Positions 1-32,000 of a stretch of 32,000 nt of DNA are shown here, piece by piece; positions within the stretch are counted from its first letter, which is position 1, and each line of letters opens with the position of its first letter. Below the pieces are notes generated by a model. That model was given only the letters and a program-made list of their open reading frames with translations, had not been told where the DNA came from and did not search any database. A program made the translations under genes and the position numbers. Where the stretch lies: positions 780,001-812,000 of the forward strand of contig NZ_CP017260.1 of NCBI RefSeq assembly GCF_001735745.1, in the 5' to 3' direction. This DNA comes from Formosa sp. Hel1_33_131. GTDB taxonomy: Bacteria > Bacteroidota > Bacteroidia > Flavobacteriales > Flavobacteriaceae.

Positions 1-251
1 CCGATATCCATTAAACGTTTAATGTTTAATTGAATCTCAGAACGAAGTTCTCCTTCAATTTTAAAAGTTCCAACAGCATCACGAAGTCTTCCGATTTCTT
101 CATCGGTCCAATCGGATACTTTAGTACTTTCATCAACTTTTGCTTCCGCTAAAATTTCTTTAGCTCTACTTCTACCTATTCCATAGATATAAGTTAAAGA
201 GATTACTCCTCTTTTTTGTTTTGGGATGTCTACCCCTGCAATTCTAGCCAT
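1..251 (-). CDS. rpsM: 30S ribosomal protein S13, N-terminal part (gene continues past the left edge of the window)
   Basis: Hand translation from ATG (revcomp of 249-251): [42 protein letters not shown]...[18 protein letters not shown]. This is a typical S13 N-terminus, and the position after rpmJ fits the alpha-operon order. Confidence 0.9.
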
Positions 252-253
252 AA

Positions 254-370
254 TTAACCTTGTCTTTGTTTGAACCTAGGATTCTTTTTGTTTATAACGT
301 AAAGTCTTCCTTTTCTACGTACGATCTTACAATCTACGCTTCTCTTTTTAATGGATGCTCTTACTTTCAT
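254..370 (-). CDS. rpmJ: 50S ribosomal protein L36 (38 aa, single-Cys non-zinc form)
   Basis: Not in the ORF track. Hand translation: [38 protein letters not shown] followed by a stop. It lies between infA and rpsM, as expected. Confidence 0.9.
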
Positions 371-384
371 CTTTTTACTTCTTG

Positions 385-600
385 TTAGTATCTATAAGTT
401 ATTCTTGCCTTAGATAAATCGTAAGGACTCATTTCCAGTTTTACTTTATCACCTGGTAGTAATTTAATGTAATGCATACGCATCTTACCAGAGATATGGG
501 CGGTCACAACGTGACCATTTTCTAATTCTACTCGGAACATCGCATTTGATAATGCTTCGATGATGCTTCCGTCTTGTTCTATTGCTGCTTGTTTTGCCAT
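385..600 (-). CDS. infA: translation initiation factor IF-1
   Basis: 71-aa S1-like protein ([61 protein letters not shown]). It sits downstream of secY. Confidence 0.95.
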
Positions 601-615
601 GTAGTTATATTGAGC

Positions 616-1971
616 CTATTGAACTGCTTTTCTATTTTTACCTGTTTTCATCAAGCCATCGTAGTGTTTGTTCAACAAGTATGAATTTACTTGCTGCATG
701 GTGTCGATTGCAACTCCCACCATAATTAATAATGAAGTTCCTCCAAAGAATAATGCCCATCCTTGTTGGATATCCATCAAGCGAACAATGATTGCTGGAA
801 ACACAGCAATAAGTGCTAGAAACATAGAACCCGGTAGGGTGATTTGTGACATTATTTTATCAAGGTATTCTGAGGTTTCCGAGCCAGGTCGAATTCCAGG
901 AATAAATCCTCCACTTCGTTTTAAATCATCAGCCATCTTATTGGTAGGCACTGTAATTGCTGTATAGAAATAAGTAAAGACAATGATTAAGAGTGCAAAC
1001 GCAATGTTGTACCATAAACCAAACATACTATTTCCAGCAAAATTAGCAACCAACCATTGACCGACGGTTGAATCTTTTAAGATATCAAGACCTCCTAATA
1101 AACCTGGTACAAACATAATTGCTTGTGCAAAGATTATTGGCATTACTCCAGAAGCATTAAGCTTTAGAGGAATGTATTGTCTTGACCCCATGATGTTTTT
1201 TTCGTAGCCACCAGAAGCGGTACGTCTTGCATACTGAACTGCTATTTTTCTTACGGCCATGACTAACATGATCGACGCTAAGATAATAACAAACCATATG
1301 ACAAGTTCAATTAAAATTTTGATTAATCCTCCTTGAGATTGATTCACAGCAGAGTCAAATTCTTGTGCGAATGATAATGGCATGTTTGCAATAATACCTA
1401 CCATAATCAAAAGTGAGATTCCATTACCAATACCTTTGTCCGTAATCTTTTCTCCTAACCACATTGCAAAAACACAACCGGTTACTAGTATTACTATAGA
1501 AGAGAAATAAAACACTCCACCTTGACCTAAAGTGAAAGCTTGTGTACCGCCCATAAGCGCAGGAAGACTTGTTAAGTAGGCTGGTGCCTGTACTAAACAG
1601 ATCCCAATTGTTAACCAACGGGTGATTTGTGTAATTTTCTTTTGACCACTAGCACCTTCTTTCTGAAGTTTCTGAAGATAAGGAATCGCAATTCCCATCA
1701 ACTGAACGACAATAGAAGCCGAAATGTAAGGCATAATCCCTAATGCAAAAACCGAAGCTTTTGCGAAGGCACCACCTGTAAATGCATTTAAGAGTCCAAG
1801 AAGTCCTGAGTCCGTTTTGGATGCTAAAGATCCTAACTGTGAAGCGTCAATTCCGGGAAGCACAACTTGTGCTCCAAAACGATATACTAGCAACAGACCT
1901 AAAGTTAGAAGAATTCTATCTTTAAGTTCTGTAATTTTCCAAACGTTTTTTAATGTCTCTATAAATTTCAT
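616..1971 (-). CDS. secY: preprotein translocase subunit SecY
   Basis: 451-aa polytopic membrane protein with a SecY-type N-terminus (ELKDRILLTLGLLLVYRFG...FALGIMPYISASIVVQL). It follows rplO. Confidence 0.95.
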   Translation of the reverse strand: MKFIETLKNVWKITELKDRILLTLGLLLVYRFGAQVVLPGIDASQLGSLASKTDSGLLGLLNAFTGGAFAKASVFALGIMPYISASIVVQLMGIAIPYLQKLQKEGASGQKKITQITRWLTIGICLVQAPAYLTSLPALMGGTQAFTLGQGGVFYFSSIVILVTGCVFAMWLGEKITDKGIGNGISLLIMVGIIANMPLSFAQEFDSAVNQSQGGLIKILIELVIWFVIILASIMLVMAVRKIAVQYARRTASGGYEKNIMGSRQYIPLKLNASGVMPIIFAQAIMFVPGLLGGLDILKDSTVGQWLVANFAGNSMFGLWYNIAFALLIIVFTYFYTAITVPTNKMADDLKRSGGFIPGIRPGSETSEYLDKIMSQITLPGSMFLALIAVFPAIIVRLMDIQQGWALFFGGTSLLIMVGVAIDTMQQVNSYLLNKHYDGLMKTGKNRKAVQ

Positions 1972-1982
1972 TTGTTGGGGTG

Positions 1983-2435
1983 TTATAGGGTTACAACTTC
2001 ACCTCCAGCAGCTTCAATAGCCGCTTTTGCTGTTGCTGTGAATTTATGTGCTGAAACTTTTAACTTAGCTTTCAACTCACCTCTTCCTAAAATTTTAATC
2101 AATTCATGCTTACGTCCTAAACGCAATTCAACGATTGTTTCAAAATCTAATTCAGATTTAATTTTCTTTTCGTCAACTAACAGTTGAAGGGTATCAAGAT
2201 TAATTCCTTGATAGTCTTTACGGTTAATGTTTGTGAAACCAAACTTAGGCACACGTCTTTGTAATGGCATTTGACCACCTTCAAAACCTACTTTTCTAGA
2301 GTAACCAGAACGAGATTTAGCACCATTGTGACCACGAGTTGCCGTACCACCTTTACCAGAACCTTGTCCTCTACCGACTCTTTTACCTTGACTTTTAACT
2401 GAACCTGCAGCAGGTCGTAAATTACTTAAATTCAT
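1983..2435 (-). CDS. rplO: 50S ribosomal protein L15
   Basis: Gly/Arg-rich N-terminus GKRVGRGQGSGKGGTATRGHNGAKSRSG. The position in the spc operon fits. Confidence 0.95.
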   Translation of the reverse strand: MNLSNLRPAAGSVKSQGKRVGRGQGSGKGGTATRGHNGAKSRSGYSRKVGFEGGQMPLQRRVPKFGFTNINRKDYQGINLDTLQLLVDEKKIKSELDFETIVELRLGRKHELIKILGRGELKAKLKVSAHKFTATAKAAIEAAGGEVVTL

Positions 2436-2448
2436 TTTTCAGTATATT

Positions 2449-2628
2449 TTAAGCTTCTTGTACAGAAACTAAATGTTTTACTTTATTGACCATTCCTAAA
2501 ATGTTAGGTGTCGCCTCATGTTCTATCGTTTGACCAATCTTTTTAAGACCAAGCGCTAATAATGTTAGCTTTTGTCTTTGTGTACGATTGATCGCACTTT
2601 TTTGTTTTGTTACTTTTATCTTAGCCAT
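2449..2628 (-). CDS. rpmD: 50S ribosomal protein L30 (59 aa)
   Basis: Not in the ORF track. Hand translation: MAKIKVTKQKSAINRTQRQKLTLLALGLKKIGQTIEHEATPNILGMVNKVKHLVSVQEA followed by a stop. It lies between rpsE and rplO. Confidence 0.9.
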   Translation of the reverse strand: MAKIKVTKQKSAINRTQRQKLTLLALGLKKIGQTIEHEATPNILGMVNKVKHLVSVQEA

Positions 2629-2639
2629 CTTGTCGTAAA

Positions 2640-3164
2640 TTAACCGTTAAAAACTTGTGTAAGAGAAATTCCTCTCTCACGTGCTATTGACTTCGCATCT
2701 CTTAATTGAAGTAAAGCATCAAAAGTAGCTTTTACAACATTGTGAGCGTTTGAAGATCCTTGGGATTTTGATAAAACATCATGTACTCCAACGGCTTCAA
2801 GAACAGTTCTTACAGCTCCACCAGCAATAACCCCTGTACCAGGTGCTGCAGGGATGATGTTTACTCTTGCTCCGCCAAATTTACCTTTTTGTTCGTGAGG
2901 CAGTGTCCCTTTGATTAAAGGAATTCTAACTAAGTTTTTCTTAGCATCTTCAATTCCTTTCGCAATTGCACTGGCTACATCTTTAGATTTACCTAAACCG
3001 TGTCCTACAACACCAGCTTCGTCACCGACTACTACAATCGCTGAAAATCCGAATGCTCTACCACCTTTTGTTACTTTTGTAACTCTTTGCACACCTACCA
3101 AACGGTCTTTTAAATCCAACCCACTTGGTTTTACTAGTTCTGCACTTTTGTATTTTTGATACAT
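2640..3164 (-). CDS. rpsE: 30S ribosomal protein S5
   Basis: S5 signature [24 protein letters not shown] and operon position. Confidence 0.95.
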
Positions 3165-3171
3165 AATTTCT

Positions 3172-3528
3172 TTAGAATTTAAGTCCTGCTTCTCTAGCGC
3201 CTTCCGCTAATGATTTTACTCTACCGTGATATAAATAACCACCTCTATCAAAAGTGATGCTTTCAACACCTGCCTTTATTGCTTTTGCTGCTACTGACTT
3301 CCCAACTAATGTTGCGATTTCAATTTTAGATCCTTTTGAAGTGCTGATATCTTTATCTCTTGAAGAAGCCGCACTAATGGTTACACCAGTGACGTCGTCT
3401 ACTAATTGAGCATAAATTTCTTTATTACTTCTAAAAACAGCCAATCGAGGTTGAGACGCTGTCCCATTTACAATTTTACGTATTCTGTTTTTAATTCTTT
3501 GTCTTCTATCGTTTTTTGATAATGCCAT
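3172..3528 (-). CDS. rplR: 50S ribosomal protein L18
   Basis: 118 aa, [19 protein letters not shown]...[26 protein letters not shown]. Confidence 0.95.
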
Positions 3529-3538
3529 AACTAACTTA

Positions 3539-4081
3539 TTAAGCTGATTTACCTGCTTTTCTTCTTAATACTTCGCCTACGAACTTAATTCCTTTTCCTT
3601 TGTATGGCTCAGGCGCTCTGAAACCACGGATTTTAGCAGCAACTTGTCCAACAAGTTGTTTGTCGTGTGACGTTAATTTGATAATTGGGTTTTTCCCTTT
3701 GTCTGAAACTGTCTCTACTTTTACTTCAGGAGCGATGTTCAAAACAATATTATGAGAAAATCCTAAAGCTAAATCAAGTTTATTTCCTTGATTAGATGCT
3801 CTATATCCAACTCCTACGAGTTCTAATTCTTTTGACCATCCAGTAGTAACACCTTGGATCATGTTAAAAATTAAAGCTCTGTAAAGACCATGTTTTGCTT
3901 TGTGATCTTTATGTTCAGAAGAACGTTCTAAAATAACATGTCCTTCTTCTATTTTAATACTTATAGCAGAGAATTCTTGAGTTAGCTCCCCTAGTTTACC
4001 TTTAACCGTAATAAGGTTATCCGTTATATCTAAGCTCACTCCTTCTGGAATCGCTACTGGGTTTTTTCCTATTCTTGACAT
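3539..4081 (-). CDS. rplF: 50S ribosomal protein L6
   Basis: [15 protein letters not shown]... with C-terminal [14 protein letters not shown]. Confidence 0.95.
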
Positions 4082-4098
4082 TTCTTAAATCTTTAAAA

Positions 4099-4497
4099 TT
4101 AGTAAACGTAACACAATACTTCGCCACCAACATTTTCTCTTTGAGCCTGCTTTCCTGTCATCACTCCGTGAGAAGTTGAAACGATTGCAATTCCAAGGCC
4201 ATTAAGAATACGTGGATGATCGCTAGATCCTGAGTATTTACGTAAACCTGGTTTACTTATTCTTTGGATTTTTTTGATTACAGGTTCTTTGGTTTCCTTA
4301 TTGTACTTGAGTGCTATCTTGATAGTACCTTGTACAGTAGTGTCATCAAATTTGTAACTTAAAACATATCCTTGATCGAATAATATTTTTGTAATCTCTT
4401 TCTTTAAATTAGATGCAGGAATCTCTACAACTCTGTGATTTGCACGAACTGCGTTTCTAATTCTTGTTAAGTAATCCGCTATTGGATCTGTATACAT
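4099..4497 (-). CDS. rpsH: 30S ribosomal protein S8
   Basis: DPIADYLTRIRNA N-terminus and GGEVLCYVY C-terminus. Confidence 0.95.
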   Translation of the reverse strand: MYTDPIADYLTRIRNAVRANHRVVEIPASNLKKEITKILFDQGYVLSYKFDDTTVQGTIKIALKYNKETKEPVIKKIQRISKPGLRKYSGSSDHPRILNGLGIAIVSTSHGVMTGKQAQRENVGGEVLCYVY

Positions 4498-4556
4498 AGT
4501 GTATTAATTTGCGGTTTTGGTTTTCTATTATTAGAACCTGAAACCAATTTATAATT

Positions 4557-4826
4557 TTACCAACTTGCTTTTCTAACGCCGGGTATTAATCCATTGTTTG
4601 CCATTTCTCTGAACATAACTCTTGAGAGTCCAAACTGACGCATATATCCTTTTGGACGACCCGTTAGTTTACATCTGTTGTGCATACGAACTGGTGATGC
4701 ATTTACAGGTAATTTTTGCAATCCTTGGTAATCGCCTGCTTCTTTTAACGCTTTACGTCTGTCCGCATATTTTGCAACTACTTTTGCTCTTTTTACCTCA
4801 CGGGCTTTCATTGATTCTTTAGCCAT
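4557..4826 (-). CDS. rpsN: 30S ribosomal protein S14 (long, non-zinc form)
   Basis: 89 aa, [39 protein letters not shown]. Confidence 0.95.
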
Positions 4827-4829
4827 AGC

Positions 4830-5381
4830 TTAATTCTTTTTAAAAGGGACCCCTAATTCTGTTAATAATGATTTCGCTTCTTTATCGGTATCGGCGTCGG
4901 TTACAAATGTAATGTCCATTCCCGAGATTTTATTGACTTTATCAATATTTATTTCAGGAAAAATAATTTGTTCCGTAACTCCTAAATTGTAGTTACCTCT
5001 ACCGTCAAATCCATTTGCTTTGATTCCGTTGAAATCTCTAACACGTGGAAGCGCAGATGTTACTAAACGATCTAAAAACTCATACATTTTTTCGCCACGT
5101 AAGGTTACTTTAACACCAATTGGCATTCCTTTACGTAGTTTAAAAGTTGCAACATCTTTTTTAGATATTGTTGCAATTGCTTTTTGTCCAGAAATTTTAG
5201 TGACCTCTTCTATTGCATAGTCGATTAACTTCTTGTCTGAAACAGCCGCACCAACACCTTTAGATATCACTATCTTTTGCAGTTTTGGAACTTGCATTAC
5301 ATTTTTATATCCGAATTCTTCTGTAAGAGCCGACATTACTCTGTCTTTATACTCTTGTTTTAATCTTGGAATGTATCCCAT
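4830..5381 (-). CDS. rplE: 50S ribosomal protein L5
   Basis: 183 aa, [11 protein letters not shown]...[15 protein letters not shown]. Confidence 0.95.
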
Positions 5382-5386
5382 AATTC

Positions 5387-5698
5387 TTAAATTACTTCGT
5401 TAGATTTCTTTGAAAATCTTACTTTCTTACCGTCTTCCATTTTAAACCCAACTCTCGTTGTTTCACCTTTTGCAGTTAACAAAGATAAGTTTGATATTTG
5501 GATTGACGCTTCTTTTTCAACGATACCACCTTGAGGGCTTTGAGCACTAGGCTTCATGTGTTTTTTCACCATGTTTACCCCTTCAACGATCACTTTATTT
5601 TTTTCTATTAATACTTTCACAATTTTACCTTCAGAACCTTTATGGTCTCCAGCAATAACCCTTACGGTATCTCCTGATTTTATTTTGAGCTTTCCCAT
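5387..5698 (-). CDS. rplX: 50S ribosomal protein L24
   Basis: KOW motif [22 protein letters not shown]. Confidence 0.95.
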
Positions 5699-5708
5699 GT
5701 TTCTTAAA

Positions 5709-6077
5709 TTAAAGCACTTCTGGTGCTAATGATACAATTTTCATGAATTGCTTATCACGAAGTTCTCTTGCTACTGGTCCAAAAACACGTGTTCCTCTCA
5801 TTTCACCAGTAGGATTCAAAAGAACACAGGCGTTGTCGTCAAATCTTATATAAGATCCGTCTGGACGTCTTACTTCTTTTGCAGTTCGTACCACTACGGC
5901 TGTTGAAACTGCTCCTTTTTTGATGGTTCCGTTAGGAGTCGCATCTTTAATAGTAACAACAATTTTGTCACCAAGGGATGCATATCTACGTTTTGTACCA
6001 CCTAGAACACGAATGGTTAATACCTCTTTTGCTCCAGTGTTATCAGCTACTTTTAATCTTGATTCTTGTTGTACCAT
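5709..6077 (-). CDS. rplN: 50S ribosomal protein L14
   Basis: [18 protein letters not shown]...; 122 aa. Confidence 0.95.
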
Positions 6078-6079
6078 AA

Positions 6080-6337
6080 TTATTTAGCTCTATCAATGAT
6101 TTCTACTAGTCTCCAACATTTAGATTTACTTAAGGGTCTTGTTTCCATGATCCTTACAGTATCACCTTCGTTGCAGTCGTTTTGCTCGTCGTGTGCTACG
6201 TACTTTTTAGTCTTTAGCACGAACTTTCCGTACATAGGATGTTTTACTTTTTTCACTTCAGAAACCACTATTGATTTCATCATTTTGTTACTTGTAACAA
6301 CGCCTACACGTTCTTTTCTTAAATTTCTTTTTTCCAT
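6080..6337 (-). CDS. rpsQ: 30S ribosomal protein S17
   Basis: [32 protein letters not shown]. Confidence 0.95.
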
Positions 6338-6354
6338 CTTTCAGCAGAATACAA

Positions 6355-6546
6355 TTATTGCACTTCTCTATTTGTTAACTCCGTTGCCAACCGTGCTACA
6401 GATCGTCTTACAGATCGTAATTGGATTGGATTTTCGAGTGGTGATATTGCGTGGGTCATTTTCAGATCCGCGTAAGTCTTTTTCGTATCACTAAGTTTCT
6501 CTTGTAACTCAGCTGTCGATAGTTCTTTAATTTCAGATTGTTTCAT
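6355..6546 (-). CDS. rpmC: 50S ribosomal protein L29
   Basis: 63 aa, helical, MKQSEIKELSTAELQEKL... It lies between rplP and rpsQ. Confidence 0.9.
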   Translation of the reverse strand: MKQSEIKELSTAELQEKLSDTKKTYADLKMTHAISPLENPIQLRSVRRSVARLATELTNREVQ

Positions 6547-6559
6547 AATATCAATAAAA

Positions 6560-6979
6560 TTAAGCTTCGTAGTCTCTAGCGATTACAAATTTGGTTTTAA
6601 CTGGTAATTTTTGAGCTGCTAAACGCAATGCTTCTTTAGCAACGTCAAGTGGCACACCACCAACTTCAAATAATATTCTTCCTGGTTTCACAACAGCTGC
6701 CCAATATTCAACGGCACCTTTTCCTTTACCCATCCTTACTTCAAGCGGCTTTTTTGTGATTGGCTTGTCTGGAAATATTTTTATCCATAACTGACCTTCT
6801 CTTTTCATATGGCGTGTTGCAGCGATACGAGCAGCTTCAATTTGACGTGAAGTTAAAAAATTTGAATCGAGTGATTTTATACCAAACATTCCGTTAGAAA
6901 GTTGATGTCCTCTCTCGGAGTTTCCTTTCATTCGTCCTTTCTGGACTTTACGAAATTTTGTTCTTTTTGGTTGTAACAT
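6560..6979 (-). CDS. rplP: 50S ribosomal protein L16
   Basis: [19 protein letters not shown]... Confidence 0.95.
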
Positions 6980-7000
6980 TTTCTTTTAATTTATAAAAAA

Positions 7001-7714
7001 TTACTTTCTACGGCGAGGTTTCGAGTTCGATGAACGGTTTCCTTTGTCTTGTCCTTTTGAAAGACCTACTAAAGGAGATAATTCACGTTTCCCATATACT
7101 TCACCTTTCATAATCCATACTTTGATCCCTAATCTACCATAAGTAGTATGGGCTTCAACTAAAGCATAGTCTATGTCAGCTCTAAATGTTGATAAAGGAA
7201 TTCTTCCATCTTTATAATGTTCGCTACGTGCCATTTCAGCACCATTGAGACGACCACTAATTTGAATCTTTATTCCTTCAGAGTTCATTCGCATCGTGGC
7301 TTGAATGGCCATTTTGATTGCACGTTTGTAAGAAATACGATTTTCAATTTGACGAGCGACACTCGTTGCTACTAAAAACGCATCTAGTTCAGGACGCTTA
7401 ATCTCAAAGATGTTTAATTGAACTTCTTTATTTGTGAGTTTTCTTAATTCTTCTTTCAACTTGTCTACCTCTTGACCGCCTTTACCAATAATGATTCCAG
7501 GTCGAGCCGTTGTGATAGTAACGGTTACAAGTTTAAGAGTTCTTTCGATAATCACTCTAGATACACTAGCTTTTACTAAACGAACAAAGATGTACTTTCT
7601 GATTTTATCATCCTCAGCAAGCTTGTCTCCGTAATCGTTACCTCCGTACCAGTTAGATTCCCATCCTCTGATGATTCCAAGGCGATTTCCTATTGGATTT
7701 GTCTTCTGTCCCAT
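7001..7714 (-). CDS. rpsC: 30S ribosomal protein S3
   Basis: [23 protein letters not shown]... with a KH domain and a basic C-terminal tail. Confidence 0.95.
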
Positions 7715-7717
7715 TTA

Positions 7718-8128
7718 TTAATTGCTTTGTGTGTTATTTTTAGCTCCAAGTACGACTGTAACGTGATTGGATCTTTTTCTAATTCTGTGTGCACGACCTT
7801 GAGGTGCTGGACGAAGTCTCTTTAACATGGAACCTCCATCTACTGTGATTTCTTTTACAAAAAGATCCGCATCTTCAATGTTTGCATCTTCGTTTTTAGA
7901 TTGCCAGTTAGCGACAGCCGATAGAACTAATTTTTCTAAACGACGTGATGCTTCTTTTGAACTAAATCTCAAAACGTTAAGTGCCTTTTCTACCTTTTCG
8001 CCTCTTACTAAATCAGCTACTAAGCGCATTTTTCTTGGTGACGTAGGACAGTTATTAAGCTTTGCAAAAGCGATTTGCTTTTTTCCAGCTTTAATAGCGT
8101 CTGCCATTTGTTTTTTACGACTTCCCAT
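7718..8128 (-). CDS. rplV: 50S ribosomal protein L22
   Basis: [26 protein letters not shown]...[22 protein letters not shown]. Confidence 0.95.
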
Positions 8129-8133
8129 AGCTC

Positions 8134-8412
8134 TTATTTTTTACCTTTATTTTTAGCACCTGCATGTCCACGGAATGAACGTGTTGGTGAAAATTCTCCT
8201 AGTTTATGACCTACCATGTTTTCAGTAACATATACTGGTACAAATTGGCGGCCGTTGTGTACTGCAATTGTTTGTCCAACAAAATCCGGTGTAATCATAC
8301 TGGCTCTAGACCAAGTTTTGATAACTGTTTTTTTGTTAGCGTCTACATTAGCAGCGACTTTTTTCTCTAACTTATAATGAACGAAAGGTCCTTTTTTTAA
8401 TGATCTTGCCAT
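8134..8412 (-). CDS. rpsS: 30S ribosomal protein S19
   Basis: [11 protein letters not shown]...[16 protein letters not shown]. Confidence 0.95.
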
Positions 8413-8418
8413 GTCTTA

Positions 8419-9243
8419 TTATTTCTTTCTACGTTCTATAATATACTTATTACTTGCTTTGGTCTTAGAACGGGTTCTAAATCCTTTAGCAGGAATACCG
8501 TTTCTTGAACGTGGATGTCCACCTGATGATTTTCCTTCACCACCACCCATTGGGTGATCGACTGGATTCATAACAACTGGTCTTGTTCTTGGACGTCTTC
8601 CTAACCAACGGCTTCTACCTGCTTTACCTGACACCAATAATTGGTGATCCGAGTTAGATACAACTCCGATAGTGGCGTTACATCCTAGCAATAGTAAACG
8701 CGTTTCACCAGATGGTAATTTTACCGTAGCAAATTTACCGTCTCTTGCCATTAATTGTGCAAATGCACCAGCACTACGTGCCATAACAGCTCCTTGTCCC
8801 GGACGTAGTTCGATACAAGAGATGATGGTTCCTAATGGAATTTGACTTAAAGGCATTGAATTCCCAACCTCTGGAACAACATCTACACCTGACACCAACT
8901 TTTGACCTACTTGAAGACCGTTTTGTGCAATGATATAGCGTTTTTCACCATCTTGGTAATTCAGAAGCGCAATAAATGCAGTTCTGTTTGGATCGTATTC
9001 AATAGATTTCACTTCGGCTGGAATCCCAGCTTTTTCTCTTTTGAAATCGATGATACGATATCTTTTCTTATGACCTCCACCGATATAGCGCATGGTCATT
9101 TTTCCTTGACTGTTTCTACCACCTGAACGTTTTTTCGGAGCTAATAAACTCTTCTCCGGCTTATCAGTAGTAATGGCATCATAGCCGTTTACTACTCTAA
9201 ATCGCTGTCCTGGGGTGATTGGTTTTAATTTTCTTACTGACAT
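8419..9243 (-). CDS. rplB: 50S ribosomal protein L2
   Basis: 274 aa, [21 protein letters not shown] motif. Confidence 0.95.
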
Positions 9244-9253
9244 GTTTGTCTAA

Positions 9254-9544
9254 TTAGATATTAGCGTATAAATCAATCGTTTCACCTTCCGCCAGTTGTA
9301 CAAGTGCTTTTTTAACAGCATTTGTTTTACCATGTTGAATCCCCGTTTTTGTAAACTTGGTTTTTCGATCTGGACGGACATTTATTGTACGAACTTTTTC
9401 AACAGAAACACCGTAAGCAGCTTCCACTGCTTTTTTGATTTCTACCTTGTTCGCCTTCGTATTCACTTGAAAGCTGAAGCAGTTTCTCAACTCACTCGCT
9501 TGTGATGCTTTCTCTGTGATTATTGGTTTAATTAAGATACTCAT
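9254..9544 (-). CDS. rplW: 50S ribosomal protein L23
   Basis: 96 aa, IIKPIITEKAS...; position between rplD and rplB. Confidence 0.9.
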   Translation of the reverse strand: MSILIKPIITEKASQASELRNCFSFQVNTKANKVEIKKAVEAAYGVSVEKVRTINVRPDRKTKFTKTGIQHGKTNAVKKALVQLAEGETIDLYANI

Positions 9545-9551
9545 GGTTTTC

Positions 9552-10181
9552 TTATTTACTTAAATTCGTTTCAATATTCTTTAAAGCGCTTTCAAAAAGC
9601 ACTACTTGATTCGCGTTTAATATTTTATAAGTACTTATTTCTGAGTCTATTAAAACTTCAGAGCCCTTTAAATTCCGCGAGGACAAATATACATTATTAT
9701 TTGAGCCACCCAAGACAAATAAAGACTTTTTGCTATCAAGGTTTAAGGCCTTTAATACAGCTGTAAAGTTCTTTGTTTTTGGAGTGTCAAATGTAAAGTC
9801 TTCTATAACCGTAATTGATTTTTCAGAAGCTTTTATTGTAAAGGCCGACTTTCGTGCTAAACGCTTTACATTTTTATTTAACTTGAAGCTGTAGTTTCTA
9901 GGTCTTGGACCGAACATGCGACCACCACCTCTAAAAACACCAGACTTGATACTTCCCGCACGGGCTGTACCAGTTCCTTTTTGCTTCTTGATCTTTCGAG
10001 TACTTCCCGAAATCTCAGCTCTTTCTTTTGACTTGTGCGTTCCTTGACGTTGGTTAGCAAGATATTGCTTAACATCTAGGTAAACCGCATGATTGTTTGG
10101 CTCTATAGCAAATACATCGTTAGAAAGGTCTGCCTTTCTACCTGTATCTTTTCCGTTTAAATCTAAAACTGCTACTTTCAT
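9552..10181 (-). CDS. rplD: 50S ribosomal protein L4
   Basis: 209 aa, QGTHKSKERAEISGSTRKIKKQKGTGTARAGSIKSGVFRGGGRMFGPRPR. Its start overlaps the rplC stop (TAATG). Confidence 0.95.
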   Translation of the reverse strand: MKVAVLDLNGKDTGRKADLSNDVFAIEPNNHAVYLDVKQYLANQRQGTHKSKERAEISGSTRKIKKQKGTGTARAGSIKSGVFRGGGRMFGPRPRNYSFKLNKNVKRLARKSAFTIKASEKSITVIEDFTFDTPKTKNFTAVLKALNLDSKKSLFVLGGSNNNVYLSSRNLKGSEVLIDSEISTYKILNANQVVLFESALKNIETNLSK

Positions 10182-10798
10182 TATTTCTGAATGATTAAAT
10201 AAGCGTTTTTAGGACCAGGAACACATCCTTTGATCACAAGTAGATTTTTTTCAGTTACTACTTTTAAAACTCTTAAATTTTGAACTTTAACTGTGTCGGT
10301 TCCCATACGTCCTGCCATTTTCATTCCTTTGAAAACTCTAGCTGGATACGAAGCCGCACCAATAGATCCTGGTGCACGTAAACGGTTGTGCTGTCCGTGA
10401 GTCGCTTGACCCACACCTGCAAATCCATGACGTTTTACAACCCCTTGAAATCCTTTACCTTTTGAAGTTCCAGAAACATCAACAAATTCGCCTTCGGCAA
10501 AATGCTCTACTGTTATGGTGTCTCCTAATTTGTACTCCTCATCAAATCCTTTAAATTCCGCGACTTTTCTCTTAACAGAAGTACCTGCTTTTTTGGCGTG
10601 ACCTAAGTCAGCTTTCGTAGCACTTTTCTCTGTCTTGTCATCGAAACCAAGCTGAAGGGCTGAATAGCCATCAACTTCTTCGGTTCTGACTTGGGTAACA
10701 ACGCATGGCCCAACTTCTATAACGGTACATGGCATATTTTTACCATTCGCGTCGAAGATGCTGGTCATTCCGATTTTTTTTCCTATTAACCCAGACAT
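10181..10798 (-). CDS. rplC: 50S ribosomal protein L3
   Basis: [15 protein letters not shown]...[15 protein letters not shown]. Unusually, rpsJ does not directly precede it. Confidence 0.95.
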
Positions 10799-10830
10799 AT
10801 TTATATATTTATTAATTAACTCTTTTTATT

Positions 10831-10863
10831 CCAAAACAAAGGGTCAAAATACGTTTCAACCCT
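10831..10863 (-). promoter_or_regulatory. Hairpin plus U-tract in the rplC leader (attenuator or terminator candidate)
   Basis: Minus-strand RNA AGGGUUGAA-ACGUAU-UUUGACCCU (10840-10863) forms a 9-bp stem that includes two G.U pairs. These pairs form only on the minus-strand transcript. UUGUUUUGG follows the stem. The element lies 143 nt after the stop of the 1272-aa gene and ends about 32 nt before the rplC ATG. Confidence 0.35.
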
Positions 10864-10972
10864 GAATTGTATTTTTTCCGTTTTTCCCTTGCACTCAGCT
10901 TGGGACATGTAAATCGCTGATTTTCAGCAATTATATCAAAAATTAAGGTGGTGACCTATGTTTTTCGAGCTG

Positions 10973-11005
10973 CAAATTTAGATAAATTTAATCTATTCAC
11001 CTAAA
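10973..11005 (-). promoter_or_regulatory. Candidate Bacteroidota-type promoter for rplC and the downstream ribosomal genes
   Basis: The minus strand reads TAAATTTG (10973-10980), an exact match to the -7 consensus TAnnTTTG. The -33 element 21 nt upstream is TTTA (11002-11005) rather than TTTG. Confidence 0.3.
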
Positions 11006-14000
11006 TTATTTAGAAATTATTTTAAATGCGCCTACACTTCCTTCTGTTTTGAGAATACAGATATAAAAGGTGTTGGATGGAATTGTATGACTTAGGCGAA
11101 TGGTTTCACTCGTTCCAATCTGTTGATTTGGTTTATCGATGAGGCGTTTTCCGGTAAGATCAAAAAGATAAACATCGGTATTTTTTGGAGCCTTTGAAAT
11201 ATTTTTAATTATAAGTTGTTGATTGTCGATCAAAACAGTAAAGTCGGGTGTTAGGTCTGAAATATCAGAAGGCTCAAATCCAAGGGTACTTGTTATAAGG
11301 TGGTTTATATAGTAATCTTGCACTTTTTGAATCCAAAAATGATCGTCTGTCAATGTCGCTCCAGGAGCCACTGGATCTCCAATTCCATCGGTACTGTCTC
11401 CTACACCAGCTCCCATAAGCACTAGTTTCACACCTATATCATTGAGTTCTTCAAAATGATTTCCGAAAGTGACATGTTTACTAGTGGGGTTAGAAATTAA
11501 CTTTGGATCGTTATGTTTGTTTTGAGAAAAATAATCAAACCGTGCTTGATCATTTGAAAAATCGATTTCATCGCCAAAGAAAAAAGGGGATGCAGAATCT
11601 TCATAATATTTTGAAGTATTTGGGAGTGTTGCAAAGTTGGTGCCGGTGTACTCATTAATAGTTGTAGAGCCGTTTATGTGTCCTACGGTAATTTGCCATA
11701 ATATAACATGAACCCCAGCTTCTTCAAATAAAGCCCTGACAAAAGCGAAGTAATTGAGCCAGTGGTCATTATTCCAAAACCAAGTCCAAGAAGATGGATC
11801 GGCAGGGTCGCTTGCATTGCTATAACCCAACGCATCGAGACCATATTTATCTATGGAAATAAAATCTGCATTATGGCTCATGATCCCCATTCTTTCACTA
11901 TAACGATAAATATCAATTGCGGTCTGTTTTATCTTTTGTAGCTGCGTTTGAAAATCACCACCTCCAACTCCGCTAACATTGTCTGTTTCTCTAATAATTC
12001 CGCGGACTCCTGCAACATTCGGCTTTGCCCATAAGTTCATTTGCCACCCAAATTCTAAATTCAAATTATCATCAATTCGTTTTTTATTGATTTCAAAGTT
12101 GATGCGTTCTACAAGCGATTTAAGGGTTCCAGCATTGGTTCCAATCGTTGTTGCACCTACAGCAGTTGCCAAGGTTTCAGGTTCTGAATTTTGTTGCATA
12201 TACCCTAAGAAATCGGGCTCAAAAATGACTCCAAAAAACTCATCGCCTACAATGTCTCTTACTTGATTTAAAAACAGCTCTAAGTTCTCAAAATAGGCTG
12301 TCATATAGGTAGGAGACTGAATGTGTTCTAGATTTGTAGTGTATGATTCTCCTCCATCAGGGATGTTATAAAATATAAAAACAGGCATCAGCCCCATCTT
12401 TAGACTGTTTCTTGCAAACTTCATGACTCTATCTGGTTGCCATGTGTTCCAACCGATTAATGGCCCTCCATTTATATACGTATATCGAACGTCCATTCGA
12501 TTGTTGAGCATTAAATTAGTGTTGTTGATGCCGTTATTAAAGAAGTTTACATCGTCGGGGATATCTTCAGAGACAGAGCCTATAGAAATATGAGTGGGGT
12601 ATCTAGGCACGGTGCCATCTGCATTATCAATTCGGAGTCCGATGTAATACTTGTCGCCATCGGATGTTGTGATTTCTAGACCGGTTCTCCCTGGATTATT
12701 GGAGTTGACGGTTAGTTTAGAATTTGCAAAAGAAAACTGAGTCAGTGTTAAATCCCGTGATTTGACACTTGTAATGGTTTTATCAAAAGTAAAAACTTTG
12801 GTAACACCTTCTAAACCTTTAAGTTGATAGGGCAAATTGGCAAATAGAATCGACTCTTTAGAAGGGTCTATTATTTCATATTTTAAATACACATAATTAG
12901 AAGTCCCCATATCATCTGTAATTCCTAATCTTAAATTAGTGATTCCATATTGAGAAGGCGTCCAAGAAATAGAGGTTGCCGTGGCGCTAGCAGAAGATGT
13001 GATCGTTGTGAATTCATCGTATAAGGATATGCTTTGTATCGGTCGATCTGTTTGGCTGGCTGTAAAATGAATGACTATGGGGGTAAAATTTAATTGAAAA
13101 AACCTTGAATCAGATTCTGGAGTTGTTAATGCAATGTTTGGAGGCTGGTTCTTCGCCACTTTAATAGCTCCTATAAGTTCGGAACTTAAATTAATACTAT
13201 TTGTACCTTCTATTCTAATATTGTAGTCTGTGTAAGCATCTGGTATAAAATCGTAGGTGTATTGATTATTTGCACCAAGGGTCATGTCAAAAGACTGAAA
13301 TGTGCTTTGGCTAAATTTTTTGATGAATACTTTTGTAGTGCTAATTGGAAAATCAACATCTACAATTGTGGCTAAAATATTGATGGTCTGCAGAGTGGGT
13401 TGTATAAAAGTTTTAGCACCTTCAAAACTTGAGGTTAATACTGGTGGTTTTACACAAATTCCTAAAAAAACATAGGCATCAGATTGGTCTGGAGTCACAG
13501 TTCCAACAATAGGGTAGGATGTTCTATACAAGCCTTCATTATACACTACATTTACATTTCCTACATAATTATCCGGTTTGGACACCCAATCTATAAAGTC
13601 ATCACAATTGGTTTGAATTGTTAAATTGGCTGGGACACAAGTACCTATATTTGTCCATAAAGCATTTGTGTTGGGTGGATTTCCGCCACTAGTTACATAG
13701 GCTGTGTTTTCGTATATAAATCCATTATAATAAACTGTGCTAGGAGTCCCTGAGGTAAATGGGTAGTTTCTTGTACTATACCAATTTGGCGCCGCACAAT
13801 TTGAATTATAGGCTTCGAGGCTAAAAACGACAGTTGCTATATTAGCGTTTTCATCTTCAACAAAAGCCGTAATTGTGGTGATTCCATCTAGAGCTGGCGT
13901 CCAAGAGGCTCTATAGTTATTATTGACATAGCTCGCATATACAGCTTGTGAATTAGCTGTTGTTTTATAATAGACCTTTTTTGGTGGTAAATTCCCGTTT

Positions 14001-14824
14001 ACTTGGGCATTAAAAACTAAACTGATGGGTTGGCTCGCTGTATAGTAGGAGAGACTTCCATCTGCTGGAGAAACCAAACTAATAGAGGGTGGCACTTGTC
14101 TGTTAATAATAATTGAAGCATTATAAAACCCCTCTTTATTAGATTGATTGGTCGCTTTAAAAACTAAGGTGTATGCGCCATAGGTTGTAGGAAGCCAATT
14201 ATAATCATAAGTACCAGCTGTAACTGTTGATTCGGAAAGTACTGTACTTACAACATCCACTCCGTCTTTTTGAATTGTAATTAAGACCTCTGTAATATCA
14301 ACCCCGAAATCTTGAACTGTAGCAGTTGCTAAAATATTTTGAAGCGGATCCATCGTATAGTTTTGTGAGGCCGAGATATTTGATGTGACTGTTGGTGGCT
14401 TCACACAAACACCTTCAAAAGTATACGCATCATGTGAATCTGGTCTCACATCTATATTAATATAATATTTAGCTTTATATAACCCATTATTATAACTTAC
14501 CAGGGCATCTGTTGGAAAGCCGGTTGTGGCACCAGGTTGTGTAACCCAAGCGGTCGCAGACGCACAATCTGCATCCGAAGCAACAGGGACAACACTGCTG
14601 GTACAAGCCCCTAGTAACGTCCAAGCAGGATTTACATCTGGTGCGGCAGTATTAGCGTTCACATACCCTGCGTTTCTGTAAACGTTATTAGTATGATATA
14701 CATGATATCCGATCGAATAGTTTCTGGTTGCATCCCAGACAGGGACTCCGCAATCATTTCCAAATTGGGCAAATGTAAAATAACTCACAAACAGAAATAC
14801 CAAAGAGATAAAAGATGTTTTCAT
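11006..14824 (-). CDS. Secreted multidomain carbohydrate-active protein, 1272 aa. Order of parts: signal peptide, 2x[CBM5/12-like - CBM5/12-like - Ig-like - Ig-like], beta-sandwich linker, GH6-like domain, T9SS C-terminal sorting domain.
   Basis: N-terminal signal peptide MKTSFISLVFLFVSYFTFAQ. There are four Cys-bounded W/Y-rich modules of about 50 aa, for example CGVPVWDATRNYSIGYHVYHTNNVYRNAGYVNAN...NPAWTLLGAC. The C-terminal domain carries FYNIPDGGES / VIFEPDFL / LEFGW / GAGVGDSTDG motifs. The tail is Por-type (DVYLFDLTGKRLID...FYICILKTEGSVGAFKIISK). Confidence 0.85.
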   Translation of the reverse strand: MKTSFISLVFLFVSYFTFAQFGNDCGVPVWDATRNYSIGYHVYHTNNVYRNAGYVNANTAAPDVNPAWTLLGACTSSVVPVASDADCASATAWVTQPGATTGFPTDALVSYNNGLYKAKYYINIDVRPDSHDAYTFEGVCVKPPTVTSNISASQNYTMDPLQNILATATVQDFGVDITEVLITIQKDGVDVVSTVLSESTVTAGTYDYNWLPTTYGAYTLVFKATNQSNKEGFYNASIIINRQVPPSISLVSPADGSLSYYTASQPISLVFNAQVNGNLPPKKVYYKTTANSQAVYASYVNNNYRASWTPALDGITTITAFVEDENANIATVVFSLEAYNSNCAAPNWYSTRNYPFTSGTPSTVYYNGFIYENTAYVTSGGNPPNTNALWTNIGTCVPANLTIQTNCDDFIDWVSKPDNYVGNVNVVYNEGLYRTSYPIVGTVTPDQSDAYVFLGICVKPPVLTSSFEGAKTFIQPTLQTINILATIVDVDFPISTTKVFIKKFSQSTFQSFDMTLGANNQYTYDFIPDAYTDYNIRIEGTNSINLSSELIGAIKVAKNQPPNIALTTPESDSRFFQLNFTPIVIHFTASQTDRPIQSISLYDEFTTITSSASATATSISWTPSQYGITNLRLGITDDMGTSNYVYLKYEIIDPSKESILFANLPYQLKGLEGVTKVFTFDKTITSVKSRDLTLTQFSFANSKLTVNSNNPGRTGLEITTSDGDKYYIGLRIDNADGTVPRYPTHISIGSVSEDIPDDVNFFNNGINNTNLMLNNRMDVRYTYINGGPLIGWNTWQPDRVMKFARNSLKMGLMPVFIFYNIPDGGESYTTNLEHIQSPTYMTAYFENLELFLNQVRDIVGDEFFGVIFEPDFLGYMQQNSEPETLATAVGATTIGTNAGTLKSLVERINFEINKKRIDDNLNLEFGWQMNLWAKPNVAGVRGIIRETDNVSGVGGGDFQTQLQKIKQTAIDIYRYSERMGIMSHNADFISIDKYGLDALGYSNASDPADPSSWTWFWNNDHWLNYFAFVRALFEEAGVHVILWQITVGHINGSTTINEYTGTNFATLPNTSKYYEDSASPFFFGDEIDFSNDQARFDYFSQNKHNDPKLISNPTSKHVTFGNHFEELNDIGVKLVLMGAGVGDSTDGIGDPVAPGATLTDDHFWIQKVQDYYINHLITSTLGFEPSDISDLTPDFTVLIDNQQLIIKNISKAPKNTDVYLFDLTGKRLIDKPNQQIGTSETIRLSHTIPSNTFYICILKTEGSVGAFKIISK
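11009..11248 (-). other. T9SS C-terminal sorting domain (type A-like) of the 1272-aa protein
   Basis: The last ~80 aa follow the pattern V-x-hydrophobic-F-D-x-x-G-K/R..., then a GxY/FY-hydrophobic strand, then a short basic C-terminus. This is typical of Por_Secre_tail domains. Confidence 0.6.
11291..12604 (-). other. GH6-like (distorted alpha/beta barrel) putative catalytic domain, residues ~741-1178
   Basis: The motif order resembles GH6. YNIPDGGE (819-826) matches YDLPDRDC. VIFEPDFL (EPD at 869-871, nt 12212-12220) matches IEPDSL. The Tyr-to-Glu spacing is 50 aa, the same as I recall for Hypocrea jecorina Cel6A. LEFGW (923-927) matches LDAGH. GAGVGDSTDG (1138-1147) matches PGGECDG. The comparison is from memory, with no alignment run. 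Confidence 0.4.
12860..13798 (-). repeat. Copy 2 of an in-frame ~315-aa module (CBM-CBM-Ig-Ig), residues 343-655
   Basis: CAAPNWYSTRNY...GTC, then CDDFIDWVSKPDNY...GIC, then VKPPVLTSS..., then NQPPNIALTTP... This runs parallel to copy 1. Confidence 0.7.
13799..14752 (-). repeat. Copy 1 of an in-frame ~315-aa module (CBM-CBM-Ig-Ig), residues 25-342
   Basis: CGVPVWDATRNY...GAC, then CASATAWVTQPG...GVC, then VKPPTVTSN..., then RQVPPSISLVSP... The two copies are diverged at protein level and are not a DNA-level perfect repeat. Confidence 0.7.
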
Positions 14825-14854
14825 TTTAGAAGAAATTGAGGGTTAGGTTTGGGG

Positions 14855-17800
14855 TTACTTTTTAAGGATTTTTTTATAAAATATACCAGACTCCGTTTTT
14901 AGTTCCATTATATAAAGGGTACTTTCAAAGGCACTTAAATCGATACTAGAAGTGTCGGGGTTTAATTTATGATATAACCTATTACCTTTGATATCGAAAA
15001 TATTTATTTCGTTGATTTTGTGTGGAGATTTAATTGTTATACTGTGTTCTAAAGGGTTTGGATAGACTTTTGGCACTTCACTCTTAACTTGGTCATCAAC
15101 ACTGAACGTTGAACTAAAATAATTGAAATAATCTGTAGAGAATTCATACGCAGAGGCACAATTGGCTGCCGCATCCCAGTTAACAGACCATGTCATCACC
15201 CCTCTTAAACCTGGATGTGGGCCATTTTGCAATGTGTAACTCCTCCCTGAAAAGGTTGTTCCAAACCTCAAATAACCCAAGGCTTTGATCGTCTCTGAAG
15301 GTTGTAAATATCCTCCGGCAGGTGCCGCTGCTGGGCACGCTGGAATACCAACCATAATTTTTGAGGCTGGTAATCCCGGAAAATTAAATCCTGTTGAAGC
15401 TACATTAAAACCTGTGATTAACATATCTGACATAGACGTTAGAAAATCGGGGGTTGCTTGAGAATACGCTTGTCCATCTAATGCAGTGACAGATCCCGTA
15501 TTATAAAGTTGCACCATCACTAAATCTAATTCAGAACGCAAGTTATGAATCACTGGTAAAAAAGCTCCAGCCGTATTGGTATATGTTGAGCCCCCAACCT
15601 GAACGTAAAAGGTTTCAGGAGCACATGTTAAAATAAGATTAGCTCCATAATGTGCCTTTAGTTCTTTAAAAGCATCTACTACATTTTTAAGTTTTGGAAA
15701 CGCAGAGATTCCTGTATATGAAAAATCGGTTAAGGCGCCAGCCCCGAAATCCATAGAACCTCCTTCAAAATCTAAGTCAATACCATCAAAACCATATTCA
15801 TCAATAATGTCTTTCAGCCCTTGAACAAATTCATTTTTTTGTGCAACAGTACTTAACTCTACATGACCATTTTGCCCTCCTATGGATACAATTACAGGGA
15901 TACCTTGACTTCTCAAACTATTAATGTCATCCTTAAGCAGCTGTTTATCATAAACCCCATTCGTTAGATATCTGGGTGAGTTAATTGTTAACTGAGGCGT
16001 GTACCCATTTTGACCAACTGTTTCTATAAATGAATACATCACTACATTATACTTTGAAGTTAACATATCCCTAAAATACAAGAATGGTGCTGCTGTATTT
16101 TCCCAAGAGTGAGCATAGCCTAAAATAATATTCCCACTAGGTAGCGGCACAAATGGAGAATCGATAATATTTAGGGTCTTGACAAGACTCACTGCCCCCC
16201 CATCATTATCTGTAGCCGTAATTGTAAGTGGATATGCTTGGTGATTGGTGGGCGTAAAACTATATGTAAATGTATTGTTGGCTCCAGATGACATACTTGT
16301 CGTTGTGCCATCAATTGTAATTGAAACGGAAGCTATCGTTCCGTCTGTGTCTGTCACGGTAGTCTGTATTGCTATGGGTTGGAAGCCTGAATTTTGACTA
16401 ATATTCGTATTTACAGGAGTGTCCCATACAATCGTTGGCAATACATTGGGGCAATTGGTTCCCGTACAATTTAAAGTAAATTGAAACGTCTCTGTGGCAG
16501 TTTCATTATTAGAGCTTTGAGCAGTCACCTTTAAGGTGTGTGAGGCATTGTAATCTGAGTCTTGTGGAGCCCAATTTGCTGAATATATATTTTGATTGTT
16601 TGTGTTTGCAATGGTGGTATTATCTATTTGAAAAGTAACGCTGTTTATTGTTGTAGAGCCATCGTCAAAACTTAAGCCCACCATAGCTTCTAAGTTTACA
16701 TTGGTTCCATAAGCATTCGCTAAAGTAGCTTGATTGGGCGCATTTATAGTGACCTCTGGCTTTACAAGTTGCGCATTGAAATTATATTCTTGGGCCATTG
16801 TGGTAATTGCTATGTTCGCTACACTTATAGGGTAGAAAACCGTATTATTATTATCATAATCATTTAATTTTAATGAATTAATAATATTATAACCATCTAA
16901 CTCCGTTTCGGTAAAGAAATACTCTCCATTAGCATTTGCAGTTTTAGGTATTTGTTTATAGCCATGAGTACTGTCGGTCCATGGTAATATTAAATTCAAC
17001 TTGGCACCAGCTACCGGGGTTATCCCGTTTTTTACCGTACCATATATGAGGCCTTTATTTTCCTCAAAATTGGCAATGCCATTTGCATTTAGCATACTAA
17101 AGCTGATGCTTGTAGGTTTAAATACGATGTTGTTTAAGCTAGGCGTCACTACATAATCATATCCTGCTGGAACATTGTTAAAAGTATAATTTCCACTAGA
17201 ATCCGTCATAGAATTATAAGTTTGACTGTTTCCTGTGAGCTGTAAGCTCACCCCTGACATCCCTGTATTTGCGGAGGTTACAATTCCTGAAATTGTATGA
17301 GAATTTCGTGTAGCTACTATTTCTTGATTTGTCTGGTCAGAGTTAAAGTTGGTATATGTCAACGCAGTAAAGGAATAAAAATCTTTTTCTGCAGTTAGAG
17401 AATAGTCGAGGTTGTCTATTACAGAACTCAAATTAAAATTCCCATCGGCTGAAGTAAGGCGTTCTAATTCGACATTACTACTATTATTTAAGACAACATC
17501 AACATTGGCTAGTAGCTGTCCATTTTCCTTAACACTTCCTTGTATCATAGACGTTTGATCTGAACCTATAACATTTATAGTTTTATCCCCGTCAAACTCT
17601 AAAAGGGCATAACTCACATCACTAGGTAAAAAAGCATAGCTATTATAAGAATAATTTATAGTGTAAGCTAAAAAGCCTGTTTTGTTGTTAAAAATTACTT
17701 GGCCATTTGCAGCTGTAGTTTGAGATTCTAATACTGTACCACCGACATCTCGTAATTCTACTCTAATTCCTTGTATAGGCACAGCGGTTGGATTCTTAAA

Positions 17801-18244
17801 ATTCAATGTAATGCTGAATTCTGAGTTTACGAGGGTAGATTCTACAGTATCTAAAAGACCGTTGGTAGAGTTTCGAGCATCTTGAGAAAGCTCCCATATC
17901 ATAACACCCCCCAAGTTTTGTGACAATGCATACTTAACTTTTAAATCTATGGATTGAGTATCTTCATAGCTGATAAACTTTTGTTGAGTGGGGTTATAAA
18001 GGTAAGGAACAAGAGCATCAACATGCCAACGTCGTTCCCAACCAGCTATAGCGGCAGCAGTTGAAACTGCAAGTGGATTTGTTGGGTCTAGAAAATGATG
18101 TGGATTCGTTGCTCTTCCTTGAAATAAATCACAAAAATCGATAGCTCCCGTTGTTTCACAATTATAATTAGCAATATCATCCCAAGTTCCTACTGGAGGC
18201 TCCGGCAAACTACACGCTGGATTCGTTGTTCTTGGGGCACTCAC
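14855..18244 (-). CDS. Downstream fragment of a ChiA-like chitinase. It holds the C-terminal third of GH18 domain 1, CarboxypepD_reg-like and Ig-like repeats, the complete GH18 domain 2 and a T9SS CTD.
   Basis: The ORF opens with an internal GTG. Its first ~137 aa (...LKVKYALSQNLGGVMIWELSQD...) are the terminal strands of a GH18 barrel. The second catalytic motif DGIDLDFE is at nt 15764-15787. The tail is KVYPNPLEHSITIKS...INIFDIKGNRL...LYIMELKTESGIFYKKILKK. Confidence 0.85.
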   Translation of the reverse strand: MSAPRTTNPACSLPEPPVGTWDDIANYNCETTGAIDFCDLFQGRATNPHHFLDPTNPLAVSTAAAIAGWERRWHVDALVPYLYNPTQQKFISYEDTQSIDLKVKYALSQNLGGVMIWELSQDARNSTNGLLDTVESTLVNSEFSITLNFKNPTAVPIQGIRVELRDVGGTVLESQTTAANGQVIFNNKTGFLAYTINYSYNSYAFLPSDVSYALLEFDGDKTINVIGSDQTSMIQGSVKENGQLLANVDVVLNNSSNVELERLTSADGNFNLSSVIDNLDYSLTAEKDFYSFTALTYTNFNSDQTNQEIVATRNSHTISGIVTSANTGMSGVSLQLTGNSQTYNSMTDSSGNYTFNNVPAGYDYVVTPSLNNIVFKPTSISFSMLNANGIANFEENKGLIYGTVKNGITPVAGAKLNLILPWTDSTHGYKQIPKTANANGEYFFTETELDGYNIINSLKLNDYDNNNTVFYPISVANIAITTMAQEYNFNAQLVKPEVTINAPNQATLANAYGTNVNLEAMVGLSFDDGSTTINSVTFQIDNTTIANTNNQNIYSANWAPQDSDYNASHTLKVTAQSSNNETATETFQFTLNCTGTNCPNVLPTIVWDTPVNTNISQNSGFQPIAIQTTVTDTDGTIASVSITIDGTTTSMSSGANNTFTYSFTPTNHQAYPLTITATDNDGGAVSLVKTLNIIDSPFVPLPSGNIILGYAHSWENTAAPFLYFRDMLTSKYNVVMYSFIETVGQNGYTPQLTINSPRYLTNGVYDKQLLKDDINSLRSQGIPVIVSIGGQNGHVELSTVAQKNEFVQGLKDIIDEYGFDGIDLDFEGGSMDFGAGALTDFSYTGISAFPKLKNVVDAFKELKAHYGANLILTCAPETFYVQVGGSTYTNTAGAFLPVIHNLRSELDLVMVQLYNTGSVTALDGQAYSQATPDFLTSMSDMLITGFNVASTGFNFPGLPASKIMVGIPACPAAAPAGGYLQPSETIKALGYLRFGTTFSGRSYTLQNGPHPGLRGVMTWSVNWDAAANCASAYEFSTDYFNYFSSTFSVDDQVKSEVPKVYPNPLEHSITIKSPHKINEINIFDIKGNRLYHKLNPDTSSIDLSAFESTLYIMELKTESGIFYKKILKK
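14858..15073 (-). other. T9SS C-terminal sorting domain (type A, YPNP-containing) of the chitinase
   Basis: Residues ~1058-1129 of the downstream ORF. The VYPNP motif plus the IFDIKGNRL and LYIMELK strands are hallmarks of Por_Secre_tail. Confidence 0.7.
15110..16138 (-). other. GH18 catalytic domain 2 (class III / hevamine-like subtype)
   Basis: IILGYAHSWEN...VIVSIGGQNG...FDGIDLDFEGG...LILTCAPE...VMVQLYN...LRGVMTWSVNWD. Confidence 0.8.
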
Positions 18245-19184
18245 TTTCGTAGAGCCCAGGATTATTGGGATCTACTCCAGTTGCCGCAACACCTTCAAAT
18301 ATTTTTCCATAAAACGGAACTCCCATGACAAACTTATTGGCTGGGATGCCAACTTCTATTAGGTATAGCTTTATTAATTCATCTAATACTTGATTTCTTC
18401 CAGATGGATTGTGTAAGGGATCATTTACATTATCGCCCCCAAACAATGGCGCATTAAAACATGTTTTATCATACCAATTCCCTCCAAAGTCATAGCCAAA
18501 ACAAGTAACGAAATTACAGTAATCCATGATGTTGGTTGTCATGTTGTTTGCTGCTTGATTATTAGGCCCTATAAACTGACTTGCAGCATTTGTTACATTG
18601 TTCCCCATCGCAATAGAAAGCTCTTTGGCTTGCATACCGTTCGAGTCAAAAGCAGCTCTTATATCTTTCAATAGGAAAACAAGGTTTTTATGGTCATTGG
18701 TTGTGTGTGGTTGTGCAGGAATTACTAAACCATTAACTTTTTCTTGGCCTTCGGTACCTCCCGTAATTGGGAATTCCCAATCAAGATCAAAACCATCAAT
18801 CCAAGGATACAAAGTCATGAAATCAACCATGCTTTGTGCGAAAGTTGTTCTTGCATTTTGGCTCGCCGCTATTTCAGGAAAATGTTGAGACTTTGTCCAC
18901 CCCCCTACAGAAATTAGAATTTTTAAATGCGGATTCCTCTCTTTTAATATTTTTAACTCTCCAATATTTCCTTTTACAGCAGCATTTGAAAGCAAGTTAT
19001 TTTCATCATGCCCAGTATCCGCCCAAGGATCTAAACTTTGTATAGAAGCTGAATCGTTGGAAGTGTCATAAACTGGATTGTAAAAAGCATATAGTACATG
19101 CGTAAGTTTATCAGCTTCTACATCTATAACATTAAAATCACGCGCATAAATGGCCCATTGAGCAAAGTAGCCAATCACTATTTT
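17834..19184 (-). other. GH18 catalytic domain 1 (bacterial ChiA-like subtype), interrupted by the frameshift
   Basis: IVIGYFAQWAIY...LISVGGW...DGFDLDWEFP (nt 18774-18797)...PFYGK in the upstream ORF. The domain continues as ...YEDTQSIDLKVKYALSQNLGGVMIWELSQD in the downstream ORF. Confidence 0.8.
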
Positions 19185-19313
19185 GGAGTGTTTTGGACCT
19201 GTTGTTTGATAATTTAAAAAATCGGCTGAAGAAGGGGTGTTGTCATTGTTCTGAAAAGAAGTTATACTCGTTACTGAAAGCAACAAAATAACACATAAGG
19301 TAAAATGTTTCAT
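18210..19313 (-). CDS. Upstream fragment of the ChiA-like chitinase: signal peptide plus the N-terminal two-thirds of GH18 domain 1
   Basis: Signal peptide MKHFTLCVILLLSVTSITSF. GH18 catalytic motif DGFDLDWE. The ORF ends in a shifted frame (...GLYESECPKNNESSV followed by a stop) and overlaps the next ORF by 35 nt. Confidence 0.85.
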   Translation of the reverse strand: MKHFTLCVILLLSVTSITSFQNNDNTPSSADFLNYQTTGPKHSKIVIGYFAQWAIYARDFNVIDVEADKLTHVLYAFYNPVYDTSNDSASIQSLDPWADTGHDENNLLSNAAVKGNIGELKILKERNPHLKILISVGGWTKSQHFPEIAASQNARTTFAQSMVDFMTLYPWIDGFDLDWEFPITGGTEGQEKVNGLVIPAQPHTTNDHKNLVFLLKDIRAAFDSNGMQAKELSIAMGNNVTNAASQFIGPNNQAANNMTTNIMDYCNFVTCFGYDFGGNWYDKTCFNAPLFGGDNVNDPLHNPSGRNQVLDELIKLYLIEVGIPANKFVMGVPFYGKIFEGVAATGVDPNNPGLYESECPKNNESSV

Positions 19314-19373
19314 AAGCAGGTTTTTTAGTTCTGGGGAGAACTGTGGTTAGTAATATATTGTGGCATAATATAC

Positions 19374-19413
19374 AAAAACAGTGCCAAATATAAAATTTAG
19401 CACTGTTTTTTTT
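19374..19413 (-). terminator. Rho-independent-type hairpin (symmetric, bidirectional) just downstream of rpsJ
   Basis: AAAAACAGTGC - 15-nt loop - GCACTGTTTTTTTT. The GC core is 6 bp (19379-19384 with 19400-19405) and can extend through A/T pairs. A T-run follows the stem on both strands. It lies 46 nt after the rpsJ stop and 61 nt before the chitinase ATG. Confidence 0.5.
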
Positions 19414-19458
19414 ATTCAAAAATGTAGGTGTTAGTTTCAAAATCGACACCTGTCGTAA

Positions 19459-19764
19459 TTATACTTTAATTTCTACTTCTACACCACTCGGTAATTCAAG
19501 TTTCATCAAAGCATCAATTGTTTTGGATGAAGAACTATAAATATCTAGTAGTCTTTTGTAAGAGCTTAATTGAAATTGTTCTCTCGATTTTTTGTTAACG
19601 TGTGGAGAACGTAATACAGTGAAAAGTTTTTTGTGGGTTGGTAATGGGATTGGACCCGTTACGATAGCACCTGTACTTTTTACGGTTTTTACAATCTTAT
19701 CAGCAGACTTGTCTACTAAGTTATGATCGTAAGACTTTAATTTTATTCTGATTTTTTGACTCAT
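19459..19764 (-). CDS. rpsJ: 30S ribosomal protein S10
   Basis: [20 protein letters not shown]...[31 protein letters not shown]. Confidence 0.95.
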
Positions 19765-19775
19765 GTTCTTAACTT

Positions 19776-21902
19776 TTAAGATTGGATTCCTTTAGCTTCT
19801 TTAATAACTTCTTCTGAGATGTTTGAAGGTGTTTCAGCATAGTGTGAAAATTCCATAGTGGAAGTTGCACGACCAGATGATAGCGTTCTTAAGGTGGTTA
19901 CATAACCAAACATTTCTGAAAGAGGCACTGTAGCTTTTACAGTTTTTGCTCCTGCTCTATCGCCCATGTCACTTACTTGTCCACGACGACGGTTAAGGTC
20001 TCCTACAATATCTCCCATATTTTCCTCAGGAGTAATAACTTCTAATTTCATGATTGGTTCCATGATCACTGCTTTGGCTGCTTTGGCTGAATTTTTAAAT
20101 CCAAGCTTCGCGGCTAATTCAAAAGAGAGTTGATCCGAATCCACATCGTGGTAAGATCCATCTTTTAAAGTCACTTTTACAGCATCCACTTCGTAACCAG
20201 CAAGCGGCCCATTGACCATTGCCATTTTGAATCCTTTTTCAATAGAAGGAATAAATTCTTTAGGTACATTTCCACCCTTGATCGCAGATACAAACTGAAG
20301 TCCTACAACACCTTCGTCTGCTGGCTCAATTGTAAATACGATGTCCGCAAATTTTCCACGACCACCAGATTGTTTCTTGTAAACTTCTCTGTGATTAGCC
20401 GATTGTGTAATTGCTTCTTTAAATTCAACTTGTGGTTGACCTTGATTTACTTCTACTTTAAATTCACGACGTAAACGATCTACAATGACATCTAAGTGCA
20501 ATTCACCCATTCCTGAAATAATCGTTTGCCCTGAAGCTTCGTCAGAACGAACTGTAAACGTTGGATCTTCTTCAGCTAATTTACCAAGACCGATACCTAG
20601 TTTATCAACATCTGCTTTGGTCTTTGGTTCCACTGCGATACCAATTACGGGATCCGGGAAGTCCATAGATTCTAAAACAATAGGATGTTTTTCAGCTGAT
20701 AATGTATCTCCTGTTTTGATGGATTTAAATCCAACAGCAGCTCCAATATCTCCAGCTTCGATATAGTCAATTGCATTTTGCTTGTTTGCATGCATTTGGT
20801 AGATACGTGAAATACGTTCTTTTTTACCAGAACGGTTATTTAACACATACGACCCTGCATCTAAACGACCAGAATAAACACGGAAAAAAGCTAAACGTCC
20901 TACGAAAGGATCGGTTGCAATTTTAAATGCTAGTGCCGCAAACGGCTCTTTTACATCTGGCTTGCGTATTTCTTCTAATTCAGTATCTGGATTCATACCC
21001 ACAATACCTTCTTTGTCTGTTGGAGCAGGTAAATAACGACATACAGCATCTAAAAGAAACTGAACTCCTTTATTTTTAAATGCGGAACCACAGATCATAG
21101 GAATGATGGCCATGTCCATAACAGCAGCTCTCAATGCATTGTGCACTTCTTCTTCTGTAATAGAATCTTCATCTTCCATGAATTTCTCTAAAAGATCTTC
21201 ATCGTAACTTGCTACTTCTTCAATTAGCTTCGCACGAAGGATTTTTGCTTCTTCTTTAAGATCATCAGGAATATCAACAACATCAAAAGTTGCTCCCATT
21301 CCTTCTTCATGCCAGATAATAGCACGGTTCTTAACTAAATCTACAATACCTTTAAAATCTTCTTCATCACCAATATTCAAAACAATAGGCACTGCATTAG
21401 AGCCTAACATTTCTTTTACTTGGCTACAAACCATCATAAAATCAGATCCTTGACGGTCCATTTTATTGACGAAACCAATTCTTGGCACTTTATAGTTGTC
21501 GGCCAGTCTCCAGTTTGTTTCAGATTGAGGCTCAACACCATCAACTGCACTAAACAAGAATACTAAACCATCAAGCACACGTAAAGATCGATTTACTTCA
21601 ACAGTAAAATCAACGTGGCCTGGAGTATCAATAATATTAAAATGGTAGTCCTTCGCATCTTCCGTAGGCTTGCCATTTTCTGTAGGGAATTCCCATTCAC
21701 AGGTGGTTGCAGCAGACGTAATAGTAATACCACGTTCTTGCTCTTGTTCCATCCAGTCCATTGTTGCAGCACCATCATGTACTTCACCAATTTTGTGAGA
21801 AACTCCTGTATAATAAAGAATACGCTCCGTTGTAGTGGTTTTTCCTGCATCAATGTGCGCAGCAATCCCAATATTTCTTGTGAATCTTAAATCTCTTGCC
21901 AT
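19776..21902 (-). CDS. fusA: elongation factor G
   Basis: 708 aa. G1 motif [19 protein letters not shown], then DTPGHVDF and NKMDR. Confidence 0.97.
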
Positions 21903-21908
21903 CTCTAA

Positions 21909-22385
21909 TTAAAATCTAAAGTGTGAGAATGCTTTATTCGCTTCAGCCATCTTGTGAGTGTCTGTACGTTTTTTAACAGCAGCACCTTCTTCTTTAGCCG
22001 CAGCTAAAACTTCAGAGGCTAACTTTAAAGCCATAGATTTTTCATTACGTTTTCTTGAAAAACTAATCAACCACTTCATCGCAGTTGATATTTTACGATC
22101 TGGTCGTATTTGCATTGGAATTTGGAAGGTGGCACCTCCAACACGACGGCTACGTACTTCTACGTGTGGCATCACATTAGATAGAGCATCTTTCCAGATT
22201 TCTAAAGCTGTTTTTTCTTCGTCAGTTTTCTTTTCGTCAACGATTTCAATCGCATCATAAAAAATTTTGAATGCGGTTGACTTTTTGCCATCCCACATCA
22301 TCATGTTAACGAAACGTGTTACCAATTGATCGTTAAATTTCGGATCTGGCAACAGCGGTCTTTTTTTCGCTTGTTTTTTTCTCAT
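21909..22385 (-). CDS. rpsG: 30S ribosomal protein S7
   Basis: 158 aa, [24 protein letters not shown]...[16 protein letters not shown]. Confidence 0.95.
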
Positions 22386-22405
22386 GTCTTCTTAATTAAA
22401 AATAA

Positions 22406-22780
22406 TTATTTCTTAGGGCGTTTTGCACCATACTTAGATCTACGTTGTGTACGACCTGAAACACCTGCGGTGTCTAAAGCCCCACGTACAATGTGGTATC
22501 TAACTCCTGGTAAATCTTTTACCCTTCCACCTCTAACTAATACTATCGAGTGCTCTTGTAAATTATGTCCTTCACCACCGATGTATGCGTTGACTTCGTT
22601 TCCATTTGTCAACCTAACTCTTGCAACTTTACGCATTGCTGAATTTGGTTTTTTTGGAGTCGTCGTGTAAACACGAGTACACACACCACGTCGCTGAGGA
22701 CAAGAATTTAAAGCAGCCGATTTACTCTTCTTAGTTATTTTGGCTCTTCCTTTTCTTACTAATTGTGAAATTGTTGGCAT
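22406..22780 (-). CDS. rpsL: 30S ribosomal protein S12
   Basis: [12 protein letters not shown]...[20 protein letters not shown]...[19 protein letters not shown]. Confidence 0.97.
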
Positions 22781-22824
22781 ATTCTATATACTGTTTTTTT
22801 TAAAATCCTCTTCTTAGAGGGCTG

Positions 22825-22855
22825 CAAAGGTACACATTAAAATGAATTATTCAAA
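22825..22855 (-). promoter_or_regulatory. Bacteroidota sigma-A promoter of the str/ribosomal cluster
   Basis: The minus strand reads TTTG (22852-22855), a 19-nt spacer, then TACCTTTG (22825-22832). This is an exact match to the TTTG-N19-21-TAnnTTTG consensus. The -7 box ends 44 nt upstream of the rpsL ATG. Confidence 0.55.
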
Positions 22856-22949
22856 TCATAACCCTATAATTTTAAAATATTTACGTTTTTTTTTGCTGAT
22901 TAAATATTTAGAAACCTTTTTACGTTAGATTTACATTGAAATTATAAAT

Positions 22950-24638
22950 GTGACGCGTCAATTGAAATTATTAGTTAGGATTTTATGTGTTTTTGGAGTT
23001 TTTAGTTGGAGTACTGCACAGCAGCTTCAATTAAAAATGATCAGCAATGACTCTATTGAAACAAACACAATCAACACTATAGGGTATCCGAAAACTTTTG
23101 AAAACTTCGCGGCACTAGAAGCTCAAGTTGAATCCTTTAAAGACCAATTGTACAAACGCGGTTATATCGAAGCGCGCGTTTTTGAGATTTCTCAAACCCC
23201 ACCTTTAATCATTGCCAAGCTATCCCTTGGTCCAAAATACGAATCTATTAGACTCTATGCCGATAAAACCCTTTTTGAGTTTTTAGAATTGGAAGGTGTC
23301 AAGAATCTTGAAAGTACTCCTTATTATATTGTAGAAGTTTCAGCGCTCGAAACACTCCTCAATTCACTCACTGAGTTTTTAACCGCAAAAAGCTATCCCT
23401 TTGCTTCCGTTTCATTGAAAAAGATAAAGCCTATTGGCAAGTCCACACTCAGAGCAGATTTATATGTAGAAACAAAACAGTCCCGACAACTTCAATCTGT
23501 GGAGATTAAAGGGTATGAGAAATTCCCCCGTTCATTTATCAAACACTACTTAGGCATTAAAAAAAATACGCCTTTTGACCTTAAAGCGATTCAAACTAAA
23601 ACCGAAGCACTGAACCAGCTTCGGTTCACCAAACAACTTCGACCCGCAGAAGTACTATTTACACAGGATACGACGCGTGTCTATTTATATTTAGAAAAAA
23701 TAAAAAGCAATCGTTTTGATGGGTTTTTGGGATTTGGTTCAGATGAGACGACCGGAAATTTAGATCTCAATGGCTACCTCAATCTAAACTTAGTAAACAA
23801 TTTAAATTTTGGAGAATCTTTTCGTCTTAATTATAGGAGTGATGAAAATGACCTGAAAACATTTGAGGCACAACTCACCCTCCCCTACTTATTTAAAACC
23901 CCCATCGGTAGTGAGCTAGAATTAAATATATTTAAAAAAGACAGCACCTTCACCACAGCCGAACAAGCGGCCAGTCTGTATTACCAACTCAACCCAAAAC
24001 AGAAAGTCTTTTTGGGGATTCGGTCCACGCAGTCGAATGCTTTATTGCCAGAAACGATTAGCGATGTACGTGACTATAAAACGAGTGCATACGAACTCAA
24101 ATACACCTACCAAGAACTCACACCCCAAAATTTGCTATTTCCTCTAAGCAACGCATTAGAGTTTCGTTTGTCTAAATCTAATCGAAAAACTATAGACACA
24201 AAAACGAATCAAATAGCGTATTTTTTAAAGGCTTCTAAAATTTTTAACCTGAATCGTAAGAATAGTTTTTATCTGCGACTTCAGGTGCAGGGCATTGATT
24301 CAGAAAACTATTTATTAAACGAACTCATCCGGTTTGGAGGCATCAACTCCGTCAGAGGATTTGAAGAAAATAGCATCAATGCTACAAATTTAGGGGTTTT
24401 GGCTTCCGAATACCGTTACCAACTAAGCTCTAGTCTTTATATACACTCTGTCATAGATGCCGCCTATTTTGAAACACCTACACAATCGAATCAAAAACTC
24501 TATGGGTTTGGGTTTGGATTTGGACTCCTTACAGAAGCGGGTCTCTTGAGATTCAACTTAGCCAATGGGAAAACAGAAGAACAAAACTTCAAGTTCTCGG
24601 ATTCTAAAATACACCTAAGCTTAACAGCTACTTTCTAA
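22950..24638 (+). CDS. Omp85-superfamily (TpsB/ShlB-like or BamA-like) outer-membrane beta-barrel protein
   Basis: 562 aa with signal peptide ...ILCVFGVFSWSTAQQ. It has an N-terminal POTRA-sized region and a C-terminal region of alternating amphipathic strands. It carries an L6-loop-type motif GGINSVRGFEENS and ends in a C-terminal Phe (LSLTATF). The start codon is non-ATG (GTG at 22950 or TTG at 22962), so the exact start is uncertain. Confidence 0.6.
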   Translation: MTRQLKLLVRILCVFGVFSWSTAQQLQLKMISNDSIETNTINTIGYPKTFENFAALEAQVESFKDQLYKRGYIEARVFEISQTPPLIIAKLSLGPKYESIRLYADKTLFEFLELEGVKNLESTPYYIVEVSALETLLNSLTEFLTAKSYPFASVSLKKIKPIGKSTLRADLYVETKQSRQLQSVEIKGYEKFPRSFIKHYLGIKKNTPFDLKAIQTKTEALNQLRFTKQLRPAEVLFTQDTTRVYLYLEKIKSNRFDGFLGFGSDETTGNLDLNGYLNLNLVNNLNFGESFRLNYRSDENDLKTFEAQLTLPYLFKTPIGSELELNIFKKDSTFTTAEQAASLYYQLNPKQKVFLGIRSTQSNALLPETISDVRDYKTSAYELKYTYQELTPQNLLFPLSNALEFRLSKSNRKTIDTKTNQIAYFLKASKIFNLNRKNSFYLRLQVQGIDSENYLLNELIRFGGINSVRGFEENSINATNLGVLASEYRYQLSSSLYIHSVIDAAYFETPTQSNQKLYGFGFGFGLLTEAGLLRFNLANGKTEEQNFKFSDSKIHLSLTATF

Positions 24639-24900
24639 ACAACTTCTTAGAGTGACATTTTTTGTTGTGTTAAAACAGCAAAAAAATAACTGAGATTAAA
24701 GCTTTTTTAGTCCACAAATACAACTTTAAGTTCAATTTAATATATTAATATACAATTAAATATTATACTAAACAATTTTTTTGTGAAATATTCAATCAAA
24801 AGCATATTTGTTTATTTTAATTAAAATTTTGTTAAACAAAATTTAGGATTTTAACACTTTTATCATCAAGTTTGCGGATATCAAATTAAAACAAACTAAA

Positions 24901-27900
24901 ATGAAAACAAAATTTAATGTAATGCTCTCGCTGTTACTGGCGTTTGTAATTCAAATTTCTTTTGCACAGCAAAAGGATGTTTCAGGAACAGTTACTGATA
25001 CTGACGGTATGCCCTTAATAGGCGCCACTGTTATTATTTCAGGAACTTCTTCAGGAACAACAACAGATTTTGATGGGAAATTCAGTATCAGCTCTTCAGT
25101 TGGTGATACTTTAACCATCAGTTATCTAGGTTATACCGATCAGGTTGTAGCCGTCAATGACACAAGCAGTATAGCTGTTGTCATGCAAGAAGATGACTCT
25201 CAACTTGATGAAGTTGTAGTCACAGCTCTTGGAATTTCAAGAGACAAAAAGTCTGTTGGTTATGCTTCTCAACAAATAGGTGGTGATGCAGTATCTACTG
25301 TTAAAGTAGATAACATTGCGAGCTCACTTTCTGGAAAAATTAGTGGTGTGCAAATCAAAACCAATAACAACTTTGGTGGATCTGCAAACTTTCTAATTAG
25401 AGGGGTTAGTTCTTTAACAGGAAACAACCAACCTTTATTTGTTGTCGATGGAATTCCAATATCTAACAACCTTAACAATTCAGCCCAACAAACAGGCGGT
25501 CGTAAAGGGTATGATTATGGAAATGCTGCAATGGACATCAATCCAGATGACGTAGATTCTATCAACATCTTGAAAGGTGCTGCTGCATCTGCAATTTACG
25601 GTTCACGTGGAGCCAATGGTGTTGTTATTATTACAACTAAAAAGGGAGGACAAGGGAAAACGAAAGTTACTGTAACTTCTAGTGCACAGATTGGTTCTAT
25701 TGACAAAAGTACTTTTATTAAGTACCAAGATCAGTATGGAGCAGGATATGGTACGTATTACGGTTCAACAGGATATTTCGAAGACTGGGATATGACTGGC
25801 GACGGAAATGACAACTTAGTCGTACCAACTTACGATGATGCTTCTTTTGGAGCGCCTTTAGATGGTTCACTCGTTTACCAATGGGATTCTTTTGTTCCTG
25901 AACACAGAAACTTTGGAAAAGCGACTCCTTACGTTGCTGGACAAACGACTCCAGTAGATTTTTTCGAAACAGCAACTCAATTTAACAACTCTGTGAGTAT
26001 CTCTGGTGGAGATGACAAAACGAGTTACAGATTAGGGTATACCAATTCTGAAATTAGTGGGTACATGCCAAATTCTAAATTAAACAAAAACAGTTTAAAC
26101 TTTAGTGGAACCTTAAAAGTGAATGACAAAATCACTGTTGGTTCTTCTGCTAACTATTTAGTTCAGCAAACTGTCGGAAGAAATTCTACAGGATATGGTG
26201 ATAACTTAATGGCTCAGTTTAGACAATGGTGGCAAGTAAATGTTGACCTTAAAGATCAAGAAGATATCTTTAACAAGACAGGAAAAAACTACTCTTGGAA
26301 TAACGAAGGTGCACTTACAGGACCTGGTTCAGGTGGCGAACTTGTACCACATTACTGGGATAACCCTTACTGGACTCGTTACAAAAACTTCCAGTCAGAT
26401 GAAAGAAATCGTTTCTTTGGAAATGTTTTTGCAACACTTGAAATTAACGACTGGTTAAGCGTAACTGCTAAAGGAGCTGTTGATACTTATAATGAATTGA
26501 GAGAAGAGCGTAGAGCTATTGGTTCTGTTGCAACTCAGTTTGGTATTTTAGGTGATGATGAAGGATCAGGATACGATAGAGTAGACATCCTTTTCTCTGA
26601 GTATAACTATGATTTAATGTTCAACGTTAACAAGCAGTTAACTGATGATTTAAGTTTAGACGGTGTATTTGGAATTAATGTTAGAAAAGAAAGCTATAGC
26701 TACTTAAGAAATTCAACTGCTGGTGGCTTGGCAATTCCTAACATCTTTGCACTTTCTAATTCTTTAAGTTCAAATCCAAAACCGATTGAAAGCTTAAGAG
26801 AAAAGCAAGTGAACGGATATTACGCTCAAGCATCTTTGGGATATAAGAACATCTTATATCTAGATCTTACAGATCGTATTGATGTATCTTCAGCACTTCC
26901 ATCTGAAAATAACAGCTACAACTATTATGCTGCAAGTTCAAGTTTAATATTCTCTAAATTAGTGGATGTTGAATGGTTAAACTTTGGTAAATTAAGAGCA
27001 GGTTATGCAGAGGTAGGTAATGATTTACCAGCTGGAAACGTAAATGATACTTACTCTACTCTGAATAATTTCGGAAATGCAAGTTTGTTCTCTTATGGTT
27101 CCACAAAAAACAACGCAACTTTAAAGCCTGAAAGAACAAGGGAAATTGAAGTTGGTTTAGAAGCAAAAATGTTTAATAACAAAGTTGGGTTTGACTTATC
27201 TTGGTATAAGAAAAACACTGAAGACCAATTGATGCCTGCATCCGTAACAACTTCTACTGGGTTTTCAAACAGATGGGTAAATGCTGGAGAAATCCAAAAT
27301 AAAGGTGTTGAAATTGGCGCTTATGCAACTCCATTTGAAAATGACAACTTTAGCTGGGACGTCACTGTTAACTGGGCTAAAAATGAAAGTTTAGTCGTTG
27401 ATTTATATGGAGACCAAGAGAACTTACAATTAAACAGTTTTCAAGGTGGAATTTCAATCAATGCTACCGTTGGACAACCTTACGGTACGATTAGAGGAAC
27501 AGGATTCAACATGCATGAAAATGGTGAAAGAATCGTAAACTCTAGTGGATACTATGAAGCAGTTGCGGATCAAATCATTGGGGATGTAAATCCTGAATGG
27601 AATGGTGGTATCACAAATACATTCAAGTATAAAGACTTCAAATTATCTTTCTTGATTGATATTCAACAAGGTGGTGATGTATACTCTTTAGACATGCACT
27701 ACGGACAAGGTACTGGTTTACCAGACTTTACAACAGGAACTAACGATCTTGGAAACCCAATTAGAAACACACTCGCAAATGGTGGTGGTGTTATTCTTCC
27801 TGGTGTAACTGCAGATGGAGCTCCAAACACTACAAGAGCAAGAACAGATTATTATGGTGGAATTTGGTATTGGGGTAACTCTTCAAGAAACCCAGCTGAA

Positions 27901-28158
27901 CTGACTGTATATGACGCATCTTACATCAAATTGAGAGAATTAACACTTAGTTATGAACTTCCAGTTAGTAAGTGGACTAAAGGATCAATTGCTAAAGGTA
28001 GCTTAACGCTAATCGGAAGAAACCTTTGGATTATTGATAAAAACGTTCCTTTTGCAGATCCAGAATCTGGTTTAGGAGCTGGAAACGCTCAAGGATACCT
28101 TTCAGGATCTTTCCCTACTCTAAGAACAGTAGGACTTAATTTAAATTTAGAATTTTAA
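24901..28158 (+). CDS. SusC/RagA-family TonB-dependent outer-membrane transporter
   Basis: 1085 aa with a signal peptide ending FAQQ. CarboxypepD_reg-like domain VSGTVTDTDGMPLIGATVIISGTSSGTTTDFDGKFSI. Plug region LDEVVVTALGISRDKKSVGYA...NILKGAAASAIYGSRGANGVVIITTKKG. C-terminal strand VGLNLNLEF. Confidence 0.92.
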   Translation: MKTKFNVMLSLLLAFVIQISFAQQKDVSGTVTDTDGMPLIGATVIISGTSSGTTTDFDGKFSISSSVGDTLTISYLGYTDQVVAVNDTSSIAVVMQEDDSQLDEVVVTALGISRDKKSVGYASQQIGGDAVSTVKVDNIASSLSGKISGVQIKTNNNFGGSANFLIRGVSSLTGNNQPLFVVDGIPISNNLNNSAQQTGGRKGYDYGNAAMDINPDDVDSINILKGAAASAIYGSRGANGVVIITTKKGGQGKTKVTVTSSAQIGSIDKSTFIKYQDQYGAGYGTYYGSTGYFEDWDMTGDGNDNLVVPTYDDASFGAPLDGSLVYQWDSFVPEHRNFGKATPYVAGQTTPVDFFETATQFNNSVSISGGDDKTSYRLGYTNSEISGYMPNSKLNKNSLNFSGTLKVNDKITVGSSANYLVQQTVGRNSTGYGDNLMAQFRQWWQVNVDLKDQEDIFNKTGKNYSWNNEGALTGPGSGGELVPHYWDNPYWTRYKNFQSDERNRFFGNVFATLEINDWLSVTAKGAVDTYNELREERRAIGSVATQFGILGDDEGSGYDRVDILFSEYNYDLMFNVNKQLTDDLSLDGVFGINVRKESYSYLRNSTAGGLAIPNIFALSNSLSSNPKPIESLREKQVNGYYAQASLGYKNILYLDLTDRIDVSSALPSENNSYNYYAASSSLIFSKLVDVEWLNFGKLRAGYAEVGNDLPAGNVNDTYSTLNNFGNASLFSYGSTKNNATLKPERTREIEVGLEAKMFNNKVGFDLSWYKKNTEDQLMPASVTTSTGFSNRWVNAGEIQNKGVEIGAYATPFENDNFSWDVTVNWAKNESLVVDLYGDQENLQLNSFQGGISINATVGQPYGTIRGTGFNMHENGERIVNSSGYYEAVADQIIGDVNPEWNGGITNTFKYKDFKLSFLIDIQQGGDVYSLDMHYGQGTGLPDFTTGTNDLGNPIRNTLANGGGVILPGVTADGAPNTTRARTDYYGGIWYWGNSSRNPAELTVYDASYIKLRELTLSYELPVSKWTKGSIAKGSLTLIGRNLWIIDKNVPFADPESGLGAGNAQGYLSGSFPTLRTVGLNLNLEF

Positions 28159-28169
28159 CAATATAAAAG

Positions 28170-29594
28170 ATGAGAAAAATGAAAAATTACTTATTAAGCT
28201 TATTGTGTGTTACTGTCGTTCTTACTTCGTGTGGAGTTGACGAGAGTTTAAACATTGACCAAAAAAACCCAAGCGAAGTACCAGCTGGGGGTCTTTTCAC
28301 AAATGCTTTGAAAAACCTAGGAGATCAGATGAACTCCTGTAGTGTTAATGAAAATGTCTTTAGACTATATGCACAATACTGGGCACAAACTACGTATCCA
28401 GATGAAAGCCAATACAACCAAGTAACAAGAAATATTGGTGGAAGTATGTGGACTAACATGTACAGAGATGTTCTTAAAGATTTGCAAGGTGCTAAAGAGC
28501 TTGTTTCTAATGGAGAAGCTCCAAGTCAAGCACAACTAGCAATCATTAAGTTTATGGAAGTATATGCATATTCTATTTTGGTTGACACTTTTGGTGATGT
28601 TCCTTTTACAGAAGCATTAGATCCTTTGAACCCATCTCCTAAGTATGATGATGCTGCGACTATCTATACTGCCTTAGCTTCTCACTTAGACGAAGCAATT
28701 AGTGGCTTAAGTAGTGGTGCTGGATTTGACGCAAGTCAAGACATCGCTTACGGAGGAAACGTTGCACAATGGAGACAAGCGGCTGTATCTTTAAAATTAA
28801 GAATGGCAATGCGTTTAGCGGATTCTAATCCTTCAGTATCACAAGCAATGGCAGAGGCTGCATTTTTAGCAGGACCTATCGTAGCAAATGCTGATAATTT
28901 TGGAATTAACTATTTAGCTTCAGCACCAAACACAAATCCATTATGGGTATCTCTTGTACAGAGTGGACGTAACGATTTCGTTGCAGCCAATACTTTAGTA
29001 GATTCAATGAATCCTACAAATGACCCAAGACTTGCATCTTACTTTAAAATGTACGAAGGTGCATACGTAGGTGGAGATTATGGGAATGCAAATGGAGCAG
29101 GTAGCAATTCAAATTTATCTGACTATATGAAAACACCAGATTTAAAAGGAGATTTGATTACAGCTGCTGAAGTACACTTCTTATTATCAGAAGCTGCTGC
29201 GAGAGGTTACTCTGTAGGCGGAACTGCTGAAGCATACTACAACTCTGCAATTGGAGTTTCTATGGATGAATGGGGCGTAAGTGCTACGGATACTGCTGCT
29301 TATTTAGCTTTAACAGAAGTTGCTTATGCAACAGCTGCTGGAGACTGGAAACAAAAGATTGGATCTCAGAAATGGGTTGCAATGTTTAACAATGGTTTTG
29401 AAGGATGGACTGCTTGGAGGTTATTAGACTTAGGTTTAAACGGTCCCGTAGTTGATGGAGTCACTTTGGACATTCCAACAAGATTCCTTTACCCTACTTC
29501 TGAGGCTACGTTAAACGGTTCTCAGTATGACAGTGCAGCTTCAGCTATTGGAGGTGACACAAAAACAACAAAAATATTTTGGGACGTTAATTAA
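28170..29594 (+). CDS. SusD/RagB-family nutrient-binding outer-membrane lipoprotein
   Basis: 474 aa with lipobox LTSCG and helical, TPR-like content. It starts 11 nt after the SusC-like gene, which is the canonical susC-susD pairing. Confidence 0.85.
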   Translation: MRKMKNYLLSLLCVTVVLTSCGVDESLNIDQKNPSEVPAGGLFTNALKNLGDQMNSCSVNENVFRLYAQYWAQTTYPDESQYNQVTRNIGGSMWTNMYRDVLKDLQGAKELVSNGEAPSQAQLAIIKFMEVYAYSILVDTFGDVPFTEALDPLNPSPKYDDAATIYTALASHLDEAISGLSSGAGFDASQDIAYGGNVAQWRQAAVSLKLRMAMRLADSNPSVSQAMAEAAFLAGPIVANADNFGINYLASAPNTNPLWVSLVQSGRNDFVAANTLVDSMNPTNDPRLASYFKMYEGAYVGGDYGNANGAGSNSNLSDYMKTPDLKGDLITAAEVHFLLSEAAARGYSVGGTAEAYYNSAIGVSMDEWGVSATDTAAYLALTEVAYATAAGDWKQKIGSQKWVAMFNNGFEGWTAWRLLDLGLNGPVVDGVTLDIPTRFLYPTSEATLNGSQYDSAASAIGGDTKTTKIFWDVN

Positions 29595-29618
29595 GTTTAA
29601 CTCTTTTTATTAGTACCT

Positions 29619-29661
29619 AAAGGAGTCCTCTGAATTTTAAATTCAGGTGACTCCTTTTTTT
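29619..29661 (+). terminator. Strong rho-independent terminator after the SusD-like gene
   Basis: AAAGGAGTC (29619-29627) pairs with GACTCCTTT (29649-29657). An inner stem pairs CTGAATT with AATTCAG (29630-29636 / 29640-29646) around a 3-nt loop. A T7 run (29655-29661) completes it. Confidence 0.8.
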
Positions 29662-29897
29662 GTTAGAATCGCTACTCAGGTGTATACAACTCTTGTACCC
29701 TACTCTAACAACAATTAGAAAGCACAACTCTTCGAGTTTTCTGATTTCAAAACCCACATTTGCTGCTCGGCAGATTTATAATTTTTGTATTTATATACTT
29801 CTCAAATGTTAAAGAAGTGTTAAAATTAAGGGTATTTTTATTTTTATTAACTTATTATTAAGACTTTTGGGGTAGACTAATTCAAAACAATGAAAGA

Positions 29898-32000
29898 ATG
29901 AAAACCAAATTTACAATGATCTTAACGCTGTTTATGGCGTTAATTGTGCAAACAACCTTTGCGCAGCAGAAAACAGTTTCCGGTACGGTTTCAGATGAAA
30001 ATGGCTTGCCCCTCATAGGTGCCACCGTTGTCATCTCAGGAACCTCCTCCGGAACAACAACAGATTTTGATGGCAATTACAAGATTAATGCCAACGCAGG
30101 TGATGTGTTAATTTTTAGTTATGTAGGCTATAAAAACAAAGAGGCTACTGTAGGTGCATCTAATACGATTAGCTTGGCACTCGAACCTGACAATACCTTG
30201 GATGAGGTGATTGTGACGGCTTTGGGAATTAAACGAGAAGAGAAAGCTTTAGGGTACTCTGTTCAAAGTTTAAAAGGAGAGGCTATGACGGAAGCTAGAG
30301 AGAGTAATATCTCAAATGCATTAAGTGGTAAGATTGCTGGGGTACAAGTTACCGGAACCTCTGGTAGTGTTGGGGCTTCCTCAAGAATCGTATTGAGAGG
30401 AAACTCCTCTATTACGGGTAATAACGAACCCTTATACGTAGTAGATGGTGTTCCAATTGACAACCGTAGTTTTGGAAACGCAGGTTCTTTTGGTGGAGTA
30501 GATTTACCGAACGGAGCTGCAGACATCAACCCAGACGACATTGAATCTATAACAGTGCTTAAAGGTCCTAATGCCGCTGCACTATACGGATTAAGAGCAG
30601 GGAACGGAGTTATTGTGATTACAACAAAAAGAGGAACTGCTGGCAAGAAATTCAGTGTTTCTGTAAATAGTAATGTTACTTTTTCAAACCCATTAATACT
30701 CCCAAGCTATCAAAACTCTTATGGACAAGGTGGCGACCCGTCTTACTTTGAATATGTAAACGGTTCGAGTGGTGGTGTTGGTGATGGTGTCGATGAAAGT
30801 TGGGGTCCCCCTTTGGATATTGGTTTAGAATTCATTCAGTGGAACTCTCAACTGAACGGAGATCGCCCATTACCATGGATATCTCATCCTAATAACGTAA
30901 GAGATTTCTTAGATACTGGTTTAAACACTTCTCATAATGTCTCTTTATCAAATGAAGACTTACGATTATCTGTTGGTAAATCCGAAGAACAAGGGATGGT
31001 TCCAAATACTGAACTAAAAAAAGTAACTGTAGGTTTTAATGGGTCCTTAAAATTAGGGAAACGTTTGACAGCGAGTGTCTCTTTAAACTATTTCAATATT
31101 GACAGTGGAAACTTACCTATCTCAGGATACAACAACGAAAATCCATTTCAACAGTTTATATGGTCTGCAAGGCAAGTTGACTTCCAGCAACTTAGAGATT
31201 GGAGAAACTTTCCACTTGCCCCCGTAGGAACGGCTGCTGAAGGCACGCCTTTAAGCTGGAATCATAATTTCCAAAACAATCCATATTGGATTTTAGAAAC
31301 CAACCGAAACACTTATGAAAAAGACCGTCTCGTTGGAAACATAGACCTGACTTATGAATTTACAGATTGGTTAACGTTCAGTGCCAAAATAGGGTTAGAC
31401 TCATTTAATCAATTGGAAACTTCTCGACAGGCCATTGGAAGTAATAACGCTCAAAACGGAAGTTATTTTGAAGTTCAAAGACGTTTTGAAGAGCTTAATA
31501 CCACTTTTTTATTAAGCATCAATAAGGCGATTTCAGACGACATTGGATTCTCGCTAAACTTAGGAACTAATAATATGGTTCGACAGTACCACGGAACATC
31601 GGGATTCCTCCCAGGATTAGAGTTACCAAACCTATACAATCTCTCTAACCTTCAAACAGGATCAACGGCCGTATTAGGTAGTACTATTAATAACCAAAAA
31701 ATTAGCAGTGTGTATGCTTTTGGACAATTTTCTTATAAAGAAATGCTCTTTGTAGATTTCACTGCACGAAATGACTGGGCAAGTATCTTACCCGTCAAAA
31801 ACAATTCGTTCTTTTATCCTTCTGTAGCAGGATCCGTATTATTATCTAAAATATTTGATCTTTCTGCAGCAAAAATTGACTTTTTAAAAGTAAGAGGAGG
31901 TTGGTCTGAAGTAGGGAGTACTGGGGCATTACTAGAATACAATACACGTCCTACTTTTGGATTATCAAATTCTGGTTTTGGAAACCAAGCCTTTTTGCCA
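29898..32000 (+). CDS. Second SusC/RagA-family TonB-dependent transporter, N-terminal 701 codons (runs off the right edge of the window)
   Basis: Not in the ORF track because there is no stop in the window. Hand translation: MKTKFTMILTLFMALIVQTTFAQQKTVSGTVSDENGLPLIGATVVISGTSSGTTTDFDGNYKI...LDEVIVTALGIKREEKALGYSVQSL...NEPLYVVDGVPIDN... It is a paralogue of the 24901 gene. Confidence 0.9.
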   Translation, partial: MKTKFTMILTLFMALIVQTTFAQQKTVSGTVSDENGLPLIGATVVISGTSSGTTTDFDGNYKINANAGDVLIFSYVGYKNKEATVGASNTISLALEPDNTLDEVIVTALGIKREEKALGYSVQSLKGEAMTEARESNISNALSGKIAGVQVTGTSGSVGASSRIVLRGNSSITGNNEPLYVVDGVPIDNRSFGNAGSFGGVDLPNGAADINPDDIESITVLKGPNAAALYGLRAGNGVIVITTKRGTAGKKFSVSVNSNVTFSNPLILPSYQNSYGQGGDPSYFEYVNGSSGGVGDGVDESWGPPLDIGLEFIQWNSQLNGDRPLPWISHPNNVRDFLDTGLNTSHNVSLSNEDLRLSVGKSEEQGMVPNTELKKVTVGFNGSLKLGKRLTASVSLNYFNIDSGNLPISGYNNENPFQQFIWSARQVDFQQLRDWRNFPLAPVGTAAEGTPLSWNHNFQNNPYWILETNRNTYEKDRLVGNIDLTYEFTDWLTFSAKIGLDSFNQLETSRQAIGSNNAQNGSYFEVQRRFEELNTTFLLSINKAISDDIGFSLNLGTNNMVRQYHGTSGFLPGLELPNLYNLSNLQTGSTAVLGSTINNQKISSVYAFGQFSYKEMLFVDFTARNDWASILPVKNNSFFYPSVAGSVLLSKIFDLSAAKIDFLKVRGGWSEVGSTGALLEYNTRPTFGLSNSGFGNQAFLP

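Follow-up and report, generated by a model that had tools for sequence, protein, structure and literature searches.

The genes between rpsJ and rplC

In the window, which is the whole 32,000-nucleotide stretch of Formosa sp. Hel1_33_131 DNA analysed here and to which all coordinates refer, the ribosomal genes rpsJ (S10; 19459-19764, Pfam Ribosomal_S10 at 125.5 bits, FORMB_07310) and rplC (L3; 10181-10798, Pfam Ribosomal_L3, FORMB_07270) lie 8,660 bp apart (10799-19458), with locus tags FORMB_07270 to FORMB_07310 spanning the region; both genes, and every feature described between them, are on the minus strand. rpsJ closes an rpsL-rpsG-fusA-rpsJ run, in which fusA and rpsJ are separated by 11 nt with no leader between them, as in all relatives, and rplC opens the run that extends from rplC to secY. 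The large open reading frames of the gap are all encoded on the ribosomal strand and belong to chiA and, 30 bp further on, to the gene of a 1,272-residue protein (hereafter P1272), so that the interval is a two-gene chitin-degradation module. The gap, the common strand and the short intergenic distance had been noted in the initial annotation, and all three are borne out.

The gap contains no tRNA, its borders carry no terminal direct or inverted repeats, and the Pfam search returned no integrase or transposase domains, in agreement with what had been read at the borders before. Moreover, the GC and GC3 contents of the module are those of its flanks, so that the GC part of the composition comparison proposed earlier yields no deviant signal. 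A mobile genomic island was rejected, as none of its marks (a gene for an integrase or a transposase, a tRNA as target site, repeats on either side, an unusual composition) is present. An assembly artefact, in which the ribosomal cluster would have been joined up chimerically, has nothing in its favour and is refuted: the order rpsJ-chiA-P1272-rplC recurs on at least 23 independent contigs of 65-311 kb (98.5-99.9% identical) that come from several samples in ENA and JGI, and is also found in the isolate's finished 2.74-Mb genome and in a sister-species MAG (L017). The check for misassembly thus returned a real arrangement.

In the isolate, chiA is present as two overlapping open reading frames. 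The 5' fragment (18210-19313, 367 aa, AOR27782.1) encodes a signal peptide and most of the first GH18 domain (Pfam GH18 at 167.5 bits, matched over positions 2-240 of the 317 in the profile; motif DGFDLDWE), while the 3' fragment (14855-18244, 1,129 aa, AOR27781.1; Pfam GH18 at 112.7 bits, Por_Secre_tail at 37.7 bits) encodes the end of that domain, Ig-like/CarboxypepD_reg repeats, a second GH18 domain (about 15335-16126, motif DGIDLDFE) and a type A T9SS sorting domain (about 14867-15067; PF18962 at 37.7 bits, TIGR04183 at 37.3 bits), the ChiA-type C sorting model NF033708 reaching 13.5 bits against a cut-off of 40. Both GH18 domains carry the DxxDxDxE catalytic motif. Alignment to the intact chiA of three environmental sequences (L001, L003, L015), which codes for 1,484 aa and whose protein was found on 60 contigs, places a 4-nt tandem duplication (AGTG/AGTG) at 18238-18245, inside the first GH18 domain, where it shifts the frame. 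The double-GH18 chitinase described at first therefore keeps its two GH18 domains, with the amendment that it is a single gene split in the isolate by the duplication.

Flavobacterium johnsoniae ChiA, reportedly described by Kharade and McBride in 2014, is a very large secreted chitinase with an N- and a C-terminal GH18 domain. The Formosa chiA resembles it in its great size, its two DxxDxDxE-bearing GH18 domains, its Ig-like linkers and its C-terminal T9SS signal, and differs from it in that its sorting domain is of type A instead of type C, that it resides in a ribosomal cluster and not in a SusC/D chitin utilisation locus, and that it is frameshifted in the Hel1_33_131 isolate. Similarly, the module shares with the polysaccharide utilisation loci (PULs) of Bacteroidota the co-oriented genes for secreted, T9SS-targeted, glycan-degrading enzymes, but neither SusC/D nor a regulator nor genes for downstream processing adjoin it. 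Its assignment to a PUL was rejected, since the nearest SusC/SusD pair (24901-29594, plus strand), 5.4 kb from the module, is divergent and parted from it by rpsL-rpsJ and a 562-aa gene.

P1272 and its GH6-like domain

P1272 (11006-14824; WP_069676139.1, 'hypothetical protein') begins with a signal-like N-terminus (MKTSFISLVFLFVSYFTFAQ) and contains two copies (aa 21-335 and 336-660; 29% identity, E 2e-35) of a module of about 315 residues that combines CBM-like with Ig-like units, a duplication seen only in the Formosa lineage. After these come an Ig-like sandwich, a GH6-like domain and a T9SS sorting domain that scores below threshold (PF18962 at 16.6 bits, cut-off 27; TIGR04183 at 20.9 bits, cut-off 23). 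The homologues of P1272 reach the sorting-domain thresholds, and the claim that both proteins carry such a domain holds for chiA and may hold for P1272, whose own scores lie under the cut-offs. The Pfam search gave no match to P1272 at E<=0.01, hence no Pfam catalytic domain, and its CBM5/12 matches lie below threshold (E=0.45 and 3.6).

The GH6-like catalytic domain (aa 755-1182; 11279-12562) is marked by invariant EPD and D..WI motifs. The family profile matched the GH6 structure 6fao in the PDB (E 1.2e-4), with a further GH6 match at E 0.74, and the best Foldseek match of the AF2 model of the domain (pLDDT 87.4) was again 6fao (E 2e-4, TM-scores 0.28/0.39). PF01341, the Pfam model of GH6, gave no match for P1272 itself in the Pfam search and only weak matches in the rest of the family, where 4 of the 47 members were hit, at E 0.0012 or worse; GH6 is nonetheless the only catalytic family found by the profile-to-PDB comparison, by Pfam on the family members and by the top Foldseek match. 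Specifically, the E-P-D residues, which do not vary in the alignments of 47 sequences or in the trimmed set of 13, align with the EPD of 6fao and of Humicola Cel6B (1dys), which is the GH6 catalytic-acid motif (L/I/V)xEPDxL, and the D..WI(Q) of the family aligns with the GH6 D..W(I/V)K. Conversely, the GH6 signature V-x-Y-x2-P-x-R-D-C is absent from the family, which has YNIPDGGES at the aligned position and hence 'PDGGES' for 'P-x-R-D-C', and with TM-scores of only 0.28-0.39 the structural similarity is weak.

These features indicate a small, unnamed, chitin-associated family that is a remote homologue of GH6. The description of P1272 as a CBM-rich GH6-like protein is thus retained for its GH6 part as remote homology, with neither a Pfam match nor an above-threshold CBM5/12 match to go with it. 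In other proteins the GH6-like domain is fused to CBM5/12, CBM2, ChitinaseA_N or GH18, and in 10 loci of other phyla the GH6-like gene has a GH18 gene as its neighbour; the CBM5/12, ChitinaseA_N and GH18 partners and the GH18 neighbours point to chitin rather than cellulose, and chitin is the presumed substrate of the P1272 enzyme.

Predicted transcription signals at the rpsJ–rplC junction

Downstream of rpsJ, the terminator scan identified a predicted intrinsic terminator with a 16-bp stem followed by UUUUUG (19374-19410; fold -25.4 kcal/mol, z -4.6), which is matched 3' of rpsJ in L017, L018, L019, L022 and L023; with the window, all six occupied loci examined have one. Its 3' arm overlaps a candidate -7 box of a chiA promoter (TATATTTG, 19385-19392), and a TAnnTTTG box occurs at or just past the rpsJ terminator in L017, L018, L022 and L023. 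The -7 boxes and terminators were called by pattern match plus conservation, and TAnnTTTG per se is no more frequent in the window than expected (42 occurrences vs 43.5). The promoter activity of this box and the terminator activity after rpsJ are put forward as predictions. The 5'UTR of chiA in the window resembles the 5'UTR of P1272 in L018. From the chiA start to the rplC leader, the terminator scan found no terminator-like site on the coding strand.

Upstream of rplC lies a conserved -7 box (TAAATTTG, 10973-10980) embedded in a TA.ATTTGCA element, which is found 3' of the P1272 stop in all five lineages, is unchanged across ten loci of these lineages and may be the promoter of the rplC operon. 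In lineages that bear the module or once bore it, rplC is always preceded by an invariant Bacteroidetes-type -7 box (TAnnTTTG) and the conserved leader; in the shortest rpsJ–rplC spacers the leader core begins 11-15 nt past the rpsJ stop, which leaves no room for a -7 box. The leader itself (10799-10966) is composed of a variable hairpin, a core (ACAUGUCC-n3-GC-n5-GC-n3-GGAAAAACGG, 10878-10910, occurring once in the window), an A-rich linker, and a putative attenuator hairpin with a covarying stem followed by a U run (10840-10863). The core was found in 120 of 120 scanned metagenome loci, each time between rpsJ and rplC, whose spacer has a median of 167 nt in these contigs and measures 120-220 nt in most other Flavobacteriia. 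The alignment of 101 non-redundant leader sequences has 23 invariant columns, with the core helices set in advance by the pattern used for the search. Of the 8 pairs that make up the terminator hairpin, 7 covary, and none of 500 shuffles reaches the observed score. Rfam gave no match to the leader at the gathering score and no relevant match at E<=10.

As a ribosomal-protein leader should, the element shows conserved sequence and structure directly 5' of an operon in many taxa, and it is probably an attenuator of the L4 type, whose ligand may be L4 or L3, both encoded downstream. The E. coli S10 operon leader, studied by Zengel and Lindahl, reportedly works by L4-mediated attenuation. The Formosa leader is like it in being conserved and in placing a terminator hairpin directly upstream of rplC-rplD and the following genes, which suggests autogenous control by transcription attenuation, and unlike it in lying 3' instead of 5' of rpsJ, with rpsJ joined to fusA, and in having a sequence and structure with no Rfam family. 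Furthermore, a published list of ribosomal-protein leaders includes no L3 or L4 leader for Flavobacteria (Eckert and Weinberg, 2020; PMC7247131). The GH6-like family and the rplC leader are by-products of this analysis that are more novel than the organisation of the locus.

A classical S10 operon was considered for the junction and set aside on two counts. Such an operon is led by rpsJ behind a promoter and a regulatory leader, and rpsJ here follows fusA at 11 nt with no leader; and it would have rpsJ and rplC co-transcribed with no signals in between, where the predicted terminator, -7 box and attenuator would all intervene here. By its sequence, the rpsJ/rplC junction is a regulatory boundary throughout Flavobacteriia, which does not support the notion of a recent insertion into a particularly tight gene pair. 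The DNA would thus be laid out as three tandem units: rpsL-rpsG-fusA-rpsJ, closed by an intrinsic terminator; chiA-P1272, which has a separate candidate promoter and lacks a terminator; and rplC to secY, with its own conserved -7 box and leader/attenuator. The site may tolerate the module because in Flavobacteriia rpsJ is attached to fusA and the autoregulated unit would begin only at rplC, behind its leader. Of the two scenarios first envisaged, an operon that was split and re-promoted fits these predicted signals; the terminator, the promoter-like box and the leader had not been part of the earlier reading.

The other scenario was read-through from the strong ribosomal promoter; functional coupling might also take the form of module transcripts entering the rplC operon via the attenuator. 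The single strand of all genes, the terminator-free stretch from chiA to the rplC leader, the mere 25 nt or so that part the P1272 stop from the promoter-like region of rplC, and the conservation of the P1272–rplC distance in 4 of 5 occupied lineages are all compatible with coupling of either kind. However, the strong predicted terminator right after rpsJ, the separate conserved -7 box of rplC, an attenuator hairpin that would halt most incoming transcripts, repeated loss of the module with no visible change in the ribosomal genes, and a module codon usage that is not ribosomal-like make such coupling quite unlikely.

Age, distribution and loss of the module

The rpsJ–rplC interval contains a P1272 homologue in each of L017, L018, L019, L021, L022 and L023, and same-site copies with a homologous 5'UTR and 3' junction are present in Bizionia and three other lineages, at 72-77% identity in the catalytic domain. 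Over P1272, identity is 95.7% to the sister Formosa species, 75-77% to L018/L019 and 71-72% to L022/L023, and the distance from the P1272 stop to rplC is 200-207 nt in the window/L017, L019, L022 and L023 and 392 nt in L018. Neighbour-joining trees on 414 aa and 540 aa, which carry no support values, unite the rpsJ-site copies in a single clade, and its branching order is that of the L3+L4 tree.

Decay is seen at several related sites. In L011, a 7.2-kb internal deletion leaves an in-frame 353-aa chiA/P1272 chimera; at the 'empty' sites, the 3' end of P1272 persists as 44 nt in L007, 16 nt in L009 and 21 nt in L012; and L029, L020 and L083 are additional deletion alleles. In a published study, chitin cultures of Hel1_33_131 served as the 'control' condition (Unfried et al., 2018; PMC6246565), a use that is counted on the side of module loss, and those supplementary tables that were searched contain no transcript or protein evidence for FORMB_07280-07300.

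A recent horizontal arrival of a CAZyme island, which in this strain or species would have disrupted an rpsJ-rplC pair that had been tight before, would account for close relatives that have an identical S10 protein and no module, and for module traces in only 2 of 120 sampled flavobacterial contigs, which show that the cassette is not family-wide. It is nevertheless very improbable, as the P1272 remnants and the chimera occupy the supposedly virgin sites, the same gene with homologous junctions stands at the same site in four other lineages, the composition is identical to that of the flanks, and mobility genes, tRNAs and repeats are lacking. The initial view of a recent accessory insertion is contradicted by the same-site homologues, the congruent trees, the deletion scars and the GC/GC3 values; the comparison of the interval in relatives that it had called for reveals a cassette that is not fixed in the family, yet old at its site.

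The preferred reading, to which a probability of about 0.7 is assigned, is that of an old, decaying chitin module at a natural rpsJ|rplC regulatory boundary, with the operon split and re-promoted. The module would have been at the site since before Formosa, Bizionia and related Flavobacteriaceae split; P1272 would have arrived first, chiA and the duplicated P1272 N-terminal module being confined to the Formosa lineage; and the module is now undergoing loss, through deletions in relatives and the 4-nt frameshift of chiA in the isolate.

Patchy occupancy bears on how the module, or its absence, was passed on. L019 has P1272 and L178 a 122-nt spacer although the two are 96.1% identical in L3+L4, so that strict vertical descent needs at least five complete losses. 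Lateral spread among Flavobacteriaceae by homologous recombination, with the ribosomal flanks as arms, would account for this distribution better than many independent losses, and the L3+L4 tree has module bearers and short-spacer lineages intermixed, junction sequences are common to all occupied sites and flanking genes are 90-100% identical across genera. Such spread is still unlikely, because the P1272 and L3+L4 trees are congruent, P1272 divergence scales with host divergence, and there is direct documentation of deletion but none of transfer. Moreover, the six shortest spacers, which have no upstream hairpin, all belong to the same L3+L4 clade as the module bearers, the pattern that clean deletions would leave.

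Lastly, ribosomal-protein clusters interrupted by unrelated genes were reportedly described by Coenye and Vandamme in 2005. The Formosa locus likewise has non-ribosomal genes between conserved S10-spc-alpha neighbours, and differs in that 8.7 kb of secreted CAZymes are placed exactly 5' of a conserved leader and that the interruption goes back to a single old event, after which its decay can be documented.

Interruption of the rpsJ-rplC pair and its history

On the minus strand of the window, rpsL (22406-22780) is followed by rpsG, fusA (19776-21902), and rpsJ (S10; 19459-19764, FORMB_07310), while rplC (L3; 10181-10798, FORMB_07270) heads the rest of the S10-spc cluster, which ends in the window with secY (616-1971). 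As the initial annotation had stated, rpsJ and rplC are separated by 8,660 bp. The interval holds three ORFs, all on the ribosomal strand, which make up a module of two genes, chiA and the gene of a 1,272-aa protein named P1272 here, and the gap between them is indeed 30 nt. The genome of Formosa sp. Hel1_33_131 is finished (2,735,158 bp). In the contig collection, 25 indexed blocks contain a protein identical to P1272, and the order rpsJ-chiA-P1272-rplC recurs on every contig long enough to carry both flanks (65-311 kb, several samples), with 98.5-99.9% nucleotide identity between these occupied contigs and the window over 23.6 kb. The same order is found in L017, a metagenome-assembled genome (MAG) of a sister species (uncultured Formosa sp., 92.9% nucleotide identity). 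Misassembly, which had initially been raised, is excluded because many independent contigs share the arrangement; the unusual gene order is genuine, and no published account of it was found in the literature. On the long contigs of the ENA series ERZ10646xxx (L002, L004, L005, L009, and L012), fusA, rplV, rpsC, rplE, and secY are often fragmented; such splitting of essential genes indicates frequent indel errors, so the intactness or breakage of a single gene on these contigs is to be read with caution.

Searches of the interval for tRNAs, terminal repeats at the borders, and integrase or transposase domains found none, in agreement with the initial annotation, and a mobile element was rejected on these grounds. 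Foreign composition, a check suggested at the outset, was also rejected, since the GC (0.376-0.378) and GC3 (0.29-0.30) of the two module genes equal those of the flanking genes; codon and tetranucleotide comparisons rested on few kilobases and were uninformative.

Relatives were scanned at one genome per species for P1272 homologues. Homologues of ~950 aa, without chiA, lie between rpsJ and rplC in a Flavobacteriaceae MAG (L018), two Bizionia loci (L019 and L021), and two further MAGs (L022 and L023), whose EF-G is 88-92% identical to that of the window. Specifically, the distance from the P1272 stop to the rplC ATG is 200-207 nt in the window, L017, L019, L022, and L023, and 392 nt in L018; a TA.ATTTGCA box downstream of the P1272 stop is invariant in these six loci, and the 5'UTR ahead of chiA in the window resembles the one ahead of P1272 in L018. 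Judged by these shared features, the junctions of the occupied loci are homologous. In a tree of the catalytic domain, the copies at the rpsJ site form one clade, which also includes a copy from another site (L024), and the topology of the P1272 tree is that of the L3+L4 tree, with L022/L023 basal, followed by L018, Formosa, and Bizionia. The homologues in Flavobacterium sit elsewhere in the genome, and, of the loci examined, those of the Formosa lineage alone carry chiA and the duplicated N-terminal module of P1272. The module is a long-standing, lineage-restricted occupant of the site and did not enter an intact operon recently; homologous occupied sites in Bizionia and in MAGs, together with scars in relatives, contradict the accessory insertion into a tight rpsJ-rplC pair that had first been proposed. 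The L024 homologue (8377-11220), placed beside Bizionia with 75% identity, lacks both fusA-rpsJ on its upstream side and rplC on its downstream side, and may be a secondary relocation.

The scars document the loss of the module. In Formosa relatives whose S10 protein is identical, just 340-417 nt separate rpsJ from rplC, and these spacers keep the terminal 44, 16, or 21 nt of P1272. At L011 (GCA_943788925.1), the sequence from rpsJ through the spacer to ~265 nt into chiA is retained; a microhomology marks the in-frame junction of this chiA start with the final ~810 nt of P1272, and the product is a 353-aa chimera (10447-11508) that also exists as a 13-member protein cluster. Additional deletion alleles are present at L029, L020, and L083. 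Empty sites with P1272 remnants, chimeras, and homologous junctions therefore indicate that the ancestral state of the clade is occupied and that the trend is loss. The comparison across Flavobacteriaceae suggested at the outset yielded occupied, scarred, and short-spacer loci, and the arrangement is not family-wide. As for the structure of the other alleles, L029 (484-3525) encodes a 1,014-aa chimera of the first GH18 domain and linkers joined to the last 380 aa of P1272, and L020 (547-3560) carries an in-frame or near in-frame deletion chimera of chiA and the P1272 gene.

The L3+L4 tree groups all loci that bear P1272 into a single major clade, in which they are interspersed with short-spacer taxa, and the occupied L019 is 96.1% identical in L3+L4 to L178, whose spacer is 122 nt. 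Opposite occupancy at such proximity is what would be expected if occupied and empty alleles were swapped by homologous recombination across near-identical ribosomal flanks, an unlikely explanation of the patchy distribution, as repeated loss is directly documented and agrees with the congruent trees of P1272 and L3+L4. Moreover, the six shortest spacers among the matches listed in a metagenome scan (L155, L178, L167, L070, L129, and L099; 120-126 nt), which are devoid of the upstream hairpin of the rplC leader, all lie within the clade that holds the module-bearing lineages, as clean deletions would predict.

The rplC leader and candidate transcription signals

About 205 nt before rplC are conserved across genera and include a putative leader RNA (10799-10966, minus strand), whose invariant core CATGTCC-n3-GC-n5-GC-n3-GGAAAAACGG, also written ACAUGUCC..GC..GC..GGAAAAACGG, occurs once in the window, at about 10878-10909. 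The metagenome scan with the core motif returned at least 120 loci (L064-L183), and the motif lies between rpsJ and rplC at every listed locus with assignable flanks. Among the matches listed, the measured spacers (n=105) span 120-382 nt with a median of 167 nt, one extra spacer of 718 nt has a P1272 fragment inside, and P1272 traces occur in 2 of the 120 loci. An alignment of 101 non-redundant copies divides the leader into a variable upstream hairpin, the invariant core, an A-rich linker, and a hairpin with a U run. This last hairpin shows compensatory changes at 7 of 8 pairs, with 97% of cells paired against 33-54% in slid controls, and none of 500 shuffles reached the observed covariation, which was judged for the U-run hairpin, the core helices being fixed by the search pattern and so not judgeable. 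In E. coli, the S10 leader carries an L4-responsive attenuator. The leader in the window shares with it the place directly before rplC-rplD and the form of a terminator hairpin and, for these reasons, would most simply be its counterpart in Flavobacteriia. Neither the leader nor the rest of the window matches an Rfam 15 family, no report of a flavobacterial rplC leader was found in the literature, and in the ribosomal-leader survey of Eckert & Weinberg (PMC7247131), Flavobacteria have no entry for an L3 or L4 leader. Read from these conserved elements, the rpsJ-rplC junction of Flavobacteriia marks a regulatory boundary.

In the shortest spacers, the leader core begins 11-15 nt past the rpsJ stop, and because this leaves scant room for a terminator or a promoter, rplC is presumably transcribed there from upstream via the attenuator. 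In all occupied or formerly occupied lineages, a strong predicted intrinsic terminator follows rpsJ (window 19374-19410, minus strand; 16-bp stem, z -4.6). Ahead of the module, at this terminator or just past it, a promoter-like TAnnTTTG box is present in the window, L017, L018, L022, and L023, not in L019, and a second, invariant box (10973-10980, minus strand) is located ~65 nt upstream of the leader core. Since TAnnTTTG is not enriched overall, only the conserved boxes were used; a sigma-70 promoter scan was set aside as not informative for Bacteroidota. On the coding strand from the chiA start to the rplC leader, no terminator-like hairpin was found. The most economical reading would be three tandem transcription units, with the leader hairpin doubling as the terminator of the module, where promoter and terminator activities at the junction are deduced from sequence. 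The operon thus read looks split and re-promoted, the option of the initial annotation to which the terminator after rpsJ and the invariant box and leader before rplC lend support.

The module sits at the one place of the cluster where a regulatory break already exists in Flavobacteriia, is bordered by putative compensating signals on both sides, and is decaying, also in the isolate, so that a single locus documents gain, repair, and later loss with scars. A highly conserved bacterial gene neighbourhood can take up foreign genes, here directly upstream of the regulatory element of the downstream genes. It is also conceivable, though quite improbable, that module transcripts end at, and are gated by, the ribosomal-protein attenuator, which would mechanically couple chitin-induced transcription to ribosomal-protein synthesis; what allows for it is the absence of a terminator belonging to the module itself and the position of the P1272 stop, which in four of the five occupied lineages lies right at the putative rplC promoter and leader.

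At L101, L117, L124, L153, and L172 (spacers of 241-336 nt), a terminator and a TACTTTTGCAA promoter-like box lie between rpsJ and the leader. The clade of L101, L117, L124, and others is separate and without P1272 traces; a split of the operon seems to have arisen independently in it, and the junction therefore seems prone to become an operon boundary.

P1272 as a remote relative of GH6

The P1272 gene (11006-14824, minus strand) encodes a 'hypothetical protein' (WP_069676139.1) with no Pfam hit for the whole protein, and sequence searches of P1272 in PDB, Pfam, and NCBIfam gave no match for its catalytic part. From the initial description as a CBM-rich, GH6-like protein of the T9SS, the remote GH6 homology holds, while the CBM5/12 and T9SS sorting-domain matches of P1272 itself are below threshold. 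The N-terminal half (12845-14764, minus strand) consists of two tandem copies of a ~315-aa module (29% identity, E 2e-35), of which homologues in other genera have one. Within each copy, two W/Y-rich units bounded by Cys accompany two Ig-like domains; for the first W/Y-rich unit there is a weak match (E 0.11) to the chitin-binding domain of chitinase 4txg.

A search with residues 660-1200 retrieved 288 homologues, whose partner domains are CBM5/12, CBM2, CBM49, ChitinaseA_N, chitobiase C-terminal, and T9SS sorting domains and, once, GH18; an exhaustive search of 1.84 billion representatives gave only 332 clusters with E<=1e-3. In 10 loci of Planctomycetota, Cyanobacteria, Chitinophaga, and Desulfobacca MAGs, a GH18 gene is directly downstream of the P1272-family gene. 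A relation to GH6 is indicated by three lines of evidence, each weak but all in agreement. Specifically, the trimmed family profile matches the GH6 endoglucanase 6fao (E 1.2e-4) and Cel6B 1dys (E 0.74), with the invariant EPD aligned to the GH6 catalytic-acid motif and DD.FWIQ to D..W(I/V)K; PF01341, weakly matched by 4 of 47 members, is the sole catalytic Pfam family besides the fused GH18; and Foldseek with the catalytic domain alone ranks 6fao on top (E 2e-4), at a TM of just 0.28/0.39, and with the Ig domain included returns only generic TIM-barrel hydrolases. The underlying AF2 models are confident (pLDDT 89.8 and 87.4, pTM 0.91) and consist of an Ig-like sandwich and an alpha/beta barrel. 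In contrast to GH6, the 'RDC' signature is 'GGES' in the P1272 family, and it is concluded that P1272 is a remote relative, not a member, of GH6. The partner domains and GH18 neighbours of the family suggest chitin or chitosan as the most likely substrate of P1272. The odds that P1272 is the founding member of a GH6-derived family of chitin-active enzymes not recognised before are just short of even, and better than those of the coupling to the attenuator; no report of a GH6-like chitin family was found in the literature. The family is unnamed and small, its ~330 clusters are widely scattered, and it is consistently linked to chitin-binding modules and GH18, which makes it a candidate for a new chitin-active family.

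The frameshift in chiA and differences between strains

The other module gene is divided in the window into a 5' ORF (18210-19313, minus strand; 367 aa, AOR27782.1) with a signal-like N-terminus and a GH18 match of 167.5 bits limited to profile positions 2-240 of 317, and a 3' ORF (14855-18244, minus strand; 1,129 aa, AOR27781.1) with Ig-like/CarboxypepD_reg repeats, a second GH18 (112.7 bits), and Por_Secre_tail (37.7 bits). The two ORFs overlap and are a single frameshifted chiA, which is intact, with 1,484 aa, in environmental contigs. The double-GH18 chitinase of the initial annotation is hence correct in both GH18 domains and the sorting domain, and not in its being one open frame in the window. 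The cause is a 4-nt tandem duplication at 18238-18245, GAAAGTG(AGTG)CCCC in the window versus GAAAGTGCCCC in intact contigs, which disrupts the first GH18 domain. As it is not a homopolymer error and is also found in the finished genome of the isolate, the duplication is probably a real, strain-specific inactivation. A broken chiA fits the lifestyle of the strain, whose streamlined genome, 21 glycoside hydrolases, and specialisation on laminarin are described by Unfried et al. 2018 (PMC6246565), who used its chitin cultures as the 'control' condition. FORMB_07280-07300 have no rows among those listed from the proteome tables of that study. The strain is a cultured, well-studied North Sea bloom bacterium, making direct testing feasible. 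A poly-G tract of chiA (~16201) is G7 in the window and in the environmental contig L001, and G9 in L017 (~6245-6251), where the frame is shifted; the difference may reflect another real inactivation, variability of the tract, or an error in the MAG.

Lastly, next to the str genes, the window carries an intact SusC gene (24901-28158; 1,085 aa) that corresponds, by counting locus tags from S10, to FORMB_07360, which ranks among the most abundant membrane proteins of the published proteome. In L001, L008, and L015, where chiA is intact, 2.37 kb are missing (window 24655-27028) and a 386-aa C-terminal SusC stub is left. The decay is reciprocal between strains, with chiA broken in the window and SusC truncated in these three loci.

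Follow-up and report, generated by a model that had tools for sequence, protein, structure and literature searches.

Chitin is among the most abundant biopolymers and, to our knowledge, its depolymerisation by bacteria is attributed to LPMOs and a small number of GH families, chiefly GH18 and GH19. The GH18 chitinases of the Flavobacterium johnsoniae ChiA type, which combine a pair of GH18 domains with a T9SS C-terminal domain, are retaining enzymes that use substrate assistance. GH18 requires an N-acetyl group at subsite -1 and is thus unable to process GlcN-containing linkages. Enzymes of GH19 and GH46 have lysozyme-like alpha-helical folds and cut beta-1,4 GlcNAc/GlcN polymers by single displacement. 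Those of GH6 (PF01341; T. fusca Cel6A (2BOD, 1TML), the metagenomic 6FAO and Trichoderma reesei Cel6A) comprise about 280-360 residues, and their barrel is described as distorted, seven-stranded alpha/beta. The GH6 catalytic acid is the Asp of (I/L)EPD (D221 in TrCel6A, D117 in TfCel6A). The Tyr of the VxY(D/N)xP strand (Y169 and Y73, respectively) distorts the -1 sugar, and the second Asp of (D/x)RDC (D175 and D79) is a pKa modulator. The base-candidate Asp lies on the WIKxPGE(S/C)DG strand (D401 and D265).

The window, a stretch of 32,000 nucleotides from Formosa sp. Hel1_33_131, contains a complete gene for a secreted, multidomain protein of 1272 aa (11006..14824, confirmed from the ORF list; this and all other features given below are on the minus strand). 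The gene is collinear with one in an uncultured Formosa MAG (91% DNA identity). On balance, we favour the view that residues 741-1178 are the catalytic domain of a new secreted GH family of remote GH6 ancestry, with a predicted activity on chitin or partly deacetylated chitin.

A putative signal peptide (residues 1-20, MKTSFISLVFLFVSYFTFAQ; 14765..14824) was recognised by reading the translation. The sequence-only reading had described four CBM5/12-like modules ahead of the domain, and all four were recovered by an iterative jackhmmer search of a small database, seeded with the Pfam-valid CBM_5_12 of locus L043. They occupy residues 23-76 (14597..14758; domain E 3.5e-14), 85-140 (14405..14572; E 2.1e-9), 341-396 (13637..13804; E 1.9e-9) and 404-457 (13454..13615; E 1.8e-10). 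A Pfam scan of the whole protein alone found no match to PF02839, and orthologs at the position of the first module reach 25.8 bits, below the cut-off of 26.2. The N-terminal 720 residues gave no match in a PDB sequence search and no internal repeats by self-BLAST, and only a single protein came up when modules 1 and 2 from the N-terminus were used as query for homologs. Immediately N-terminal to the barrel is a module of ~85 residues (residues ~655-740; 12605..12862), delimited by the alignment consensus (A1, A2, A3). It is present in most family members, with weak PF13629 matches in 21 of 52, and is probably a beta-sandwich. At the other end, residues 1204-1271 (11012..11215) form a probable T9SS type A C-terminal sorting domain. 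The sorting domain behind T9SS secretion, also part of the sequence-only reading, scores clearly in the orthologs (L025 and L027 match PF18962 at E 2e-10 to 2e-11), but the window protein itself is sub-threshold for TIGR04183 (E 2.6e-4, 20.9 bits vs the cut-off of 23) and has no PF18962 match in the Pfam scan.

The predicted catalytic domain (11291..12604) is supported by homolog coverage, the AlphaFold model and profile, hhalign and Foldseek comparisons. Homologs cover residues 3-437 of this 438-aa segment, and thus the boundaries are good. Searches of Pfam, NCBIfam and PDB sequences returned no match covering it, and neither PF00704 nor DxxDxDxE occurs anywhere in the 1272-aa protein (Pfam scan and motif check). 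The shorter DxDxE is also missing, and the barrel of the domain differs in lineage from that of GH18. The family is compact and widely spread, with 326 representatives among 1.84 billion clusters and 223 matches in species-representative genomes. All source names of its members are generic. No member was found among plasmids by tblastn, and literature searches by topic (chitin enzymes resembling GH6, new families of chitinase) and by superfamily identifier or member accession returned nothing relevant.

Distant homology to GH6 is supported for the N-terminal half of the domain. The best match of the family profile in the PDB, in an alignment that pairs the YNIP and EPD motifs, is the GH6 enzyme 6FAO at E 2.7e-4. 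In a permissive scan of 52 individual members PF01341 was the only recurrent catalytic Pfam family, with weak matches in eight (best E 0.0012). In the HMMER comparison with PF01341 that the sequence-only reading had proposed, relatives thus match only weakly, and the window domain gives no match at the Pfam gathering threshold or even at E <= 10. When HMMs of one group were searched against sequences of the other, the signal between the family and GH6 was too weak to inform, and therefore profile-profile comparison was needed. The comparison set consisted of full-length GH6 genes from plasmid records; a 99-aa piece of 6FAO, used as query to gather GH6 sequences, returned short fragments only. 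Against real GH6 sequences, hhalign reported Prob 92.7% (up to 95.0% with a larger profile) and P 4.2e-7 to 3.7e-8, and the score was 57.6 vs at most 20.0 in 21 reversed or shuffled controls. The significant alignment is confined to about 85 columns, the YNIP…EPD core, with an identity between the domain and GH6 of about 10-12%. The C-terminal halves alone did not align significantly (P 0.056). By no family threshold is the domain a member of GH6.

The sequence-only reading had matched four strings of the domain, in order, to the GH6 motif series. The strings do lie at residues 816, 866, 922 and 1136, the first two are 50 residues apart, and the six residue numbers proposed for mapping onto the GH6 active site are correct. 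The first two pairs (YNIPDGGES with YNIPxRDC, EPD with EPD) are beyond chance by hhalign; the last two (GWQMNLW with DAGHAGW, GAGVGDSTDG with KPGGECDG) are without statistical support. The YNIPDGGES motif (residues 819-827; 12344..12370) was identified by profile, hhalign and conservation. YNIP(D) is literally common to the domain and several real GH6 enzymes, as are the EPD (residues 869-871; 12212..12220), the order of the motifs and the intervening helix. Across 189 members Y819, E869, D871, D992, K993, D997, W1043, Q1044, N1051, E1075 and D1076 are invariant. Y819 falls on the Tyr of YNIP in GH6, and E869-P870-D871, intact in 189 of 189, aligns with the GH6 EPD. By homology and GH6 enzymology, a GH6-type catalytic acid is kept, with D871 as the proposed general acid.

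The second Asp of DRDC had been named as the canonical GH6 catalytic acid, which is wrong: that role belongs to the EPD aspartate, present here as D871. The substitution noted at that position is real: it is G825 (Gly in 126 of the 189 members), followed by E826 (conserved in 98%). D1143 and D1146, put forward as active-site residues, are poor candidates, conserved in 25% and 65% of members. For the Asp of WIKxPGE(S/C)DG there are two competing alignments, with D1146 or with the invariant N1051, in a region where the C-terminal halves are not significantly alignable, and candidates for the counterpart of GH6 strand VII are LWQLPVGHIN and LMGAGVGDSTDG. The description of the active site as remodelled was right in substance, as the second Asp of DRDC is lost and the Asp of GE(C/S)DG is unconserved or replaced. 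GH6 motifs YLDAGH, NVSNY, DTSRNG and WIKxPGE(S/C)DG are not recognisable in the domain, which is also longer than GH6 (about 430 residues) and has an extra insertion of about 85 residues with an invariant E-D pair.

The AlphaFold model of the domain has a pLDDT of 91.3, and two independent models place T. fusca Cel6A first in Foldseek (E 2.8e-5 and 2.7e-6), with some 280-300 aligned columns at rmsd of 6.5 A for one and 4.7 A for the other, and low TM-scores (0.31-0.34 by query, 0.46-0.50 by target). The structural comparison with Cel6A, the PDB profile match, the recurrence of PF01341 and the hhalign result with its clean controls together support the GH6 relationship suggested from sequence. 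We considered that the domain might have no kinship with GH6 and be an ordinary glycosidase of the (beta/alpha)8 TIM-barrel type, e.g., a retaining enzyme like those of clan GH-A with E869 on strand 4 as acid/base, in which YNIP and EPD arose by convergence. Both models contain eight beta/alpha units, vs the seven strands of GH6; the Foldseek E-values of GH1, GH5, GH10, GH26 and GH53 barrels differ from those of GH6 by no more than about one log, and their query-normalised TM-scores are slightly higher; and the EP that ends strand 4 is reminiscent of NEP in clan GH-A. The sequence signals, however, all point to GH6, and no GH-A family appeared in the PDB profile search or the permissive Pfam scan. 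The hhalign P of 3.7e-8 also speaks for GH6, superpositions on GH6 have a far lower rmsd than those on the other barrels (9-14 A), and the end of strand 7 has W-Q in place of a conserved Glu in the 189 members. We thus judge an unrelated TIM barrel improbable. Least probable is that the domain is a non-catalytic module that binds or disrupts chitin and so aids a fused or neighbouring GH18. No activity is known for the family, CBMs are always present and a real chitinase often is, and the auxiliary GH6 aspartates are lost, as would fit such a role. Against it, a dozen polar or acidic residues, including the GH6 catalytic-acid motif, are strictly invariant across phyla, a pattern typical of enzymes, and in many members the domain is the sole catalytic-type domain (P0053 and P0046 are stand-alone).

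The linkage of the domain to chitin is strong, and the chitin or chitosan context proposed from the window is found across the family. A GH18 with an intact DGxDxDxE lies within 10 kb in 27 of 82 loci: in 14 the two share one ORF, with either domain first and with examples from several phyla, and in 13 more it is nearby. One natural fusion is the Kolteria novifilia protein of locus L049. A GH46 chitosanase is directly upstream in three loci (L047, L051, L063), with matching accessory modules. CBM5/12, ChiA_N and CBM2 are common as modules fused to the domain itself, and dockerin fusions occur in clostridia. The genomic and ecological setting resembles that of GH18 chitinases, with which the family shares accessory modules (CBM5/12, ChiA_N, CBM2, Ig-like and the T9SS C-terminal domain). 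Secretion and attached CBMs are also features of GH6, but the partners of the domain are GH18, GH46 and chitin-binding modules rather than cellulases. GH6 is nevertheless the nearest known family, and a beta-1,4-glucanase or cellulase with the ancestral GH6 substrate has to be weighed; its association with chitin would then reflect mixed chitin-glucan material (fungal walls) or promiscuous CBMs. The module most often fused is CBM2, annotated as a cellulose binding domain; CBM2 and the clostridial dockerins are equally compatible with cellulose; and among the 27 longest representatives there is one fusion to GH5 and one to GH8. However, GH18 is the partner in 12 of these 27, CBM2 members also bind chitin, and CBM5/12, ChiA_N and the GH46 neighbour point specifically to chitin or chitosan. 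Clustering of neighbours found recurrent partners only among GH18- and CBM-containing proteins and no recurrent cellulase families, and YLDAGH and NVSNY, unrecognisable here, contact the sugar in GH6. For these reasons we regard cellulose as an unlikely substrate. Somewhat less unlikely, though still a minority view, is a specific role as a chitosanase, or as an enzyme whose substrate is partly deacetylated chitin, in which it would cut the GlcN-containing linkages beyond the reach of GH18. Such an activity would complement the fused GH18, the adjoining GH46 and its matching modules are in keeping with it, and the invariant acidic residues D992, D997, E1075 and D1076 could bind protonated amines. 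The three GH46 loci may, however, represent a single evolutionary event, given that all are from related Lachnospiraceae; CBM5/12, ChiA_N and GH18 favour acetylated crystalline chitin, and the sequence has no feature that separates GlcNAc from GlcN.

Taken together, the domain is a candidate for a new GH family akin to GH6, with chitin or chitosan as its probable substrate. We infer its substrate, hydrolytic activity, stereochemistry and residue roles as follows. The protein would be exported by means of its signal peptide and T9SS C-terminal domain and anchored to crystalline chitin via the four CBM5/12-like modules. An aromatic-lined cleft of the alpha/beta barrel may hold the beta-1,4-linked GlcNAc/GlcN chain, which would be cleaved by single displacement of the GH6 type (inverting), with D871 of the invariant EPD as the putative general acid and Y819 assisting distortion of the -1 sugar. 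The water-activating side may have been rebuilt from D992/K993/D997, N1051 and E1075-D1076, in place of the DRDC and GE(C/S)DG aspartates of GH6. An inverting mechanism of this type is an extrapolation, because the pKa-modulating and base-candidate aspartates are unconserved. It would be analogous to the chemistry of GH19 and GH46, which have no sequence or fold similarity to the domain, and would differ from the retaining mechanism of the GH18 chitinases with which the domain may act in partnership, often physically fused.

More tentatively, and as a possibility that we rate below the general reading above, the window protein may be the founding member of a new GH family in a clan with GH6. 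It would then be the first inverting enzyme with a GH6-type barrel to cleave chitin or chitosan, and an unrecognised chitinolytic component in at least eight phyla that could act in synergy with retaining GH18 as Cel6 does with Cel7 on cellulose. A conserved domain fused to GH18 in many phyla, for which Pfam and NCBIfam have no model, suggests a missing activity in chitin turnover, and suggests that annotated chitinases include some share of unassigned domains. If the prediction is correct, the giant planctomycete and verrucomicrobial chitinases with this as a second catalytic domain would be bifunctional, and the substrate range of the GH6-type scaffold would extend to chitin. GH6 would also gain a sister family, useful for the long-debated question of its catalytic base because both auxiliary aspartates are dispensed with. 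The family could be a source of new enzymes for chitin bioconversion.

The surroundings of the gene vary among members. For many members, such as those of Vallitalea and Desulfovibrio, no CAZyme gene lies nearby, and in C. paraputrificum the domain gene is about 3.7 kb from a pair of GH18 genes that encode dockerins. Neighbours encoding DUF1501, TPR and response-regulator proteins resemble lineage-specific synteny. In the window, downstream SusC/SusD genes were considered as a possible chitin PUL and rejected, as they are on the other strand, beyond the ribosomal protein genes that flank the domain gene, and are accompanied by no visible CAZyme gene. Immediately upstream of the 1272-aa ORF is the chitinase gene that the sequence-only reading had placed next to it (14855..19313), which by Pfam encodes a ChiA-like protein that carries two GH18 domains plus a C-terminal domain of the T9SS type. 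Comparison with locus L015 shows that a 4-bp duplication at ~18242-18245 causes an apparent frameshift, which breaks the gene into the ORFs 18210..19313 and 14855..18244.

The 1272-aa protein is encoded on the minus strand (ORF at 11006..14824), and its GH6-like domain, residues 741-1178 (438 residues), corresponds exactly to 11291..12604. Pfam has no match anywhere in the protein, even at E <= 1, and a sequence search of the PDB returned no match to the domain. The only NCBIfam match is to the C-terminal T9SS sorting domain TIGR04183, which is sub-threshold (20.9 bits vs. a cut-off of 23). The sequence-only reading had reported that the DxxDxDxE motif is lacking; a motif scan of the whole protein confirms this, and DxDxE is absent as well. 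A sequence check places the four GH6-type motif strings named in that reading at residues 816, 866, 922 and 1136, and all six of its named residues are correct. Pfam alone detects no CBM5/12-like modules, but an iterative search seeded on Pfam-valid CBM_5_12 recovered exactly four (residues 23-76, 85-140, 341-396 and 404-457), supporting the number originally counted. Directly N-terminal to the barrel is a module of ~85 residues (about 655-740; 12605..12862) that is kept across most family members, with weak matches to PF13629 (T2SS-T3SS_pil_N) in 21 of 52. It may belong to the catalytic unit itself instead of being a linker.

A word-indexed search identified 184 relatives at 38-50% identity and three near-identical proteins. 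The relatives cover residues 3-437 of the 438-residue segment, thus the domain boundaries first proposed are accurate. Exhaustive HMMER searching of 1.84 billion cluster representatives returned 326 proteins at E <= 1e-3 (137 at E <= 1e-30), and scanning species-representative genomes yielded 223 confirmed matches; no family member was found among plasmid sequences. The hosts are Bacteroidota (the Flavobacteriaceae Formosa, Bizionia, Flavobacterium tructae, F. collinsii and F. poyangense, and others), Planctomycetota, Verrucomicrobiota, Acidobacteriota, Clostridia (including C. perfringens, C. baratii and C. paraputrificum), Desulfovibrionaceae, Gammaproteobacteria and one cyanobacterium. The closest match is from an uncultured Formosa MAG (96% protein identity; 91-93% DNA identity across 12.9 kb). 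Source annotations of members are generic ('hypothetical protein', 'cellulose binding domain-containing', 'dockerin type I domain-containing'). The family is undescribed in Pfam (2025 copy), NCBIfam release 20, PDB sequences and the names used by NCBI, UniProt and JGI, and a full-text literature search that included member accessions found no description of it. Judged against Pfam, NCBIfam, PDB and the literature, rather than CAZy or dbCAN, this is a candidate new glycoside hydrolase family, a sister of GH6 whose substrate context may differ and whose catalytic centre may have been rebuilt.

Sequence and predicted structure together supply five lines of evidence, all agreeing on the relationship to GH6, as first suggested from motifs. 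When the family profile was searched against all PDB sequences, the top match was the GH6 enzyme 6FAO (E 2.7e-4), with the family iPfFVfYNipdgges aligned to IPILVVYNIPNRDCS and vvlEPDfLGY to IILEPDVLAL. Two Coprinopsis Cel6C entries rank next and are weaker; the remaining significant matches, CBM2 modules or phage tail proteins, are explained by accessory regions in full-length homologs. In a permissive Pfam scan of each member, PF01341 (Glyco_hydro_6) was matched in 8 of 52 and was the sole recurring catalytic family. We aligned the family by hhalign to a profile of 12 real GH6 catalytic domains taken from annotated plasmid records, which gave Prob 92.7%, P 4.2e-7 and a score of 57.6 with 114 family sequences, and Prob 95.0%, P 3.7e-8 and 65.1 with 290; for the controls, one reversed GH6 alignment and twenty with shuffled columns, scores were <= 20.0. 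The window domain as modelled by AlphaFold (pLDDT 91.3, pTM 0.92) had T. fusca Cel6A as its top Foldseek match in the PDB (E 2.8e-5, rmsd 6.5 A over 300 columns; TM 0.34 by query, 0.50 by target). Cel6A was again top (E 2.7e-6, rmsd 4.7 A, 282 columns) for an independent model (pLDDT 95.5) of P0053, a natural stand-alone member that is 42% identical.

The confident alignment to GH6 is restricted to about domain residues 44-137, running from one strand and a helix through the YNIP strand and a long helix to the EPD strand, and the C-terminal halves aligned alone are not significant (P 0.056). Both models of the family domain have eight beta/alpha units, whereas GH6 is described as a barrel of seven strands. 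Generic TIM-barrel glycosidases (GH1, GH5, GH10, GH26 and GH53) score in Foldseek within ~1 log of GH6, at rmsd 9-14 A, and the domain is below the Pfam threshold for GH6. Because of these limits, we class the family as a sister of GH6, not a member. The unit count and the TIM-barrel scores are also what would be expected of an unrelated TIM-barrel glycosidase with convergent motifs, an explanation that the GH6-specific sequence matches and the hhalign controls make very improbable.

GH6 enzymes use the Asp of EPD (TrCel6A D221, TfCel6A D117) as catalytic acid, and the second DRDC Asp (D175, D79) modulates pKa. The sequence-only reading had assigned the acid to the second DRDC Asp and considered it lost; the EPD Asp is in fact retained, although the substitution that was noted, Gly with Glu one residue on, is real. 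YNIP(D/N/H)RDC occurs literally in several real GH6 enzymes, whereas the family counterpart is YNIPDGGE. Among 189 non-identical members, E869-P870-D871 is invariant, as is Y819, which we take to be the counterpart of the sugar-distorting Tyr of GH6; E826 is conserved in 98%. Two other residues proposed for the active site, D1143 (kept in just 25% of members, Ala being commoner) and D1146 (65%), are unlikely to be essential, judging from this conservation. Invariant polar residues that lack an evident match in GH6 are D992, K993 and D997 (motif SIDKYGLD), W1043, Q1044 and N1051, and E1075, D1076 and S1077 (motif YEDS), the last motif sitting in an insertion of ~85 residues between strands 7 and 8. 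A low-confidence hhalign extension matches LWQLPVGHIN to the WIKxPGE(S/C)DG strand of GH6, so that N1051 stands where GH6 has the Asp. A count of beta/alpha units onward from the YNIP strand, six in GH6 and in the family alike, favours instead the earlier choice of LMGAGVGDSTDG.

The strongest new evidence on substrate is domain fusion. GH18 with an intact DGxDxDxE lies <= 10 kb from the family gene at 27 of 82 loci, and within the same ORF at 14. Proteins of Kolteria, Poriferisphaera, Chthoniobacter, a Spartobacteria MAG and the cyanobacterium unite full GH18 domains (Pfam, E 1e-85 to 1e-94) with CBM2, CBM49, ChiA_N and Calx-beta in one chain. The family domain is N-terminal to GH18 in Planctomycetota, Verrucomicrobiota and the cyanobacterium; in a Flavobacteriaceae, a Pseudomonadales and a Desulfovibrio MAG the order is reversed. 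The 27 longest cluster representatives include GH18 in 12, CBM2 in 12, ChiA_N in 5, and GH5 and GH8 in 1 each; CBM5/12 or ChiA_N is above threshold in other members. At three Lachnospiraceae-type loci, a GH46 chitosanase gene is immediately upstream, and the chitosanases and adjoining family proteins have a common CHB_HEX_C_1, Fn3_assoc and CBM5/12 tail. C. paraputrificum encodes two dockerin-bearing GH18 genes ~3.7 kb from the family gene. Besides GH18, GH46 and CBM-type families, no neighbour family recurs, and members from Vallitalea and Desulfovibrio sp. TomC have no CAZyme among their neighbours.

Homology, residue conservation and the chitin linkage are established by this analysis; substrate, hydrolysis itself, stereochemistry and residue roles we infer as follows. 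The protein would be exported by Sec and T9SS and tethered to chitin by its CBM5/12-like modules, and the barrel would cut beta-1,4 GlcNAc/GlcN linkages with inversion, in the manner of GH6, complementing retaining GH18 chitinases. D871 would be the general acid, Y819 would assist distortion of the -1 sugar, and the nucleophilic-water side of the site would be formed by family-specific invariant residues. We consider this explanation probable overall. A chitosan-specific enzyme would fit the three loci with GH46; given the GH18 fusions, this is unlikely. Retention of the GH6 substrate by a cellulase would accord with GH6 being the closest known family and with the frequent CBM2 modules, and is made distinctly unlikely by the chitin-related partners. 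A non-catalytic helper role would suit the abundance of binding modules, and with E869-P870-D871 and Y819 invariant it is improbable in the extreme.

Giant proteins of 1400 to >4200 aa occur in Planctomycetota, Verrucomicrobiota and the cyanobacterium (loci L049, L059, L053, L058, L091 and L071). They carry CBM2/CBM49, ChiA_N, the GH6-like domain, more CBM2 with Calx-beta, and a C-terminal GH18; Pfam offers no model for their first catalytic domain, which the source annotations examined leave unnamed. These are probably bifunctional enzymes. Five Desulfovibrionaceae loci (L014, L042, L044, L045 and L089; Desulfovibrio and Solidesulfovibrio) combine CBM2 with the family domain, and one Desulfovibrionaceae MAG also has GH18 fused; L014, which was examined in detail, has no CAZyme neighbour. 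To our knowledge, these sulfate reducers are not regarded as polysaccharide degraders.

In the window, a GH18 chitinase gene and the GH6-like gene are lodged between rpsJ (about 19459..19764) and rplC (10181..10798), within the conserved minus-strand ribosomal protein cluster rpsG-fusA-rpsJ-rplC-rplD (10181..22385). The observation extends to L015 (the Formosa MAG) and L017-L021: in five other Flavobacteriaceae species (Bizionia and MAGs), the GH6-like gene is the only insert, placed between fusA and rplC. This position is unusual for a secreted enzyme gene and apparently stable. On the plus strand, a putative PUL (22950..32000) encodes an Omp85/POTRA protein (22950..24638) and two SusC-like proteins, the first (24901..28158) paired with a SusD-like one (28170..29594) and the second running from about 29862 past the window end; no glycosidase is in view. 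The upstream neighbour of the GH6-like gene is ChiA-like, with two GH18 domains, CarboxypepD_reg, Big_7 and a T9SS C-terminal domain, and is split by a frameshift into two minus-strand ORFs (18210..19313 and 14855..18244). Relative to the Formosa MAG, 4 bp are tandemly duplicated at about 18242-18245, within the sequence for the N-terminal GH18 domain (GAAAGTGAGTGCC vs. GAA----AGCGCC); the MAG gene is frameshifted differently, by a poly-G run at about position 6250 of L015. Either real pseudogenisation or assembly error could account for these. Terminator-like hairpins, identified by consensus match only, lie on the minus strand just 3' of rpsJ (19374..19410, 16-bp stem) and just 3' of the GH6-like gene, before rplC (10840..10863), and suggest that the inserted genes may form an insulated transcription unit.
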